IMG/VR virus record: IMGVR_UViG_3300024054_000362
Span: 1-64,000 of that record
Length of the DNA stretch: 64,000 nucleotides
Strand: one strand, 5' to 3'
The position numbers and the translations under genes are program-made. Shown one piece after another: positions 1 to 64,000 of the stretch. Within the stretch, counting starts at the first letter, position 1; the number at the start of each line of letters is the position of its first letter. The notes under the pieces were generated by a model. That model saw only the letters and a list, made by a program, of their open reading frames with translations, was not told where the DNA came from and searched no databases.

Positions 1-1296
1 CATACGGGACGGGACACTGCAGAGGCCATTGTCGAAGGGCTCAACTATCTTCTTCGACCGGTGGAAGTCCCTTACACGCGGCGGAACTCGAAGACCGAGG
101 AGATCGAGACGCGTGTGCGGATCAAACCGTACGGCGGCGTCTACCCCTTTAGCTTCGGTGCGCCGCAAAAAGGAGCCACAGTATTCGTTTGTTGGACGGC
201 GGAGAAGGACGTCGAGCTGACGGTTCGTGGCGGTCTCACAGCTCTGTTCTCTGGCGGCGGCGAGGTCGAGACGTTACTCGATATCGAACACGCGAGTGAG
301 TCGGCCGTCGAAAAGCTACTTCGGACCGAGACGAACGATCCGCAGATCATCCACGATCTGCTCGCAGTGCATCGCACAGGTCGTGCGATGCCACAGTTCA
401 ACGAGGGCGCTTTTCACGCGTTGTTGCTCTCGGATAATCAACGCGTCGTGCCGCGCAGCACGCTGATCGGTACGATCGGTGAGCTGCGCGCCAAGATTCA
501 AAAGTACGTCGACGACATGCGGCTGCCGACGGTCAACCGTGTTCCGCCCCTAACCAAGATCTTTGAAGCGCTTCGCGCACGTGATCGAGAGCAGTTCACA
601 GCAAGGACCACCGACAACATGCTGCGCTGCGTACTCGAAGGCGCCCCCGTGCCAGCTGAACTCGCAGCCGCCGCGCTCAAGCGATGCAACACCTATCCTT
701 CCAATAAGGATGCGAGGAAACGGTGGAAGCGCCTGCTTCCGATTCGGATCAGCATCCTGAAACTCGATCTCGTCAGGAAAGGACTTGAACCACACGTGCA
801 GAAAAATCCGTTCGACAACCTCGAAGAGACACACATCGCGAACGTACTCGGTTACGTCATGGCCGAGTGTAATCGCGTCCAACGCTGGGCCCTTGGCCCA
901 GTGCAGCGTTCCAGCCTGTCACGCACGGACATCGTCCAGGCGCCACACAACGTACTCGCGGCGATTCTGACGAAGTACGAGAAGCACACCTCCAGTGCCA
1001 AGATCAGGAAACAATCCGGTCCGTCCAAGGAACGAATGGGACGTCTGATGACGCGACTCGGCGACGAGATGCTACCGGTACGACTCGGTGCCGAAGAGCA
1101 GACTCGATTCTGGATTGGCTACTACACCTACGAGAGGTGGATGAAGGAGCACTTGGCGGCGAAGGCGGCGGCGAAGGCAGCTGCTCAGGCCGCTCAGGCC
1201 GCTCAGGCCGCTCAGGCTGCTCAGGCCGCTCAGGCCGACGAGGACACGGACACCGATGAAGACGTAGACGTAGACACCGACGACATGTCCCAGTAA
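1..1296 (+). CDS. cas8c: CRISPR type I-C large subunit Cas8c/Csd1 (5'-truncated by window edge)
   Basis: Frame is open from base 1 (..AEAIVEGLNYLL..). C-terminal Csd1-like motifs LRCVLEGAPVP, ANVLGYVMAECNRVQRWAL and EEQTRFWIGYY. Lies directly upstream of cas7 and the array. Ends in an AAQ-repeat/acidic tail. Confidence 0.8.
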   Translation, partial: HTGRDTAEAIVEGLNYLLRPVEVPYTRRNSKTEEIETRVRIKPYGGVYPFSFGAPQKGATVFVCWTAEKDVELTVRGGLTALFSGGGEVETLLDIEHASESAVEKLLRTETNDPQIIHDLLAVHRTGRAMPQFNEGAFHALLLSDNQRVVPRSTLIGTIGELRAKIQKYVDDMRLPTVNRVPPLTKIFEALRARDREQFTARTTDNMLRCVLEGAPVPAELAAAALKRCNTYPSNKDARKRWKRLLPIRISILKLDLVRKGLEPHVQKNPFDNLEETHIANVLGYVMAECNRVQRWALGPVQRSSLSRTDIVQAPHNVLAAILTKYEKHTSSAKIRKQSGPSKERMGRLMTRLGDEMLPVRLGAEEQTRFWIGYYTYERWMKEHLAAKAAAKAAAQAAQAAQAAQAAQAAQADEDTDTDEDVDVDTDDMSQ

Positions 1297-1380
1297 CTCA
1301 CAAACGTCGACGACGATGTCGTCGTCGTAGATACAAATACGCACGCAACACAGAGCAGTAGAGAGAAGGGAAAGAGACCA

Positions 1381-2562
<1,182 letters not shown>

Positions 2563-2741
2563 CAACGAGCGCCTTGGTGCGAGGCGAGTTACCAGAACCG
2601 CTCGCATGATCTAACACCGCGCAAGTCCTGACGTAACACGGTTCTCTGATAACCGAATAGCAGCACAAAAGAAGCGTTTATGGGCGTCGCTCGCTAGGCA
2701 TCACCTAACGAACAGCGCCAGTTGTCTTTTCAGAAAGTGTT
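2563..2741 (+). promoter_or_regulatory. CRISPR leader
   Basis: Non-coding, lower-GC stretch between the cas7 stop and the first repeat. Confidence 0.6.
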
Positions 2742-5700
2742 GTCGTGATCGAGATCGATCACGGCGTGGGTAGAAACTTGAGGTTGGGCCTCATCCACAG
2801 GCACCGCGGTCGGGGGTCGTGATCGAGATCGATCACGGCGTGGGTAGAAACAACGATCGCTACTTCGATGGCCGAACCGTCGGCGTGTTTCCTCGCGCTT
2901 GATACGTGATCGCGTCGCGATCGACAACGATCACGACGCGGATAGAAACACGCGCAACCTCCGCGTGATGCCGTCCGGCTCCCTGGGTCGCGATCGACAA
3001 CGATCACGACGCGGATAGAAACGCGGCGCCCTGGACGACCTTCACCGTACGGATGACGCGGGTCGCGATCGACAACGATCACGACCGTGGATAGAAACCT
3101 CGCAGACGCCGAGTACACATACGCGTCGTGCGCGGTCGCGATCAATCAATCTAAATCGCGACGTGGATAGAAACACCGCGGGTGGTAGCGACGGCGACGG
3201 TCCAGCACCGGTCGCGATCGATTCAGATCGCGGCGCGGATAGAAACACGCTGGACGACGGGCCTACGACGACAAGGGCAATCATGGGTAGAAACCAGATT
3301 TCAACCACCTTGCGTGCGACAACCTGCGTCGGCAGTCGTGATCGATCAGGATCGCGACGTGGATAGAAACAACTGCAGGGAGTTGCCGTCGGGCAATTTG
3401 GTCGATCAGGATCGCGATGTGGGTAGAAACACCACGCGCGCCGCCAGCCAGCGCTCGATTTCCGCGCGGTCGTGATCGATCAGGATCGCGACGTGGGTAG
3501 AAACTGTTCGGCGACCGCATGTGCGACGGCCTCGGGTGGTAGTCGTGATCGATCAGGATCGCGACGTGGGTAGAAACGTCGACGACGTGGCCCGGCGCGT
3601 GATCCCCGTCGACGTCGCGATCGACCAAGATTGCGACGTGGGGTCGATCACCAGCCCCGTAATCAACCGCGATCACGGTGTGGATAGAAACGTGAGCGGC
3701 GAAAAGCCGCTACTGAAGGAAGGCGTCGTGGGTCGCGCCGCGGATAAAAACAGTTCGAGTGGTGTCGTTGGTGGTGTAGCGTGCTGGGTGTCGTCGTGAT
3801 CGATCGAGATCACGCCGTGGATAGAAACCTGTGCGGTCGCGCTCGCCCTACGCGAGCCCCAAGGTTGCGCAGGTACGTGTAAGTCGTGATTCGATCAGGA
3901 TCGCGACGTGGGTAGAAATTACGTCGACGCAGAGACCCGCAAGCTGGTGCGCAGCGCCGTCGTGATCGATCGCGATCATGACTCCGCTCGCGCCGAGGTT
4001 AAACCAGTACGCGACCCAGATCTCGTTGCCAACGACCGTCGTGAATCGATCAGGATCGCGACGTGGATAAAAACGCCGTGTACGGCGTCTCGCCGATCCA
4101 CTCCCACGTCGTCGTGATCGATCGCGATCGCAGACGAGGATAGAAACAGCGACGGGTAGTTGATCGAACCGACGGCGCCGCTCAGTCGCGATCGATCGCG
4201 GCGCGGCGCGGCGTGGATAGAAACAAGCGGGTCCGGCTCGCGCTGCACGTGTGGATGGAGGTCGTGATCGGCGGCGGTCACGGCACGGATAGAAACTCGG
4301 CCTCGCTCCCCAGCGACGACTGGTACGCCACCTGTCGCGATCGACAACGATCACGACGCGGATAGAAACACCGGCGACGTGAAGATGCCGACGCTGAAGA
4401 AGCTCCGTCGCGATCGACAACGATCACGACGCGGATAGAAACTGGATGATCTCGTGGCCTTCGTCGGGACGCCACGGTGGTCGCGATCGACAACGATCAC
4501 GGCGTGGGTAGAAACGAAAGAAGGGGAGAAGAGTCAGGAAAGCATCCTAACCGTCGCGATCGACAACGATCACGACGCGGATAGAAACACACGTACGAGC
4601 GCGGTCATGTCCTGCACGAATCGCGATCGACAACGATCACGACGCGGATAGAAACGGCACGGGAGAGCACTTTGAATGGGAGGGCAAGATCAGTCGCGAT
4701 CGACGCGCGGGCTCATCAGGTCGTGATCGATCAGGATCGCGATGTGGATAGAAACGGTCGCCGTACCAAGACATCACAGGCGAGGTCGCGATCGATCTGG
4801 ATTGCAGCGCGGATAGAAACAGGTTGTACGCCCACCCGGGCGGAATACATTGCTGTAGTCGCGATCGATCGCGACGTGGATAGAAACCCGGTCAAACTAG
4901 GTCCACCGCACGCCGGGCCGTTGGTCGTGATCGATCTGGATCGCGGCGCGGATAGAAACAAATCCTGAACTGGCGTCACCTCATTATAGAATACGGCGCG
5001 ATCGATCTAGATCGCGGCGAGGATAGAAACAGCATGGCTACTTGAGTAGTCGATCTACGCTTATCTCGCGGCGTGGATAAAAAACGCGATCACCGTTTGG
5101 CGAATCACGGAGCACTGCTCATCGTGATCGACTCAGATCACGGCGTGGGTAGAAACAAGGAAATCGTCGCGAGCGATGAAACCTCGGGATGTCGTGATCG
5201 ACTTAGGAATCGTGACGTGGGCAGAAACATCGGCGTGATCGGGACGATCATTGCGAAACTCGTGGCTCTGCATCGCCGGTGGCGGCGTGTACTTGTCACG
5301 ATCGATCACAGCGTGGATAGAAACATCTGTACGTACTCGTCAGCGCGAAGCTCCGCGCGGTCGCGATCGACAACGATCACGACGCGGATAGAAACGATGC
5401 GAGGATATAGCGGAGCCCCGGCACCGAGCGTGTCGTGATCGATCGCGATCACGTGATTGATCAGGATCGCGGCGTGGGTAGAAACGTCGCGAAGGGCCTC
5501 GCGTTCCAGGTGCGTAAGCACGTCGTGATCGATCGCGATCACGGCGAGGATAGAAACAGCGACGGCAAGCTCTACAAGATCAGGATCGACGTGGTCGTGA
5601 TCGATCGCGATCACGGCGAGGATAGAAACCGCTGGACCGAGCGCCGTCGATTTTCAACCGCCCACACGTCGTGATCGACGCAGATCACGGCGCGGATAAA

Positions 5701-6215
5701 AACGGCGCCGTCGCGAACGGAGTCGACTTCTACGGCGAAGGTCGTGATCGTCGTCGTCGTGTTGGATCGCGACGCGGATAAAAACAAGAACATCCTGTAC
5801 GGCGAGATCCTGTCCGCAACGTGGATATCATCGGTGGCAGTGTCGTCGTCGAGGAGTTGTCGTGGATCGCGGTGTGGATAGAAACGCGTCGCGTGGATAG
5901 AAACACGAGATCGATCAGGCAGGCGATCTGGATCGTGGCGCGGATAAACGAAAAAAGTGCGTCTTGCCGCGACCGAATGGGCGGTGACGTCGCGATCGAT
6001 CTGAATCGCGACGCGGATAGAAACGTCGCGCAGTTCCAACCGGTTGCGCTGAGCGCGATCGCGATCTTGATCAATCGCGACGCGATCGTGGATAGAAACC
6101 AGAAGTTGAACCGTACTTCGTCGAGATACGTCGCGGCGTGGATAGAAACGCGGCAGTCATCCCGAGGCCGGTCACGACGATCGCGATCGATCGAGATCGC
6201 GACGTGGATAGAAAC
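2742..6215 (+). CRISPR. CRISPR array, about 45-50 heterogeneous 36-nt repeats (type I-C-like)
   Basis: Repeat variants GTCGCGATCGACAACGATCACGACGCGGATAGAAAC and GTCGTGATCGAGATCGATCACGGCGTGGGTAGAAAC, with GTCG start, GAAAC end and an internal hairpin. Mostly ~35-38 nt unique spacers. Many repeats are truncated or degenerate. Confidence 0.95.
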
Positions 6216-6271
6216 CTCACCAGCTGCCTTCGTGATGCGGGAGTCGTATCAAGATCTATCGGTTGCAATTA

Positions 6272-6607
6272 TCAACGACGAATGAGGCGCGGGTCTTCGA
6301 CGAAACTCTCGACGGCGCGGGGGACGAAGCGAACACGACCAAACGCGTAGCCAAGACCAAGCAGCGCGAGCGCACCCGCGGCGAGCAGTAAGACCGTCGG
6401 CGGCTCGAAGAGACCGACCGGCGAGCACTGGAAGTTCTTGAGTGCCGGATCGAACTTGCAGCGGACGGTAACGTTGTCTGGGATCACAGGCATCACGATC
6501 TTTGGGTCGGTGATGACGTTGGGCGTCGCGGCCGGCGTCGTCGCGTCCTGTCCCAGACCGAAGATGTTCGGACGATCGGTCGTAGATTGAAATTGCACCG
6601 CGAGCAT
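6272..6607 (-). CDS. Tail-anchored membrane protein (GLGQ motif family)
   Basis: N-terminal IFGLGQ, C-terminal hydrophobic helix and basic tail. Preceded by the palindrome and TACAAT. Confidence 0.65.
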   Translation of the reverse strand: MLAVQFQSTTDRPNIFGLGQDATTPAATPNVITDPKIVMPVIPDNVTVRCKFDPALKNFQCSPVGLFEPPTVLLLAAGALALLGLGYAFGRVRFVPRAVESFVEDPRLIRR

Positions 6608-6622
6608 GCCGGCATTGTACGC

Positions 6623-6638
6623 GATCGCGCCCGCGATC
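6623..6638. promoter_or_regulatory. GATCGC-N4-GCGATC palindrome with -10 box (first of at least 13 copies)
   Basis: Minus strand reads GATCGCGGGCGCGATC-gcg-TACAAT-gccggc-ATG. Other copies at 8664, 12910, 13470, 14272, 16660, 29429, 30187, 36936, 38677, 58071, 59685 and 61986. Confidence 0.75.
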
Positions 6639-6691
6639 GATGAACAGTGTAGGGACTACCCTGGGGATTGAAACGGCTCTAGCCTTGTTGG

Positions 6692-7057
6692 ATGTCAGGT
6701 AGCAGGCCGATCTTCGTGTTTGGCAGCAACCTCGCCGGTCGCCATGGGACTGGTGCCGCGCTCGAAGCGCGACAAAAACACGGGGCGGTGTATGGCTGCG
6801 GCGAAGGACTTTCTGGTTACTCGTACGGGATTCCAACGAAGGATCGGGACCTTAAGTCGCGGACGCTCGACGAGATTCGTGCTTCTGTCGAGACGTTCCT
6901 GGCGTTCGCGCGTGATACGCCCGAAACCACCTACGAGGTCACGCGCGTGGGCTGCGGCCTCGCCGGCTATAAGGACCACCAGATCGGGCCCATGTTCGCC
7001 GAGGCACCGGCCAACTGCATCCTGCCGCTCAACTGGGAGCAGTACAGGCGCACTTGA
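6692..7057 (+). CDS. Phage non-structural protein, macrodomain-like (A1S_2505-like family)
   Basis: IFVFGSNLAGRHGTGAA, YGIPTKD and VTRVGCGLAGY motifs. Confidence 0.75.
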   Translation: MSGSRPIFVFGSNLAGRHGTGAALEARQKHGAVYGCGEGLSGYSYGIPTKDRDLKSRTLDEIRASVETFLAFARDTPETTYEVTRVGCGLAGYKDHQIGPMFAEAPANCILPLNWEQYRRT

Positions 7058-7094
7058 GCTTCGTCAGCCGACGCGGTAGAAAAGCGAGACCAAC

Positions 7095-7466
7095 ATGGGC
7101 AAAGATCTTTTTGGAATCGGTGACAAGCCTGGCGCGAACGATGACGACGGCGACGAGATGGAGCATCCGGGCTACGTCATCATGCAGCTCATCCCGGCCG
7201 AGGGCTGGCGAGCTGTATTCGAGGACACTTCTGGCCAGCCGTCTCGTATCCTCGGCGTGGCGTGTTTCGCGCTCATCGAAGTCCTGGGACAGAACCTACC
7301 CCCCGACATGCCGCCGCTTCGTGTGCCGCGCCCGATGATCGTCGACGAAACAGGACAAATCGAAGACGTCGAGGCCTTCGACGACTTCGTTTGTATGGTC
7401 CCGCCGGGTGGCGACGTCGGCCTCGCGCTGGCGGGCCTGGCGCAGATCGAGAAGGCCGGTCGGTAG
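7095..7466 (+). CDS. Hypothetical protein
   Basis: Protein-like ORF in a tightly packed plus-strand run. Confidence 0.6.
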   Translation: MGKDLFGIGDKPGANDDDGDEMEHPGYVIMQLIPAEGWRAVFEDTSGQPSRILGVACFALIEVLGQNLPPDMPPLRVPRPMIVDETGQIEDVEAFDDFVCMVPPGGDVGLALAGLAQIEKAGR

Positions 7467-8321
7467 ATGTCGCTCCGATCGCGACCTCCGGTGGATAATC
7501 GGACGCCGGTCATGAAGCGCGAGGAGGAGATCTCCCTGGAGAAGCTCTCCCTCGGGTGGCCATGGGTCGACGCACGTAACGCCGCCGCGCTCTCATGTGA
7601 GTTGATTCGATGGGTGATGCCTGCGCCGATGTGGGTTCCTGCTGATGATCCGCGCGTCGACGTCGTCAACCAACACCTCCGTGCGGAGGTATCCGAAAAC
7701 GGTCCGTACCGGACGCCCGGCGACCAGAAGATCAACATCGATCCGCCCGAGGTCACCGAAGCACGCTTCGAAGTCGCGAACATCCTCGCGTACCTGTCGC
7801 GCTACGTTGCCGGCGAACCGATCGTCATCCCCAAGGACTTCGGCGAGCCTGACGATCCGCCGATGAAGAAGCTCTACTGGTACGCGACAGAGATCGGCAA
7901 GCGCGCGGCGAAACACGGCCAGATCGCCGGTGAGACTGTGGCACGGCTCGGACTCGCACCGCCGAGCAAGACGTGGCTCGGTGGATCGACGCCCTGGTAT
8001 CACACCGGTCATGCTGCCGAAGAAGCGTGCGAGTTTCTGCGTAAGCACGCCTCGGCGAGCCAGACGGTTGGCATGATCGACGGTGCCGGCGGTGCGGTCC
8101 TACATCGTCTGAGCTGGCACCTCGCGTTTACGGGCAAGCCATCTGAAGAGATCACGGGGCGTATCTTCCACTGGCGTGTTCGCGATGCACTGCGCGGTAG
8201 ACAGCTCAACCCGACGATGGAAGCGAACTTGCGGCCCGCGTTCGAGGCGGCGTGGATGTCGGGAAATTTCGATTTCGCGTACTCGCTCCTGACCGACATC
8301 GAGCAGTTCGCAGAGCGATAA
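7467..8321 (+). CDS. Hypothetical protein
   Basis: 284 aa ORF abutting its neighbours. Confidence 0.65.
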   Translation: MSLRSRPPVDNRTPVMKREEEISLEKLSLGWPWVDARNAAALSCELIRWVMPAPMWVPADDPRVDVVNQHLRAEVSENGPYRTPGDQKINIDPPEVTEARFEVANILAYLSRYVAGEPIVIPKDFGEPDDPPMKKLYWYATEIGKRAAKHGQIAGETVARLGLAPPSKTWLGGSTPWYHTGHAAEEACEFLRKHASASQTVGMIDGAGGAVLHRLSWHLAFTGKPSEEITGRIFHWRVRDALRGRQLNPTMEANLRPAFEAAWMSGNFDFAYSLLTDIEQFAER

Positions 8322-8322
8322 G

Positions 8323-8664
8323 ATGCGACGGTGTCGTGCATGTCATCGACGCGGACACGACCGTCGAAACTGTCCACGACCGATCTACCCACGAAAGCGC
8401 CCCAGAGAACAGCCATACGTTGGGCTCGACGAGTACATCCTCAAGCACCTCGGTCGTGTTCCTGTAACGAGCAGCGTTCTGCGTGAACGCGTCGCGGATG
8501 ACTTTGGCTATGTCGGTGAGCGGACGTTTCTCAGGTGCCTCAGGGCCCTGCGTGAAAGCGACCGCTTGACGGCGATCCGAATCTTCGACGGGACGGCGTG
8601 GTTTCTGTACACACGGAAGGCAACAGGGCGCGAATTGTTAAGCGTCGGCCAGTTGGCAACGTAG
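8323..8664 (+). CDS. Zinc-knuckle plus putative winged-helix protein
   Basis: CRACHRRGHDRRNC CCHC knuckle at the N-terminus. Confidence 0.55.
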   Translation: MRRCRACHRRGHDRRNCPRPIYPRKRPREQPYVGLDEYILKHLGRVPVTSSVLRERVADDFGYVGERTFLRCLRALRESDRLTAIRIFDGTAWFLYTRKATGRELLSVGQLAT

Positions 8665-8707
8665 ATCGCGCGAGCGATCGACGTTGTGGTAGCCTCGAAG
8701 CAACCAC

Positions 8708-9208
8708 ATGCTCGCCGTCACCTACTCGGGTTCTGGATTTGGTCAAGCCGGCTGCCCTGCCGGTCAGCACTCGTTCACGTTCCCGTGGGGCGTGAACACG
8801 TGTGTTGCCGACGACGCCGCACCGCCCGATACGAGCGCGATCTCTGCGGATTCGACGCCAACGTGTCCGGCGGGTCAGCACCTTTTCACGTTCCCGTGGG
8901 GCGTGAGCACGTGCGTGTCGGACGACGCACCAGCCATCAACGTCAACGCAACGTCGCCCGATCAGACACCACAGTGTCCGGCGGGTCAGCACCTTTTCAC
9001 GTTACCGTCGATCGGGCTGCTGCCTCCGGTGATGCAGTGCCAGCCGGATGTCGTACCCTCATCGAGGAAGTTCTTCGACGTGAAGAACCCGATCATGTGG
9101 GCGACGTTCGCGGGTGGTGCGGCCGTCGTCGGCCTCGGTATCTACGCGTTCAGATCACCCAAGCCGACCACGGTTGCAGGTCGCCGTCGTCGCCCACGTC
9201 GCCGCTGA
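8708..9208 (+). CDS. Cys-repeat tail-anchored membrane protein
   Basis: GFGQ motif, three CPAGQHxFT repeats, NPIMW-led TM helix and poly-Arg tail. Confidence 0.7.
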   Translation: MLAVTYSGSGFGQAGCPAGQHSFTFPWGVNTCVADDAAPPDTSAISADSTPTCPAGQHLFTFPWGVSTCVSDDAPAINVNATSPDQTPQCPAGQHLFTLPSIGLLPPVMQCQPDVVPSSRKFFDVKNPIMWATFAGGAAVVGLGIYAFRSPKPTTVAGRRRRPRRR

Positions 9209-9225
9209 CGTCGTATACTGCGTAG

Positions 9226-9498
9226 ATGCGCGACGACGATACGGGGTTGAAGGAAACGCTCCAGCGGATCGCGAAGAGCGGCGTGTTCCCGGGGCAGTAC
9301 TACCGTCACAACGAGACTCGTGTGATCTACAGGGTGCTGGTAGTCAGCGTGAACGAAGCGGATCTTGAACCGTACGTGCAGTATCAACAGTTCGACGATC
9401 CCTACGCGATGTCGTGGAGCCGACATCTCGACGTCTTCTGCGGGCAGGTGTTGCGCGGCGAGGTCTTGTCTCCGCGTTTCTCATTGGTCGAGCTGTGA
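9226..9498 (+). CDS. DUF1653-like protein
   Basis: GQYYRH..YRVL..E.YVQYQ..WSR...F..PRF pattern. Confidence 0.65.
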   Translation: MRDDDTGLKETLQRIAKSGVFPGQYYRHNETRVIYRVLVVSVNEADLEPYVQYQQFDDPYAMSWSRHLDVFCGQVLRGEVLSPRFSLVEL

Positions 9499-9779
9499 CC
9501 GACACGCGACGCTTCCCGATCATTCGAGGCCAAAGTCGTTTGGGGCGGGCCATCTGTGACACCTGGCCGCGAACAGTCCCGTGGTCGTTCGTCGAACGGT
9601 TTCGTGCTCAAGCCGAGCTGAACCACGACCAGACGCTGGAGCGACTCGCCGAGCGCGGCGGCTTGGCTCCCGACGAGCTATGGTGCGCGGCCAACAGCAA
9701 GGCGCTCTTCCCGATGCCGGACGAGAAGGCCTGCGGTGACTGGCTCGTTGCCGAGATGAAGAAGCTCGGCGAGAGTTAA
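9495..9779 (+). CDS. Phage hypothetical protein
   Basis: GTG start overlapping the upstream stop. Contains QAELNHDQTLERLAERGGL. Confidence 0.55.
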   Translation: MTDTRRFPIIRGQSRLGRAICDTWPRTVPWSFVERFRAQAELNHDQTLERLAERGGLAPDELWCAANSKALFPMPDEKACGDWLVAEMKKLGES

Positions 9780-10540
9780 GCTGCGATCGCGGCGGCGTCG
9801 GCGGTGATGCGCGCCAGGTCGAAACCGTTGGGTGCGTGGCGTGTCTGTGTGACCCAGAGATCATCGACGACGAACCACGCTTCGTCGATGTAGAGGTCTT
9901 CCCATGCGTACGAGATCTTGCGCGGGCTTACCCACGGCATCGCGAACCATTGACCGCGTTGGTGGCCCGTCAGGATGAACGCGTGGCCACCGTACGAACC
10001 GATCTTGTCGTCGGGCGTACGACTTCCGGGCGGCCCGACGTCCCACAAGTCGCGTTGAGCACGGATCGCGTTCGGAAGATCAGCACCGACGATCACCGAA
10101 CCGAAGATGTGCAGCGCTGCACGCATTTCGACTGGGTCCTTGTGGTTCACGCGTCCGAACGACGAGATCTTGTACTTGCCGTTGCGAAGGCCGTAGTACT
10201 TCATCTGCACGAGCGCGTTGATGATCGTGTCACCGCGATCGGTCGCGGCCGTGCCGTCCCAACCGATGCCATCGGCGTACGCCAACAAGATGTCGCCATC
10301 AGTCAGCTCGCACTTCACGCCGAGGAGCGCGCAACGCTGTTGGATGATGTGGCCGTAACAGGTTCGCGTGCAACATCCGACGTCGCGGTTGCCGAGCCAG
10401 CTGTACGTGTTGACGTCGCCGGTCCAGTCATCGAACGGCGGTGGCGCTGTATAGGTAGGGCCTTCAGCGTAGCGCGAGAACCACAACGTTCGACGATCGT
10501 GGGGTGAGACTTGTGAACGACCTGCTTTGCCGTAGCTCAT
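9776..10540 (-). CDS. Papain-like (C1-like) cysteine peptidase
   Basis: LGNRDVGCCT (catalytic Cys) and GGHAFILTGH (His). ATGA overlap with the upstream gene. Confidence 0.65.
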   Translation of the reverse strand: MSYGKAGRSQVSPHDRRTLWFSRYAEGPTYTAPPPFDDWTGDVNTYSWLGNRDVGCCTRTCYGHIIQQRCALLGVKCELTDGDILLAYADGIGWDGTAATDRGDTIINALVQMKYYGLRNGKYKISSFGRVNHKDPVEMRAALHIFGSVIVGADLPNAIRAQRDLWDVGPPGSRTPDDKIGSYGGHAFILTGHQRGQWFAMPWVSPRKISYAWEDLYIDEAWFVVDDLWVTQTRHAPNGFDLARITADAAAIAA

Positions 10541-11397
10541 CGTGTGGTTGGCCATTGGTGAGGGTGATTTTCGCCGTCGAGCCACGCCCATCGAGGCTGA
10601 TCGCCGTCGATGACGGTCGGGTGCGTCGAGAGCACGCACGCCTTCTCGAACGGGTAGTACATCGGCGTGCACTGCATGAGTGCGAGACTCGCGCGGAGGC
10701 TCAGCTCGCAGATCTCTGGGTACAGGTCTTCATTGAGACCTTGAACCAACCGAAGAACATCGATGACGGCGGCGTGACGCAACAACGTGTGGTCGAACTG
10801 ACCAGATGCGAGCCCCGTGCGTAGCGGCAGATCTTCGTCTTCGCCGGCACGACGAACGGCGAGAGACAGGCCTTCCCCAAAGTGCGCCGCGTCGATGATT
10901 TCGTGCAGTACGCTGACCGACATCTGACGATCCCACGTACGACGAAAGCGCCAGATGATCTCGCCGAGGTTCTGTCGGCGGTAACCTTCATCGTTGAAGA
11001 GGTTACGGTAGACGATCGCGGGCGACGGCAGCCACGTCACTCGTGGATACGCGAGGTAGCGCTCGTCTTCACCACGATGACTTACGGCTGCGCGGTACAT
11101 GCAACCGATCGCCGCGAGCGCAAGCGCTTCATCGCTTGGACCAGTTCGAAAGAGAACACCGGTCTCCAGCTGGTCCGCGTTCGCTCTGATCGTATCGATT
11201 TCGGTGTGCGACAGCTTCTCGACGCGCTTGCGTCGACGGTAGCCGGGCAGTTCGTCGCGCCAGAGCATCGCGATGTCCCGACGGCCGATCTCGTCGTACG
11301 CGTCGGCGAGGATGTGCCGTGCGTCGTCGTCGCCCATCCAGACCTGTTCGGTGAGGGCACGGATCTGTGGTGCCGTTGCCATCCCGAACGCGAGCAT
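10537..11397 (-). CDS. TIGR02996-like N-terminus plus DUF6745-like domain
   Basis: DDDARHILADAYDEIG, AIGCMY..PRVTWLPSP and YYPFEKACVLSTHP. Confidence 0.5.
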   Translation of the reverse strand: MLAFGMATAPQIRALTEQVWMGDDDARHILADAYDEIGRRDIAMLWRDELPGYRRRKRVEKLSHTEIDTIRANADQLETGVLFRTGPSDEALALAAIGCMYRAAVSHRGEDERYLAYPRVTWLPSPAIVYRNLFNDEGYRRQNLGEIIWRFRRTWDRQMSVSVLHEIIDAAHFGEGLSLAVRRAGEDEDLPLRTGLASGQFDHTLLRHAAVIDVLRLVQGLNEDLYPEICELSLRASLALMQCTPMYYPFEKACVLSTHPTVIDGDQPRWAWLDGENHPHQWPTTR

Positions 11398-11401
11398 AGA
11401 C

Positions 11402-11767
11402 CTACCGCCTCTTGGGGAGCTTGATGCTGCGGCCGATGAAGACGCCGGCCGCGATGCCGCCGAGGCCCATGCTGATGCCCCAGAACACCGGCGACGTGAG
11501 GAGTTTCTTCAGCTTCGACGGCTGCGCCTGTGCCGACAGGAACGGCCGCTGGACGTCCTGAAGGCACGAGACGTCACCCGACGCCGTCGCGGCGGTTACA
11601 AGCTGCTGTTGGATCATCGCCTGATCGGCAAGATCGGGAAACGACTTCAGGATGTCGCTGATCTGGTTGTCGATCAGCTTGCTCTTCTCAGGCGTGACGC
11701 GCTGACACGACGCCATCACGCTGTTGCTGATGTTCGTCAGCTGCTCCTGCGTGATCGCGCCAAACAT
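11402..11767 (-). CDS. Tail-anchored membrane protein
   Basis: MFGA start, SPVFW-led Gly-rich TM helix, KLPKRR end. Confidence 0.65.
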   Translation of the reverse strand: MFGAITQEQLTNISNSVMASCQRVTPEKSKLIDNQISDILKSFPDLADQAMIQQQLVTAATASGDVSCLQDVQRPFLSAQAQPSKLKKLLTSPVFWGISMGLGGIAAGVFIGRSIKLPKRR

Positions 11768-11837
11768 CAGTAGTCGCCTTGTGCTGTACGGAACGTCGCG
11801 TTGCCGGCCACCTCACGACGACGAAATTGGAATCTGA

Positions 11838-12488
11838 TCATGAGAGCGCCCCTCCTGCAAACGGTCTTAGATTCGTCCACGATTTTCGAAGACGGATGCG
11901 GCTCACCATGACTGCGCTGACATTCAAACGTTTCGCGACCGAAGCCGCCGTTTCGCCGTGTTCCATTCGACCGAGGGCTTCATTGGCAAGATCTTCGGTC
12001 AGTTTACACGTTCGTCGATTGCGGCCTTGTGCATCACGCGACGCCCATACGCAGTTACCCGGTTCGTAGTTGCCGTTGTTGTTTCTGCGTTCGATCGTCA
12101 TCCCGTATGGACGCTCGCCCATGTCGGTTAGGAACGATTCAAAACTGTTACGCCAACGATCACAGATGCCGATCCCACGTCCGCCGTAGTCCTTCCAGTT
12201 TGGATTTTTGGAGTTGGTGCAACGTTGAATGATCGAACACCACGTTTTGTGCGTTGGCGATCCAGATCGACCATGCGTGGTCAGACGATCCGTGTTCGTT
12301 TCAGGCTGCAAACAACCACACGAGTTGGTGCGAGCGCCAAGATCTTGACCGACTCGTATACAAGTCGTCTTCGGATTGCAATCACAGATGCAGACCCAAG
12401 CAAGACGTGCCCGGCCGCCGCGCATCACGTTCGGCGCGCGAGCGACGATTACAAGCCGTCCATAGCGTTGACCGATAACACGTCGCAT
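11838..12488 (-). CDS. Phage HNH homing endonuclease-like protein
   Basis: GQRYGRL..CICDC..W..IIQRC..YGGRGI..W..F..F..DMGERP..TIER.NNNGNYEPGNCVWA. Confidence 0.85.
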   Translation of the reverse strand: MRRVIGQRYGRLVIVARAPNVMRGGRARLAWVCICDCNPKTTCIRVGQDLGARTNSCGCLQPETNTDRLTTHGRSGSPTHKTWCSIIQRCTNSKNPNWKDYGGRGIGICDRWRNSFESFLTDMGERPYGMTIERRNNNGNYEPGNCVWASRDAQGRNRRTCKLTEDLANEALGRMEHGETAASVAKRLNVSAVMVSRIRLRKSWTNLRPFAGGALS

Positions 12489-12492
12489 CTGA

Positions 12493-12888
12493 CTAGAGGT
12501 CTCCTACTTTCATGCGGAACGTAGCACCACCTGCCACTTCGTAGCGGAACTTGTCCAACGTCGTTGCCGCCGTCCAGCTGTCAGCGGTGTCCGGCGGCGC
12601 CGCGCGGTTGCCGAGGTACTCCTGGACGAGGGTCGCGAGCGCGCAACCACCAATGGCTTTGCCAGCACCCTTGGCCTTCTGATAGATCGCGCCCCAGTCG
12701 GGCAGTTTGCCTTTGAGCAGCGTCTTGAATTCGCCGATGAGCGAGCTGATCGAGGTCTGGTTCTCGGAACCGCACTCGATGATGGCCGCGGTGATCGGTC
12801 CGAGCGGATCCGGTCCGGTGCCCGGACAGCTCGCGTTCGTGGACAGGAGCCCGAGCGCGAAGAACACAACAAGGAGCGGGCGCAACAT
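12493..12888 (-). CDS. Putative lipoprotein/secreted protein
   Basis: Hydrophobic signal peptide followed by Cys. Palindrome promoter upstream. Confidence 0.55.
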   Translation of the reverse strand: MLRPLLVVFFALGLLSTNASCPGTGPDPLGPITAAIIECGSENQTSISSLIGEFKTLLKGKLPDWGAIYQKAKGAGKAIGGCALATLVQEYLGNRAAPPDTADSWTAATTLDKFRYEVAGGATFRMKVGDL

Positions 12889-12927
12889 GCCCCGAGCGTA
12901 TCACAGCACGATCGCGTGAGCGATCGA

Positions 12928-13440
12928 TCAGCCTCTACGCGGGATTTGGATGCCGGCCTCGCGGATGCCTTTGGAAATCGCACGAAAGACGGCGTCCTGA
13001 ATCTTCACATCGTACGCCGGCCAATCGGGCGCATCGAACCCGACGCTGTAGTCGAACCAACCGACGCCTTCACCTTGCGCCTGCATGGCGGCGTACCAGC
13101 CAGCCTGATCGGCGTCTTCCATCTTGTCGTCGAGATGGTGCAGGTCTTCGGTCGTGAGGACGTCGCGGACCTTGCGCGCGTATGCCTTGCCGACGCGATC
13201 GGCAGCGGCCGGGACAGGCGGCAGAACATCCATCCATTCACCGCCGGATCCAGGATAGAGCGCTCGGTAGGCGGCCATCATCGCCTCCGCACGTCGTGGC
13301 TTGCCGTCGCGTTCTTCTTGACGAGCATCCTCGGCGAGGTTCTCGACCTGTGAGATGTACGGGCTCGCCCAGAACGCCCGCGCGGCGCCCTCTGCAAACG
13401 AGCCCCAATCGTACCAGTCGTTCGGATGCGCGCGCGGCAT
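12928..13440 (-). CDS. Hypothetical protein
   Basis: Start MPRAHPN follows TGGTATACT by 6 nt (leaderless). Confidence 0.6.
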   Translation of the reverse strand: MPRAHPNDWYDWGSFAEGAARAFWASPYISQVENLAEDARQEERDGKPRRAEAMMAAYRALYPGSGGEWMDVLPPVPAAADRVGKAYARKVRDVLTTEDLHHLDDKMEDADQAGWYAAMQAQGEGVGWFDYSVGFDAPDWPAYDVKIQDAVFRAISKGIREAGIQIPRRG

Positions 13441-13506
13441 GTCGCGAGTATACCACAGGTCCCAAAGCGGATCGCTCGCGCGATCGTCCCGTAGTAGCAT
13501 CGGTCC

Positions 13507-14292
13507 GTGATCTTTTCGCAGTTTGGACAAGCCGATCCAGTCGAGGCGCTGGCCGCCTGCGCGGCAACACCGGCAACCTGCACAGCGTTCACGAGCATTC
13601 TTGCGACGCTGACGCAGATCGGCTCGGATCGTCGCGTCATCGAGCTGGTCGGTCAGGCCATGCAGCGTGGCCCGGAGGGCGGAACGAACCAGTTCTACGC
13701 GGCGCCGATTGCGTTGAGCGTGGTGCGTTTCCACGCGGACGCAGATCCTGACTTCGCGGCGACGACGATCGTCAACGCACTCGAAGTGGTTCTTCGAGAT
13801 GCCGTGACGACGCGCGCGAGTGATGGTGAGGGCGGTTTTCTGAAAAGCGCGATCGGGGGGTTGCAGCAGCGTCTCGTCATCCGCTCGACGACGCCGGTCC
13901 CTGTGGAGTTGGGCACCCGTGCTGTGGCGGTTCTTCGTCAGCTTGCCGCGTCAGGGCTTCAGGTGGCGCCGGAAGCCGCCGGGGTTCTACAGGCGATGGG
14001 AGAGTCGGTGACGGCGCCAGCGCCGACACAAGAATCGGCCGATCAGCGGGCTGCGGCGAGTGCAGCTGAAGCGGCAGCGACATCGACCGCGCCGTCACCG
14101 ACGACGTCGTCGTTCAAGATCGCGCTGGCGGTAGGCTTCGGTGTAATCGCCGTCGTCGGGATCGCGATCCTGATCGGCGTGAACTCGGGACCTTCGCCAG
14201 CGTTGGCACGGGCGCGTACACACGGTGGTCGACTGCGTCGGAAGGCTCAGGCAGGCCTTCGACGCAAGGGCGATCGCTCGCGCGATCTATGA
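13507..14292 (+). CDS. Tail-anchored membrane protein (QFGQ)
   Basis: MIFSQFGQ start, C-terminal TM helix and Arg-rich tail. Confidence 0.7.
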   Translation: MIFSQFGQADPVEALAACAATPATCTAFTSILATLTQIGSDRRVIELVGQAMQRGPEGGTNQFYAAPIALSVVRFHADADPDFAATTIVNALEVVLRDAVTTRASDGEGGFLKSAIGGLQQRLVIRSTTPVPVELGTRAVAVLRQLAASGLQVAPEAAGVLQAMGESVTAPAPTQESADQRAAASAAEAAATSTAPSPTTSSFKIALAVGFGVIAVVGIAILIGVNSGPSPALARARTHGGRLRRKAQAGLRRKGDRSRDL

Positions 14293-14304
14293 TAAGTTAG
14301 TGGC

Positions 14305-15246
14305 ATGTTCACCGTGCAGCTCGCTCGCGCGTTCGGTCAGACGGATGTTCCCGTACCGCAGCTCGATCCTACGGTGCTGTCGATCGGCAACACGTTAGCG
14401 CAGGTCGAATCGAACCTGAAGCAGATGTTCAACGCGCTCCAGATCGCGAGCGTTGCGGCACCGAATCAAAAAATCGGGACCGAGATCATCACGACATACC
14501 AGACACAACGCGCGGCGTTTGCGGCGTCCGTGCAGGTTTGGATCGACGGTTACAACCAGACGCCGCAGGATCAACGCAACCCGGACGATCCGACGGCTGC
14601 GCCGATCCTGCCGCCGGACATTAGTGTCCTGACAGCGGGACTCGGACGGCATGGACTGGCGGACGGTATTCTGCCGTCACAGATCGTCGTGAAGTACGGA
14701 CCGATCGGCGCTGAGAAGGTCTCGGGTCTTGCTGCATCGTTCTACGATCCGTACTTCGCGTACGCGTACTCAGGGGCCTCCACAAGCGCGGGCCTCGGCG
14801 TTTCGCCCATTGTACTCGTGCTCATTGGTCTTGCGATCGTCGGCGGGGTCATCGTGGCTGTCTCCGCGATTTTGAAGGAGAGTAACGCGGCGATCATTGC
14901 ACGCGCTGACGCCGATCGACAAATCGCTAATTCGGACGCGGCTGTGAAGATCATCAGTAAGCGTGCTGATACACTAATCGAGTGTATCCGCGGCACGACG
15001 GATCAAGCACGTTTGAGTGCCTGTACAGCTGCAGCTGATTCTAAAGCGTTACAAGAAATCCTCAGCATCGCCAAAATCCAACCAAGCACAGGACCAAAAT
15101 CGATCGGGTTTCTCACTGCCGCCGGGATCATGATCGGCGTCGCCGTCATCGCAGGAGGTGGCTACCTGATCTACCGCAACTCACAGAGAGACGGTCATCA
15201 GCCACGAGCGTCTCGGATGCGTCGCGACAGTGACTTCGAGGACTAG
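14305..15246 (+). CDS. Membrane protein with AFGQ and GLG motifs, two TM segments
   Basis: ARAFGQ, AGLGRHGLAD, AGLGV, and a TM ending GGGYLIYR. Confidence 0.7.
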   Translation: MFTVQLARAFGQTDVPVPQLDPTVLSIGNTLAQVESNLKQMFNALQIASVAAPNQKIGTEIITTYQTQRAAFAASVQVWIDGYNQTPQDQRNPDDPTAAPILPPDISVLTAGLGRHGLADGILPSQIVVKYGPIGAEKVSGLAASFYDPYFAYAYSGASTSAGLGVSPIVLVLIGLAIVGGVIVAVSAILKESNAAIIARADADRQIANSDAAVKIISKRADTLIECIRGTTDQARLSACTAAADSKALQEILSIAKIQPSTGPKSIGFLTAAGIMIGVAVIAGGGYLIYRNSQRDGHQPRASRMRRDSDFED

Positions 15247-15251
15247 AACGC

Positions 15252-16034
15252 GTGTTCGTCGTTCAACGCGCGCAGTGGTTCGGCGCTGAGCTTCGACAAG
15301 CATCGGGATGTGCACCTGACGCTTGTGCGGACAACGGCTTCTTGCCGTCACCAGCTGCGGAGCTTCAGAGCTGCGTCGACGCCGGTAATTGTATCGACAC
15401 GACCGGTGATCCACGAGCGTCGAACCCGGTAGTCGACTTCGCCGCGTTGGCGTGTTGTCCGCCAAGTGCGACGGTGATCCTGAACCTCGACAAGATGATC
15501 CAACAGGGTCGCGGCAACCTCTCGTATCGTGCGCTCACCGGCAGCCCGGCCGTCTTGAAGGCACTCGCTGCGCACGCATCAGCGAATCCCGATACAGCCG
15601 TCGTTACGGCCGTCAAAGCTATCGACGCGATCTTGGAACACGTCAACCTGAACGGCGCCGCCGACGACGACAAGACGGCCGTCGACGAGGCGACGAAGGT
15701 TCTCGCGACCAACATCCCCAAAGCGACATCAGCCTCTGCGGCGCGCGGAATTCTGAAACTGAAAGACCTGTCCGATCTCGCGTCGCAGCGTGAAATGGCA
15801 GCGTCGGCCGCAAAGGCCCTCGCGGCGCTTCCCAAACCGACTACGCCGACGTCTACAACACCGACGCCCGCGGCACCTACAACAAAGTTTCAGCTGTCGA
15901 CGCGCGCGAAGACGGCGTTGTGGGTGACGGGCGCTGTCGCGGCGGTTGGCGGAAGCGCGTTTCTACTTTGGCGCACGACGCGCGTGCCGAGCCCGCGCGC
16001 ACACGCGATCGCCGCACGGCGTCGACGGCGTTAG
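15252..16034 (+). CDS. Tail-anchored membrane protein
   Basis: QWFGA motif, Cys-rich N-terminus, P/T linker, TM helix, RRRRR. Confidence 0.7.
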   Translation: MFVVQRAQWFGAELRQASGCAPDACADNGFLPSPAAELQSCVDAGNCIDTTGDPRASNPVVDFAALACCPPSATVILNLDKMIQQGRGNLSYRALTGSPAVLKALAAHASANPDTAVVTAVKAIDAILEHVNLNGAADDDKTAVDEATKVLATNIPKATSASAARGILKLKDLSDLASQREMAASAAKALAALPKPTTPTSTTPTPAAPTTKFQLSTRAKTALWVTGAVAAVGGSAFLLWRTTRVPSPRAHAIAARRRRR

Positions 16035-16633
16035 CTACGTAGACGACGGCGTACGAAAAACACCGTCGTTGCGACACCGATAGCCCAACCGAGGGCAACG
16101 CCGATGACGATGCCGACCTTGGAGGTTGTGGTGAGCTGATCGGGAACGATCGGCGCAGTCAGGTTTGATGTTGACGAGGACCAGATAGCGTCGGCGATCC
16201 CGGCGAACTTCGCTGCCCAAAGACGGGCATGGTTGCCCATTTCGAAGATCACGATGTTGGTGAAGATTTTGAGGTTGGCAGGGTCGATGATGTCCGATCG
16301 GAACGTGTCGAGGCCCAGGAACTTGGCGAAGGTCATGTTGGGATCGAGCCCCAAGATGCTGGAACGCGCTGTCGTGACGACTTTCGTCGAGCTGGAGATC
16401 ACGCGCGCCGCAAGGAACGTACGCCTGCCGATGAGGCCGTCTTCGGGGATGGTCGGTGCGCCGACGAACAGTGCGACACGGTTGATCGCGTGTTGAAGCG
16501 TGAGGAACGCGTTGCGCGCGTCGTCGTTGAGTGGGCGCAGAACGCGAAACCCTTCACTATCGAGCGACACGACGAAGTCGACGTTTTCGTCATAGGCGAG
16601 CTGGCTTGACGCGTCGATGTGAGCGGCGAGCAC
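16031..16633 (-). CDS. Tail-anchored protein with possible peptidoglycan-binding-like motif
   Basis: LQHAIN..EDGLIGRRT, then a C-terminal TM helix and RRRLRS. Confidence 0.6.
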   Translation of the reverse strand: MLAAHIDASSQLAYDENVDFVVSLDSEGFRVLRPLNDDARNAFLTLQHAINRVALFVGAPTIPEDGLIGRRTFLAARVISSSTKVVTTARSSILGLDPNMTFAKFLGLDTFRSDIIDPANLKIFTNIVIFEMGNHARLWAAKFAGIADAIWSSSTSNLTAPIVPDQLTTTSKVGIVIGVALGWAIGVATTVFFVRRRLRS

Positions 16634-16692
16634 GAAGTCAACCTACCATGAAGCACCTCGATCGCGTGCGCGATCAGGTGTATCGTCGACGC

Positions 16693-17289
16693 ATGGCGCA
16701 GACCCTGGAGACTCATCTCGTCGCGGCCTACATCGTGAGCCGCAGAGTGACCTTCGCCGGTGCGCCCGTTACCCTCGTCAAGCTCGCACAGATGTGGCAG
16801 CTGCCAATCGAAGCAGGACAACCTTTCCTTGGTGCCGAAGTTCTGACGCGCGTCGCGAAGTATCTGAGGATGACGTTGCCCGATCTGATGGCGGCTGTCC
16901 GCAAGATGCCACTACCCGAACCTGTGCCGTCGACGCCACCGGCTACGCTCGAAGTTACGACCATCAAGATCGAGGCGCAGCCCGTGACAGTGACGTTACC
17001 GCCTCCTGCAGCCGTGCCGCCGACGCCAGAACCGACGCAGGTCATTCCTCGCGCGCAGCTCGACGAGCTGCGCGCGGCGTCTCGAAGTGCAACGCCTGAA
17101 CCGCCCGAGAGGGATTCAGCACCAGAGATCGTGATCTCGTTCGACGAAGACGACCTGACGCCGAACGAACCAGAGATGTCGGCGTCGTCGGTATCAGAAT
17201 CTGCCGAACGTGTCGAGGCCGCCACCACTGAGACGTCGGCCACGCCGGTCAAAAAATCTCGTTCGCGCAAGAGTAAGAAGGCGCGGTGA
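16693..17289 (+). CDS. Hypothetical Pro-rich protein with basic tail
   Basis: ATG 6 nt after TATCGT, downstream of the palindrome at 16660. Confidence 0.6.
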   Translation: MAQTLETHLVAAYIVSRRVTFAGAPVTLVKLAQMWQLPIEAGQPFLGAEVLTRVAKYLRMTLPDLMAAVRKMPLPEPVPSTPPATLEVTTIKIEAQPVTVTLPPPAAVPPTPEPTQVIPRAQLDELRAASRSATPEPPERDSAPEIVISFDEDDLTPNEPEMSASSVSESAERVEAATTETSATPVKKSRSRKSKKAR

Positions 17290-17322
17290 GCACGCCGCGA
17301 CGCTCGCCGCTATCCTCCTGCC

Positions 17323-17775
17323 ATGCCATACCGAGTGCAGCTGGTCTACTTCCGTCCGCTCGGGAAGAGGCAAGGCGATTTTTTGGCGTTCGTCGAATGT
17401 GAAATCGCGGAGGAAGGCCTTCCTGCGATCTGGGAGGAGGTCCGCGAGCTGCGTCGCATGGGCCAGTTGCCGGGCTTGCGGCCGAACGCGGGCCGGGACT
17501 TGTTCATCTTGGTCGACGTGCCGAACCATCCTGAGCGGCGTCTGCAGCTTCTGATTCCGCCGTACATCAACGACGAAGACGTGACGCCCGTGCGCATCCC
17601 GACGGAGGAGATGCCCCCGCTGTCGGTTCGACTTCCGCTCGACGAGATTCCATCGGTGCGGACCACGACGCGTGATGTTTTGAAGCCCGAACCTGAACCG
17701 CTGCCAGAAGTCGACGATGAAATCACGCCGGTTGACCGTCCAGTACTGGGAAGACCCGTCGACGAGTCCGAGTAG
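17323..17775 (+). CDS. Hypothetical protein
   Basis: Protein-like ORF. Confidence 0.6.
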   Translation: MPYRVQLVYFRPLGKRQGDFLAFVECEIAEEGLPAIWEEVRELRRMGQLPGLRPNAGRDLFILVDVPNHPERRLQLLIPPYINDEDVTPVRIPTEEMPPLSVRLPLDEIPSVRTTTRDVLKPEPEPLPEVDDEITPVDRPVLGRPVDESE

Positions 17776-17796
17776 GCTGCGCTACGCTACGGTTCG

Positions 17797-18114
17797 GTGC
17801 CACTCCTGTACGACGCCAACGGCGACGAGATCTATCCGGGTGGCGTCACGCGTACGGACATTCGTGCCGCTGCAGAAGCAGCCGTGCTAGCCGACGAGTG
17901 GCAGACCGCGACCGACCTCGTCAACCACTACGGTCTACACGGCATCTGTGTCGCTTGCGTGCGTGCGCTCGCGACGACGTTCATCTCGGATAGCAAAAGC
18001 GCGTCGCGCTGGCGCGTGTGCGATGACTGTGAAGAAAAACACCGGCCGGTCGGCATCGCCTTCAGCGACGTGAAGGTGATGATGCACGGCCTCATCAAGC
18101 GCAACGTCGTCTAG
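17797..18114 (+). CDS. Hypothetical Zn-finger protein
   Basis: CVAC...CDDC. Confidence 0.5.
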   Translation: MPLLYDANGDEIYPGGVTRTDIRAAAEAAVLADEWQTATDLVNHYGLHGICVACVRALATTFISDSKSASRWRVCDDCEEKHRPVGIAFSDVKVMMHGLIKRNVV

Positions 18115-20129
18115 ATAACGTAGTCGGTCTCCAGCTTCTCGAAGACTTCGTAGAGCGAGAAGAATCCCAGGTGCGCGGTCAGGTCGCCGACGCCAAAGCT
18201 CGCGACGAGCTGGTCCGAACCCGGCCGCCGTCCGAGGCCCGCACAGAACTCGATGCCGTGCCTTTCGAAAACGAACTGCGGCGTCATCGAGACGATCCGG
18301 AAGTCGGGATCGAGGTACACGAACCGATGGCTGTAGTTGCGGATCGCGCCTTGGAATGCCACGGCGTGAACGATCACTAGCCAGCCGTTGTCGACCCAGA
18401 CCGCCTGGCTGCCGCCGCGGAGGCGGCCGGGGCTGTAGTCGACGTCCGTCATCGCGAGCGCGCGAGGGATGACGATCGGCGTTGGATCGATGCGGTAAAG
18501 AAAGTCGGTCGCCAGTACGGGCTTTCCGACGATGGGCATCCAGTTCTTCTGTGGGAACCGATCCCACGGACCTGTAAGCACGGCGGCCTGGACGATGTCG
18601 TAGCCTTCGCTCAGTCCAAGAAGCGCGATCTGACGTTGACCGTCGGTGAAGTCGCAGACCGTCGCCGTACAGAAGAGCTGATCGTTGCCGGAGAACAGTC
18701 GGCAGTCTTCGAAGCCATGCACCGGAAACTCCGTGCGCGGCACGCCGGAGAGATCGCGCATCTCATAGAGCTGCTCGATCTCGAAATCATCGGTCAGCTC
18801 GGCCATGTAGTTCTTGGTCTGGATCGAAGAGCCGTCGGGCGTCAGGTATTGGCCGTTCTGTTCACGGTAGTTCGTAGTTCGGATGACGCAGCGCCATCGA
18901 TCGCTGAAGTGGATCGACGGGTTGAGCGGTACGAACGGCTGCGACGGCGTGTAGTTGATCGTTTTTGTTTTGGTGCTCGGGAACAACTCGGACGCGACCT
19001 GCGCGTACGTGCTGAGGTTGAAGCGGAGCTGTCGATCGTCTGGACGTGCGCGTAGAGCCTTCTCGGCCCACGTACGACCTCGGGCGCGCATGGTGAGATC
19101 GCCGGTCGTCTTGCTGACGTAGTAGGCCGAGGTCGAAGCCATCGTTGCCGCGCGCCAGTCGTAGACGTTTCGATCGAGGAACAGGATTGCGTCTTTGGGT
19201 TGTAGGATCGCAGCTGCATGCGCGGCGAAGAGATGCATGAGCGGCAGGTTGTCCTTGCCCTCCCAGTATCGTGCGATCGCGTCGAGCGGTTCGGCGTGAC
19301 GAGGATCGTACGCGTGTGCGTCGAGATATGCCTGTTGGACATCCGCCCACGGCTTGCCGAGCGCTTGAAGCATCTTGGCGATTCGGAATTTTGCCTCGTA
19401 GACCTCTTCGCGCATGCCTCCGAGTGCGATGCGCGTAAGGTAGGCGCGGATGGCTTTCTCGTGCTCACCGAGACACTCGTAGGTCTGGCCCAAGTAGAAC
19501 CACCAACGCGGCTCGGATGGTTGTTCCATCGTGTCTTGTTCGAGGAGGTCGCGATCGCGCTCCCAGCGCGCCCGCGAGTTGGCGAGGCTCTGTTCGGACA
19601 TGTCCTGCTGTACGACGGCTTCGGGAATGAGCTGTCGCGCGTACATGTTCGAGCCGGCCGGTCCGCCAACGTACTCGTGTACCCGCCCGTGATAACGCCA
19701 GCGCGCGGAGGCGCGCAACACGAGCGGCAGTAGATACTGGAGGTCGCCACGACTGCCTGGTCGGCGGATCGTGATCATGTAGGCTGGATCATCGCGGTCG
19801 ATCTGATCGTTCAAGAACGATCGAAGCTGTGCGCCGTTGATGATCGTGTCGTCGGCGTCCGGCATGAACGTGAAGACGCTCGCCTGGCCGTGTAGCTCTA
19901 GTGCGCGGTTTCGCGTTGCACCGAAATTCACGAACGGCGCTTCGTGCAACATGAAACCTTCACCGCACCGTGCGAGCCGTTCGCGAACGATCGTCTGGGT
20001 TCCATCGGTCGAGCCGGTGTCGAGGATCGTCGCGCAGTCGACGAACGGCAGGATCGAATCGAGCGTGGCGAGAATTCCGTGAGCTTCGTTGCGGATGATC
20101 ATCACGAGGCCGAGTAGTGGTGCGGTCAC
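18111..20129 (-). CDS. GT2 glycosyltransferase-TPR-beta-propeller (GH130-like) fusion
   Basis: LVMIIRNEA, DTGSTDGT, NFGATRN, DADD and GRVHE motifs. TPR-like FYLGQTY. C-terminal EDCRLF, QKNWMP and IEFCAGL. Confidence 0.85.
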   Translation of the reverse strand: MTAPLLGLVMIIRNEAHGILATLDSILPFVDCATILDTGSTDGTQTIVRERLARCGEGFMLHEAPFVNFGATRNRALELHGQASVFTFMPDADDTIINGAQLRSFLNDQIDRDDPAYMITIRRPGSRGDLQYLLPLVLRASARWRYHGRVHEYVGGPAGSNMYARQLIPEAVVQQDMSEQSLANSRARWERDRDLLEQDTMEQPSEPRWWFYLGQTYECLGEHEKAIRAYLTRIALGGMREEVYEAKFRIAKMLQALGKPWADVQQAYLDAHAYDPRHAEPLDAIARYWEGKDNLPLMHLFAAHAAAILQPKDAILFLDRNVYDWRAATMASTSAYYVSKTTGDLTMRARGRTWAEKALRARPDDRQLRFNLSTYAQVASELFPSTKTKTINYTPSQPFVPLNPSIHFSDRWRCVIRTTNYREQNGQYLTPDGSSIQTKNYMAELTDDFEIEQLYEMRDLSGVPRTEFPVHGFEDCRLFSGNDQLFCTATVCDFTDGQRQIALLGLSEGYDIVQAAVLTGPWDRFPQKNWMPIVGKPVLATDFLYRIDPTPIVIPRALAMTDVDYSPGRLRGGSQAVWVDNGWLVIVHAVAFQGAIRNYSHRFVYLDPDFRIVSMTPQFVFERHGIEFCAGLGRRPGSDQLVASFGVGDLTAHLGFFSLYEVFEKLETDYVI

Positions 20130-20806
20130 GATCCCTCCTGAGGAACAAACACGTAGTCCCAACCGCCGAGGTGTTCACGGCGACGGTAGCGAAGAGCTTC
20201 GAGCGCTGCGGTCACTGCCGTGACGCAGTGGTCCATGATCTCGATGACGATCACAGGTCGATGGTTTTTGAAAAAGTGCTGCGCGCCCATGAGCAGCAAC
20301 TCCTCGTGGGCTTCGACGTCGATCTTCACGACGGAGATCGGAACCGGGAAGGTTCGTCGGTCCAGCTCATCGAGCGACGTTGTTGCTACCCGATGGCGTT
20401 CCTCGCCGATGTGAAGCTGCGTACCGCCGATGTTGTTGTGCACCTGGTCGTAGCTGAAGATCGCAAAGCGCGAACCACTGAGCCCGAAGCTGTAGGTGAA
20501 GATCTCGGATCGGTTGCGGGTGTTGTACTGAAGAACCGCGTGAACGTCCGGTTGCGGTTCGAAGCAGTGCACTCGCCGCGGTCTGCCGCCGTGGAGCAAA
20601 AGCCCGAGTGCGGAGAAGCCCATGTTCGCGCCGATGTCAAGGACGTCCGTGTTGGCTTTGGTCTCGTATGCGAGGAGCCTTGCGATCTCACGTTCCCATT
20701 CTTGATGGTGGATGATCGTTCGCGAGATCGTGTCGGCCTCGTCGAAGACTTTCACAGCACCGTAGAAGGGGTGGTCGACGTCTCGAAGGCGATGCAGCGC
20801 GGGCAC
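20126..20806 (-). CDS. FkbM family methyltransferase
   Basis: VLDIGANMG, HCFEP, KIDVEAHE and RPVIVIE. Confidence 0.85.
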   Translation of the reverse strand: MPALHRLRDVDHPFYGAVKVFDEADTISRTIIHHQEWEREIARLLAYETKANTDVLDIGANMGFSALGLLLHGGRPRRVHCFEPQPDVHAVLQYNTRNRSEIFTYSFGLSGSRFAIFSYDQVHNNIGGTQLHIGEERHRVATTSLDELDRRTFPVPISVVKIDVEAHEELLLMGAQHFFKNHRPVIVIEIMDHCVTAVTAALEALRYRRREHLGGWDYVFVPQEGS

Positions 20807-20879
20807 ATGCCCTTGTACTACGTAATCGCGTGTGCGATCGCGGCTCGACAGATCGACCGGACGCCGGCACCATGTGGTC

Positions 20880-21581
20880 ATGGCGAAGCGCGTGTTTTCG
20901 TCGCCGTGGACCGGCGATGTCTGGACCGATGCGCGATCGGCCGTCGGGACGTTGGCTGGATTTGCGACGTTCCTCAACGAGAAGCGTCCTCGACGAAAGC
21001 CGCCCGAAGGGCAAGACGCCGCGATCGTGCTTGCGACGGAAGCTGCAGGCTCGTATGCCGGCATTCCACGACTGACGCGTACCGGTGAAGTCGAGGGTCG
21101 TGTGATCTCGGACGCGTACTGGCAGGCGAAGGATGCACGTACGAAGTTGAGACCGCTGGTCGGTGATCGGTTTCTGGATACGCACGAGTACCGCGGCGAA
21201 AATCGACTGTACGCACTCCAACACGGGACCTACGACCCCGAACCCGACGTCAGCTTCTCCACACGCGCCGCACGGCTCGCTTGGTACGCTGCTGCGCTCA
21301 CCGAGAAGGCTTGCGCCGACAGCGAGACGGCCGAGCTGGCGTCGTACACCTACGGACACCACGCTGCGCTAGGAGCGTTCGGAGAGATCGAGGATAGCGG
21401 CGTCGAACGCGAGGTCGCGATGAACGTCGAGCGACTCTGGTGCTTCGTGGTGGCTGCTGGACGCATGCCCAAACATCCCGAGGATGATCTTCTTCTGGAG
21501 GCGTTTGAGGCTGCGCTGATGGCCGGCGAGAACGAGTTTGCGACGAGCCTCGCGAAGCACGGCTACGGCGTCAAGGTTTGA
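20880..21581 (+). CDS. Hypothetical protein
   Basis: Protein-like ORF. Confidence 0.55.
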   Translation: MAKRVFSSPWTGDVWTDARSAVGTLAGFATFLNEKRPRRKPPEGQDAAIVLATEAAGSYAGIPRLTRTGEVEGRVISDAYWQAKDARTKLRPLVGDRFLDTHEYRGENRLYALQHGTYDPEPDVSFSTRAARLAWYAAALTEKACADSETAELASYTYGHHAALGAFGEIEDSGVEREVAMNVERLWCFVVAAGRMPKHPEDDLLLEAFEAALMAGENEFATSLAKHGYGVKV

Positions 21582-21621
21582 GCCAAATAAGCTTGACTTT
21601 CAAGTAAGCTTTCCATAACTT

Positions 21622-21801
21622 ATGACTGTGTCCGATTCCTTACGAATGTTGAGCGTCCGCTTACCAGACAACCTAATCCGAAGACTTCGGGCGCACGCCG
21701 CCTTGCAAGGTCGAACCGTACAGGATGTTCTCAGTACGGTATTAGATCGTGAAATTCCATATTTAGCTACGGCGCGGACACCGCCAAAAAAGGCCCCATG
21801 A
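21622..21801 (+). CDS. Ribbon-helix-helix regulator (59 aa, not in the ORF track)
   Basis: MTVSDSLRMLSVRLPDNLIRRLRAHAALQGRTVQDVL. TTGACT promoter upstream. ATGA overlap with the MTase gene. Confidence 0.7.
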   Translation: MTVSDSLRMLSVRLPDNLIRRLRAHAALQGRTVQDVLSTVLDREIPYLATARTPPKKAP

Positions 21802-23117
21802 AGTTCAAGCTGCATCCTGCCTGCACAATGTTTCCGCCGCTCGACGAAGCGCGTCTCAACGAGCTTGCCGACGCGATCGAAGCGAACGGTCAACGCGACG
21901 CAATTACGTTGTTCGATGAGCACACGATCCTCGACGGTCGCAACCGATACGAGGCATGCAAGCTCAAGGGCATCGAGCCGAAGACCAAACCGTGGGACGG
22001 TAAGGGCTCGCCGTACCAGTATGTGCTCGACAGGAACGCGCGCCGTCGAGACCTGGAACCAGATCAACGGGGGGCGATCACGCTTGAAGTCCTTGAAGCC
22101 GACGAGGAATGGCAGGAGGCGCAAACGGCAAAGAGGGATCGTGCCAACAAGAACCGCAGTGACGCAACCAAATCTCAACCAAGAAGCAAGGATCAACGTA
22201 GACTTAGCTCAGGTCCGGTATCACGTGATACCAGACCTGAGCGCACGCGTGAGGAAGTTGCCCGACGTGCTGGCATCAGTTCGGCAACCGCAGCGCGTGT
22301 GATCGCGCTTCGAAAGAAGGACCCTAAGGCTTTCGACAGAGTCAAGAAAGGCGAAGCGAAGGCTCACAACGAGCTGCGCGGTATCAAACATGCCGAGGCT
22401 CGCAAGAAAGCCGCTGACGCCGCAAAGGCGGCGCCGGTCCGAGCCCAAATCTCCAAAGGCGACGCACTCGATTTCCTGCGATCGCAAGAACCGGAGTCGG
22501 TCGATCTACTAGTCACCGATCCGCCGTACATGACCGACCTCGATGACATCGCCGCGTTCGCGAAGCGTTGGGTGCCGCTCGCGTTCAAGTGCGTAAGGCC
22601 GACAGGGCGGCTGTACATATTCTCGGGTGCATATCCTGAAGAGCTACACGCCTATCTCGATGCCTTTCTGAAGCAGCAAGACTTCACGTGTGCGAACGTG
22701 AACGTCTGGTCCTACGACAACACGATCGGCCCGGCGCCGAAGACCGATTACAAGCTCAACTGGCAGGCCTATTATCACTTGCGCGGCCCCAAGGTGCCGC
22801 CGCTTGACTGCCCGATCAAGACCGAGCAGTTTGCGGCACAGAAGATCACCGCACCCGACGGGCGTCTCGGCGATCGCTTTCACGCGTGGCAGAAGCCGGA
22901 CGCGCTGGCCGAGCAGATCATTCGGCACGCAAGCAAGCCGGGCGACGTAGTGATCGATCCGTTTGCTGGAACAGGAACGTTCCTGCTTGCAGCCGCGAAG
23001 CTCGGCCGCAACGCGATTGGCTGCGAAATCGACGACAAGATGATCAAGATCGCGCGAGGGCGCGGGTGTGAACTCAAGGGCAGCGTCCTAGGTCTGATGA
23101 AGGCAGCAAATGGATGA
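21798..23117 (+). CDS. ParB-like domain fused to an N6/N4 DNA methyltransferase
   Basis: ILDGRNRY (ParB-like), TDPPY, HAWQKP and DPFAGTGT (beta-class motif order). Confidence 0.9.
   Translation: MKFKLHPACTMFPPLDEARLNELADAIEANGQRDAITLFDEHTILDGRNRYEACKLKGIEPKTKPWDGKGSPYQYVLDRNARRRDLEPDQRGAITLEVLEADEEWQEAQTAKRDRANKNRSDATKSQPRSKDQRRLSSGPVSRDTRPERTREEVARRAGISSATAARVIALRKKDPKAFDRVKKGEAKAHNELRGIKHAEARKKAADAAKAAPVRAQISKGDALDFLRSQEPESVDLLVTDPPYMTDLDDIAAFAKRWVPLAFKCVRPTGRLYIFSGAYPEELHAYLDAFLKQQDFTCANVNVWSYDNTIGPAPKTDYKLNWQAYYHLRGPKVPPLDCPIKTEQFAAQKITAPDGRLGDRFHAWQKPDALAEQIIRHASKPGDVVIDPFAGTGTFLLAAAKLGRNAIGCEIDDKMIKIARGRGCELKGSVLGLMKAANG
22182..22240 (+). repeat. 59-bp direct repeat copy 1 (contains a 32-bp palindrome)
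   Basis: 58/59 identical to 28574-28632. Confidence 0.9.
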
Positions 23118-23877
23118 GACGGTTGCCGAGTCGTTGAAACACGCAAACGAGGCGTTTCGACAATTCGGCGCTCCACAACTTCAGTCGTGGTTTGGGCCTG
23201 GACGGTTTTTTGCTCTCGAAGCGATCCGTATTCCAACTGACGATCTCCTAACCGACGAAATTCTTCAACGAGTACTGGATATTGGTGCTGGTTGGGATTG
23301 GACATTTGAACTCGACGATTTGTCGATCATCCCATTAGGGGTCCGCGTTCAGAATGGCGGATTTGCCTATGAATCGATTACCTATCGATGGTATCGTGAG
23401 ATTAGTACACACGTCGTTGAGTTGGACAAACTCCATTCTAACTACTTGTTGGCCGAGCAACAGGGCTGTATTGGACTAGGGCCTCGTTTGAGCGTTCAAC
23501 TTTACACTTCAGAAGATTACCAAAGACTGTTAGCTATCTGCGCGGTTGCTACTCGCACAGCAATCCGTTACCTCGACGCTGTCTTCAAAACTTGGTATCA
23601 GCATCCACAGCGACGCGGTACGGATCCTGTCGATGACTACTGGAGAGCTGCCAAGGAGCGCGCTCGACAGTCTTTAAAGGGTCGGCGACCGCCGCCCGTA
23701 GCCTACAACCACGGCGTAACAGCACGGCGTCGAACGGCACAGTCGCCGATCTTTGCCAGCATCGACCTCGACTTCTTCCGTCGAAATGGCGGACAGACCT
23801 GGGTCTGGACTGCACCTGGAGTTACTCTCCTCCACGCAGACGATCGTCGACGTTTTGCGCCTTTAGGTGATTGGTGA
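23110..23877 (+). CDS. Putative PD-(D/E)xK-like nuclease partner of the MTase
   Basis: Overlaps the MTase stop and has lower GC. LDIGAGWD..RVQ..T.R..E..K pattern. Confidence 0.4.
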   Translation: MDETVAESLKHANEAFRQFGAPQLQSWFGPGRFFALEAIRIPTDDLLTDEILQRVLDIGAGWDWTFELDDLSIIPLGVRVQNGGFAYESITYRWYREISTHVVELDKLHSNYLLAEQQGCIGLGPRLSVQLYTSEDYQRLLAICAVATRTAIRYLDAVFKTWYQHPQRRGTDPVDDYWRAAKERARQSLKGRRPPPVAYNHGVTARRRTAQSPIFASIDLDFFRRNGGQTWVWTAPGVTLLHADDRRRFAPLGDW

Positions 23878-24417
23878 TGAGTGGGCGGCGACGGGCGTGA
23901 TTGCCTCGCGACGCTGGGGACGCACGGTCCGTATCCCGATCGAGGCGTTGGAGACAGCCGCTGAGTAGACGCAGACCGGTCCCTCGCGGCGCGCTCTTTT
24001 CCGGGGATGCGCTACGGAGGACGCACTATCGGGAACCTAGTCATTTGGGACATCAAACGTGATGCCCCCTACATTTTGGTGGTTGATCTGGGCGGGATCA
24101 CCGCTTTCTACCTCTCCTATACCCACCATTTATTAACCTCTTTATTTTCATATATTTTTGCTGAACTAGGAACAAAGAGAAGATGATCTCACAGCAACCA
24201 CTGTCACCAATAAAAAACAAGTAGTTAGCGAAAAAACGTGGTGACTCTGAACATGAAGAGCATTCGGTCGAGATCGTCGACCACGCATCAACTAGTTACG
24301 TAGCTATTTATGCCCGCCCGCGAGGCCTGTAGATTGACCGTTCGCGAGTTTTCACGTACGTCTATGAAATGCGATCGCGACGTGATCTCACACCAATGGT
24401 GTCACGTGGTTAGGGAC

Positions 24418-25047
24418 GTGAAGATCTCGGTCTCGTTGCCGAAGCCCGTCCTGACCGCGCTTCAAGATGAGGCCCGCGAAAAGTTCGTCAGCGCGGACGA
24501 ATTCATTCGCAGACTTATCATCGATCACTACACGCTCCAGCTCAACGTTCAAACTCATTCATGGACGGGGATCCAAGGTGGATCTCGACCATCCATGAAT
24601 AAGCATAAGGGCGCGAAATCGCGTAGCGGCTACAAAGGCGTGTACCCCTACGGCAAGAAGTGGGCGGCGGTGGTCTCCTTCGAGGGTCAGCAGAGACGCG
24701 TCGCCGTGTGCGATACGCCAGAAGACGCTGCACGCGCCTACGATCAAGCGATGGTCGCGCAGGTCGGCCCGCGCGGCGCTGTCAACGAGATCGCCGAGAA
24801 GGGTCGCTCTGCAGCTGCGATCAACGCGCCCTACTTCGCACGGCTCGCACGCGGCGAGCGGCTCAGTGACGTCGAGATGGCTGCGTGGAAGCGCGAGTCG
24901 TCGACAACAGAAGACCCCGCACAGACCGTGCTCGTGACGTCACGCGAGAGCACGCAGGCTCCAGCGGCTCCAGCTCGTCGGCAGCTTCGCCGGGGTACCG
25001 CTCCGGCGATCGAGCGTCCTGTCGACGACAACGACGAAGACCGCTAA
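24418..25047 (+). CDS. RHH plus AP2 DNA-binding protein
   Basis: KISVSLPKPVLTALQDEA (RHH) and SGYKGVY..KWAA..TPEDAARAYD (AP2). Confidence 0.75.
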   Translation: MKISVSLPKPVLTALQDEAREKFVSADEFIRRLIIDHYTLQLNVQTHSWTGIQGGSRPSMNKHKGAKSRSGYKGVYPYGKKWAAVVSFEGQQRRVAVCDTPEDAARAYDQAMVAQVGPRGAVNEIAEKGRSAAAINAPYFARLARGERLSDVEMAAWKRESSTTEDPAQTVLVTSRESTQAPAAPARRQLRRGTAPAIERPVDDNDEDR

Positions 25048-25059
25048 GATGAACCTGTC

Positions 25060-26061
25060 ATGATCGTCGCCGTGAGCGGCATCCGTGATCTGTCCGAGGC
25101 GTCGATCGCGGACGTTGAGTTAGCCGCGATCGAAGAAGCCACCGAAGTCGACGAGATGCGGTTCGGTGGCGCAGCGGGTGTCGACACCGCGGCGTTGGCA
25201 GCCATCTGCGACGCGCCGATCTACAAGACGGTCATCGTTCCATATCGCCTCCGAGATCAGCCCCACAATGCGACGCAGGTCGCAAAAGACTGCGCGGACC
25301 ACATCATCGAGATGCGGCTGCCGCGATCGCGTACAGCGCCGCTTCGACGCAACGACCTGCTCCTTGATGGAGCCGATCGCCTGCTCGCCTTCACGGATGG
25401 TCGTGAGACCGGCGGCACGTACTACACGATTCAGGAAGCCACGGAACGTGGTCTTGATGTCGTCGTCGTCCCGGTCGTGAGCCTTGAAGAAGTCGCCGTG
25501 GAAACCGACCGCTTCACGACCGGCCTCGCGGGATTCGAGACCGGCTTCTCGGCGCCGGTCTATTCGTACATGCGCTACTTCGGCGAGCGCCACGGCGACC
25601 CGACAAGCGACCTCATCCGTCGGATGAAAGCGGGCGCGGCCGGCGAGCTGGAAGTTCGGTCACTGGCCATGGACCTCGCACGGTACGCACAGCGAGACAT
25701 GCCGAGCTTCGACGCGATCGTTGCGATGCCACGTAGGCGGCCCGGCGCGACGGATCAACTGGAGCAGCTCGCCGGTGAACTCGCTGCCCGGCTTGGGGTC
25801 CGGTACCTGCCTCAACACTTGGTACGTCTCGAAGAGCCCAAGGGTGGAAACGTGGTCGCGTACCGCGTACGCAACGACGCCGCAGAACACTTCCGCACGA
25901 TGCGGTTCTGTCCCCCACGAGCGCCGCGGGTGCAGCGGGTTTGTATCCTCGACAACGTCGTGACGCTCGGCGGCACGATGGAAGGCGCGATTCAGCGCGT
26001 GCGTCACGACTCCGGGTCGGAGATCGTCGGTCTCGCGGTGCTTCATGGTATGCGTGCATAG
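25060..26061 (+). CDS. SLOG (DprA/YspA-like) plus ComF-like phosphoribosyltransferase fusion
   Basis: VAVSGIR, GGAAGVD, RRNDLL and GGTYYT, then PRPP-loop-like ILDNVVTLGGT. Confidence 0.75.
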   Translation: MIVAVSGIRDLSEASIADVELAAIEEATEVDEMRFGGAAGVDTAALAAICDAPIYKTVIVPYRLRDQPHNATQVAKDCADHIIEMRLPRSRTAPLRRNDLLLDGADRLLAFTDGRETGGTYYTIQEATERGLDVVVVPVVSLEEVAVETDRFTTGLAGFETGFSAPVYSYMRYFGERHGDPTSDLIRRMKAGAAGELEVRSLAMDLARYAQRDMPSFDAIVAMPRRRPGATDQLEQLAGELAARLGVRYLPQHLVRLEEPKGGNVVAYRVRNDAAEHFRTMRFCPPRAPRVQRVCILDNVVTLGGTMEGAIQRVRHDSGSEIVGLAVLHGMRA

Positions 26062-26206
26062 CGCGCCCAGCTTCCAGCGCAAACGGCAACGTCTCCATCG
26101 AACGGCTTGCCGATGACAAGAGAAAGCGCTCGGGGGTGATCGCGCGGTTCGGGTTCTCGGCCTTGCTCCCATTTTGGGAGCGTGCTACCGTTAGTCACGA
26201 GTACAG

Positions 26207-26506
26207 GTGCGGATCATCTCGCGCAAGACGCTCAAGGAGGCCTGGGGGAAGTACCGCGATGCCGAACAACCGCTGCGTGCCTGGTACAGGGAAGCCGAAG
26301 CCTCGACGTGGGCCAACCCTGAGGATGTTCGCGTTCGATACCCGACCGCCAGCGTCGTGGGCGACGAGCGCATCGTGTTCAACATCAAGGGCAACGCGTA
26401 CCGGCTGGTCGTGGCGATCAACTACAAGGCGGGGATCGTTTTCATCAAGTTCTTCGGGACCCACGCCGAGTACGACAAAGTAGACGTAGCGGAGGTAGGA
26501 CCATGA
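26207..26506 (+). CDS. higB: HigB family toxin
   Basis: MRIISRKTL..W..RIVFNIKGNAYRLVV..GTHAEYDK. Confidence 0.9.
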   Translation: MRIISRKTLKEAWGKYRDAEQPLRAWYREAEASTWANPEDVRVRYPTASVVGDERIVFNIKGNAYRLVVAINYKAGIVFIKFFGTHAEYDKVDVAEVGP

Positions 26507-26925
26507 ACATCAAACCGATTCGTACTGCTCGCGATCATGAAACCGCGCTCGCGCGTATCGATGACCTCTTTGCAGCAAAGCCAGGAACTTCGGCGTTTGA
26601 CGAACTCGACGTTCTCGCGACACTCGTCGATGCCTACGAGCGGGTCCATCACCCCATCGACCCGCCTTCACCGATCGAGGCGATCAAGTTTCGCATGGAT
26701 CAGGGACAGTTTACGCGCGCTGACCTCGTACGTGTGCTCGGCGGCAGCGCGAAGGTCGCTGAGGTGCTCGGTAGGAAGCGGGCGCTGTCCAAGATCATGA
26801 TCGTGAGGCTTCATCAAGAGTACTCAATCCCGTACGAGTCGCTGCTGAGCGACATCGCGCGGAGCAGCCAGCGTCGACGCAGAACAACAAAGCCAAAGGC
26901 GGCTCATCTACGAGCTGCGGGTTAG
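26503..26925 (+). CDS. higA: HigA family antitoxin (HTH)
   Basis: IKPIRT..LATLVDAYE..PIEAIKFRMDQ..EVLGRKRALS. Confidence 0.9.
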   Translation: MNIKPIRTARDHETALARIDDLFAAKPGTSAFDELDVLATLVDAYERVHHPIDPPSPIEAIKFRMDQGQFTRADLVRVLGGSAKVAEVLGRKRALSKIMIVRLHQEYSIPYESLLSDIARSSQRRRRTTKPKAAHLRAAG

Positions 26926-26955
26926 TCTTATCCATGACAGAGAAGGGCTCAAACG

Positions 26956-27513
26956 ATGGGTAGCATCTATGTTCGCGCGAAGGTCAAGACCGGACGGGCC
27001 TCTGCGCGCACCGTTCAGTTCGAAGTTGACGGCGGATCGGCGACGAGCGTCATCGGCCTGAACACGGCGTGTCGCTTGAGCCCAGATCTCGTCTCGAAAG
27101 CCAAGGAAGTACGGCGTGAGACCGTAGGCGGCGCAACACTCGTCGGGTTGCAGCTTCCACCCACCTCGATTGCAACCGGACGCTACAAGGCTACGCTCAA
27201 TGACATCTTCATCCCGATCGTCGAGGAGGTAGTGCTCCAGAGGAAGAACCGCCGGACCGGACGCGTGATCACGAAGACCATTAGACGCGAGGTCGATCGC
27301 GACGAACCGCCGCTCCTCGGCCAGGACTTCCTGCAGGCAACGGGAGCGGTCGCGAACCACGCCGAACACAAGCTGGACGGTGTGAGAGACGGACTCTACG
27401 ATCCGCCAGCATCGCTTTCGCGAAAGTTCCGCCAACGTCCAGCGACCCAACAAGATAGCGCGCTGATTCGCTCACTTGCGTCGTGTGCAGTGACTCGACG
27501 CAGCCGTCGTTGA
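26956..27513 (+). CDS. Retropepsin-like aspartic protease (variant DGG motif)
   Basis: FEVDGGSATSVI and PLLGQDFL. Confidence 0.55.
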   Translation: MGSIYVRAKVKTGRASARTVQFEVDGGSATSVIGLNTACRLSPDLVSKAKEVRRETVGGATLVGLQLPPTSIATGRYKATLNDIFIPIVEEVVLQRKNRRTGRVITKTIRREVDRDEPPLLGQDFLQATGAVANHAEHKLDGVRDGLYDPPASLSRKFRQRPATQQDSALIRSLASCAVTRRSRR

Positions 27514-27732
27514 AGCTTTACAACGTGCGCGGCGGCAAGGAGAAGCCACGAAAGATCCCACGGTGAGATCTTTCATAACGGCCTTCCGATGACGACGAAG
27601 GTGGTGATAGGGGCACGTAGAGGACGTGAGCAAGGATCGACCCACGCGTCGCATGAATCGCGTCGCCAGGTTCGAGTACATGGGTGCAGATCGCAATGGA
27701 CGCAAGGATATCCGTTGGCTATCCTTGGTCTG

Positions 27733-28314
27733 GTGACTCGTAAAGCGATCCTCGTCAAGGTACCTGATGCTGAGGATAGACTCTTCCGCCGCGCGGCTAA
27801 GCGACAAGGTTCGACCTTGTCAGGTTGGGTTCGCGGTGTCGCGAGGCGTGCCGCAAACGACGCATCTACGCTCTCGGGCTATACCGACGAAGGCGCAAGC
27901 GAGCGCGCCAGCTTCACAGTCGGTCTGCGCGCCGACAAGCCACGTCCGAAGTCGATCACGCAGAAGAAGGGAACGGTGATCAAGACCGAGGTCGCGCAGA
28001 ACGAATTCGCAAGGCTCCGTATCGCGCAGGTCGGCCCGAAGGGCGCGTCCGCAACCATCACGCGCTGCGAAGGACGTTGGGCTGATAGTCCAGCCGAGCC
28101 GACGATGGTCTGCGAGGTCGAGCACATCCCGTCGCCGAAGGAGGCGCGCACGCGGCAGTTCAAGAAGAACATGATCGCGCTTGCCGAGCAGTTGGCTGAG
28201 CGCCTCGGTCAGCACGAAGTGTGGTTGCGCCTCGGCGGCAGGTTGATCCGCGCGAACGCGCCCGGCGAGCGGGGCCCCAAGCCCCTCCGACGTCGCGGTC
28301 GGGTGCGGCGATGA
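27733..28314 (+). CDS. RHH-like N-terminus plus unknown domain
   Basis: ILVKVPDAEDRLFRRAAKRQGSTLSGWVR. Confidence 0.55.
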   Translation: MTRKAILVKVPDAEDRLFRRAAKRQGSTLSGWVRGVARRAANDASTLSGYTDEGASERASFTVGLRADKPRPKSITQKKGTVIKTEVAQNEFARLRIAQVGPKGASATITRCEGRWADSPAEPTMVCEVEHIPSPKEARTRQFKKNMIALAEQLAERLGQHEVWLRLGGRLIRANAPGERGPKPLRRRGRVRR

Positions 28315-28574
28315 CGAGCACTTCAAAGAGCCGGTTCCTCGATCCGGCGGAGATTGAGCGAGGCCTGCACGAGTTGGCGACAATCACCGGAGGTTCCGTC
28401 GCCCTCGCCGGTGGCGTTGCGCTCCAGTTGTACGGATCCGACCGCTTCACGCGCGACATCGACATCGTAGGGGGGACCTCCATCGCTGCGTTGCCTCCGC
28501 TGGGGGTGCTTTCGTTTGGCGGATATCGTTCGGAGACGCCCAGCGGAGTTCCGACGGACGTCCTGATGCAGTGA
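28311..28574 (+). pseudogene. Truncated nucleotidyltransferase (AbiEii/DUF6036-like)
   Basis: ALAGGVALQLYGSDRFTRDID motif. The ORF stops exactly at the 59-bp repeat. Confidence 0.6.
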
Positions 28575-28632
28575 GAAGCAAGGATCAACGCAGACTTAGC
28601 TCAGGTCCGGTATCACGTGATACCAGACCTGA
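28574..28632 (+). repeat. 59-bp direct repeat copy 2
   Basis: AGAAGCAAGGATCAACGCAGACTTAGCTCAGGTCCGGTATCACGTGATACCAGACCTGA. Confidence 0.9.
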
Positions 28633-28645
28633 CAACGGGACGTAG

Positions 28646-28731
28646 CGGAAGGTAGCAGAGTCGAACTGCGACCCCTTGCGGGGTCCATCCAGTTAGCAAC
28701 CGGTGTCCGTGCCACCACGGAAGTACCTTCC
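28646..28731 (-). tRNA. tRNA-Ser(GCT)
   Basis: Cloverleaf with anticodon loop TT-GCT-AA, long variable arm and GTTCGAC T-loop. Confidence 0.85.
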
Positions 28732-28734
28732 AAG

Positions 28735-28822
28735 CGGAGCGTCCAGGACTCGAACCCGCACGGCCTCTCGACCGTGGACCTGTTTTCGAGACAGGCGAGG
28801 ACACCCGTCCTCCTCACGCTCC
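28735..28822 (-). tRNA. tRNA-Ser(CGA)
   Basis: CCTGT-CTCGAAA-ACAGG anticodon arm and long variable arm. Confidence 0.85.
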
Positions 28823-28940
28823 AACACACCTAGGAGCCGCTTTAGCGACTGCAACTAGAAGAGCGTGACGAGCGCGAGAACTTCACGAGGGTACTCTAGC
28901 CGTCGACGATGAAGGCGTCAAGCGATACGGTCCGTAGGTC

Positions 28941-29237
28941 ATGTCGACGTACCGCCTCTTCTGCCTGAACCCGAACGACGTCACGCAAGCCGAGTTGATC
29001 GACTGCGCCGAAAAAGAGCGACAGCTCGCCCGCGTTGTCTTCAAACGATGGCCGGTCGCTGCATGTCTTCCGTACACACAAAAGGACGGGCCCGAAGTGG
29101 GCGACGTTGTCCTCACGATCTGGGAGACGGCGGACGACGCCAAGCACAAGCGTCCACCGGTCGCGATCGTTCGAACACGCCCGAACCCTAAGCTCGGCTT
29201 TACGGCAAACATTTGGAAAACGCCGGTGAGCGCGTGA
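28941..29237 (+). CDS. Hypothetical protein
   Basis: Protein-like ORF. Confidence 0.5.
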   Translation: MSTYRLFCLNPNDVTQAELIDCAEKERQLARVVFKRWPVAACLPYTQKDGPEVGDVVLTIWETADDAKHKRPPVAIVRTRPNPKLGFTANIWKTPVSA

Positions 29238-29464
29238 CGTCCGATGTAGAAGACGACGACGATCTCGACGAAGACGACGATCTCGACGAAGACGCGCCCT
29301 CAGAAGCACCGCCACACTGGTCCACACAGCTTGTATGGACCGTCGTCAACATCGGTCTCGCGCTGTTGATCGCTTCGTTCGTGTTGTTGGTTATCTACCA
29401 GATGTGGTTCTACGTCCTGACATAGGTCGATCGCTGGAGCGATCGTCCGTGTTAGCCTACGCAC

Positions 29465-30175
29465 GTGGGTACGATTCTAAAAAACATCGTTTCGTTCACG
29501 GGGCTGGTCGTAGGTGTACCGATGTCGCTGCCGCACAGGCTGAACGTGAACGGCTTCGCCGTCATCCCACAGCTCGTCCTCGACTCACAGTCCGGGTTCA
29601 CGACGACGGCGAACAGCACCAACGTAACGGTTACGCGAACCGTCGCTGCAGCGAGTGGGAACGTCAACGTCTACTGCGAGCACTGGCACACGATCGAAGA
29701 TTTGAAGCCCCCGGGCGGGCTCGGTTCCTTGGTGCCGTTCATCGCGGCTTCGGGCGGTGGCGGTTCGACGATTCAACACACGCAACGTACGCCGGTCACG
29801 CAACAAGAGCTACTCAACAACGGCACGACGACGGTGCTTACGTGTCCGTCGTTCACGCCGGCAGCAGGCTCGTTCGTACAGGCCACGGGTAGCGTTGCCG
29901 TTCAGATCATCGGCAACACGACCGACACGACACCAACCGCGATCGCCGTATTGCAAGAGGACGGTACTGACATCGCGCAGTGGAAGGTCGCGCTTCCTAT
30001 TGTTGCCGTTGACGGTCCGACGTTCGACGGCTTTACGGCGATCCCCTTTGCGTGGGCGTTCGTCGCTGACGGCGCCGCACACGTCTATTCGCTCGCCATC
30101 ACGACCGACTCGACGAGCGACGGTACTTGGAGCGCGAACAGCCGTAGCATGTTCGTCAACGCGATCACGCCGTAG
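29465..30175 (+). CDS. Putative virion fibre/spike protein
   Basis: N-terminal ~95 aa paralogous to 30223-31326. Beta-rich C-terminus. Confidence 0.6.
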   Translation: MGTILKNIVSFTGLVVGVPMSLPHRLNVNGFAVIPQLVLDSQSGFTTTANSTNVTVTRTVAAASGNVNVYCEHWHTIEDLKPPGGLGSLVPFIAASGGGGSTIQHTQRTPVTQQELLNNGTTTVLTCPSFTPAAGSFVQATGSVAVQIIGNTTDTTPTAIAVLQEDGTDIAQWKVALPIVAVDGPTFDGFTAIPFAWAFVADGAAHVYSLAITTDSTSDGTWSANSRSMFVNAITP

Positions 30176-30222
30176 CTGCGTAGACCGATCGCGGGAGCGA
30201 TCATCCGTGATAGCTTCTGTGG

Positions 30223-31326
30223 GTGGGTACCATCCTCAAGAACGTCGTCTCGTTTACAGGCCTCGCCGTAGGCGTTCCGACGGCCTTACCACACCGCATG
30301 AACGTAAACGGCTACGCGGTGATCCCACAGGTCGTGTTGCCCTCCCAACCAGGCTTCACGATCACCGCCAACACGATCAACGTTACCGTCACGCGAACAG
30401 TCGACGCTCCAACGGACAGCATCAACGTCTACTGCGAGCACTGGCATACGATCGAGGATCTCGAACCGCCCGGCGGCTTGGGATCGCTCGTACCGTTCAT
30501 CGGCAGCGGCGGAGGCGGCGGAGGCGGTCTCGGCCCCACAGGCCCCACAGGGCCAACCGGTGCAACGGGCCCAACAGGCGCAACAGGGCCTACAGGCGCG
30601 ACAGGTCCGACGGGTCCCACAGGGCCGACGGGTGCCAGTATCACCGGTCCCACCGGTCCCACAGGCCCTGGGGGCGGCGGTGCAATCACACACAACCAAA
30701 GCCTCACCGGCGACGGTACAGGCGGTTCGCCGATCGGTGTTTCAGATCCACTCGACAACGCCGCCGACGGTCCCAACTCGATTCTTACGGACACGCTCAT
30801 CGGCAACGTGTTGGGCATCGGCCTCGGCCTGGTGCAAGGCTCGACGGTGCTCAGTGGACAAACGTTGATCGGCGGCGGTGGTGGTCCGGGTCAGCAGCGA
30901 ACCGAAATCGCAGGAACGGCGTTTCGTTTGTTCGGCACGGGCACGTTCTACGGCGTCACGAACGGTGCAGGTAACCCGCAAGCGGCGGGCAACCTCAACA
31001 ACTACAGCCCCTCGCCCGGCAACACGATGCGCATCATCGCGATCGTTCCAGATGCCGCAGGGACGACGCTTACTGGGTTCGACACAGCCGCGATCGCAGC
31101 AGTCGACGCCGATCTTGGTACCGACGGCCGTGTGCTCACGATCATCAACACGGCCGTCGGTGATGAAGGTACGGCTCAGCTGACGATTTCGTTTGAGGAT
31201 CTCAACTCGACGGACGTCAACCGTTTCATCACACCAAACCGCGCGAACATCGTCCTCAACACCGGCGACTCGGCGTCGTTCATCTATCAAGACGACGTCC
31301 AGCGGTGGCGCTACATCAACATGTGA
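30223..31326 (+). CDS. Collagen-like fibre protein
   Basis: GPT/GAT triplet repeats and the shared N-terminal anchor domain. Confidence 0.8.
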
Positions 31327-32293
31327 GCGAGCGAGCGTCCGCGCTCAGCTTCTGTTCGCGAGCGCACCAATTGTGAACCGAGTTGTGTCGGCTCACGGAG
31401 CGCTCACGCTGTGATGTCGACGACGATGTAGTTGCGCGTCGGTGATCGACGCGTTGCGAAAAGTGATCGCGTCAGCGATCCGCGTAGACTTTCCTGATGG
31501 CAGACGACCAAAACAAGCGACCGTTGATGTCTACGCGGCCGACCGTCCGCCTCGAACCTGGCGATTTGAAACCGTCATGGCCGGTCGTGCTCGCAATGCT
31601 CGAACAACTCAGCGCATGGGGAACGTTCGCGCTGCGCCTTGGAACGCTCGCGTTGATCCAAGAATGCGTTCGAGATCTCACATCGCGCGACGCCGACTAC
31701 GCAACCGTCGAACGCATGCGCGAACTTCGCGAGTAGATCAGTTGCGATCTCGCTGAGGTCGCCGTTGCATCGCGTGATCGTGAGCGGACCGTGTTCATCG
31801 GACCAACCACCGCAATCGAAGGTGGTCGAACATGTGTTCGGCGACCATCGCTTGCCAGTGACGAGCGGATGGTTGGGCCCGGTTGGATGGTAAATGACAA
31901 GCCGCGGTCGGTGCGCTAGGGACGCGCCGACGACCGCGACAACCGCCGCGACATACAGCACGAGGAACGTGCCACGTGGACGCGATCCATCACACAAACC
32001 TGGGCGGATCGCCATCAGCGACGGACTTGTCGCGTACAATCTCGAATGGCGGTGGAGGATCCTTCGGGACGTTCGCAGCTAAGAGATGACCAGCCGTCGC
32101 GTCGAGGAACCAGCGTCCATCGGTCTGACGAACAGGTCCGTCAAAGATGCCGATACAACGGACGAAATCGCGACCGCTGAGGTACACGACCAAGATCGTC
32201 TCACCGGCAGCGCGCCGACGTTCGACCTCGCACATCAGCTCGTAAGCAAACATCGTAGACCAACTTAACACGAGGGATGCTGAAGCACTACGC

Positions 32294-32824
32294 CTAGTCG
32301 TGGTCCAACTCGCCGGTCCAGTACAGGTAGTCGCGCCATGCGTCTGGGACCGAATCGCGACTGACGGTCACGACGAGCGTTGGAATCGCCGTCGGCTGCG
32401 TGGGCTGTTTGAGTAGCTTCATACCCGCCTCGGCCGGTGTCCGGTTCGCCTTCCGCCAGTTGCAGTCCTGGCAGCTCGTCACGATGTTGAGCCAATTCGT
32501 CTTGCCGCCACGTGACCTCGGAACGATGTGATCGTACGTCAGCTCGTTGATCGTTCGCTCGTCACCGCAGTACTGGCAGCGGTAGTTGTCGCGGCCGTAG
32601 ATGTTCACGCGCGAGAACTTGATCGGCTTCCTGTGTCGGCGGAACGCGCGAAGTAGTCGAACGACGGCGGGGATCTTGATGACGAGCGACGTCGTCTTGA
32701 TGTTGCGGTCGTATTCTTCAACGACCTCGACTTTGCCGAGGAAGAGCAACGTGATCGCGCGCTGCCAGCTGACGATCTCGACGGGCTCGTAACTCTGGCT
32801 GAGGACAAGCGTCCGCGTTTGCAT
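32294..32824 (-). CDS. HNH endonuclease (McrA-like)
   Basis: RDNYRCQYCG..TYDHIVPRSRGG..W.NIVTSC..CN..KANRTP. Confidence 0.9.
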   Translation of the reverse strand: MQTRTLVLSQSYEPVEIVSWQRAITLLFLGKVEVVEEYDRNIKTTSLVIKIPAVVRLLRAFRRHRKPIKFSRVNIYGRDNYRCQYCGDERTINELTYDHIVPRSRGGKTNWLNIVTSCQDCNWRKANRTPAEAGMKLLKQPTQPTAIPTLVVTVSRDSVPDAWRDYLYWTGELDHD

Positions 32825-33181
32825 ATGTCCTCCTTCGATTAGTGCACGCCTCGACGCCTGATCTGTTGGCCGAGGTGCGAGCGGCGACGCCGCCAACATT
32901 AACCTACCCTCTTCGTGGGGCGAACGGATTCCCCAGACCACGGAGCGGATGATCGCGCATCTCCTCGCGCATCTCCTGCTCCAACTTCGCACTGATTGCT
33001 TCCTGTGCCTTGCTCATTGCCGTCACCAGCGTGTTGATCGCCTGACGCACTTCTTCGTGTTGGAGCATACCCAGGCTGATCTTGATCTCAATGGGGTTCA
33101 TTGTGTCGAACATGCTGGTGACAATACCAGACGTCGTCGCACCAGATGCAAGCGCACTGCTCCTGCGCTACAGGCTGTTGA

Positions 33182-33256
33182 GGGTGTACGACGGGGATCG
33201 AACCCGCCTAAACCTGGTCCACAACCAGGCGCTTTCACCAGACGGCCACGTACACC
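33182..33256 (-). tRNA. tRNA-His(GTG)
   Basis: CCTGG-TTGTGGA-CCAGG anticodon arm and T-loop TTCGATC. Confidence 0.85.
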
Positions 33257-33359
33257 ATAAGCAACGCGTAGGATCTGGTTCATCAGACGCGGCAACTGAT
33301 CGACTGGCACGCAGTGGATGAGTTGATCGATCGTTACGTCGTCTGACTAATCTACGCGC

Positions 33360-33435
33360 TGGTACTGGACGTCGGGATCGAACCGACCACGAGCAGTGTG
33401 TAAAACTGCCATCACCGCCAGGTGAACTGTCCAGC
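33360..33435 (-). tRNA. tRNA-Val(TAC)
   Basis: GCAGT-TTTACAC-ACTGC arm and encoded CCA. Confidence 0.8.
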
Positions 33436-33558
33436 GTTAGGAAAGACGTCACGAGCTTGCTCGGCGCAGGTTCCCTGGGCTGGTATGTAGCCTGCGCGAT
33501 TCGTGCGTTTCGTCCCTCGATGTCTTCGCGTACGCGTTGAATCATCGAACGTCTTCCG

Positions 33559-33630
33559 TCGGGGTGGAGGGATTCGAACCCTCGATCTCTCGCTCCCGAA
33601 GCGAGCGCGATACCACTTCGCTACACCCCG
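33559..33630 (-). tRNA. tRNA-Pro(CGG)
   Basis: CGGGGTG acceptor and CTCGC-TTCGGGA-GCGAG arm. Confidence 0.9.
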
Positions 33631-33632
33631 AA

Positions 33633-33708
33633 GCGTGGTCTTCGGGACTTGCACCCGATTCTCTTTGGCTGCTTCTTCGCGTTCGCCGTCCGCGAAGCCA
33701 AGACCACG
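33633..33708 (-). ncRNA. Aberrant tRNA-like RNA (acceptor stem and T arm, no anticodon arm)
   Basis: CGTGGTC/GACCACG stem and TCGGG-TGCAAGT-CCCGA T arm, with an irregular hairpin between them. Confidence 0.5.
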
Positions 33709-33711
33709 TAG

Positions 33712-33785
33712 CGCCCCTGGAAGGACTTGCACCTCCGGCCCTCCGATCCGTAGTCGGATGCTCTAATCTGCTGAGCTACAGGGGC
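33712..33785 (-). tRNA. tRNA-Arg(ACG)
   Basis: TCCGA-CTACGGA-TCGGA arm. Confidence 0.9.
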
Positions 33786-33883
33786 ATGGTAACAGGATAA
33801 GCTCGATTCAGAAACTGCCGCGCCCTGTTGAACGCGACGTTTGAGTCTTCTCTCGTGAGCCGTTGTACGAACCCCGAGTGTTG

Positions 33884-33957
33884 TGCCGTCGGAGGGACTC
33901 GAACCCTCAACCTATCGGGTAAAAGCCGAATGCTGCTACCAGTTGAGCTACGACGGC
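33884..33957 (-). tRNA. tRNA-Lys(TTT)
   Basis: TCGG-CTTTTAC-CCGA arm and canonical D/T loops. Confidence 0.85.
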
Positions 33958-34313
33958 GCGAGGATGCGTGCCGTCGAGCGTTTGAGCTTCATGCGTAACT
34001 CCAAGTTCATCCGTAGAGGTGGTTGCAGATATCGGCCTGCACGCCGGGTGAAGGTGGAAGGAGTCGAACCTTCGTGTGCCCCTGAGGAGAACCCATCATT
34101 TCAGTTCCTCGTTTCGTTCGAGACGGATCGACACCGTGTGACCGTTCTTGGTTCGAAGCGTCACGTCGACGGTGTCGAGGTCGACGCTGAGACGCTTCGC
34201 GAGATCCGGAACAACGCCGAGCATTCCCAACACCGTCGCGTTCACCATGTCCGGTGAAGCTGTCGGCGGGGTCGTGTAGACGATCTTGAACCCGGAAGGG
34301 CCGAGCGCCGTCG

Positions 34314-36914
34314 TCACGAAACGCCGCTCGGCACGAGTGCGCTCGACGTTTGTGGGTCGGCAGGATCGTCCGGATCGGCCGGCTCGACCTCATTGATCAG
34401 GATGCTCACACACTCGTCACGGAACTCCTGCGGCGCAGCGGGCAGCATGAGATCGATGAAGTCCGCCCAACGCTCCTGTTGGAAGAGCACGAACGCCGGG
34501 ATGACGAGCTGGTTCGAGATGACGTGCTCGACGCCCTTTAGAATCGCGTCGATGGTCTTGTCGGGGGTGAGGCTGCCCTCGGCGACACCGCGACGCAGCC
34601 GATGGACGCTCTCCAGCGCCATGCCGAAGACTTCCTCTTCGGTGGGGCCGGTACGGGTTGGCGGCGCGGCGGGCTCGACGTACTCGATCATCCCCGACGG
34701 CTTGGCCTGCGCGGCCGGCTCGACGTACTCGATCATCTGGCCGGGTTGACGCTTGGGCTGTGGTTGTGGCTGCGAAGCCGCGCCGCCAAGACCGCCACCA
34801 GCGTTCTGGACGGGCTGCGCTTGCGCCTGTTGCGGCGGCTGCTGTGGCTGAGCCTGCGGGGCCTGCTGAGCCTGCTGTGGCTGTGCTGGTCGAGCATTCG
34901 CACTTGCTCCGTTCGCACTCGCGACTGGTGGCGGCGTCGCCCAGCGCTGCTGCTGTGCCTGCGCCTGCGTGTACATCTGCTGCGCACGGAGCTGCGCCTC
35001 CGCTTGGATCTTCGTCTGATCGCGCGCCGCCTCAGCTTGCTTGACCTTGGCCTCACTGATCACCGAGTCGCGCTTGACGGCGAGGAACCGTTCGGCGACC
35101 TCACCAGCGCGCGCCATGCCTTCCTGGATCAGGCGCACGGCCGGTGGCTCGCCGCCACCGCCACTCATCTCCATCACCGACTGCGCGGCGTTCTTGTACA
35201 GGTTGCCGATCTCGCCGATCGACTGGATCATGCCGCGCATCACGCCGTCGGCGCCTGTCGAGTTGTCCTTCATGATCGCTGCGAGCTGTGCCGGTGCGAC
35301 CATGAACGCAGCCATCTTGTCGGACTGCGCTTGCTGCATCCGCGCCATCTCGCGCATCTGCTCAGCGTTCATCCGCGACGTCTCCTTGAGCGCGTCGATC
35401 ATCGGATCGCTGGCGTTGCGCGCGTTCATCATCTGTTCGAAGCGACGCTCGGTCTCCGCACGCGCCTCACGCATCTCGCGCTGGATGTTCTCCTCACGGC
35501 GCTCACGATCGGCGCGCTCGCGCTCGCGCTCGCGCTCGTAGCGCTCCTGCTCCAGGCGACGCTGATCTTCCTGGCGCTGCCGATCGTGCTCGCGAGCCTG
35601 TCGCTCCTGCTCCTCACGCAGGCGACGGAACTCCTCTGTCTCTCCGCGGGGCTGCTCGCTCATACGCGCGAGCTGGTCGCGAAGTAGTTGGATCTGCGCC
35701 TCCGACTGTGCGCGCATTTGAGCGATCTGCTGATCGGCGTGTGCGCGCATCTGTGCGAGCTGCTGATCGGCGATCTGTCGTTCGAGCGCGGCCTTTTCCG
35801 CGGCAGCGCGCTCGCGTTCGCGTTGGATCTCGGCCTGCTGCGCCTCGCGCTGACGCTGTGCCTCTTCGCGCAGCCGGCGCGTCTCTTCGTCTTCGCCCTT
35901 GCCGCGAGCATCCGCGAGGCGTCGGATCTCCTCCTGCATCGCGGCGACCTGCTGTGCCTGTGCCGCCTGCTGCTGCTGCAGCTGCTGCTGCTGCTGCTGC
36001 TGGATCCGGTCGAGCTGCGCCTTGTACTCCATCTCCTTCTGCGTCAACTCGGCCTGACGCAGGCGCTGCTCCAGGTCGCGCTTTTCGGCAGCGGCCCGTT
36101 CGGCCTTCTCGTCGTCCTGATCGAACAGGCGTGCGCGGCGTGCGCGTCCTTCTTCGTCGTCGTAACCCCCATACCCACCGTAGCCGCCCCGAGGACCGCG
36201 CGAAAAACCGCTCGGTCCGAAGCTAGGCATCCCGAACGGGTTGCCGTAGCCCATCTGTGGGTAGCCCATCTGTGGGTAACCCCACGGACCATTCGGAAAC
36301 TGCGCCATCGGACCTGCTCCCATCGGCCATGCGGGTTGAGCCCACATCGGCGGTGCCTGCGAAGGCGTCAGCTGTTGTGCGGGCGGTGTTCCGACCGAAC
36401 CGTTCTGTTGTGGCTGCGGCATCACCGGCCCAGAAAACGGCGGGTTACCGTAGCCAAGCTGTGCACTCGAAGGCGGCCAGCCTGATTGCGGCTGAAGTCC
36501 GAGCGGCTGTACCACGGTCGGCACCGGTTGCGGACCCGCCGTCGGCATTCCTTGGGTCGCACCGATCAACGCGGCCTCGGCAGTGTTGGGCGGGATCTTC
36601 TCGGGGTACATCCGCGGGTCCCACACGCCCTGCCAAGTCATCTGATCGTTCTTGGCATCCGTCACCGTGAACTCGTAGTAGCCACCGCCTGCCCACTTCG
36701 TGAGCACGAAGTTCTCCAGCTGAAGAACCTCATCGCGCGTCCACCCCGCGCCCGGTGGGCTGTAGCCCTGCTGCTCGTTGCCCTTCGGCGGCAGCTCGAT
36801 CGGCTGGCGCACGTTGCCGCGAATCTTCTCGACGCGAATCGAGAGCGGCTCGTGCATGCCCTGGAGCTTGACGGGGTCGAAGCGCTGGTCCTTCTTTTCC
36901 TTCTGCGCGGCCAT
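34314..36914 (-). CDS. Large Gln/Glu/Arg-rich coiled-coil, low-complexity protein
   Basis: About 866 aa, with RBS GAGGGAG before MAAQKEKK. P/Q/G-rich and heptad-rich segments. Confidence 0.8.
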   Translation of the reverse strand: MAAQKEKKDQRFDPVKLQGMHEPLSIRVEKIRGNVRQPIELPPKGNEQQGYSPPGAGWTRDEVLQLENFVLTKWAGGGYYEFTVTDAKNDQMTWQGVWDPRMYPEKIPPNTAEAALIGATQGMPTAGPQPVPTVVQPLGLQPQSGWPPSSAQLGYGNPPFSGPVMPQPQQNGSVGTPPAQQLTPSQAPPMWAQPAWPMGAGPMAQFPNGPWGYPQMGYPQMGYGNPFGMPSFGPSGFSRGPRGGYGGYGGYDDEEGRARRARLFDQDDEKAERAAAEKRDLEQRLRQAELTQKEMEYKAQLDRIQQQQQQQLQQQQAAQAQQVAAMQEEIRRLADARGKGEDEETRRLREEAQRQREAQQAEIQRERERAAAEKAALERQIADQQLAQMRAHADQQIAQMRAQSEAQIQLLRDQLARMSEQPRGETEEFRRLREEQERQAREHDRQRQEDQRRLEQERYERERERERADRERREENIQREMREARAETERRFEQMMNARNASDPMIDALKETSRMNAEQMREMARMQQAQSDKMAAFMVAPAQLAAIMKDNSTGADGVMRGMIQSIGEIGNLYKNAAQSVMEMSGGGGEPPAVRLIQEGMARAGEVAERFLAVKRDSVISEAKVKQAEAARDQTKIQAEAQLRAQQMYTQAQAQQQRWATPPPVASANGASANARPAQPQQAQQAPQAQPQQPPQQAQAQPVQNAGGGLGGAASQPQPQPKRQPGQMIEYVEPAAQAKPSGMIEYVEPAAPPTRTGPTEEEVFGMALESVHRLRRGVAEGSLTPDKTIDAILKGVEHVISNQLVIPAFVLFQQERWADFIDLMLPAAPQEFRDECVSILINEVEPADPDDPADPQTSSALVPSGVS

Positions 36915-37071
36915 GGAGTCTCCCTCGACGGTGGTGATCGCTGCTGCGATCGCCAATCGATCGCTGATGCGACTGCTCCGGGCCACTCTAAGGGTGCAAT
37001 ACCGCGTTGTCAACGCGGGTTCGATCGCATCCGCGATTGACCTTCCAACAAGCAGTGTGTACGACCACGAG

Positions 37072-37521
37072 ATGGGGATGATCATCACCGCGCCGGAGCG
37101 AACGTTCACCCGTGCTCGTCGGTGCGCCAACTGCACGCACTTCGAGACCGGCGAGCCTTCTCACAAGCTGTGGAACATCCATCGGAAGGCTCGGATCGAC
37201 GACTACATGCGTACGGCGCCTGTCGCGCGTCTCGCCGACATGGAGAACCCCAGGTGGAGTCCGGCCGAGATGCAGGACGCACGGCTGCAACAGCTCCACC
37301 AGATGGATCAGCTAATCGCACACGGTGGTGCGGGTGTTTGTCGCAAGGGCAAGCGGGACAAAGCTGACGGCGGTCCGTCTACCGACTTCATCCACGCCGA
37401 CTTCCTGTGCGATCGCTGGACAGGTATCGATGGCGTCTCAACCATCACCGAAGGCCATGACGACAAGCTCGGAGAGGAGCTTCACGAGATCGCCGACGAT
37501 CGCGCGGTGAAAAAGGGCTAG
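37072..37521 (+). CDS. Cys-containing hypothetical protein
   Basis: RRCANCTHF..VCRK..FLCDRW. Confidence 0.6.
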   Translation: MGMIITAPERTFTRARRCANCTHFETGEPSHKLWNIHRKARIDDYMRTAPVARLADMENPRWSPAEMQDARLQQLHQMDQLIAHGGAGVCRKGKRDKADGGPSTDFIHADFLCDRWTGIDGVSTITEGHDDKLGEELHEIADDRAVKKG

Positions 37522-37533
37522 GATCGGCTGCCC

Positions 37534-37899
37534 ATGGAAACGATCCTACTGTACGGGCTGATCACAACCGCGCTCTACTATTTGTTCGCGCGGGCAATGA
37601 TCACCAAACCGTTGTGGTCTCGCTACCCTAGCTGGCTCGACTACTACACGATGTGCGCAGCGTGTTCAGGGTTCCTCTACGGGTTGGTGGTCGCTCTTGC
37701 GATTGGGGTACCATTCGACCTGCAGTTCTTGGGGGTTGTCGGTCGAACCTGGTACACCCCTATTCTCGTTAGCCTCGGGTCGATGATCTGGACACCTATC
37801 CTTGCGGACTTGCACGTCAACGCCCTCCTACGGCTCGGTGTTGCGGACCCTAAAGTTGTCGCCCCTGAAGAGGAAGATCCGTATGCCGAAGCGCCGTGA
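37534..37899 (+). CDS. Membrane protein (DUF1360-like CxxC)
   Basis: Three hydrophobic segments and MCAACSGF. Confidence 0.55.
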   Translation: METILLYGLITTALYYLFARAMITKPLWSRYPSWLDYYTMCAACSGFLYGLVVALAIGVPFDLQFLGVVGRTWYTPILVSLGSMIWTPILADLHVNALLRLGVADPKVVAPEEEDPYAEAP

Positions 37900-38329
37900 C
37901 AACAACGCCCCCTTCTGGCAGCAAATGCGGCTAGCAGAGCGCAACATCATCGAGTACGCGCTCGAACACGGAAAGACCGTTCGCGGTACCGCAGCGCTCC
38001 TGGGGATCTCGTCGAACTACCTCAGCGAGGAAATGCGCGAACTCGGAATTCCGATCCCCGAGGTCAAACCTGGGCCCAAACCAGGCACGAAGCGACCGCC
38101 GCGCCCCAATCTGCGCGTCGTTTCTGATGACGACGACAAGAAGAACGAGGTCGCCAACGAGGAGGAGGAGGCGACCGACACGGTCCTCGAAGAGGAGACT
38201 GTATCGGAGGATGAAGAAGACTGGGACGACGTCGAAGAAGACGTCGAAGAAGACGACGAAGAAGACGAAGATGAAGACGGGGTCGAAGACAACGACAACG
38301 ACGAAGATGATGTCGCGAACAACAACTAA
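37883..38329 (+). CDS. Fis-like HTH protein with long acidic tail
   Basis: AERNIIEYALE..TVRGTAALLGISSNYL and a D/E-rich C-terminus. Confidence 0.75.
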   Translation: MPKRRDNNAPFWQQMRLAERNIIEYALEHGKTVRGTAALLGISSNYLSEEMRELGIPIPEVKPGPKPGTKRPPRPNLRVVSDDDDKKNEVANEEEEATDTVLEEETVSEDEEDWDDVEEDVEEDDEEDEDEDGVEDNDNDEDDVANNN

Positions 38330-38708
38330 GCGAACGGTCTACCGACGTCGGCGTCGAAAGACAAGCCGTCGTCCGACTGCCGGTCTTCTCGAACCGCGCC
38401 AGACGATCGTCCTCCCGATCGACCCGCCGCTCCGAGAGAACGAACAGCCGCTCGCGGTCACGCCGAACGCAGGTGACCTCCTCATGCGTGACGTGACGCT
38501 CACGCAGGTTGTGCTCGTGAACACGACCGATCGCGTGGTCGCGTACATGATGACGATCGTTCCGCGCGCGCTTGTGAAGCTCGCGCTCGTACCGTGGCGC
38601 CGCGTCGTTGCTGATCTCAGTCAGGCCGTCAAGAACAGTGGCATCCTCGATCGGTTCGCGTACTTGCTCAAACGGTGATCGCAGCAGCGATCGTGGTACG
38701 TTTCTGTG

Positions 38709-38978
38709 ATGGGAGCGATCACAGATCTTTGGAAGAGCGAGCGCGGTTTACTCGCCGTGCTCCTTGTCGTCGGCGCAACCGTCCTGACCGCCCTCGGACA
38801 CATGACCGTGGCGGAATGGCGCGACTACACGATGTGGATTTTTGGAATCTACGCGGGCGCCAAGACAGCAACCGGTGTCGCTGAGGTCGTGGTCGGGGCA
38901 AAGAAGCTCGAACCGATCGCAGCGTCGACCACGCCGATCCCGTCAACACCTGTCGAGCCGTCGAAGGCTTCAGCATGA
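38709..38978 (+). CDS. Holin-like membrane protein
   Basis: Two TM segments, two genes upstream of the endolysin. Confidence 0.55.
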   Translation: MGAITDLWKSERGLLAVLLVVGATVLTALGHMTVAEWRDYTMWIFGIYAGAKTATGVAEVVVGAKKLEPIAASTTPIPSTPVEPSKASA

Positions 38979-39229
38979 CCTGGAGCCGCTTCCGTGACGC
39001 GCTCAAGATGATCGAGGTCTCTGTCGACGGACTCGAAGTGATCCGAGACCTCACGCAGGTTCAGCCTGAACATCTTGGCGACGCCATGCGTGCGGTCGCC
39101 GCGACGGTCAACAGCCTGCACGACGGCTTCACCGGAAAGACCACCCCTGACGTCGTTCGCGAAGAGTTGCGTGCGATTCGCGAACGCTTCCCACGCACCG
39201 TCGACTCCAAGTTCGATCCCGGAGGTTAA
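38975..39229 (+). CDS. Hypothetical protein in lysis cassette
   Basis: Overlaps the holin-like gene and abuts the endolysin. Confidence 0.55.
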   Translation: MTWSRFRDALKMIEVSVDGLEVIRDLTQVQPEHLGDAMRAVAATVNSLHDGFTGKTTPDVVREELRAIRERFPRTVDSKFDPGG

Positions 39230-39231
39230 TC

Positions 39232-40104
39232 ATGGCTGCATCCATCGGTCCCGACTACGCATCCATCGACGGCAACGCCACACCGGACATCGCTGCCGGC
39301 AAGCGTGCTGGTGCACGCTTCATGATCCCGCGTGCAATCTACGGACGTCCGGCGGACGGACAGGCGCCCGTCTACGTCGATCCCGTTTGGAAGCGTGACA
39401 AGGATCGAATCGCCGTCAACGGCCTCAAGAAGACGGCGTACCTGTTCCTTTGCTTTCCGCGCAAAGGCCTCATCACGCCCGAACCAGAAGTCCAAGCCGA
39501 CGCCTTCGCAGACTACGTCCAACTCGTGGCGTACAAGGACTACGTTCCGATGCTCGATGTCGAGGAGAAGTCCGACATCCTCAACGACGAAGAGATGGTC
39601 GCGTGGACGCTACGTGCAGCTAAGCGCCTTCGCAAACGCTACGGCGTCTGGCCCGGCATCTACACCGCGTGGCACGACTGCCTCAACACAGGCGTTCCCG
39701 TCGGCGCGTTGATCAACTGCCCACTGTGGATCGCCAAGCCGTGGCCCGTCGCGATCAACCAACCCGTACACCTCGACGGCATGCCGGCGTACCCACCGAT
39801 CCTCATCAAGCCGTGGGGCAACCAGTGGTTTTTCTACCAGTACCAAGGTGACGCGACCGGCTGGCCCGGCTTCACCAGCACCGTCGACGCGAACCGGTTT
39901 CGCGTCTTCGGCCCTGGCGCCAAGGGCGACCACGTAAAGTGGGTGCAGCAGCGTTGTGGTGGTCTCGTCATCGACGGCGACTTCGGGCCCAAGACTACCG
40001 CCGCCGTCAAGACGCTGCAGGCGCAGTACGGTCTGACGCCCGACGCCTACGTCGGACCGGACACGTTCGCGCCGCTCGGCTGGTCGAATCCCGCGCCGGA
40101 GTGA
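39232..40104 (+). CDS. Endolysin: GH25 muramidase plus peptidoglycan-binding domain
   Basis: PMLDVEE, PGIYT, PLWIA, FYQY and VDAN, then C-terminal DGDFGPKT..LQ..GL.PD..VGP.T. Confidence 0.85.
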   Translation: MAASIGPDYASIDGNATPDIAAGKRAGARFMIPRAIYGRPADGQAPVYVDPVWKRDKDRIAVNGLKKTAYLFLCFPRKGLITPEPEVQADAFADYVQLVAYKDYVPMLDVEEKSDILNDEEMVAWTLRAAKRLRKRYGVWPGIYTAWHDCLNTGVPVGALINCPLWIAKPWPVAINQPVHLDGMPAYPPILIKPWGNQWFFYQYQGDATGWPGFTSTVDANRFRVFGPGAKGDHVKWVQQRCGGLVIDGDFGPKTTAAVKTLQAQYGLTPDAYVGPDTFAPLGWSNPAPE

Positions 40105-40827
40105 TCTTCTCGAAGCGGACACGGGTATCGACCGGTTCCAACGCCGTCGCACGCACCTGCGCTACCGCAGCCGAGCACACTGCAACGGATCAGTTCCTTC
40201 GCTTCGTTGACGTCTTCGTTGTCGTTGAGACCGTTCGCCTTGGCGAGCTGAATGAGCGCACACAGCGAACGCTGAAGGGTCAACAGGTCCGTGCTCTCAG
40301 CTTTGGTCGTGTTCTCGTCGTTGTACACGGTGAGGCCGTTGTTCTCAGCGATGACGATGAGAGTACGCACGAAGCGTCTCACCGTTTGTAGGTACTCACC
40401 GTCGTCCATGAGAACGACGCCACGATCGTACGTACAGATTCGTCCGAAGGTCATCAGCGGCCCGTCATTCGATGTAGTTTGCGCGTCGCGCGGTCCTGCA
40501 TGGCTTGGAGCCCGTCAGGTTGATGACCTCGCGGACAGCAAGCATCGCAGGCTTGACGAAACATCAGGTCGTCGAGGTCCCACGCAGGCTGCCGCGCTTC
40601 GCAACCATCCACGTGACCCGTCCCGTCGCAGTCTTCACAGTCTGGATCGGTCAGGTCGACGACCTCTAGCTTGTTTTTCTCGTCGGGATCGGCCATAGAG
40701 TCGACAGTCTAGCAAGTTGCTCTTGACTTGTCGCGAACAGAACGATAGAACGACGGTTGCCTGGGATCTGTCGGTGGTGTTGCTGCCAGACCCTTTCATC
40801 GAAGGCGCGAGGCCTTCGTGTCATGTC

Positions 40828-41472
40828 ATGGCGACAAACAAGAACGATAACCTCAGACCAGCCGAACGCTTCGCTCGCGCGGAACGCGCCAAGTCGGCAC
40901 GTACACAATCTCTTCGCGTCGTTTGTCCGGCCTGTCACGTTGCGCCCTGGAAGCCGTGTCGCACCGTCGTCGGTCTCAAATTTCACAATGAGCGATCGAC
41001 AGTTCATTCTGCGCGAGTTTTTGCGCTTGGACATCGTCGCTATAAATCCAACCGCGGAAGCGAGCGTCTGCAGTGCTCCCGTTGCCGCCGTGTACGATCG
41101 GCGTCGTTATTTCGTTGGCAGAATCGGTCGAAAGGACGTCGGCATCCTCAGTGTCGTGATTGCGCCAAACACTCCAATGCGCGTGACCGGCAACGAAACC
41201 GCGCAAGCTATCGCGACGCCAAGAAGACCTCGCAACGCGAGTTGAGGGAGATCGTCAAGAAGGCCAAGGACGTCCCGTGTATCGATTGTGGCAAGACGTA
41301 TCCGCCGTACGTCATGGATTTCGATCATCGACGTGGCGTCAAGGTCGCCAAGGTTTCTGCACTCGTGTACGCCAATTCTGTTCGGCTACTTCTCGAAGAG
41401 ATCGAGAAGTGCGACGTCGTCTGCGCCAACTGTCACCGCGAGCGAACGTTTGGAAAGAAGGTTAAGCCGTGA
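40828..41472 (+). CDS. Phage HNH endonuclease-like protein
   Basis: PCIDCG..MDFDH..EEIEKCDVVCANCHRERT. Confidence 0.8.
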   Translation: MATNKNDNLRPAERFARAERAKSARTQSLRVVCPACHVAPWKPCRTVVGLKFHNERSTVHSARVFALGHRRYKSNRGSERLQCSRCRRVRSASLFRWQNRSKGRRHPQCRDCAKHSNARDRQRNRASYRDAKKTSQRELREIVKKAKDVPCIDCGKTYPPYVMDFDHRRGVKVAKVSALVYANSVRLLLEEIEKCDVVCANCHRERTFGKKVKP

Positions 41473-43343
41473 ACAAGGAAAATCTCGGACCTGCAGAAAA
41501 GATCATTCAGTCGATCCTAACTTACAGCGATCACATGATGCACAACCGCCCCGGCGCCGTGACGCCCGACGGTCGGACGAATGTCGGCGTCCGCTGGGAA
41601 CCGGTCACGCACAAGGTCGAAGACGTCAACGGCACGCCGACCAAGGTCGTCTACAAGCTGACCAAGGTCGGCAAGAAGCAGTCGAAGATCAAGCTCGGCA
41701 CGCTTCGCGCCGACGGCAAGATCATGAACGGCGCGCCGACGCCAATCGCGGAGTACCGCGACGCAGGTCTTTTCCCCGAGGTCGCGGCGTGGTTCTACCG
41801 TCAGGTCGCCGACGTATGGAAGCTCGACAACGAGTTTGCCGCGCGCTGGGCGAGCTTCGCCTTCGGCCAGGAGCACCGCGACCTCAAGGTCGTGCTGGCT
41901 GCGTTCATGCTCGTGCAGTCCCGCAAGGGAGAGCCCGTGCGCGATGCCGGCAAGGTCGTCTTCTACGACGAGGACTTCCGCGACGTCGGCGAGGCCATGA
42001 TGTTGATCCGTCGCAAGGACGACAAGGATCTCAACCCGAAGCTCCTACTACGTATCCGCGACGTACTCGCGCTGCCGGCAGTCGCGGCGATCAATCGCGA
42101 GCTGGGGTTCGGCATCTCGACGCGCAAGCCGTGCCTTGGGCGCTGGGAGGCCGTCGTCCAGAAGTGGCTACGTCACCGCGAGGAGAACCCAAGGCTCCTC
42201 GACGGCTTGGTCAAGGCAGGCTTCCGCTCTACCGTCATCGAGCTGGCGAAGCGTGTTGGCTACAAGCCCGAGACGCCAAAGTTCTTCGAGGCGCTGCGCT
42301 GGAAGCAGAAGCAGGCCGACGACGGTCGCCGTCAAATGATGATCGGCGTCGACGTCGCGAAGGCGGAGTCGTGGGCCGGCCTTTCCGAGAAGGACATCTG
42401 CGAGAAGATCACCAAGGACAAGCCGGACTGGAAGCGCATCGTCGGCATGCTGCCGTCGAGTGTCGGTGTCACGCGCGCCGTGGTCGCTGCCGCGATCGAG
42501 GCGAAGGCGCTCTCCGACCGCGACCTCATCATCGCGTCGTCGACGCTCGAAGAGCTGGGCCTCCTCGACGTCGCGTCGATCCGCGCACGCTGGGAGAAGG
42601 CGGTCAAGAACGCCGAGGACACGCGCGCCGCCAACATCGCGCGCAACGTCAAGAGCAAGGACATCAAAGAGAAGCTCGTCGAGGGCGCGGACGCGGCGGT
42701 CAAGAAGGCCGTCGAAGAGGTGGTGAAGCACCTCCGTATCTACGCCTTCATCGACAAGTCGGGATCGATGCAGCAGTCGATCGAAATGGCAAAGAGCCAC
42801 ATCGCGAAGCTCCTACAAGGCTTCCCGCTGGATCGCATCCACGTCGCGGTGTTCGATACGTCCGGGCGTGTGATCGAAATCAAGCACGCGTCCACCAAGG
42901 GCGTCGAGAACGCGTTCAAGGGCATCACCGCAGGAGGTGGTACTGAGCACGCATCCGGCATTCGCGCCCTCGAAGGCTTCAAGCCGAAGGACGACGAGGA
43001 CACGCTGTTCATCTTCGTCGGCGACGAAGCCGAGAGCAACCACAAGACGTTCGAGGGCGCCGTTCGCAACTCGGGATTGCGTCCAACCGCGTTCGGCATG
43101 CTCCGCGTCCCCGGCGAGAACGGTGACTCGGTACAGCGTACGGCCGCAAACCTCGGCATCCCGTGCTTCATGATCGACGAGAAGACCTTCGAGGACGCGT
43201 ACGCGATCCCACGGACGGTTCGAAACCTGATCGCAGCGACACCGGTCGGTCAGGTCAAGGTCGTCACGGCGGCGCAGCAGCGCATGACGCTCGTCGATCA
43301 GATTCTGAAGACGGAGCTGCTCAAGAAGCCGACGTGGGCTTGA
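41469..43343 (+). CDS. vWA-domain protein with helical TROVE/Ro60-like N-terminus
   Basis: MIDAS motif IDKSGSM, GGGT and FVGDE. Helical N-terminal region. Confidence 0.7.
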   Translation: MNKENLGPAEKIIQSILTYSDHMMHNRPGAVTPDGRTNVGVRWEPVTHKVEDVNGTPTKVVYKLTKVGKKQSKIKLGTLRADGKIMNGAPTPIAEYRDAGLFPEVAAWFYRQVADVWKLDNEFAARWASFAFGQEHRDLKVVLAAFMLVQSRKGEPVRDAGKVVFYDEDFRDVGEAMMLIRRKDDKDLNPKLLLRIRDVLALPAVAAINRELGFGISTRKPCLGRWEAVVQKWLRHREENPRLLDGLVKAGFRSTVIELAKRVGYKPETPKFFEALRWKQKQADDGRRQMMIGVDVAKAESWAGLSEKDICEKITKDKPDWKRIVGMLPSSVGVTRAVVAAAIEAKALSDRDLIIASSTLEELGLLDVASIRARWEKAVKNAEDTRAANIARNVKSKDIKEKLVEGADAAVKKAVEEVVKHLRIYAFIDKSGSMQQSIEMAKSHIAKLLQGFPLDRIHVAVFDTSGRVIEIKHASTKGVENAFKGITAGGGTEHASGIRALEGFKPKDDEDTLFIFVGDEAESNHKTFEGAVRNSGLRPTAFGMLRVPGENGDSVQRTAANLGIPCFMIDEKTFEDAYAIPRTVRNLIAATPVGQVKVVTAAQQRMTLVDQILKTELLKKPTWA

Positions 43344-43637
43344 TGAAGGTCGCTGCACAACATCACGCACGGATCGGGAAGCGCTTGCAGTTGCTTCTCG
43401 ATTACCTGAGCACGAACCAAATCGCCACACTGGAGGAGCTTCTCCAAGTTGTGTACGAGGAGGGACGCTCTCAAGGCTATCGCGAAGGCAACCCCGGCCA
43501 CGACGACGACTGAACGATTTCGCCTCGGATCGGAAGGAGCAGTGCCGCGAGGGCGGAAGGACAGCTTGCCCAGCAACCGGACGAGATAAAGAGGCGACCG
43601 ACAACTGAAACGGAGGTGATTGGGCAACGTTATTTTT

Positions 43638-43686
43638 GGATTCGAAGCTGGCGCGTCTTCAACGAGTTCGATTCTCGTCGAATCCA
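43638..43686 (+). ncRNA. Anticodon-less mini tRNA-like RNA
   Basis: GGATTCG/CGAATCC-A acceptor and ACGAG-TTCGATT-CTCGT T arm, with only a 17-nt D-like hairpin between them. Confidence 0.6.
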
Positions 43687-43699
43687 CGAAAGGTAAAGG

Positions 43700-44284
43700 G
43701 TGATGTTGAAGTTCTCGGAGCTGGATCTGCGACAGTTCGGCGACACGGTGCAACTCGTGGGTGGTGTTTGGGCTGACGACGGCAACGCCTACGTTCTCTA
43801 CTTCCCGGAGTACGTACGCGACGCTTTCGAATTCGTCGATGTCGCGATGGACCACGACGCCTGGAAGGCACTCCTTCGGCAGACCGACCTCGTCGAGACG
43901 GAGGTCTTGGCGAAGGCGAAGAACGGCGAGTTGTTCACGGCGATCTTGCGCAAGTGCGAACGCCAGATCTCACAGCAGGTCTCGTGGAACGTCTTTCGTC
44001 GCGACGGCTACCGCTGTCGTTACTGCGGCAACGACAAGGTTCCGCTCACCGTCGACCACGCCATCCTCTGGCAGAAGGGCGGCCCGTCGATCGAGGACAA
44101 CCTCGTCACGAGCTGCAAGAAGTGCAACAAGATCCGAGGCCAGACGCCGTATGTCGAGTGGCTACAGCACAAGTACTACCTCGATGTCTATCGCAACCTG
44201 ACACCAGAGGTGCGGTATCAGAACGAGATGCTCGTCGACAAGCTGACGAAGATCCCGACGATGCTTCACGTTCGGGAGCGGTGA
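43700..44284 (+). CDS. HNH endonuclease domain protein
   Basis: VFRRDGYRCRYCG..LTVDH..GG..NLVTSCKKCN. Confidence 0.85.
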   Translation: MMLKFSELDLRQFGDTVQLVGGVWADDGNAYVLYFPEYVRDAFEFVDVAMDHDAWKALLRQTDLVETEVLAKAKNGELFTAILRKCERQISQQVSWNVFRRDGYRCRYCGNDKVPLTVDHAILWQKGGPSIEDNLVTSCKKCNKIRGQTPYVEWLQHKYYLDVYRNLTPEVRYQNEMLVDKLTKIPTMLHVRER

Positions 44285-44287
44285 GCG

Positions 44288-44815
44288 ATGGGTCTCTACG
44301 CCAATGATCGCCGCGAGCTGACGCTCGTCATCGACACCGACGAGTACTCGGGCAACTTCGAGCGGCAGATGTTCGCATTCATCTTCGGACGGGACGACAC
44401 ATCCGACGGCGGAACGCGAGATCTCTCGTACTATCGCGACGTCGCGATCGAAGCGGGCGTCGTGGACATGGACGGCCTCCTCGAAGAACGCATCAACGAT
44501 CCCGGCGACGACGGATATCACTTCGCGTACGTGACCATCTGCACGACGCCAGGGTTCTTCAACGTCGACGGAGTCCACTACGAAGAGAATTCGTTCAACT
44601 GCGAACGCTTCCCTCCTGACGGACGTCACCCGGCGTTCCAAAGCGTCGGCGTCTTCTTACAACGCGAACCGACCGACGACGAGCTGAGGCTCATCAAGGC
44701 GCGCGCAAAGCTGTTCACCGACTTCCCAAGGAGGCACGCTTGGGACGCGCGTCCGAAGATCCTCGGATTTCGTCTTCTCATGTGCCAGACGCTCTGGTCT
44801 TCGAGGTCGCTGTGA
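44288..44815 (+). CDS. Hypothetical phage protein
   Basis: LVIDTDEYSGNFERQM. Confidence 0.6.
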   Translation: MGLYANDRRELTLVIDTDEYSGNFERQMFAFIFGRDDTSDGGTRDLSYYRDVAIEAGVVDMDGLLEERINDPGDDGYHFAYVTICTTPGFFNVDGVHYEENSFNCERFPPDGRHPAFQSVGVFLQREPTDDELRLIKARAKLFTDFPRRHAWDARPKILGFRLLMCQTLWSSRSL

Positions 44816-45238
44816 CTGCAGACAAGAAGAATCTCTGCGGCGGTCAGGTGCGGAACAGCGAGTACCCGTGCGACTTACCGCGCTTCCATGATGGCGGCTG
44901 CTTCAGCAACTTCGCAGCGGATCTGTACCGACGCGACCACGCGCCACCGCCACCGCCACGGAAGACGCTTGCAGAAGCATTCGCGAAGCCCCTCGACTTC
45001 GACGGCGCACAGTTCGAACTGGCGAAATGCCTCGGCCTCATGCCCAACGTGCCGTGGGATCCAGTTGGACACAAAGCACTGTTCTGGGCGAGCAACCTGT
45101 TCGGGAATCGACTGTACGACATCCTCGAAGCGCTCGTGAGAATGGGCGCCCTTCATCAGAACGACGAACGACAGTTCAAGTGGAACGACGCGTTCGATTA
45201 CCAAACGACGGCAGAAATCGAAGACGACGAGTAACTTC

Positions 45239-46192
45239 ATGAGCTGGCGCGATCTACTTCAAGCCGAGAACGAGACCATCATCCTGCCGTGGATCGGTGG
45301 TCGTGAGCTGCGTTCGCTCTCACGCACGTGGACGATCGCCGGTGATCTGCCTCGCGAGCACGGTTGGTATCGTTTCAAGATTCTCAAAGGCCGCACAGCG
45401 ACGGTCCAAGTCGGCATCGGCCCCGACGGCCTCACACACGCGACGTGTGCGCACTTCTCGAACGGCTACCTCATCGGCGATCGGTTCGCCGCTGACGACT
45501 TCTCGCCACGCTTCGGTCCTGACGGTCTTCCCATCTTCAGCTGGTTGCCGCGCGTCCACCTGATCGACAACGGTATCGACCGGTTCGCACGTATCAGCGT
45601 TGGCATGATCTATCCCGGCGGCCCGATGATCTTTGGGGTGCAACAGATGCCCCTCGGTCCCGAAGATGCTGTCCTTCGCGCCTACGAGGACCGCAAGACG
45701 ACCGTCGACGACATCAAGGGCGTCACACCAGCTCTCAACACAGCCTTCTACATGGAAACACGCCAGCGAGCCGAAGCCGAACGACGCCGAGCCGAGCTGG
45801 AGAAACGTCGCGCCGAAGAAGAAGCCAAACGCGCCGCCGAAGAACGCCGACGACAACTAGTCGAGAAGCTCGGCGACGGCGCAAGCCGACGGCAACTCGC
45901 CAAAGTCGACTTCGGCGAAGCCGCCCGCGCAGCTCTGGCGGTGGGCGGCGCGGAGTTGCTCGACTGGAAGGTCTCACGACAGGCTCGCGAGTTTACCGTC
46001 CGCTTTCGATTCGACGGTCAACGCTTCGAGTGTGTTTGCGACGAGAACCTGCACGTGCTTGATGCGGGAATTTGCTTGATCGATCATCGTACGGGCATCA
46101 AGGGTGATACGTGGTTCACTTTGGAGTCGCTGCCGGCCGTCGTTCGCGAAGCGATCGATACCGGCAAGCTCGTACGATTCAGACACGTATGA
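45239..46192 (+). CDS. Hypothetical protein, candidate E2-like component of the Ubl system
   Basis: Central coiled coil and a C-terminal domain with a single-Cys motif VLDAGICL..D..FTLESLPAVVREA. Context suggests the role. Confidence 0.5.
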   Translation: MSWRDLLQAENETIILPWIGGRELRSLSRTWTIAGDLPREHGWYRFKILKGRTATVQVGIGPDGLTHATCAHFSNGYLIGDRFAADDFSPRFGPDGLPIFSWLPRVHLIDNGIDRFARISVGMIYPGGPMIFGVQQMPLGPEDAVLRAYEDRKTTVDDIKGVTPALNTAFYMETRQRAEAERRRAELEKRRAEEEAKRAAEERRRQLVEKLGDGASRRQLAKVDFGEAARAALAVGGAELLDWKVSRQAREFTVRFRFDGQRFECVCDENLHVLDAGICLIDHRTGIKGDTWFTLESLPAVVREAIDTGKLVRFRHV

Positions 46193-47396
46193 GAACCAAG
46201 ATGAACGGCCTCGCGACCGACTTCGTTGGCGACTTCATTGAGCTGCAAGCGCCCGTGCACACATCCGAGAGGGAGCCCTCTTGGAGAACACACGCTCGCG
46301 GTCTTGTTCGTGCGGTCACGTCCGGCATCGATGGATCGTTCCTGTGGTTCTGGTTGCAAAATGGCGACGAGGTCGTTCAAGTATCGACGATGAGCAACTA
46401 CGGCGAACCGTGTCGCATCATCATCGTCACGAAAGGGAGTCAGACATGATGCCCAACTACGATCCGCACGCCGAGCGTCGCCTCTACTTCAAGCAGCTCG
46501 CAGACGCGTTTCGAAACGTCGTCGCTCGACACGCACAAAAACGTCTCGTGCCGGGATTGATCCCCGAACCTGCAAGCTCGGATAGCATCATCCCCGGCGA
46601 GGTCGTGGTCCTCAACCACGTCCTGTGGCTCTGTGATGAAGTCGATCGACTGATCCGTCTCGACCTATACGGCGAAGCCGTCGAACACATCGGCACGATC
46701 CGCGGCGTGTTGTGGACGACGGGTGTCATGTCGCTTTCAGAATCGAAAGCCCTGACGAAGGCCTGTGCGACGTGTGGCAAGCCCGGACATCGTCCACAAG
46801 ATCACGCCGGATGGAACCCCGACGAGGAAGGACACGGCTGATGAGCGTTCGCATCGGAGAAGTGAAACCGCGTCTCGACCACACCCCAACTGCTGCCATG
46901 CACGTCCAAGCCAGCCGTGCCGGCGTCGAGTTGCACTGTGATCCAAAAATCACACTCGAACCGACGGAGGCGCGCAACGCCGCCGCGTTGCTTGTCCGTG
47001 CCGCCGAAGAGGTCGAGATGATGCGCAAGCGTTTTTCGGGACAACCGTGAACGACGACCCACAACAGCTTGCACAACAGGCCGCCGAGTTTCTGCAACGC
47101 GGGCGCGAGAAGCTCCTTGCGAAGCTTGCGAGTGGCGAGACGATCAGCCTTTTCGACGCTCTTGAGTCAATCGGCGCTTTCGTCGACGAGATCTGGAACG
47201 GCGAATGGGAAGGCCCGATCTTGTTTCACGACGTTCGCGGCAAGCAGGTACTGATCCTCGTCCAAACTACCGACCACGACGCGTTCGCCGCCTGGCGCGA
47301 AGCGCACAAAAACTTCTCCGGGGAAGAACTGCAAGACTTCGCTCGGCAGGCGCTCATCGCCATGGTCTCGCGTCCAATCGACCCGAAGGACTTCGC

Positions 47397-48065
47397 GTGA
47401 ACGACGACTCCAACCAGTGGACTGACGAGCGCGTCGCCGAGCAGTTCAAGCTCGAAGTCCGTCAGCGTTTCGAAGAAGAGAACGCTCGATGGCGCGCTCG
47501 CGAGACCGCAGATCTCGATCGTCTGGCCAAGGCACCCGACTGGGAAGATCGCATGCGCAACCCGAACTTCGCTGCAGGCATGGCCGTCCGCGACAGCTTC
47601 TTCTGGGACATCTACAGTTCATCGACGATCAACTACGAATACAACTCCGTCCAGGTTGTCTTGCCCAACGGCTTCGCGATCTACGCCGACTTCGTTGACA
47701 TGTTCGGTCGCACTTCTGTCGGATGGGGAACCCCGAGCGTCGGCGGCAAGATCATCGACGGTGAATCGTACACCGTCATCGATGTTCTGCTCGTCGACTA
47801 CTGGGACGACAAGCGTGCCGCCGCGTGGCCCGAACGACAAAGGACGTTCCTGATGGGACTCACACAAATCCAGAAGCTCAAGTTGAGCATGGAGATCTTC
47901 GATCGGTACCTGGAGCCTGGTGTCAACGACGGCGGCGTACTGCCGTGCGCCAACGAGTTGCACGTCGTTGGTGTTCACTGCGCGGCGCTTGGTGGCGATG
48001 ACCGTGCGAAGCTCGAAGCGATGGGTTGGGAGTGGGACGACCGCGTCTGGAAGCTGCCCCTATGA
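47397..48065 (+). CDS. Hypothetical protein
   Basis: GTG overlap with the upstream stop. Protein-like composition. Confidence 0.55.
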   Translation: MNDDSNQWTDERVAEQFKLEVRQRFEEENARWRARETADLDRLAKAPDWEDRMRNPNFAAGMAVRDSFFWDIYSSSTINYEYNSVQVVLPNGFAIYADFVDMFGRTSVGWGTPSVGGKIIDGESYTVIDVLLVDYWDDKRAAAWPERQRTFLMGLTQIQKLKLSMEIFDRYLEPGVNDGGVLPCANELHVVGVHCAALGGDDRAKLEAMGWEWDDRVWKLPL

Positions 48066-48500
48066 ACCTGACGCCCGTCGAACTGGAGGGCCTACGCGTG
48101 ATCACCAAGGCACATCTCGGAGAGCTGCACCACGCCCGCGGCTACCAAGGCGTCGCCGATGGCGAGCTTCGTCGACAAATCGATCTTTACGAAGGCGTCC
48201 TGACCAAGATCAAGAACGCGCTCGCTGGGAAATGACACCAACCATGAAGACGCAAGCTGAGATTGATGCAGGAAACCAGTACGGTGCCTACCAACAAGGT
48301 TGGCGCGCGGGTGCGGCGTTCCGCGCGATGGATCTCAAAGCTGCCGAGCATGAGAGCTTCCTGATCCGCGACGCCTACAACCAGGGCTACACCGACGGTC
48401 GTCACGCTTACAACCAGGCGATGCACAACGCTGCGCGCAAGTACAACTACAAGATCAGCGTGCTGCGCTTGATGGACGACGCCAAATCCGAGGAGAAACC

Positions 48501-48926
48501 GTGACGCGCTACTTCATCGACACCGAGTTTTTCGACAAGGGCCCCAACGACCTCCACCTGATCTCGATCGCGCTTGTCTGCGACGACGGCCGCGAGCTGT
48601 ACCTCTGCGACAGTGAGTGGCTCTGTGCCGACGGCACACCTGACGCCGTCATGGCAGACGACTGGCTTCGTGCGAACGTCTTCCCGCACTTGCCGCACTG
48701 CAAGTGCCCTCCGCCACCCGAGCCCATCCAGGGACGTCCGTCGTGTCACCGCGGCTCCGCACCGTCATCATCTCCGCGCCATGCAGCCAGTCGCCATCGT
48801 GGATGGTCGATGCTATCGTCCGAGGACGCCTCCGCGAGTTTCGCGAGTAAGAACGCGTGTTTACTTTGCACCGAAGGCGGTCTTGCGTCAGAGGTCAGAC
48901 CCGTGCGCAAGTATCTGCCCCGATGA
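48501..48926 (+). pseudogene. Truncated DEDD 3'-5' exoribonuclease (Rv2179c-like)
   Basis: RYFIDTEF..LISIALV.DDGRELY..DWLRANVFPHL. Similarity is lost after ~48720. Confidence 0.6.
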
Positions 48927-49540
48927 TCACCGCCAAGCAGGCTACAGGAATGACGAGCCAGGACATGAACGTCGCCGTCGCAGGGAGCAAGCCGCTTGAT
49001 GATCTCTTCTCGATCATCAACGCGAAGGCATACCGCGAAGGTGACTTCACCCTGGCTTCCGGCCGCCGTAGCAGCCACTACTTCGACGGCAAAAAGGTTC
49101 TGTTCGACCAGCAAGGCTCCCGTCTGTTCGCGAGTTGGCTTCTGGAACAGTTGTGGAAGCTCGACGCCCTTCCCACCGCGATCGGGGGCCTTGAGATCGG
49201 CGCGATACCTATCGCGTGCACGACCATGGATCGCGCGACCTTCCCGCTGAAGGCATTTGTCGTGCGCAAGCAGGCGAAGCAGCACGGCACCGGGAATCTG
49301 GTCGAGGGTGACCTGAGCCCAGCCGATCGAGTGGTGGTTGTCGATGACGTGATCACGACCGGCGAATCGACTATGAAGGCGATCCGCGCGGTGAAGGAGA
49401 TCGGCGCTCAAATCATCGGCATCTACTGTCTCGTCGATCGTCAAGAAGGTCACTCGGAAGAGTTCGACTCGTACGCGGCGCTTTTCCACCCCGCGTTCAC
49501 GCTTGAAGAGTTCACCCGACGTCGTCGGGAACGCTCGTGA
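48923..49540 (+). CDS. pyrE: Orotate phosphoribosyltransferase
   Basis: FTLASGRRSSHYFD, GGLEIGAIP, VRKQAKQHG and VVVVDDVITTGES. Confidence 0.9.
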   Translation: MITAKQATGMTSQDMNVAVAGSKPLDDLFSIINAKAYREGDFTLASGRRSSHYFDGKKVLFDQQGSRLFASWLLEQLWKLDALPTAIGGLEIGAIPIACTTMDRATFPLKAFVVRKQAKQHGTGNLVEGDLSPADRVVVVDDVITTGESTMKAIRAVKEIGAQIIGIYCLVDRQEGHSEEFDSYAALFHPAFTLEEFTRRRRERS

Positions 49541-49893
49541 GTCCACGCGACCTCGCCGACACACTTCGCCGTGGCCTCGCACCCGACAACCTCGACACGG
49601 CGATCGATGCGTTCGACGTTTGGTCGGAGATCGATCCCGCAGTTGGCAGCACGATCGCAAACATCCTTCGGCAAGTTCGGGGACGTTGGGATGAACCAGT
49701 TCCGCAGGACGAATTTCGGCGCGTGACCGACGTAGTCACGCGGGCACTTGAGATCCTTCGCAAGACCGAAGAGGAGCAGGGTTATGTTCCAACGGCTGAC
49801 CTCGTCGACTTGATTCGATCGTACAGTGCTCCGTAACGTGAGCGTTCACGCTCGCGAGATCATCGACGACGACCTGATGAAAGGACTCGGCCT

Positions 49894-50304
49894 ATGATGG
49901 AAACCGGCGTCGTTATCAACACCAACGGCGAGCCTGTCTACTGGCACGAGCCCAACGGCCGTTCGTCAGGATCGCTACCCGACAGCCGCGACCTGTGGAA
50001 CGTCCTTTGGCGCGCTCACCAAGACGGCTGGCTTGCAGGCGTCGCGCACTCGCATCCAGGTTCAGGTGTTCCGCACCCATCGCACGAAGACACGACCACC
50101 TTCATCGCGATCGAGAAGGCACTCGGGCGCGCCCTCTCGTGGTGGATCACCAGCGCTGACCGACTCATCCTGATCAACCGCTCGAAGGACAGCACCTTCG
50201 GCCACATCGTGTACGCCATTCGAGAGATCGATGTCGAACGCGAGCCTGCATGGGTCGTCGAACTGCGGCGGCGGTCAGGCATCGTCGTTCCCGACCGTTT
50301 GTAG
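49894..50304 (+). CDS. JAB/MPN (JAMM) metallo-isopeptidase
   Basis: N-terminal E plus HSHPGSGVPHPSHED (HxHx7Sx2D). Confidence 0.85.
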   Translation: MMETGVVINTNGEPVYWHEPNGRSSGSLPDSRDLWNVLWRAHQDGWLAGVAHSHPGSGVPHPSHEDTTTFIAIEKALGRALSWWITSADRLILINRSKDSTFGHIVYAIREIDVEREPAWVVELRRRSGIVVPDRL

Positions 50305-50698
50305 AAAGGGTGCCGTGATCAAGTCAAGCCAGCTAAGGAGCGGATGCTATGCGAGTCGAGTCGAAGCAGCCGTTCTAAAAAACAGATTCTTGATCGTTGA
50401 TTTCGCCATCATTGCGGGTCCGGGTGCGCACGGGAGAAAATTTCGTGAACGTTTCAGAATTCCCCCCGACAACACGCCCGAGCCAACTTCAGACGACACC
50501 CCGGAAACGTTGTCGAAGGATCAGATCGCGAGGGTTTGGTTAGTAATGTTAGCCTTCGCTACCGGACTCGTAAGCGATGGAGATGTTGACGGCGGTTTTC
50601 GACCTTCCGATCTGGTCGGAAAATTTGTCTCAGCAGAGATCGTAAAAAATCGCGGGTTACTCAGACTTCACCCTCCTGATGATCCTGCCTTGTGAAGT

Positions 50699-50720
50699 AG
50701 CTCTTGACTTGTCAAGAGCT
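50699..50720. promoter_or_regulatory. Perfect inverted repeat overlapping a TTGACT -35 box upstream of the Ubl gene
   Basis: AGCTCTTGAC-TT-GTCAAGAGCT. Confidence 0.6.
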
Positions 50721-50791
50721 ACCAGCTAACCTCATCGAGAACTGTCAACTGGGGAGCAACGAACGCTCCTCTCCGTAGGATGAGGTGACGC

Positions 50792-51073
50792 ATGGCGAAC
50801 GAGCTGGTACAAGTGATCCGACCCGACGAGGCGCGCGTGAACATCACGTACGCTGGACAGAACGGCGATCTGCCGCAACCTGTGTTTTTCGAATCGGCCG
50901 ACGGTGACGTCAAGGCCTGGGTGACCGAAGCCGTCCGTAACGGCGGCGTCCCCGGCATCCGTCGTGACGAAGCGGCGAGGTTCGACGACTTCGTGGTCGA
51001 TCGATTCCCGCCGAACGAGCAGTACACGTACAACCGGATCCAGGTCCGTCCCAAGACGGCGTTCGGTCGGTAG
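50792..51073 (+). CDS. Putative ubiquitin-like (beta-grasp) protein
   Basis: 93 aa with a strand-strand-helix-strand pattern, ending RIQVRPKTAFG-R. RBS GAGG. Flanked by the JAB and ThiF genes. Confidence 0.55.
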   Translation: MANELVQVIRPDEARVNITYAGQNGDLPQPVFFESADGDVKAWVTEAVRNGGVPGIRRDEAARFDDFVVDRFPPNEQYTYNRIQVRPKTAFGR

Positions 51074-52264
51074 CAATCCGTGTCCGACGATGCCCCCGAT
51101 AACGCCCATGGTTGGCAGGTACGCAGCGTTGCTGAGATGGCCGATGAGTTGGACGCCGAGCACCGTGCCGAGGTGCGCGCCCTCATCGAAGGTAAAGGTA
51201 GGTGGCAACTCCTTCCAGATGATTGCGCACTGGTCTTCCAGGGGAACTCCCAGAGCAAACACGATCGGCGACACGCCGGATACTGGATCCAGCTCGACGA
51301 GGTTTTGACTTCGTCTCAAATGTTGGACTGGATTTTCCAAATCGGGCGCAAGAGTTGGGGACGTGGTGCAGCCGTGGCTGAACTGATCGAGGCATTTCAA
51401 CTGACACTCAACCCACAAGGCACACTCTGTTCGTGTGGCGCATCCAAACAACTCACAGCCGAACAGGTACGCGCGCTCATCAAAAAACTTGCCAAACTCG
51501 GGGAGCCGCTAGTATGACTCCAAGCGAACAACTTTTGGGCGACGGTCGTGCTCTCCAGGACGTCCTGAACGCCGTCTACCACGGCGCCGTTCAGGAGTGC
51601 GAAGGCCGCGAACACGCCGGCCACACGATCGGAAACGGTCATCACATGGCCCAGACGATCGTGAAGAACGTCGAAGACGAGCTGCTTCGACGCGGTCTCT
51701 TCGTGAAGGAACACGATACGTCACCTCACGAAGAGCGTGCACAGAAGTTCCTCGCCGAGGTCCACAAGATCTTCGTCGAGACCATCAAGATGTCGACCGA
51801 AGCCGACGCTGCAGTCTTCAAGCGCGTCGTCTACGGGCTCACGAGCACGCTGCGCGATCTGTTTCGCGATGGTGCCTATGCCGCCCGAGAAGAGTTGAAG
51901 GCTACGCTGCGTGAGCGCTTCGGCGCACTGCTCAACGGGCTGTGAACCGTGATCTACCACGGCGTCGTCGTCCACTGTGACTGCCGAACGCTCTGGGGGA
52001 CGCTGTTGTTCGCGCCCGACGATGACGGCCGCGCAATCATCGACGCCATCTCGGCGGCCACAATCGCCCAAGCTTCTCGCGTCGCCAAAAGGCTACGCCG
52101 CGACAACCGTGGCGTCATCGCCGAGCTTCCGTTTCATTCCACCGCAGTCGAAGGCGGTGGAGGGACCTTTGTCTCAACGCCGGGGGACCTCGTCCAGGTG
52201 ATTCTCAACGCAGACTATCGTCTCGTTGGGGTACGCTACTCATCAAGGAGCTAGGAGAATCAAC

Positions 52265-53011
52265 ATGCAGAAATGGATTTGGGGATCGATTCTGTGTGCC
52301 TGTCTCGTCGCGTGCTACGGGTCGACGCGCAACCCGGAAGCGTGCTGCGAGACCATCGAGGAGTGCATGCGGCTCGGAACACCCGACGCGATCCTCTGTG
52401 AGGTCGGCGCGTGCGTGAACTTCAAGTGCGTCGAGAACACGAACGCCTGTGACAGCGCCGACGATTGCGAGACCTTGTTGTGCGTGAACGGTACGTGCAT
52501 GCCGCCAGAGCCGCCACCTGTCGATGCGCCTCCTGAAATTGCCGCATTCGACATCGCGTACCCGAACGTATGGCGGCGATCTGATTTTCTGATCGACCCA
52601 TTCTCGTTGTGCATGATGATCGTCAACACGACTGACGTGCCGCTCAACTTGTCGTCGCTCGCGATCAAGAGCATCGCCGACGATCATCCCGTCGCCAACG
52701 TCCGGCTAGTCATCAAACCGGACCTGAACATCACCATCCAACCACACAAGGCAGGCGGTTTCGCGAACGGCCTCTGCGGCGAAAAGCTCGTCGACTCGGG
52801 GTTGGTGTCGGAAACACGCGTCGATACGATGACGAGCTACGTCGACTACGAAATTCAAGACGCGCCCGCCGGCACGTACGACATCACGACGAACGCTGTC
52901 TTCACCCTCGACAACGTCGACGTCCCCGTCCAGTTCGTCACCCACATCGTGGCGGGACCGGTCGTCTATGCCGATCCTGAACAAGCCACGCGCGTGAAGT
53001 TGACCCGCTGA
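52265..53011 (+). CDS. Cys-rich lipoprotein
   Basis: Lipobox-like LVAC and Cys-rich repeats. Confidence 0.65.
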   Translation: MQKWIWGSILCACLVACYGSTRNPEACCETIEECMRLGTPDAILCEVGACVNFKCVENTNACDSADDCETLLCVNGTCMPPEPPPVDAPPEIAAFDIAYPNVWRRSDFLIDPFSLCMMIVNTTDVPLNLSSLAIKSIADDHPVANVRLVIKPDLNITIQPHKAGGFANGLCGEKLVDSGLVSETRVDTMTSYVDYEIQDAPAGTYDITTNAVFTLDNVDVPVQFVTHIVAGPVVYADPEQATRVKLTR

Positions 53012-53399
53012 GGTCGTTCGTGCGAGACGCTGTCGTATGGGCAGTGTCTTTCACATCGTGATCTGGACTGAGGGCGTTACAGACATCGTTTTCGAATTGG
53101 GCACCGAGGGCGAGCTTGCCACGCGCGAGGTCGCCGAAAAGGTCGCAGGAGCCTACCGCGAGCTTCTGGATATGGTCTACGCACGGAACGGCGGGGCCGA
53201 ACATGCCTTCCGATCGCGTGTTGGGATTCTCGAAATCCCGATGCCAGATCCCCGCGTGCGACGGCCCGTGCCGCGCACCGATGTCGAGGAAATCATGAAA
53301 GAAGCCCGCGAACTCCTCCTACGCAGAAAGCTGCGTAGTACGACTACGTAGCAACTTAGTCTTGACTAGTTTATGTATCGACGTCACTCTCACGACGTC

Positions 53400-54008
53400 A
53401 TGTATCGACAGACCGTGATTGTTGTCGGAGTCGGAGCCCTTGGTTCTCACGTGGTTCAGCTTATACGCAACGAAGCAAACCTCTTCGTGATCGACTTCGA
53501 TCGCGTCGAATCCAAGAACGTCCTCAGCCAGTTCCACGGCAAGCCCAACGTCGGCAAGGGCAAGGTCGCGTCGATCGGCCAGACCATGAACTTCCTGTGG
53601 GGCGTCAAAGTCGACGGCGCCAACGCCAAGCTCGTCGACATCAACGTCGACGTCCTGCTCAACCGCGACTTCCGCTGGCCGGAAGGTATCGTCCGCAAGG
53701 CGGACCTCGTCATCGACTGCCTCGACAACGGAGATGCTCGTCGACTCGTCCAGGCGTTCGCACGCGCACAGAAGATGCCGTGCCTTCACGGCGCGCTCGC
53801 CGCCGACGGCGGCTTCGGCCGCGTGATCTGGGACGAGAACTTCGTCATCGACGACAACACGGCCGGCGCAGCAACGTGCGAGGACGGCGCACATTTGCCG
53901 TTCATTGCGGTCGTCTCCGCCCTCATTGCTCGTTCCGCTCAGGAATTCCTCCTGCGCGGGAAACGATACGGTTGGTCGATCGCGCCTACTCGTATCGAAA
54001 TGGTGTAA
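53400..54008 (+). CDS. ThiF/E1-like adenylyltransferase
   Basis: VVGVGALGS, IDFDRVESKN..Q, GKGKV, DLVIDCLDN and ATCEDG (Cys). Confidence 0.9.
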   Translation: MYRQTVIVVGVGALGSHVVQLIRNEANLFVIDFDRVESKNVLSQFHGKPNVGKGKVASIGQTMNFLWGVKVDGANAKLVDINVDVLLNRDFRWPEGIVRKADLVIDCLDNGDARRLVQAFARAQKMPCLHGALAADGGFGRVIWDENFVIDDNTAGAATCEDGAHLPFIAVVSALIARSAQEFLLRGKRYGWSIAPTRIEMV

Positions 54009-54048
54009 TCGTCTCAACCAGTCGCAGTACCAACCAAAGGATCGAAAC

Positions 54049-54435
54049 GTGAATCAGGGATCGCTTCAGAAACTCGTCAACAACTTCGTCGATCAGCTCC
54101 ACGATCTCTGGAAGCAGGAAATCGTCGACGCCCTTGGCGGGAAGGTCGGCTCGCTCAAGAACGGCAACGGTGTCGGTTACGGTCGCGGCGTGAAACGTGC
54201 CCCCGCAGATCTCGACCGACTCGCCGATCGGTTCGTCGACTTCGTGAAGACGAACCCGCATCTCCGCATCGAGCAGATCAACAAGCAGCTCGGCACGACG
54301 ACGAAGGAACTGATGTTGCCGATCAGAAAGCTCATCGCCGAAGGCCGTCTCAAAGCCGACGGCCAGAAGCGCTCGACGACGTACGCCGTGCCCGGCGAGA
54401 AGAAACCCGCCGACAAGAAGCCCAAGAAGCGCTAA
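54049..54435 (+). CDS. Winged-helix nucleoid-type DNA-binding protein (myxobacterial type)
   Basis: KR...L..L....V..NP.LRIEQINKQLG..TKEL.LPIRKL....GQKRSTTY. Confidence 0.7.
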   Translation: MNQGSLQKLVNNFVDQLHDLWKQEIVDALGGKVGSLKNGNGVGYGRGVKRAPADLDRLADRFVDFVKTNPHLRIEQINKQLGTTTKELMLPIRKLIAEGRLKADGQKRSTTYAVPGEKKPADKKPKKR

Positions 54436-55615
54436 CGCATGCGTCCGATGAACTTGAGCGGTTATCACGTTGTGGAACGTCTTGCCCTAGAAGGCCGTCG
54501 GCACGCCGAGGCTAAGTTAAGAGACCTGGTGCGCGCTGCTCACGCCGAACGAACGACAGAAAGCGGCTCGCTCGGAGACCAAATTCTAGCCGCGGTCGAA
54601 GCTCTTCCCGACGAAAGCAAGCTCCAAAATCTTCCCGACGACATCCGCAACAAGTTGGAAGACGCGATCGTCCAATTCGAAATCCAATATCACGCCGATC
54701 AAGTCATCAAGACCCTCGAAGAGAAGAAGCCCTAGGGCTTGCATGCGCACGAATCGATCGAACCGCACGCATCGGATCCCGTCGGATGACACGGTTGCGT
54801 TCGTCGAATCTGCTCACAGTGCTGCTCACACGAACAACCGCCGCACTGCGAGGAGTTGCTCGCAGCGCTGGAGCCGGCCGAGAGCACGAGCACTTGGACC
54901 GTCTCCACGCCAAGCCTGAGCTTCCGCAGCTCCATCATCGGGAACTGCCGTGGATTTTCTCCGCTGCACGAACGCCTGTCGCAGCGGCATCACCGACCCC
55001 GACGTTGCCGTGGAACGCCTCTTCGGCGATATCGAGCGCCGTCTCGCGCGCCTGCGGCGTCAACGGACGGTTCTTCGTCTGTGAATCGACCCACGTTGCC
55101 AACCAGTCGCGGTTCTTGCCCATGGTGACCTCCTTCGCTTGCGATGCCAAAGCTCCACGGATCGACGCATGAGAAAACCACGAACCGTGTCGAGGGGTAT
55201 AACCAAGTCGTGCTTTCTGTAGATCCAACACACCGCCGGTGTTTCCGTGCACATCCGACGAACCCGCTCGGCCACGAGGGTTGTCGACTCCCGCCCAACC
55301 ATGAAGGTCAGCATCGTTGGAAGCGACTCATGAACCTGTGCAAGCATCGCGGCGGTTGGCGACCGTGTGACGACTTCACCGACTGCCCGGTCGATCACGA
55401 TCCAGGCGATGAAGATCAGGACGCTCGGTGAAGAAGTTCTCGACGGAGATCGGCGTTGTGAACATGCTCTCGCATTGTCGTGCTTGACAACCTCACCGCG
55501 AGCCGCTAGGGTGCTTCTCGACTGGTTACCAACCGCATCGTGCTTACAAGCGCCGCAAGGCATCGTCACTCCAGAACGACAGCACCAGCACGACGCACTC
55601 GGTAACTAGGTCTAC

Positions 55616-55743
55616 GGCAGGTAAGGGAGCTGGGCTCCCGCTTTCCTCATAAGAAAGAACACACCAACAGTTTCATCTCGTCACGCGCGCGTGACACCCG
55701 CGACTGTTTACAAGCTAGGTTGGTTCGATTCCAACACCTGCCT
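55616..55743 (+). tRNA. tRNA(CAT) with ~60-nt insertion in the variable region
   Basis: GGCAGGT/ACCTGCC acceptor, GGGAGC/GCTCCC D arm, CTTTC-CTCATAA-GAAAG anticodon arm and GTTGG-TTCGATT-CCAAC T arm. Confidence 0.65.
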
Positions 55744-55902
55744 CCGTCTGACAACTGAAGAGCGCGCCTTGTTGACGTCACAGCAACGTCAACGTTGATA
55801 GAAACAATACGGATCAAGCAAGAAACCCAACAGCGGCCCTCGGCACCAAATACGATTTGGAGGGCAAACTATCATCATCTTCGAACCTTTAATCGAAGAC
55901 CT

Positions 55903-55952
55903 GTGGATCGGGGATAGTCGGATCCCATTTCGGTTCGAATCCGAGATCCACA
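55903..55952 (+). ncRNA. Anticodon-less mini tRNA-like RNA
   Basis: GTGGATC/GATCCAC-A acceptor, GGGAT-AGTCGG-ATCCC D hairpin and TCGG-TTCGAAT-CCGA T arm. Confidence 0.6.
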
Positions 55953-55977
55953 CCGAAGTCGTCATCCTGAGATGCTC

Positions 55978-56053
55978 ACACGCATAGCTCATCGTAGAGC
56001 GTCGCCCTGACAAGGCGAAGGTTGGGGCCTCAAAACCCCTGCATTCAACACCA
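55978..56053 (+). pseudogene. Degenerate tRNA-Val(GAC)
   Basis: TAGCTCA..AGAGC D arm and TCGCC-CTGACAA-GGCGA are intact. Acceptor stem and T loop are disrupted. Confidence 0.55.
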
Positions 56054-56295
56054 GCATCCCTCCTCGACGGCTTCTTTTTGTCCCAAAGTCCAAGCGACAT
56101 CGCTTCGGCGATCTAGCCCACGCGGAGGGACACCTTTTTGCGGTCGCCAGCGCCGACACGACTCCGGTTCTCCAACTGGAATCTTCCCGTGAGAAGCTGG
56201 ATGGAGCGGTATCAGCACCATCACCGGTACAAGCCGCGCAGATCGAGACTACCACCCGGTTTCGACCCGCGACTCACGTACGAAGCTGATGTTTT

Positions 56296-56370
<75 letters not shown>

Positions 56371-57170
56371 CTCCAAGACAGAGATCGTCATGGCGCGCCC
56401 TCCACACGAAGAACATGAGCATCGCGAGCGGGTTTACCGCGAGCTAGAGGCTCTCGAAGCGCAGCAGGTTGCGAAGTACGGCGTGCCGTACGAGAAGCTC
56501 CCTGAAGTGTTACGCTACCCGCCACCGGAGCATCCACAACGATCGACGTCACGCCGCTTCGACGACATCTCGATGCGTCGTGTCTGGCGTCATCGAACGC
56601 TCCGACTCGCCTCCCGCACTTCATTCGGTTGGCGCACACAGCGTCAGCAGTATCTCGCCAAGCTCGAACAGATCCGCCGTGCCGAGATCGCCGTTCGCAA
56701 GCTCCGCACGAAACACACTGGACGCGGCAAGCCGCTCGATCGTAAAGCTCATGTACATGCACGTGAGCGAATCGAAGCGCGCGAATGGCGCGACGACTTC
56801 TAGCACCGAGGGTCGATCGTGATCATCCAAGGCGGCGCCGTCCTCTGTAGCGGCTGGATGAAACGCGGAACGCCGTTCGCGGTTCCGGGCTTCCGTGACA
56901 AGCACGAGCCCAAGCCAGAACGTGTACTGTGCGACAACATCGCGCGTTACATCAACGCCCGAGGCGAGCTGTGCTGTTCGATCTGTCCCCTCAAGGAGGG
57001 CATCGACTCGATCAAGCTCGACGACGTGCCGAAGCTTCTTGCTGGAGCACGACAACTAATCGCGCTCTGTGCCGACCTGCCCCTCCTCGACTCGATGCGC
57101 TCTGGAGGCGGTCCGCATCTCGTTTCGACACTCATCGAGCTACGCAGCGTCGTTCAACGCGAGGTGAAGT

Positions 57171-57764
57171 GTGATCCTCAGTCGTAGCCAGATCCTCGCC
57201 GCGGTCAAATCAGGCGACATCCTCATCGATCCGTTCGACGAGAACGAGCTGGGGACGAACAGCTACGACGTGCACCTCGGCGACACGCTCCTCACGTACA
57301 AAACCGACCACCCCGACGGCTTCGATACGATCATCGACGACAAGGGCATGATCCGTCACTACGACATCGCCCTCGACGCCAAACGTGAACAACCGACGCG
57401 TGAGCACAAGATCGGACCGAACGGCTTCTGGTTGCTCCCAGAGCAGTTCTACTTGGGCGTCACGCAGGAGTACACGGAGACGCACAAGCACGTACCGTTC
57501 CTCGACGGCAAGTCGTCGACCGGTCGACTCAGTGCTTTCATTCACTGCACGGCTGGACGCGGCGACGTTGGATTCTGTAACCACTGGACGATGGAACTGG
57601 TCGTCACCAAGCCGGTGAAGGTCTACGTCGGGATGCCGATCGGCCAGCTGATCTACTTCGAGACCGGTCCGGTCGATCTGCCGTACAACAAGAAGCCGAA
57701 CGCGAAGTACACCGAACGCTGCGCTCGACCGCAACCGTCACAGATGTTCCGCAACTTCAAGTAG
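57171..57764 (+). CDS. dcd: dCTP deaminase
   Basis: NSYDVHLG, DGKSSTGRL..HCTAG.GDVGF..WTMEL and IGQLIYF. Confidence 0.92.
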   Translation: MILSRSQILAAVKSGDILIDPFDENELGTNSYDVHLGDTLLTYKTDHPDGFDTIIDDKGMIRHYDIALDAKREQPTREHKIGPNGFWLLPEQFYLGVTQEYTETHKHVPFLDGKSSTGRLSAFIHCTAGRGDVGFCNHWTMELVVTKPVKVYVGMPIGQLIYFETGPVDLPYNKKPNAKYTERCARPQPSQMFRNFK

Positions 57765-58125
57765 AGTCGACTCTCCATGTTCAAGTGCGAAAAGTGTCGT
57801 CAGGTCTCGCAGCCCGGTGAGACCTCAGTGAAGGTCACGTTGTCCACGCGCCAAAGGGAGTACCTCGCGTTCAAACGGCTCGACGGAACGCAGGATCGTG
57901 GGGGGATAGGCAACGAGATCGCTCGCGAGGTCGTCTGTCACGCCGCCTGCGCAGAAATGCTGAAGGTCGAGATGGCCGCGTACGCAGCTGCACAAGCCGC
58001 CGTCGACGAGAAGCCTGTGTACTCGTCGAACCCGTCGACGGGACCGTTCAACGGCATTCGGTAACGCGTCGATCGCGCGAGCGATCTGTGTTGTGGTACG
58101 GTTGAGGCCAAGGAGATCAACGACC

Positions 58126-58518
58126 ATGGCCGTAAGCCTCACGCTCACCAGCGCCACCCCCTATGCGCTCAAGTACCTCTACGTCTACGATGGCGTCGGA
58201 GGCGCAAACTCGGGCACCGTCGTCCGCACGCAGGCGCAGCTCATCGCCGACTTCCTGGCGGGTGGAGCCAAAGGTCCGAGCCCGCTCAAGGCGCTGCTCG
58301 AAGGCGTTCCATCGGACGGCGCCTGGGGTCTCCTCGATCGCGGTGCCCAGCTGTCGCTGGCGACGAACATGACGAGCCAGACCGTCGCGGGTTCGAGCAT
58401 CTCGGCGGACCTTGAAGTCGTCGTCCCGGACGGTCGCGTCCTCCGGTGCATCGGCAAGGACGGCGTCGCCATGCAGGCCAACGTCGAGATCCGCTTCCAC
58501 CACACGTTCGATCGCTAG
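58126..58518 (+). CDS. Hypothetical (putative virion) protein
   Basis: RBS AAGGAG. Downstream of a palindrome promoter. Confidence 0.6.
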   Translation: MAVSLTLTSATPYALKYLYVYDGVGGANSGTVVRTQAQLIADFLAGGAKGPSPLKALLEGVPSDGAWGLLDRGAQLSLATNMTSQTVAGSSISADLEVVVPDGRVLRCIGKDGVAMQANVEIRFHHTFDR

Positions 58519-58553
58519 TTGCGACGAAGCTCTTGACTCGATACGGTCGGGGC

Positions 58554-59078
58554 ATGGAAGACCCGGTCGTTCAAGTTAAGTTCTCGGAGTACCAGAAGCT
58601 CCGCGAAGAGGTGAAGACACAACAGACGCGCATCTACGAGCTGGAGAAGCAGGTCAGCGCTGCGCAGCTCGACGACGTGTCAGGCACGACGAAGCAGCTC
58701 CACGAAGCGCTTCACGAAGCGCTCAAGATCGTGCAATACGCCGTCGGCAATCTCGCACCGGAAACGGTTGCAGGGTGGCCACACCAAGCGCTCATCAACA
58801 TCGCCGACGCGATCGAGAAGCTTCCGGCGATGGATGCACACATCAAGGAAGTTCCGAACGACTGGCGTGAGTTTGCCAAGCTCGCCGCCGCCTTCGAGGC
58901 GCAGCGTGCCGAACGACGCAAGACGCAGGTTGTGACGATGGCGACCGCAGCCGACTTCGGCCCAAAAACGCCGGATGCAGAAGCAGCGCACGTCGAATAC
59001 GACAAACGCCGCGCTGCGGCCGGCGTCGAACCGGGTCCTGCGCCGTTCCAAGCACACACGCCTTCGAGCGATCGTTGA
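58554..59078 (+). CDS. Hypothetical coiled-coil protein
   Basis: Protein-like ORF. Confidence 0.6.
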   Translation: MEDPVVQVKFSEYQKLREEVKTQQTRIYELEKQVSAAQLDDVSGTTKQLHEALHEALKIVQYAVGNLAPETVAGWPHQALINIADAIEKLPAMDAHIKEVPNDWREFAKLAAAFEAQRAERRKTQVVTMATAADFGPKTPDAEAAHVEYDKRRAAAGVEPGPAPFQAHTPSSDR

Positions 59079-59284
59079 CAAGTCCGATCGAACTTGGTAA
59101 CCGTAGAGCTGACGGACGCTGCAGCTCCAGCGTTCGTGGCTCTCTGCTCGAAAGCCGCCCCGTCCGGGTCCCCTAGCCCGGCGGGGCCACACAAGTCTCC
59201 CCATGCACCGCTTCCTGCTCTCCGTTCGACTTCGTCGGCTACACCAGTTAGCCGGCTCGACGTCGTTGCGTTGATCGAGCAGGA

Positions 59285-59357
59285 GCTGGTGTAGCCCAAC
59301 GGTAGCGGCAGCGTGTTTAAGCCACGCGCGGTGCCGGTTCGAGTCCGGCCACCAGCA
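59285..59357 (+). tRNA. tRNA-Leu(TAA), short variable arm
   Basis: GCGTG-TTTAAGC-CACGC arm, A73. Confidence 0.85.
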
Positions 59358-59360
59358 CGC

Positions 59361-59435
59361 GTCACGGTAGCCCAACCTGGTAGCGGCACAACCTTGAGGT
59401 GGTTGACAGTCCGGGTTCGAATCCCGGCCGTGACA
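59361..59435 (+). tRNA. tRNA-Leu(GAG), short variable arm
   Basis: CAACC-TTGAGGT-GGTTG arm. Confidence 0.85.
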
Positions 59436-59440
59436 CGAGA

Positions 59441-59516
59441 GCCGACGTAGCCCAACCCTGGTAGCGGCAATGCACTCAGGATGCATCCAGTGCCGGTTCG
59501 AATCCGGCCGTCGGCA
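59441..59516 (+). tRNA. tRNA-Leu(CAG), short variable arm
   Basis: ATGCA-CTCAGGA-TGCAT arm. Confidence 0.85.
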
Positions 59517-59521
59517 CGAAC

Positions 59522-59599
59522 GCCATCGTAGACCAACTGGAAGGAGTCACCGGTTTTAGAAACCGACAAGTGCAGGTTCGAATCCTGTCGATGGCACCA
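59522..59599 (+). tRNA. tRNA-Leu(TAG), short variable arm
   Basis: CGGT-TTTAGAA-ACCG arm, encoded CCA. Confidence 0.85.
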
Positions 59600-59600
59600 A

Positions 59601-59678
59601 GCCGACGTAGCCCAACCTGGTAGAGGCGGCGCATTCAAGACGCGCGCGTTGGTGGTTCAAATCCACTCGTCGGCACCA
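59601..59678 (+). tRNA. tRNA-Leu(CAA), short variable arm
   Basis: GCGCA-TTCAAGA-CGCGC arm, encoded CCA. Confidence 0.8.
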
Positions 59679-59716
59679 TTTCGCGATCGCGCGAGCGATC
59701 GTGGTACGTTTCCTGT

Positions 59717-60041
59717 GTGTCGTCGAGCTGCCCAACTGCACCTTCATCGGCTTCAGTCTGCGGCATGTTCAACGGCGAAGCCGGCGCCATCCCCCAAGGT
59801 CATCGGCCACTGGATGTTGCGCTCCGCGCTCATCATGCCTGGCCTCGCCGCCGTCGGCATTCGCGACTCGCGCCTCGTGACAGGCGCATTGCTCAGCTCG
59901 ACGTTCGTGTCGCTATTCCTGATCGGCTACACGGCCTTCGAGCGTCAACGACGTGGCCGGCGTCGTAGGCGCGGCCTGGGCACAGGACACGCTCGTCGGC
60001 GCTTCCGACGACGTCATCAGGCGCGTCTGTCGGCGCGCTGA
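59717..60041 (+). pseudogene. Frameshifted membrane protein with Arg-rich tail and GLG motif
   Basis: Leaderless start after the palindrome. Protein-like sense continues in the +1 frame at the C5 run 59791-59795. Confidence 0.5.
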
Positions 60042-60475
60042 AGTAGTTCTACGAAGCGCGGGTTGCCGAGCGCGTGCGGATGTCGATATTCGCGGACGCG
60101 CTCGACGACTTCGTCGGCGGTCATCCCAAACACCCGCTGCATCGCAAGACCGGCAATGAGCGATGAACGGTTGAGGCCCATGTGGCAGCTCGTGAGCACG
60201 CGGTGTCCAGCGATCAGATATCGCGCGACTGTACCGGCGTTCGTGACGGCGGTGGTGATTTCAAGATCCGTCATCGGTCGGCGCGGATCATCGTCGAGCG
60301 GCGCACGAACGATGGTGACGTTTGGGAAGGCCCAAACGGGTGGCTGGTACTCGCGCGCGCACAGCACGATCACCCCGAGCCACCGGTAATAGCCGGGCGG
60401 TGGTCGCGAACCGATGAACAGGTTCGGCGCCACTTGAGAAACGTCGACGGGCGGACTGCGCAGCGTTCGGCGCAT
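60017..60475 (-). CDS. Dual-specificity protein phosphatase
   Basis: VAPNLFIGS, PLDD and CHMGLNRS (CX5R). Confidence 0.85.
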   Translation of the reverse strand: MRRTLRSPPVDVSQVAPNLFIGSRPPPGYYRWLGVIVLCAREYQPPVWAFPNVTIVRAPLDDDPRRPMTDLEITTAVTNAGTVARYLIAGHRVLTSCHMGLNRSSLIAGLAMQRVFGMTADEVVERVREYRHPHALGNPRFVELLQRADRRA

Positions 60476-60487
60476 CCGCCGAAGATA

Positions 60488-60856
60488 CTACTTCGTGATG
60501 CGCTTGGTACCGATCGAGCAACGACCGCCGCGTGCCGGAGCCAGCACCTTGTAGGCCTGCGTCCCGACCCGACATCGCGCCGCGCTCGCGTTCCACTGAC
60601 GCTTGGGACAGCCGATCAGCACCCACGCGTCGCCCGACTTCTTGTAGCGGAAGCTGCCCTTGGCGAAACGGCTCTTCGGCGCTGCCTGTTTCTCACAGAA
60701 TGTGCCTTCCATCGCACCACCGAGATCACCCCGCTTCTTGGCGCGCAGATAGAACGGAATGTAGATCGCTGCAACCAGTCCGAACGCGATCGCGACACCG
60801 AGCGCACCCTTGGTCTCTTGTTGCTTCGCGGCTTCGGTTTGCGCTTGGCTCAACAC
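60488..60856 (-). CDS. Membrane-anchored basic protein
   Basis: TM helix, then KRGDLGG and a Cys/Lys-rich domain. Confidence 0.6.
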   Translation of the reverse strand: MLSQAQTEAAKQQETKGALGVAIAFGLVAAIYIPFYLRAKKRGDLGGAMEGTFCEKQAAPKSRFAKGSFRYKKSGDAWVLIGCPKRQWNASAARCRVGTQAYKVLAPARGGRCSIGTKRITK

Positions 60857-60858
60857 GG

Positions 60859-61380
60859 TCAGTCCTCGTCACCCGAGAACTGCCGCCCGCGTGAGCGTAC
60901 GGCTTTGACCAGTGCGAGCGTCGCGACCGTCGCGATTGACAGCGTCGAGACAACCTGGAGCACGGTCTGGATCTTCTCCATCTTCGCCAGTGACGCGAGC
61001 GCGACAGGATCGGCGGCTGCGGCTGTTGCTGCCGCCTGCCCGAATTGCCGCCGACGCAGGCGACGCTCGACCGACGTCGTTGTACGCCCAAGGCCGCCGT
61101 CCGGGTAACCCGAACCGTCGACCGGGTAACCGTAGTACCAGCCCTGTCGAACGGGAATGTACTGTAGGTCGACCGACGCTTCGAAATCGTTCGGAACATC
61201 GCCAAGACCGATGTCAGGATGCACGGGCACGCGTGCCACTGTGCCGGGATGGAACAGCGCGAAGTGCCCATACGGCGTGATGTGCGTGTCGTAGTAGCCA
61301 CCAGCCGGCGTGCAGGTCTGGCAACCGAGACCGGCGCCGTTGATCGAACGCTGCATCTCGTTGACGTAGATGCCAAGCAT
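60859..61380 (-). CDS. GLG/FGQ-motif membrane protein
   Basis: AGLGC, IGLGD, GGLGR, QFGQ and a C-terminal TM. Confidence 0.65.
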   Translation of the reverse strand: MLGIYVNEMQRSINGAGLGCQTCTPAGGYYDTHITPYGHFALFHPGTVARVPVHPDIGLGDVPNDFEASVDLQYIPVRQGWYYGYPVDGSGYPDGGLGRTTTSVERRLRRRQFGQAAATAAAADPVALASLAKMEKIQTVLQVVSTLSIATVATLALVKAVRSRGRQFSGDED

Positions 61381-61967
61381 TAGCGACGGCTCCGGCGTGC
61401 GGCACCATAGATGCCGACAGCAACACCGAGTGCAACAGCACCAACGGCGATGCCGCCCGTGAGTGCTTGCCAGAACGCGATCCGCTTCAGTGATGCTTCC
61501 TGAGCCTGCTGTGTCGCGACGAGCTGCTGCACCTGCAATGTCAACGCCTGCGTGTCAGCGTCACCGAAACCGCCGCCGACCATCGCAGCGTTGTAGTGGT
61601 AGCCGTTTGGATCGTGATAGCCACCCTGCCGTTGCATCAACCGAACGGTTGCAGTGCCGGGAAGGCCGTACGGACGACCCGTCATCCAAGCATCGGACTC
61701 GTTCACGACACCGAGGCCCGACTTCAGTTCTTCGAGAGACGCGTAGGGCATGTAGTACCTCGGCGTTGGAGAGGACGTCACCGCACGGACAGGTGCCCGA
61801 GCAGGTCGCGGTGGCGGAGACGGAGGAGGCGTTCGCTGTAGAGCAACCGACGGCAGCCTTTGCAGCGCCGCTGCGACGATCGCGTCGTGCGCACCAAGCT
61901 GCATGGTCGTAGTCGCTGGTGCAACCCCAACCCAGCGGGCGAACGTAGGCATTTCCGAAGCGAGCAT
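61380..61967 (-). CDS. GLG/GFG-motif tail-anchored protein
   Basis: QLGA, SGLGV, GGFGD, TM helix and RRSRR. Confidence 0.65.
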   Translation of the reverse strand: MLASEMPTFARWVGVAPATTTMQLGAHDAIVAAALQRLPSVALQRTPPPSPPPRPARAPVRAVTSSPTPRYYMPYASLEELKSGLGVVNESDAWMTGRPYGLPGTATVRLMQRQGGYHDPNGYHYNAAMVGGGFGDADTQALTLQVQQLVATQQAQEASLKRIAFWQALTGGIAVGAVALGVAVGIYGAARRSRR

Positions 61968-62006
61968 CGCCCCGTACTGTAACACGATCGCGTGCGCGAT
62001 CGCAGT

Positions 62007-62168
62007 TCAGCGTCGACGACGACGGTGGCCGACGGGCTTGTGGAAGCCCATCGCGATCATGATCCCGGCCGACAGAACCAGGCCTGCAACACCGAGCATG
62101 ACTGCAGGTCCACGTGACGGCGGCGTCGACGGGGCCGACGTCGGCGGCGCCGCCTGTGCCAACATCAT
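62007..62168 (-). CDS. Small tail-anchored membrane protein
   Basis: MMLAQ start, TM helix, HRRRRR end. Confidence 0.55.
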   Translation of the reverse strand: MMLAQAAPPTSAPSTPPSRGPAVMLGVAGLVLSAGIMIAMGFHKPVGHRRRRR

Positions 62169-62200
62169 ATACCGCGAAGGCGACGTCCACTGTGCAGCGA

Positions 62201-63037
62201 TCACGCAGCCCTCCGACGACGACGCATCAACCAGTAACCGCCACCGCCGACAGCCGCCACCGCTCCGACGATCGCGAACCACATCACTGGATTGTTTACA
62301 CGGAAGAAGTTGTCACGCTCCTCGCCCGGACGTGCGGACGTTGTTGCTGGAAATTGCGATCCTGGAAACTGCGATCCTGGAACCTTCGGCGGTACGAACG
62401 GCGGCGAGCTGGATGGCGGAACCGTCGTCGGTCCCACGTCAACACGCGGCGGTTCGACGGTCGTTGGTACGGGCTCCGTCGATGTCGAGGCCGGCGGCGT
62501 CACCGACGTTGCTCCCCCCGGCGCAGGCTCGCCGACGGCAACCGCGAACGTCGCGATGTCGACTTGCTGCACGCCTTGTGGCGGGGCATCGGTCTCGGCG
62601 ACCGACTGGTGGGTCACAGCTTGGCCGAAGTACCCACCGAAGCCCGATCGCGGCGTCGCCATCGCAGCTGCCGGCGTGAGTGCAGTGATGAAACCGGCCG
62701 CTGTCGGCGTCATCGGCGTCAACGTACGCGGTGGTACTGGAAGCGGTGGCGGCCGTAGCACGTCGAACGTCACCGCGATGCGCCACTTCCCACGACGCGC
62801 GTCGAACGCTGTGATCGTCCCGGCCGGATACAGACAGCCGACGGACGTCGCGATCATCCACGGCGCCGGGCAGAGCGGCGGTTGCGTGGGTTGTGGGTTG
62901 GTCGTCAACGCAGGCGCGAACTGTCCCGAACGCAGGCAGCCGCGCGACGTCAACACGGAACCCGGCGGACACGCTTGTGGCGTCACCGTTGGTGTCGTCG
63001 GTGTCATTCCGGGTGCGGTGGGCGATGCCGAGAACAT
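62201..63037 (-). CDS. Pro/Thr-rich tail-anchored protein
   Basis: GFGGYFGQ and NNPVMW-TM-GGGGYWLMRRRRR. Paralogous in part to the upstream gene. Confidence 0.7.
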   Translation of the reverse strand: MFSASPTAPGMTPTTPTVTPQACPPGSVLTSRGCLRSGQFAPALTTNPQPTQPPLCPAPWMIATSVGCLYPAGTITAFDARRGKWRIAVTFDVLRPPPLPVPPRTLTPMTPTAAGFITALTPAAAMATPRSGFGGYFGQAVTHQSVAETDAPPQGVQQVDIATFAVAVGEPAPGGATSVTPPASTSTEPVPTTVEPPRVDVGPTTVPPSSSPPFVPPKVPGSQFPGSQFPATTSARPGEERDNFFRVNNPVMWFAIVGAVAAVGGGGYWLMRRRRRAA

Positions 63038-63039
63038 GT

Positions 63040-64000
63040 TCAGGCCGCCTTCGCTGCGGGGACAGTTCTGCGACGACGGATATACCAGTAACCGCCACCC
63101 ACAGCGGCCACACCGCCGATCGTAGCGACCCAGAACAACGGCTTCTTGTAGAACGGCGTCGTGCCGGTCAGCTTCTCCAGCTCGGCCTCAGTAACCTGTC
63201 GAGCAGGCGCTGCGGGTGCGGTCGTCGACGGTGCCGTCTCGGTGAACGTCGCGCTCGCAGCTTGTCCGAGGCCACAGTCCCCGAAGATGCACTGACCGCC
63301 TCCGAACGTGGTGTCACGCATGATGCCAAAGCCAAGACCGGCCGTCTTGGGAGGTGTCGTAGTCGTCGGTGTCGGCGTTGTGACCGGAACCTTTGGGACG
63401 GCGACGCGATACTTGCCGAGCTTCTTGCTGAATGCGTAGACCGTGCCGGCCTTGACCGGGCTGGCCTTGACCGGGCTGGCCTTGAGCACCGTACCTGTCG
63501 TCAAGCTTTTCAGAACGTCCGGCGAGACGTGCGCCGTGATCTTGCGGCCACCGCTTGTCGTTGTCCCTGGTGCACCGGGCGTTCCCGCTTGCGGCGTTGT
63601 GCCAGCGGGGAAGATGACACGTAACGCTTTTTCGATGATCGCTGCTTGTCCGCCGACAGCGTTGTAGATCGTGTCGCGCATCTTCAAGGCCGCATCTGCG
63701 GCTTGATCACCTCTACCTTCACTGATTTCATTGCCGACTCCACGAATTAGCGCAGTAACATCTGTGAAGTGGCGGAACAAATCATATAGATTGAAGAAGC
63801 CTTTCGTCCAGCTCTCGATCTGAGCATTAGCGTCCTTCAACGTCGTAACGATCTCGGTGATGGCCGACTTGACGTCCGGCTGCTTGTCGAGCAACGACAA
63901 CTTGCTGACGAATTCAGCCGTTGCAATGAACTCGTTGAAGATCGCCGCCATCGTGATGTCGTTGATCACGCCGGTTGCTTGATCCTGTGGAATCTTTTTT
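63040..64000 (-). CDS. Tail-anchored protein (5' end beyond the window)
   Basis: GLGFG, CGLGQ and FYKKPLFW-TM-GGGYWYIRRRR. Frame is open to the window edge. Confidence 0.7.
   Translation of the reverse strand, partial: KKIPQDQATGVINDITMAAIFNEFIATAEFVSKLSLLDKQPDVKSAITEIVTTLKDANAQIESWTKGFFNLYDLFRHFTDVTALIRGVGNEISEGRGDQAADAALKMRDTIYNAVGGQAAIIEKALRVIFPAGTTPQAGTPGAPGTTTSGGRKITAHVSPDVLKSLTTGTVLKASPVKASPVKAGTVYAFSKKLGKYRVAVPKVPVTTPTPTTTTPPKTAGLGFGIMRDTTFGGGQCIFGDCGLGQAASATFTETAPSTTAPAAPARQVTEAELEKLTGTTPFYKKPLFWVATIGGVAAVGGGYWYIRRRRTVPAAKAA

Follow-up and report, generated by a model that had tools for sequence, protein, structure and literature searches.

We identified a strongly conserved five-gene module, found in hundreds of uncultured huge phages and in Myxococcota chromosomes, that encodes a predicted ubiquitin-like protein (Ubl), the JAB protease that trims it, an E1-type enzyme inferred to activate it, and two novel partner proteins. 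This combination has apparently not been described before. The module was found in a 64,000-nucleotide window (positions 1 to 64,000 of IMG/VR virus record IMGVR_UViG_3300024054_000362), in which a first-pass annotation, based on the sequence alone, had proposed that five genes dispersed over 12.5 kb form a virus-encoded ubiquitin-like conjugation system. That observation was confirmed, as all five ORFs are present on the + strand and form a functional unit, whereas the interpretation attached to it was only partly supported, for reasons explained below.

A conserved five-gene cassette

The five genes of the window are as follows.

41469-43343 (+): a 624-aa protein with a novel, highly conserved N-terminal region of about 410 residues and a C-terminal vWA domain with a complete MIDAS (D429, S431, S433, T492, D519)
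45239-46192 (+): a 317-aa protein with an invariant Cys279 in a DAGICL motif, a candidate Cys-dependent carrier or ligase
49894-50304 (+): a 136-aa JAB/JAMM metallopeptidase
50792-51073 (+): a 93-aa predicted ubiquitin-like (beta-grasp) protein, made as a precursor and ending RPKTAFG-R
53400-54008 (+): a 202-aa minimal MoeB/ThiF-type E1 adenylyltransferase, with an invariant Cys160 (TCExG; ATCEDG here) and no Zn-binding CxxC pairs

In the window, these genes are separated by ORFs without family matches, and by an HNH endonuclease (43700-44284) and a phosphoribosyltransferase (48857-49540). However, the grouping is far beyond chance. The same five genes, in the same order and on the same strand, occur in 8 of 8 loci found through the E1 and in 55 of 59 viral loci found through the 317-aa protein, often as a compact 4.1-kb operon, and 24 loci span 5.5 kb or less. 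The vWA protein gene is first in the cassette in 55 of 59 loci, and the gene for the 317-aa protein is always second. Nothing else within 10 kb on either side is conserved. Furthermore, the set persists in a very divergent lineage in which the Ubl gene has moved. Co-occurrence as a compact operon elsewhere had been named in advance as a test of the proposed system, and it is borne out by these loci; the 12.5-kb version in the window is the same cassette, intact but split by inserted accessory ORFs. Although the cassette is virus-encoded in the window, it is not virus-specific, because it is also chromosomal in Myxococcota metagenome-assembled genomes (MAGs), where it is a resident operon with host-like codon composition.

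Properties of the five proteins

The E1 matches the Pfam ThiF family (E-value 3.7e-19). A longer ORF starts at an alternative upstream ATG at 53373, but 94%-identical relatives are 202 aa, and more than 2,400 relatives of about 190 aa exist. Its best solved relative is MoeB (7.6e-17), and its Cys aligns with the Cys of MoeB's LTCVEAG segment. All ATP/Mg residues are retained, and the GxGxxG motif, D32, D34, K55, D106, D109, N110, R114 and C160 are at least 97% conserved in 192 sequences. The adenylation site is intact and the Cys invariant, which supports the first-pass annotation on this point.

The JAB protein retains the full JAMM catalytic set (E3, H52-S-H54 and S63-x-x-D66). The Prok-JAB hit is sub-threshold for the window protein itself (E-value 1e-3), but the domain is found in 9 of 9 relatives (best 1.4e-5), and E3, H52, H54, S63 and D66 are at least 95% conserved in 63 sequences.

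An AlphaFold2 (AF2) model of the 93-aa protein (pLDDT 87) has a beta-beta-alpha-beta-beta topology of the beta-grasp type with a disordered C-terminal tail. The model has no statistically significant structural match (best Foldseek E-value 0.16), although the weak Foldseek hits are almost all ubiquitin-superfold domains. Its C-terminus carries an invariant RPKTx[F/Y]G motif, which is followed by 0-67 unconserved residues among 120 homologues and in the loci, and by a single residue (Arg93, after Gly92) in the window. It had been proposed that JAB removes this terminal Arg, and comparison of the cassettes supports this proposal. JAB has been lost at least five separate times, and in all 11 JAB-less cassettes the Ubl ORF ends exactly at the Gly, while 54 of 66 JAB-containing cassettes have a tail. 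As the remaining 12 of these 66 already end at the Gly, it is possible that JAB has a second role.

The 317-aa protein consists, in an AF2 model (pLDDT 87), of an N-terminal all-beta domain (about residues 13-135), a charged Glu/Arg/Lys-rich helix of about 45 residues (164-209) and a C-terminal alpha-beta4-loop-alpha domain, whose loop carries Cys279. In 194 distinct sequences, C279, G277, D290, E296 and R218 are 100% conserved, but C267 (86%) and H283 (85%) are not invariant. Since the latter two are possible Zn ligands, this pattern favours a reactive Cys over a structural one. The first-pass annotation had proposed this protein as a non-canonical E2. However, we detected no E2/UBC similarity by Pfam, PDB profile search or Foldseek, and indeed there is no Pfam, NCBIfam, PADLOC or PDB match and no significant Foldseek hit, the weak Foldseek hits being dsRBD-like. 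An E2-like function is therefore only an inference.

The vWA protein matches Pfam VWA_2 at residues 428-507 (E-value 5e-6), as do 21 of 21 diverse relatives, and a PDB profile search returned only vWA domains, with ITIH4 at 1.7e-5. Its N-terminal region matches only 210 proteins among 1.84 billion representatives and carries many invariant polar residues (H22, H25, R27, D138, D169, R171 and others). The proposed vWA/TROVE assignment is not supported in its second half, as no TROVE signal was found by Pfam in 21 diverse members, in PDB profile searches or in distant relatives.

Predicted function and alternative readings

The explanation we favour, at a probability of roughly 55% and from in silico data alone, is that the cassette is a self-contained module that activates and conjugates a Ubl. 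In this view, the 93-aa protein is made as a precursor and JAB removes whatever follows the invariant [F/Y]-Gly, a step that is shown by the comparative evidence above. The E1 would then adenylate the exposed Gly carboxylate and probably take the Ubl onto Cys160, which we infer from homology and intact catalytic residues. It is likewise an inference that the activated Ubl is passed to, or used by, the 317-aa protein through Cys279. This protein would be a functional analogue of an E2 or a Cys-dependent ligase, and its ER/K-type helix would hold the Cys domain at a fixed distance from the N-terminal beta domain. That the vWA-MIDAS protein selects the target, or is the target, is speculative. 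Two further observations favour conjugation. The penultimate residue of the mature Ubl is aromatic rather than Gly, unlike the Gly-Gly of ThiS/MoaD-type sulfur carriers and like Atg8/Atg12/UFM1-type modifiers, and no sulfur-transfer, thiamine, Moco or PP-loop gene is conserved nearby. However, the general premise of the first-pass annotation, that E1, JAB and Ubl genes without cofactor-synthesis genes mark protein conjugation, is too strong, because JAMM-trimmed sulfur-carrier Ubls exist (QbsE/QbsD), and the E1 in our cassette is closest to the sulfur-carrier type (MoeB/Uba4/ThiF) rather than to Cap2 or Bub E1s.

A sulfur-carrier pathway is thus not excluded, although we consider it unlikely. 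The adenylated Ubl would be converted to a C-terminal thiocarboxylate that delivers sulfur to a metabolite or to tRNA, as in TtuB/TtuC, Urm1/Uba4 or QbsE/QbsC/QbsD, with Cys160 and/or Cys279 acting as persulfide relays. This reading is favoured by the E1 profile, by the alignment of the E1 Cys with the MoeB/ThiF crossover-loop Cys, by the JAMM trimming of a Ubl precursor in thioquinolobactin synthesis and by the location of phage copies inside tRNA arrays. On the other hand, no rhodanese, cysteine desulfurase, PP-loop ATPase or acceptor enzyme is conserved with the cassette, no member matches the ThiS/MoaD models, the C-terminus is not the Gly-Gly typical of sulfur carriers, the conserved vWA and 317-aa proteins have no place in such a pathway, and the chromosomal copies have no tRNA context.

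Slightly less likely still, conjugation could be E2-independent, as in archaeal SAMP/UbaA, Thermus TtuB or Urm1, with the E1 alone activating and transferring the Ubl. The 317-aa and vWA proteins would then be substrates or regulators, for example proteins switched on or assembled by Ubl attachment. The E1 is of the MoeB/UbaA type used by E2-free systems, no E2 fold or family is detectable in the 317-aa protein, and, as only these five genes are conserved, the target may well be encoded inside the cassette. However, the absolute invariance of Cys279 and its surrounding residues looks like an active site, and the N-terminal region of the vWA protein also carries many invariant polar residues.

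The first-pass annotation also suggested that the virus may use the system to modify host proteins or counter Bil/CBASS-type defence. A counter-defence device that mimics or hijacks host Ubl-based immunity (type II CBASS Cap2/Cap3, Bil), for example by conjugating or sequestering defence proteins, is very doubtful, and we found no evidence for it. The cassette is common in huge phages and the E1 matches PADLOC Cap2 E1-E2 models at 1e-13, but this match covers only the generic E1 domain, and solved Cap2 ranks far below MoeB. Furthermore, the other four proteins match no defence model, there is no CD-NTase or Bil-type E2, and the cassette is also a resident chromosomal operon. Finally, a chance neighbourhood of unrelated genes, which the 12.5-kb spread in the window might suggest, is already refuted by the synteny data, the divergent lineage and the covariation of JAB with the Ubl tail.

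Relationship to known systems and genomic setting

Archaeal SAMPylation (UbaA E1, SAMP Ubls, HvJAMM1), the Thermus TtuB/TtuC/JAMM system and eukaryotic Urm1/Uba4 also use a minimal MoeB-type E1, a small beta-grasp protein activated at a C-terminal Gly and a JAMM peptidase, with no canonical E2 or E3. However, those Ubls end in Gly-Gly, belong to the ThiS/MoaD family and double as sulfur carriers, whereas here the end is [F/Y]-Gly, no ThiS/MoaD signal is found, and the vWA-MIDAS and Cys279 proteins are obligatory partners. Bil (BilABCD) and the '6d' operons (Ubl, JAB, E1 and an E2-like protein lacking the HPN His; Iyer et al. 2006, PMC1779556) similarly have separate genes for Ubl, JAB, E1 and a Cys-bearing fourth protein, and a Ubl whose C-terminal extension is removed to expose Gly. 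Their E2s are recognisable UBC-fold proteins, which the 317-aa protein is not; in addition, the E1 here is much smaller (about 190-200 aa), a vWA protein is added, and the His four residues after the Cys is only 85% conserved. Type II CBASS Cap2/Cap3 shares an E1 domain together with a JAB peptidase, but the cassette has no CD-NTase, no E2 domain fused to the E1 and no effector, a free Ubl replaces the CD-NTase C-terminus, and solved Cap2 is only a distant match (4e-7 against 8e-17 for MoeB).

In the vWA-MoxR 'FtsH ternary' conflict systems with a full Ubl-conjugation set (Kaur et al. 2020, PMC7159879), a vWA-domain protein is likewise genomically coupled to JAB, E1 and Ubl components, and these systems are enriched in multicellular bacteria such as Myxococcota. 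Those systems have MoxR and FtsH AAA+ ATPases, a RING-type E3, a Ubl-E2 fusion and caspase-like effectors, none of which is present here. The eukaryotic modifiers Atg8/Atg12 and UFM1 are made as precursors whose aromatic/aliphatic-Gly end is exposed by a protease (Atg8 ...F-G|R; UFM1 ...V-G|SC) and are activated by a non-canonical homodimeric E1 (Atg7, UBA5), and UBA5 is among the solved relatives of our E1. However, there is no sequence relationship between the Ubl or the Cys protein and Atg8, Atg3 or UFC1, and the processing protease here is a JAMM metalloenzyme, not a Cys protease.

The module lives both in Myxococcota chromosomes and in their presumed huge phages. In the phages, though not in the chromosomal copies, it usually sits inside same-strand tRNA arrays, and this location hints at co-expression with the phage's translation-related genes or action on the translation machinery.

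Gene content of the window and conservation of the five-gene cassette

The 221-kb IMG/VR contig IMGVR_UViG_3300024054_000362, whose first 64 kb form the window, has in this stretch about 60% GC and a content typical of a huge phage, including Cas8c/Cas7 genes, DNA methylases, a GH25 endolysin, a dCTP deaminase and at least 13 tRNA genes. The first-pass annotation had pointed to five + strand ORFs, encoding a vWA protein, a 317-aa protein with a DAGICL Cys motif, a JAB protease, a 93-aa candidate ubiquitin-like protein (Ubl) and a minimal E1, and this observation held, since all five are present on that strand with their motifs. The E1 most likely starts at 53400, because relatives that are 94% identical are 202 aa long. 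Between the five genes lie ORFs with no family match, plus an HNH endonuclease and a phosphoribosyltransferase. The other features of the window that bear on the analysis, or that were observed alongside it, are as follows.

61-2562 and about 2740-6215: type I-C CRISPR-Cas parts, Cas8c/Csd1 (E 2e-26) and Cas7 (E 3e-53), followed by a long CRISPR-like array of at least 37 repeats of about 36 nt ending in GGATAGAAAC, spaced about 72-74 nt apart, with unusually heterogeneous repeat stems
28645-33957 (- strand), 55978-56371 and 59285-59678 (+ strand): tRNA-gene arrays
34314-37136 (- strand): a 940-aa ORF with no Pfam match, in a stretch of raised GC (0.66) and strongly negative AT skew, directly next to a five-tRNA cluster
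40717-41472: a member of a multi-copy family carrying a Phage_zn_bind_8 zinc-finger domain
43080-43097: an internal motif of the vWA protein (residues 538-543) that resembles the Ubl C-terminus
43700-44284: an HNH homing-type endonuclease gene, inserted between the vWA gene and the 317-aa gene
45728-45865: a predicted long helix of the 317-aa protein (residues 164-209)
48857-49540: a phosphoribosyltransferase
53905-54435: the ORF after the E1, with a weak DDRGK hit

To determine whether the five genes belong together, we searched eight viral loci found through the E1 by tblastn with all window proteins from 39-58 kb. Only the five candidates are shared, and they occur in all eight loci in the same order and on the same strand. 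An all-against-all clustering of ORFs found no sixth conserved gene within +-10 kb. The DDRGK hit is sub-threshold and not conserved elsewhere, and was thus dismissed. A second, independent sampling through the 317-aa family gave 59 viral loci from contigs of 13-619 kb, of which 55 have all five genes in the order vWA, 317-aa, JAB, Ubl, E1. In the other four, one gene was not found within the stretch retrieved (for example, locus L022 is cut off just after the Ubl gene). The cassette spans 4.1 to 13.6 kb with a median of 5.8 kb, and 24 loci span 5.5 kb or less, so that a co-occurring and often compact arrangement, which had been set beforehand as a condition for the five genes to form a system, is indeed found elsewhere. 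With 12.5 kb, the window is near the dispersed extreme, and it thus carries an intact cassette that has been pulled apart by inserted accessory or mobile ORFs. HNH fragments related to the one in the window occur in viral loci L003 and L009, which probably explains part of how the cassette becomes dispersed.

A very divergent low-GC phage-like contig, L098, still has all five components (L098:7643-11632), although there the Ubl-like gene has moved in front of the vWA gene, giving the order Ubl-like, vWA-like, Cys protein, JAB, E1. Its Ubl-like protein ends in ...PETTAG-I, and its Cys motif is EAGFCI. A search for Rosetta-stone fusions of the components returned only two short metagenomic fragments, which are not convincing. 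Among 50,697 GenBank phage records, only one carries the genes, the metagenome-assembled Virus Rctr197k, and they are unannotated there. Public annotation offers no name beyond a generic adenylyltransferase.

Sequence features and predicted structures of the five proteins

The E1 belongs to the E1/ThiF/MoeB adenylyltransferase superfamily, matching Pfam ThiF at 3.7e-19 (69.3 bits against a cutoff of 28.1). A 44-sequence profile ranks Escherichia coli MoeB first (7.6e-17), followed by Uba4, ThiF, TcdA, SAE2 and UBA5, whereas Cap2 (4e-7), MccB and BubCD (2e-4) come much later. The ATP/Mg residues G10, G12, G15 (of GxGxxG), D32, D34, K55, D106, D109, N110 and R114, which align with MoeB, and the Cys of T-C160-E-x-G are at least 97-100% conserved in 192 sequences, and this Cys aligns with the Cys of the LTCVEAG segment of MoeB. 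The two CxxC pairs that bind structural Zn in MoeB/ThiF-type members are absent, and the protein ends before the second pair of MoeB; however, these pairs define the MoeB/ThiF subtype and not the superfamily. The family is large, with more than 2,400 hits of about 190 aa, on contigs up to 659 kb. PRTRC (ParB-related, ThiF-related cassette) membership is rejected, as PRTRC_ThiF scores 23 bits against a cutoff of 145 and no other PRTRC model is hit. Type II CBASS membership is likewise rejected, since only the E1 domain matches the Cap2 models and no CD-NTase or fused E2 is present in the cassette.

The JAB of the window scores 19.1 bits against the Prok-JAB cutoff of 25, but all nine relatives match Prok-JAB, with a best E of 1.4e-5. 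The metal-binding and catalytic motif is in place, with E3, H52, H54, S63 and D66 at least 95% conserved in 63 sequences. The spacing is HxH-x8-S in this clade, and the canonical x7 (HxHx7SxxD) in L098.

No sequence family matches the 93-aa protein. Its AlphaFold model (63-sequence alignment, pLDDT 87) has the beta-beta-alpha-beta-beta order of a beta-grasp fold with a disordered C-terminal tail. Foldseek gives no significant match (best E 0.16), although the weak list is almost entirely ubiquitin-superfold domains, namely the EccD Ubl, PI3K RBD, UBLCP1, SUMO, PB1, RA, DCX and the FAF1 Ubl. Among 120 homologues, the C-terminus is an invariant R-P-K-T-x-[F/Y]-G (the Gly being G92 in the window protein), followed by 0-67 unconserved residues, with any residue directly after the Gly. 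Some long tails, as in L013, L014, L005/L019 and P0337, carry a C-x-x-C-G motif (for example ...RCPNCG... or ...CSRCGN...), as if a small zinc-knuckle peptide were released by JAB cleavage.

Evidence on the role of the JAB came from a scan of 185,579 species genomes, which found the cassette in 28 MAG contigs. In eleven of them (L074-L080, L084, L087, L089 and L092) the JAB gene is missing, and the gap between the 317-aa gene and the Ubl gene is only 37-287 bp in the nine motif-matched loci and about 25-60 bp in L074 and L092. In all eleven the Ubl ORF stops immediately after the Gly, whereas 54 of 66 distinct JAB-containing cassettes encode a tail (Fisher p = 2e-6). On a maximum-likelihood tree of the 317-aa protein the JAB-less loci need six changes, and well-supported branches force at least five; this is therefore repeated, independent covariation. 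A JAB could be encoded elsewhere in those genomes, and 12 JAB-containing cassettes already end at Gly, so a second role such as deconjugation is possible. Nonetheless, we take the covariation as strong evidence that the JAB's essential role is to expose the Gly, and that the free Gly carboxylate is the business end of the protein.

The 317-aa protein has no match in Pfam, NCBIfam, PADLOC or PHROGs. None of 21 diverse members matches any E2 family (UQ_con, Prok-E2_A-E), or any other Pfam family, even at E<=1, and a 65-sequence profile finds nothing in the PDB. The AlphaFold model (pLDDT 87) shows an N-terminal all-beta domain, a 45-residue Glu/Arg/Lys-rich helix (164-209), and a C-terminal domain with two helices, a four-stranded meander, a loop carrying Cys279, and a final helix. 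The long helix, predicted as one continuous helix, resembles an ER/K single alpha-helix spacer between the two globular domains, and produced spurious YjdP/TolA hits. Foldseek against PDB and BFVD gives nothing significant, and no E2 appears in the lists; the weak hits are dsRBD-like. Cys279, G277, D290, E296 and R218 are 100% conserved in 194 sequences, while C265 is 98%, C267 86% and H283 85% conserved. This pattern argues for one functional Cys rather than a zinc site, and a structural Cys3His site is unlikely because C267 and H283 are not invariant. The arrangement of alpha(214-235), four strands (239-275), the Cys loop and alpha(298-308) recalls a minimal E2, and also the E2-like proteins of Iyer et al. 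2006 (row 6d), which lack the HPN His and have a His after the Cys. However, this is a resemblance in layout only; homology is not demonstrated, and E2-like function thus remains an inference.

In the vWA protein, the vWA domain and a complete MIDAS are solid: VWA_2 is found in 21/21 members (best 1e-8), ITIH4 is matched at 1.7e-5, and D429, S431, S433, T492 and D519 are invariant. The proposed TROVE/Ro60 identity is rejected at sequence level, with no TROVE hit for the window protein, for 21 relatives at E<=1 or for 10 distant relatives, and no Ro60 structure found with 7- or 45-sequence profiles. The 410-residue N-terminal region matches only 210 of 1.84 billion representative proteins and holds many invariant polar residues, which suggests an active or binding site. 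The protein also contains an internal, highly conserved P-x-A-F-G (RPTAFG here) that resembles the RPKTAFG at the C-terminus of the Ubl, which could be coincidence or a recognition mimic.

Genomic context in phages and in Myxococcota

In most viral loci (among them L003, L004, L006-L008 and L010), the cassette lies within or between large tRNA-gene arrays, with up to 43 tRNAs within +-10 kb. Of the 50 loci with full flanks, 31 have at least 10 tRNAs within this distance (up to 41), and across all 59 viral loci, 831 of 847 tRNAs are on the cassette's strand. In Virus Rctr197k, 31 tRNAs sit directly upstream of the vWA gene. The Phage_zn_bind_8 family is interspersed among the tRNA genes in the window and in L003, L004 and L006, with up to three copies per locus. 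Rfam found only tRNAs in the window and three compact loci, with no Y-RNA-like or other family.

However, the reason for this linkage is unexplained, and the association is not universal. The high-GC MAG loci mostly have no tRNAs nearby. Three of them (L092 on a 1.03-Mb contig, L088 and L074) are flanked by ordinary Myxococcota-type chromosomal genes, namely a STAND Ser/Thr kinase, DsbA, a radical-SAM protein, a hybrid histidine kinase and M49 peptidase, and the cassette genes there have host-like GC3 of 0.90-0.98. About two thirds of the MAGs are labelled Myxococcota, which also suggests the phages' hosts.

A candidate ubiquitin-like conjugation pathway

The comparative data show that the five genes are linked, that the JAB matures the Ubl at the Gly and that the adenylation site of the E1 is intact. 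In contrast, formation of E1~Ubl on Cys160, transfer of the Ubl to Cys279 or its use there (including any thioester), and choice of the target by the vWA protein are all inferred. The interpretation in the first-pass annotation, a Ubl-conjugation system with a TROVE/vWA protein, a non-canonical E2 and a possible role against host defence, was thus supported in part.

The main rival explanation is a sulfur-carrier pathway. The MoeB-like E1, the existence of JAMM-trimmed carriers such as QbsE, and the tRNA context are in its favour, but the [F/Y]-Gly end, the absence of any sulfur-transfer or acceptor gene, and the two extra obligatory proteins call it into question. A second rival is E2-independent conjugation, as in SAMP/Urm1/TtuB, with the two novel proteins acting as substrates. 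A counter-defence role has no specific support.

A further-reaching possibility, which we consider tentative, is a previously unrecognized Ubl-conjugation pathway in which a non-UBC protein (with Cys279 on a domain held out by an ER/K single helix) would replace the E2, and a vWA-MIDAS protein with a new enzymatic or recognition domain would replace the E3. This pathway would be shared between Myxococcota and their huge phages, and in the phages it would be deployed together with the tRNA arrays to modify the translation apparatus or another host machine during takeover.

We found no description of this cassette in the literature searched, which covered Iyer 2006, Kaur 2020 and the CBASS, Bil and Bub work. 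The core of E1, JAB and Ubl is familiar, whereas the other two components and the overall architecture are new. Ubl conjugation in bacteria and their viruses has only recently been shown experimentally (type II CBASS, Bil, Bub), and always as host defence. The cassette would be a fourth, compositionally distinct family, with a minimal E1, a JAMM maturase and a single-Gly Ubl (predicted to be ubiquitin-like from its model), plus two obligatory partners with no detectable relatives. It is abundant, with more than 2,400 E1-family and more than 800 Cys-protein sequences on contigs up to 660 kb, and it is carried by phages as well as by cells. The covariation of JAB loss with tail loss is a clean natural experiment that already fixes one step of the mechanism, and the position inside phage tRNA arrays gives a testable lead on why huge phages carry such large translation-related regions. 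If the Cys279 protein is a true carrier, it would be an independent invention of E2 function, and if the vWA protein picks the target, it would link MIDAS recognition to Ubl ligation.

What the first reader, a model, noticed from the sequence alone, without database searches (positions are those of the whole stretch)
43638..55952. Two independent ~50-nt anticodon-less mini-tRNAs
Seen: 43638-43686 and 55903-55952 each have a perfect 7-bp acceptor stem with discriminator A, a canonical TTCGA(T/A)T T arm and one D-like hairpin, but no anticodon arm. Their sequences differ, so the architecture recurs without duplication. A third acceptor plus T-arm unit lies at 33633-33708 (-). Inference: elbow/acceptor mimics that act as decoys for tRNA-targeting defence nucleases, RNase P/Z processing signals in polycistronic RNA, or ligands of the Ro60-like protein.
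Basis: partly seen in the sequence, partly recalled or inferred. Interest (0 to 1): 0.7.

Follow-up and report, generated by a model that had tools for sequence, protein, structure and literature searches.

The report
Anticodon-less mini-tRNAs in a jumbo phage
Two roughly 50-base tRNA look-alikes that keep the acceptor stem and "elbow" but have no anticodon arm are real, and they belong to a large, undescribed set of tRNA-derived non-coding RNAs around a possibly Ro60-like gene in a lineage of environmental jumbo phages.

Summary
43638-43686 and 55902/3-55952/3 each have a perfect Watson-Crick 7-bp acceptor stem, a canonical T arm, a short hairpin with GG in its loop, and no anticodon arm. None appeared in 150 simulated genomes; two were observed.

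The genome is a 221-kb lake-water phage. Mini 1 is conserved just downstream of the 41469 gene in two relatives, with compensatory changes in the acceptor and T stems. A conserved 79-nt structured domain lies upstream of it. Mini 2 sits where relatives carry the 3' end of a roughly 130-nt tRNA-like RNA and keeps that RNA's acceptor stem through two double substitutions. No orthologous mini was found for it.

Other anticodon-less minis occur inside tRNA arrays of related phages. One pair is conserved while its flanks are unalignable. The lineage also carries YrlA-order (T arm, closed acceptor, D arm) RNAs and at least 57 long tRNA-like elements.

Best reading (inferred, not shown): these are tRNA-shaped modules cut out by RNase P and tRNA 3'-end enzymes. 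They punctuate ncRNA/mRNA transcripts and release a tRNA mimic. A link to Ro60 is plausible but unproven: the N-terminal fold match is weak and Pfam's TROVE model is not hit. There is no expression data and no evidence for a decoy role.

The parts
43638..43686 (+). Mini 1: anticodon-less tRNA-like unit. Acceptor 43638-43644 with 43679-43685, hairpin with UGGC loop 43645-43656, T arm 43662-43678, discriminator A at 43686.
   Evidence: Homologs L020 5244-5296 (53 nt) and L018 4438-4537 (100 nt, with an extra arm) show compensatory changes in 3 acceptor pairs and 1 T-stem pair.
43520..43598 (+). Conserved structured leader domain upstream of mini 1. It has a closing stem, an inner hairpin and purine-rich conserved loops.
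   Evidence: The closing stem has a different sequence in each of the three phages but pairs in all of them. No Rfam match.
43599..43637 (+). Spacer between the leader domain and mini 1. It contains GACAACTGAA and GGAGGTGA.
   Evidence: Conserved in L020 and L018. The 10-mer occurs only twice in the genome, each time upstream of a mini.
41469..43343 (+). 624-aa protein with a helical-repeat N-terminal part and a C-terminal vWA domain (possibly Ro60-like).
43700..44284 (+). HNH endonuclease gene that starts 16 nt after mini 1.
   Evidence: Pfam HNH, E = 6e-11; PHROGs. The stretch 43344-45238 is missing in most relatives, where the 45239 homolog follows the vWA gene directly.
55902..55953 (+). 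Mini 2: anticodon-less tRNA-like unit. Hairpin 55911-55926, T loop 55934-55940.
   Evidence: Positionally orthologous to the 3' end of the long element with an ACG loop in L011 and L050. The acceptor stem is kept through two double (compensatory) substitutions (and direct reading).
55806..55847 (+). Relic of the long element: the 3' half of its anticodon-like arm and the 5' strand of its extra arm.
   Evidence: About 35 of 39 bases identical to L050 in the alignment.
55616..55743 (+). 128-nt long tRNA-like element: acceptor, tight hairpin, 5-bp arm with loop CUCAUAA, extra arm with CUCG and ACAAGC motifs, and T arm.
   Evidence: It is 1 of the 57 distinct copies across window and relatives (the other 56 are in relatives). 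20 of 22 consensus pairs show compensatory changes.
55969..56061 (+). Conserved tRNA-like RNA closed by an 8-bp outer stem. Its core, 55978-56047, scores 40.7 bits as tRNA; the loop at the anticodon position varies among orthologs.
33633..33708 (-). Third unit: 9-bp acceptor, 4-bp T stem, and a conserved 7-bp hairpin whose loop and 3' strand read GGCGAACG.
34050..34073 (-). Orphan T arm plus acceptor 3' strand: a decayed copy of the permuted (YrlA-order) element that is intact in L021.

Best explanation
The two minis are real tRNA-derived genes that kept only the upper half of a tRNA: the acceptor/T-arm stack and a short hairpin with GG in its loop that can dock on the T loop. They cannot decode.

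They lie inside longer transcripts of the phage's tRNA and ncRNA arrays. The inferred mechanism is that host RNase P cuts at their 5' end and the tRNA 3'-end machinery cuts after the discriminator, followed by CCA addition. This sets the 3' end of the RNA upstream and the 5' end of the RNA downstream. For mini 1 those are the structured leader domain and the HNH mRNA. For mini 2 it is the tRNA-like RNA with the outer stem. A stable tRNA mimic of about 50 nt is released in the process.

Mini 1 with its leader may also be a two-module Y-RNA-like partner of the adjacent, possibly Ro60-like, protein.

Shown: the anatomy, the rarity by chance, synteny, covariation, and the family context. Inferred: transcription, cleavage, CCA addition, and any role acting on other molecules.
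For: - Rarity: 0 hits in 150 simulated genomes against 2 observed.
- Mini 1 family: three phages carry it at the same locus on the same strand, with 8 consensus pairs changed on both sides. The vWA proteins of these phages are 71-82% identical.
- What is conserved is what RNase P and the 3'-end enzymes need: the acceptor, the T arm and the hairpin loop. The middle is free to vary (49, 53 and 100 nt).
- No consensus promoter or terminator lies at either mini. The 3' trailers begin with AC, as at the phage's true tRNAs.
- In relatives, anticodon-less minis sit at tRNA spacing inside tRNA arrays or next to permuted Y-like RNAs. Under strict criteria there are 19 units outside ARAGORN tRNAs on the + strand and 0 on the - strand in 965 kb; several of these are sub-hits or duplicates.
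- The minis of L062 and L068 agree at about 37 of 47 positions, while their flanks cannot be aligned.
- Mini 2's acceptor differs from its L050 ortholog at two pairs, both changed on both strands.
- YrlA is known to be cut by RNase P and to receive CCA in M. smegmatis (PMC4201824).
Against: - There is no RNA evidence at all. The one run labelled RNA is probably DNA and barely holds the phage.
- Mini 2 has no orthologous mini. It lies next to a relic of its parent element, and the genome holds other decayed pieces. An internal deletion would keep both acceptor strands without any selection.
- Minis are sporadic: only a minority of relatives carry one.
- The phage encodes no CCA-adding enzyme or RtcB.
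- Punctuation alone does not explain why the hairpin loop is conserved, although RNase P does contact the elbow.
Confidence: 0.45

Rival explanations
1. The released minis act on other molecules as tRNA mimics. They bind or titrate a factor that recognises the tRNA elbow or acceptor. Alternatively, for mini 1 with its leader, they act as a Y-RNA-like partner that ties the 41469 protein to such a factor.
For: - Mini 1 and its leader lie 177-295 nt downstream of the 41469 gene on the same strand. Known YrlA RNAs lie within 4 kb of Ro60 on the same strand (PMC4201824).
- A phage Ro60 binds phage-encoded Y-like RNAs (PMC12135203).
- Relatives carry RNAs in the YrlA order: T arm, closed acceptor hairpin, D arm.
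- The third unit carries an exact GNCGAANG motif that is conserved in 4 phages.
- The whole-protein fold search puts Ro60 structures on top, and 58 of the 100 nearest Atlas clusters are TROVE families.
Against: - The minis themselves have no Ro-binding motif.
- Rfam YrlA gives no hit in the window and only 14.8 bits against a threshold of 69 in a relative.
- The N-terminal domain matches Ro60 only weakly, and Pfam's TROVE model is absent.
- Mini 2 lies 12.5 kb from the gene.
- The RNA-protein complex job was not folded.
Confidence: 0.25
2. The minis are neutral remnants. Recombination and internal deletion in repeat-rich tRNA arrays removed the middle of a tRNA-like gene. The stems are intact only because the event is recent.
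For: - Mini 2 sits beside the relic of its parent element.
- There is an orphan T arm at 34050-34073.
- One mini in L062 clearly derives from a tRNA-Met-like gene.
- Minis are sporadic among relatives.
Against: - Mini 1 is kept, with compensatory changes, across phages whose vWA proteins are only 71-82% identical.
- The L062 and L068 minis are conserved while their flanks are saturated.
- Parsimony makes the short form ancestral in the mini 1 clade. This rests only on pairwise identities: window and L018 are closest (82%), and the short form is found in the window and in the more distant L020.
Confidence: 0.18
3. The minis are decoys for host defence or toxin enzymes that recognise the tRNA acceptor or elbow.
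For: Only the shape, and the general fact (my own knowledge) that phages carry tRNAs to counter defences that target tRNAs.
Against: - Most known defence nucleases of this kind cut the anticodon loop, which the minis lack.
- No gene context points to such a system.
- Nothing here tests it.
Confidence: 0.08
4. Mini 1 is part of a short upstream reading frame that is translationally coupled to the HNH gene.
For: One frame stays open across mini 1 and ends in TGA overlapping the HNH ATG in the window and in L018. In L020 it runs into the next gene.
Against: - There is no conserved start codon.
- Indels of 1 and 3 nt put the acceptor 5' strand in a different frame in L020.
- The changes between strands are complementary, which is the mark of an RNA helix.
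Confidence: 0.04

Closest known systems
YrlA-type bacterial and phage Y RNAs (Rfam RF02553; Chen et al. 2014, PMC4201824; phage phiLo Yrl1/2, PMC12135203)
   Same: They are tRNA-derived mimics with a canonical T arm, a D-like loop and an acceptor-like stem, encoded next to a Ro60-type gene on the same strand. M. smegmatis YrlA is cut by RNase P and receives CCA.
   Different: YrlA is permuted (T arm, closed acceptor hairpin, D arm) and nested inside a Ro-binding stem formed by its two ends. The minis have normal tRNA topology, free ends and no Ro-binding module. They do not match the Rfam model.
mascRNA/MALAT1-type tRNA-like processing modules and mitochondrial tRNA punctuation (my own knowledge)
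   Same: A tRNA-shaped element inside a longer transcript is cut by RNase P and RNase Z. This forms the ends of the neighbouring RNAs and releases a small tRNA-like by-product.
   Different: Those systems are eukaryotic or organellar, and mascRNA keeps a short anticodon-like stem. Here cleavage is inferred, not shown.
tRNA-like domain of tmRNA
   Same: An acceptor stem plus T arm with a reduced D region and no anticodon arm.
   Different: tmRNA carries a tag reading frame and pseudoknots between the two halves. The minis are contiguous 50-mers, ARAGORN finds no tmRNA, and the Rfam tmRNA hit is 12.6 bits against a threshold of 84.
Phage T4 stable RNAs C and D in the tRNA cluster (my own knowledge)
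   Same: Small non-decoding RNAs encoded in a phage tRNA array and processed together with the tRNAs. Their function is still unknown.
   Different: They are longer (about 120-140 nt) and unrelated in sequence. No homology was tested here.
Armless mitochondrial tRNAs
   Same: Extreme reduction of the cloverleaf to about 45-55 nt.
   Different: Those lose the D or T arm but keep the anticodon arm and still decode. One 53-nt unit of relatives L043/L045 is of that kind, but the window's minis are not.

Membership tests
canonical tRNA | 7-bp acceptor stem with discriminator, and a T arm with a loop of the type TTCRANY | tested here: met
canonical tRNA | Anticodon arm (5-bp stem, 7-nt loop) | tested here: not met
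   The linkers of 17 and 20 nt cannot form it. ARAGORN calls neither unit.
canonical tRNA | Reaches the Rfam RF00005 gathering score | tested here: not met
   No tRNA hit for mini 1 at E up to 10. Mini 2 gets only tRNA-Sec at 15.4 bits against a threshold of 47.
YrlA Y RNA (RF02553) | Encoded within about 4 kb of a Ro60 gene on the same strand | tested here: inconclusive
   Mini 1 starts 295 nt after the 41469 gene on the same strand; mini 2 is 12.5 kb away. Whether that gene is Ro60 is itself unsettled.
YrlA Y RNA (RF02553) | GNCGAAN0-1G motif near the 5' end, in a stem formed by the two ends | tested here: not met
   Absent from both minis. The leader has only near matches. The third unit, 33633-33708, has an exact GGCGAACG, but in a hairpin.
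YrlA Y RNA (RF02553) | Order T arm, closed acceptor-like hairpin, D arm; reaches the Rfam gathering score of 69 bits | tested here: not met
   The minis have normal tRNA order and there is no YrlA hit in the window. Relatives' permuted elements have the order but score 14.8 bits.
tmRNA | Tag reading frame and pseudoknots between the acceptor halves | tested here: not met
   The units are contiguous 49-52 nt. ARAGORN finds no tmRNA. The beta_tmRNA hit is 12.6 bits against 84.
Ro60 (TROVE plus vWA) for the 41469 protein | C-terminal vWA/MIDAS domain | tested here: met
Ro60 (TROVE plus vWA) for the 41469 protein | N-terminal TROVE ring of HEAT repeats | tested here: inconclusive
   Pfam's TROVE model is not hit, and the PDB profile search finds only vWA proteins. 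The whole model has Ro60 on top, E = 1e-7, TM about 0.3. The N-terminal part alone has phage Ro60 as best hit, E = 0.02, TM 0.24, followed by generic helical repeats. Residues 29-97 are beta-rich, unlike Ro60.
tRNA-like processing module (RNase P/Z punctuation) | Acceptor/T-arm minihelix at a junction between RNAs, with no promoter or terminator of its own | tested here: met
tRNA-like processing module (RNase P/Z punctuation) | Actual cleavage at both ends, and CCA addition | not testable with these tools
   No RNA run holds the phage.

The most novel reading that the evidence does not exclude
A widespread lineage of environmental jumbo phages has built a modular kit of tRNA-derived non-coding RNAs around a very divergent Ro60-type protein. 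The kit holds three forms: permuted YrlA-like RNAs; RNAs of normal tRNA topology that carry a conserved CUCG/ACAAGC arm; and bare acceptor-plus-elbow minis. In this reading the minis are free-standing effector modules that engage a host tRNA-binding enzyme during infection.
Probability: 0.22. Interest if true: 0.85.

Novelty: new variant of a known kind. Interest (0 to 1): 0.62.

Why it matters
tRNA mimicry by Y RNAs is known, but what the tRNA-like part does is an open question. Here nature has separated that part from the rest, several times independently, in phages found in many metagenomes (297 relatives of the marker protein).

This offers a minimal natural substrate of about 50 nt. It can be used to ask which host enzymes recognise the tRNA elbow and acceptor during infection, and whether tRNA-shaped punctuation shapes phage transcripts.

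The search also exposed a large covarying RNA family (at least 57 copies) with no Rfam match. Standard tRNA finders miss all of these elements, so phage tRNA-array annotation is incomplete.

Tried and rejected
- A covariance model built from mini 1 alone (R1) was too sequence-specific. It missed mini 2 and gave only noise in relatives.
- MAFFT could not place the acceptor strands of unrelated minis in register, so no general model was built. I used my own acceptor-plus-T-arm scan, with shuffles and the opposite strand as controls.
- Exact-pattern scans of IMG/VR for the mini 1 core and for its leader found nothing. GenBank phages hold no relative of either region beyond tRNA-Met.
- Population variation: lake metagenome contigs are identical over mini 2.
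- Expression: the one run labelled RNA is probably DNA.
- The RNA-protein complex prediction was not folded and gives no evidence either way.
- The CcrColossus region fetched as an outside control held only 3 tRNAs and was not used.
- attP-like tRNA fragment: rejected, because both acceptor strands are present and no integrase is nearby.
- Upstream peptide: rejected.
- The protein at 45239, always next to the vWA gene in relatives, gave no functional lead.


Full report
WHAT THE WINDOW IS. The window is the first 64 kb of a single 221,422-bp virus record with 61% G+C. All 13 tRNA genes that ARAGORN calls lie between 28.6 and 59.7 kb. Near-identical DNA occurs in a dozen lake-water metagenome runs. 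GenBank phages hold no close relative.

CHECK OF THE OBSERVATION. Both units are as described.

Mini 1 (43638-43686) has a 7-bp all-Watson-Crick acceptor stem, a 5-bp T stem with loop TTCGATT and discriminator A. Its 17-nt linker cannot form an anticodon arm.

Mini 2 can be read in two registers, 55903-55952 or 55902-55953. Either gives an 11-12-bp acceptor/T stack, loop TTCGAAT and a 5-bp hairpin at 55911-55926.

Neither unit is called by ARAGORN or reaches any Rfam threshold. A scan for exactly these features found 2 in the genome and none in 150 simulated genomes. Every site of the type GTTCRANYC flanked by a 5-bp stem lies in a tRNA or a tRNA-like element. Metagenome contigs from other runs carry mini 2 unchanged.

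The third unit (33633-33708, minus strand) is also real and is 82-87% identical in three relatives.

RELATIVES. The 624-aa protein at 41469-43343 found 7 IMG/VR contigs and 297 metagenome stretches. Eighty of the metagenome stretches were fetched with up to 10 kb of flank, 965 kb in all. Their tRNA genes are almost all on the strand of that gene (667 against 6).

MINI 1 IS CONSERVED.
- In most relatives the vWA gene is followed directly by the homolog of 45239. The window carries an extra 1.9 kb in between.
- Two metagenome contigs share the beginning of that insert. L020 has a 53-nt mini at 5244-5296. L018, the closest relative, has a 100-nt version at 4438-4537 with an extra irregular arm between the hairpin and the T arm.
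- The hairpin core (GCUGG, then C or A, then GCG) and the T loop are kept, while the acceptor sequences differ and still pair. RNAalifold counts 8 pairs changed on both sides, including 3 acceptor pairs and 1 T-stem pair.
- The vWA proteins of these phages are 71-82% identical. The window and L018 are the closest pair, and the short form occurs in the window and in L020. By parsimony on these pairwise identities, the short form is probably ancestral.
- Upstream lies a conserved 79-nt domain (43520-43598). Its closing stem has three different sequences in the three phages. A 39-nt spacer follows it.
- The next start codon comes 16 nt after the mini in the window and in L018 (an HNH gene in both), and 8 nt after it in L020 (a different gene).
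- A frame stays open across the mini, but it has no conserved start and is broken by indels. The complementary changes point to RNA, not peptide.

MINI 2 DERIVES FROM A LONGER ELEMENT.
- The flanks of 55744-55977 align with L011 and L050 on both sides. Those contigs carry a tRNA-like element of about 130 nt at this place.
- In the window, the 3' half of that element's anticodon-like arm and the 5' strand of its extra arm survive at 55806-55847. Mini 2 holds the acceptor, the first hairpin and the T arm.
- Compared with L050, its acceptor differs at two pairs, each changed on both strands (read directly).
- No orthologous mini was found, so selection on the short form itself is not shown.

THE WIDER FAMILY. 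Every relative with enough flank carries long tRNA-like elements (121-148 nt). They have an acceptor stem, a tight hairpin with GG in its loop, a 5-bp arm with a 7-nt loop, an extra arm with an invariant CUCG, an invariant ACA(A/C)GC, and a T arm.
- I found 57 distinct copies, including 55616-55743. In a 33-copy alignment, 20 of 22 consensus pairs show compensatory changes. There is no Rfam match.
- Several relatives also carry a permuted form. It has a sigma-70-like promoter and then runs in this order: the ACAAGC strand, T arm, closed acceptor hairpin, D arm, anticodon-like arm, the CUCG strand, and a run of U.
- That order is the one described for YrlA Y RNAs (PMC4201824). Rfam's YrlA model aligns to the T arm, hairpin and D arm, but at 14.8 bits against a threshold of 69.
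- The tRNA-like RNA at 55978-56047 is conserved, is closed by a covarying 8-bp outer stem, and has a different loop at the anticodon position in each ortholog.

OTHER MINIS.
- Under strict criteria, 19 units of 66 nt or less outside ARAGORN tRNAs lie on the + strand of the relatives and none on the - strand.
- After removing sub-hits and duplicates, anticodon-less units remain in L020, L021, L057, L062 (two), L065 and L014/L068.
- They sit at tRNA spacing inside tRNA arrays, or directly beside permuted Y-like RNAs.
- The minis of L062 and L068 agree at about 37 of 47 positions, while their flanks cannot be aligned.
- One unit (L043/L045) is in fact a D-armless tRNA-Val-like gene. Another derives from a tRNA-Met-like gene.
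- Decay also happens: the window holds an orphan T arm at 34050-34073.

THE PROTEIN.
- Pfam sees only a vWA domain, and the TROVE model is not hit anywhere in the genome.
- An AlphaFold model (pLDDT 79) has Ro60/TROVE structures as its best whole-chain Foldseek hits, E = 1e-7 to 1e-5 over 535-573 columns, TM about 0.3.
- The N-terminal 415 residues alone give phage phiLo Ro60 as best hit, but at E = 0.02, followed by generic helical repeats.
- Atlas feature neighbours are mostly TROVE families.
- "Ro60-like" is therefore plausible, not established. Phage Ro60 proteins with their own Y-like RNAs are known (PMC12135203).

HOW IT MOST LIKELY WORKS. Neither mini has a consensus promoter or terminator nearby, so each must be cut out of a longer RNA. 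The conserved parts are what RNase P and tRNA 3'-end enzymes recognise. The 3' trailers start with AC, as at the phage's true tRNAs.

I therefore favour tRNA-shaped punctuation that also releases a tRNA mimic of about 50 nt (confidence 0.45). The rivals are a role as a tRNA mimic acting on other molecules or as a partner of the 41469 protein (0.25), a neutral remnant, mainly for mini 2 (0.18), a defence decoy (0.08) and an upstream peptide (0.04).

No expression data exist, and the RNA-protein complex job was not folded. The phage has no CCA-adding enzyme or RtcB.

NOVELTY. Searches of the held literature found Y-RNA tRNA mimicry and phage Ro60, but nothing on anticodon-less minis or Y-like RNAs of normal tRNA topology in phages. 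I rate it a new variant of a known kind.

Noticed in passing
window 55616-55743; relatives, for example L016 14763-14890, L011 21695-21827, L046 16200-16324: A large family of tRNA-like RNAs of 121-148 nt with an extra arm carrying invariant CUCG and ACA(A/C)GC motifs. There are 57 distinct copies, 20 of 22 consensus pairs covary, and there is no Rfam match.
   Followed up: partly
L046 about 15990-16200; also L035, L039, L030, L068 and L021 about 15960-16100: Permuted versions of the same RNA in the YrlA order (T arm, closed acceptor hairpin, D arm), with their own TTGACA-17-TAGGGT promoter and a run of U. Rfam YrlA scores only 14.8 bits.
   Followed up: partly
window 55969-56061: A conserved tRNA-like RNA whose acceptor is replaced by a covarying 8-bp outer stem. 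The triplet at the anticodon position differs in each ortholog (GAC, GAU, CGU, UAU, UGA, ACG), so it is unlikely to decode.
   Followed up: partly
window 43520-43598: A conserved 79-nt structured domain upstream of mini 1. It has purine-rich loops (GGAAGGAG, GGAAGG) and a closing stem that has a different sequence in each of three phages. No Rfam match.
   Followed up: partly
window 43600-43609 and 55750-55759: GACAACTGAA occurs only twice in the 221-kb genome (both strands), each time upstream of a mini. CTGACAACTGAA also lies directly 5' of the long element in L011 and L050. Its role is unknown.
   Followed up: partly
window 34050-34073 (-): An orphan T arm plus acceptor 3' strand just after a gene's stop codon. 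It is the decayed counterpart of the permuted element that is intact in L021.
   Followed up: partly
genome 135042-135108 (+), outside the window (L008 1543-1609): A 67-nt unit with acceptor and T arm, a CGG-loop hairpin and a degenerate anticodon-like arm, in a divergent intergenic region far from the tRNA arrays.
   Followed up: partly
L024, L028, L030, L035, L038, L039, just upstream of the vWA gene (for example L030 9760-9827): 68-nt tRNAs with a tight 4-bp D hairpin with loop UGGA and a loop reading UUCCGAA. ARAGORN does not call them.
   Followed up: no
L043 6476-6528 and L045 15622-15674: A 53-nt unit that looks like a D-armless tRNA-Val(UAC), inside a tRNA array. Its 3' 25 nt are identical to a full tRNA-Val in L089.
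   Followed up: partly
window 32294-32992 (-), 40717-41472 (+), 43700-44284 (+): Three HNH endonuclease genes lie beside the tRNA and tRNA-like regions. This hints that homing elements drive the turnover of these arrays.
   Followed up: no
window 59285-59678: Five tRNA-Leu genes in a row (anticodons taa, gag, cag, tag, caa), 2-5 nt apart.
   Followed up: no
window 28734-28822 (-): ARAGORN calls this tRNA-Ser(cga), but it scores above threshold on Rfam's tRNA-Sec model (53.6 bits against 47).
   Followed up: no
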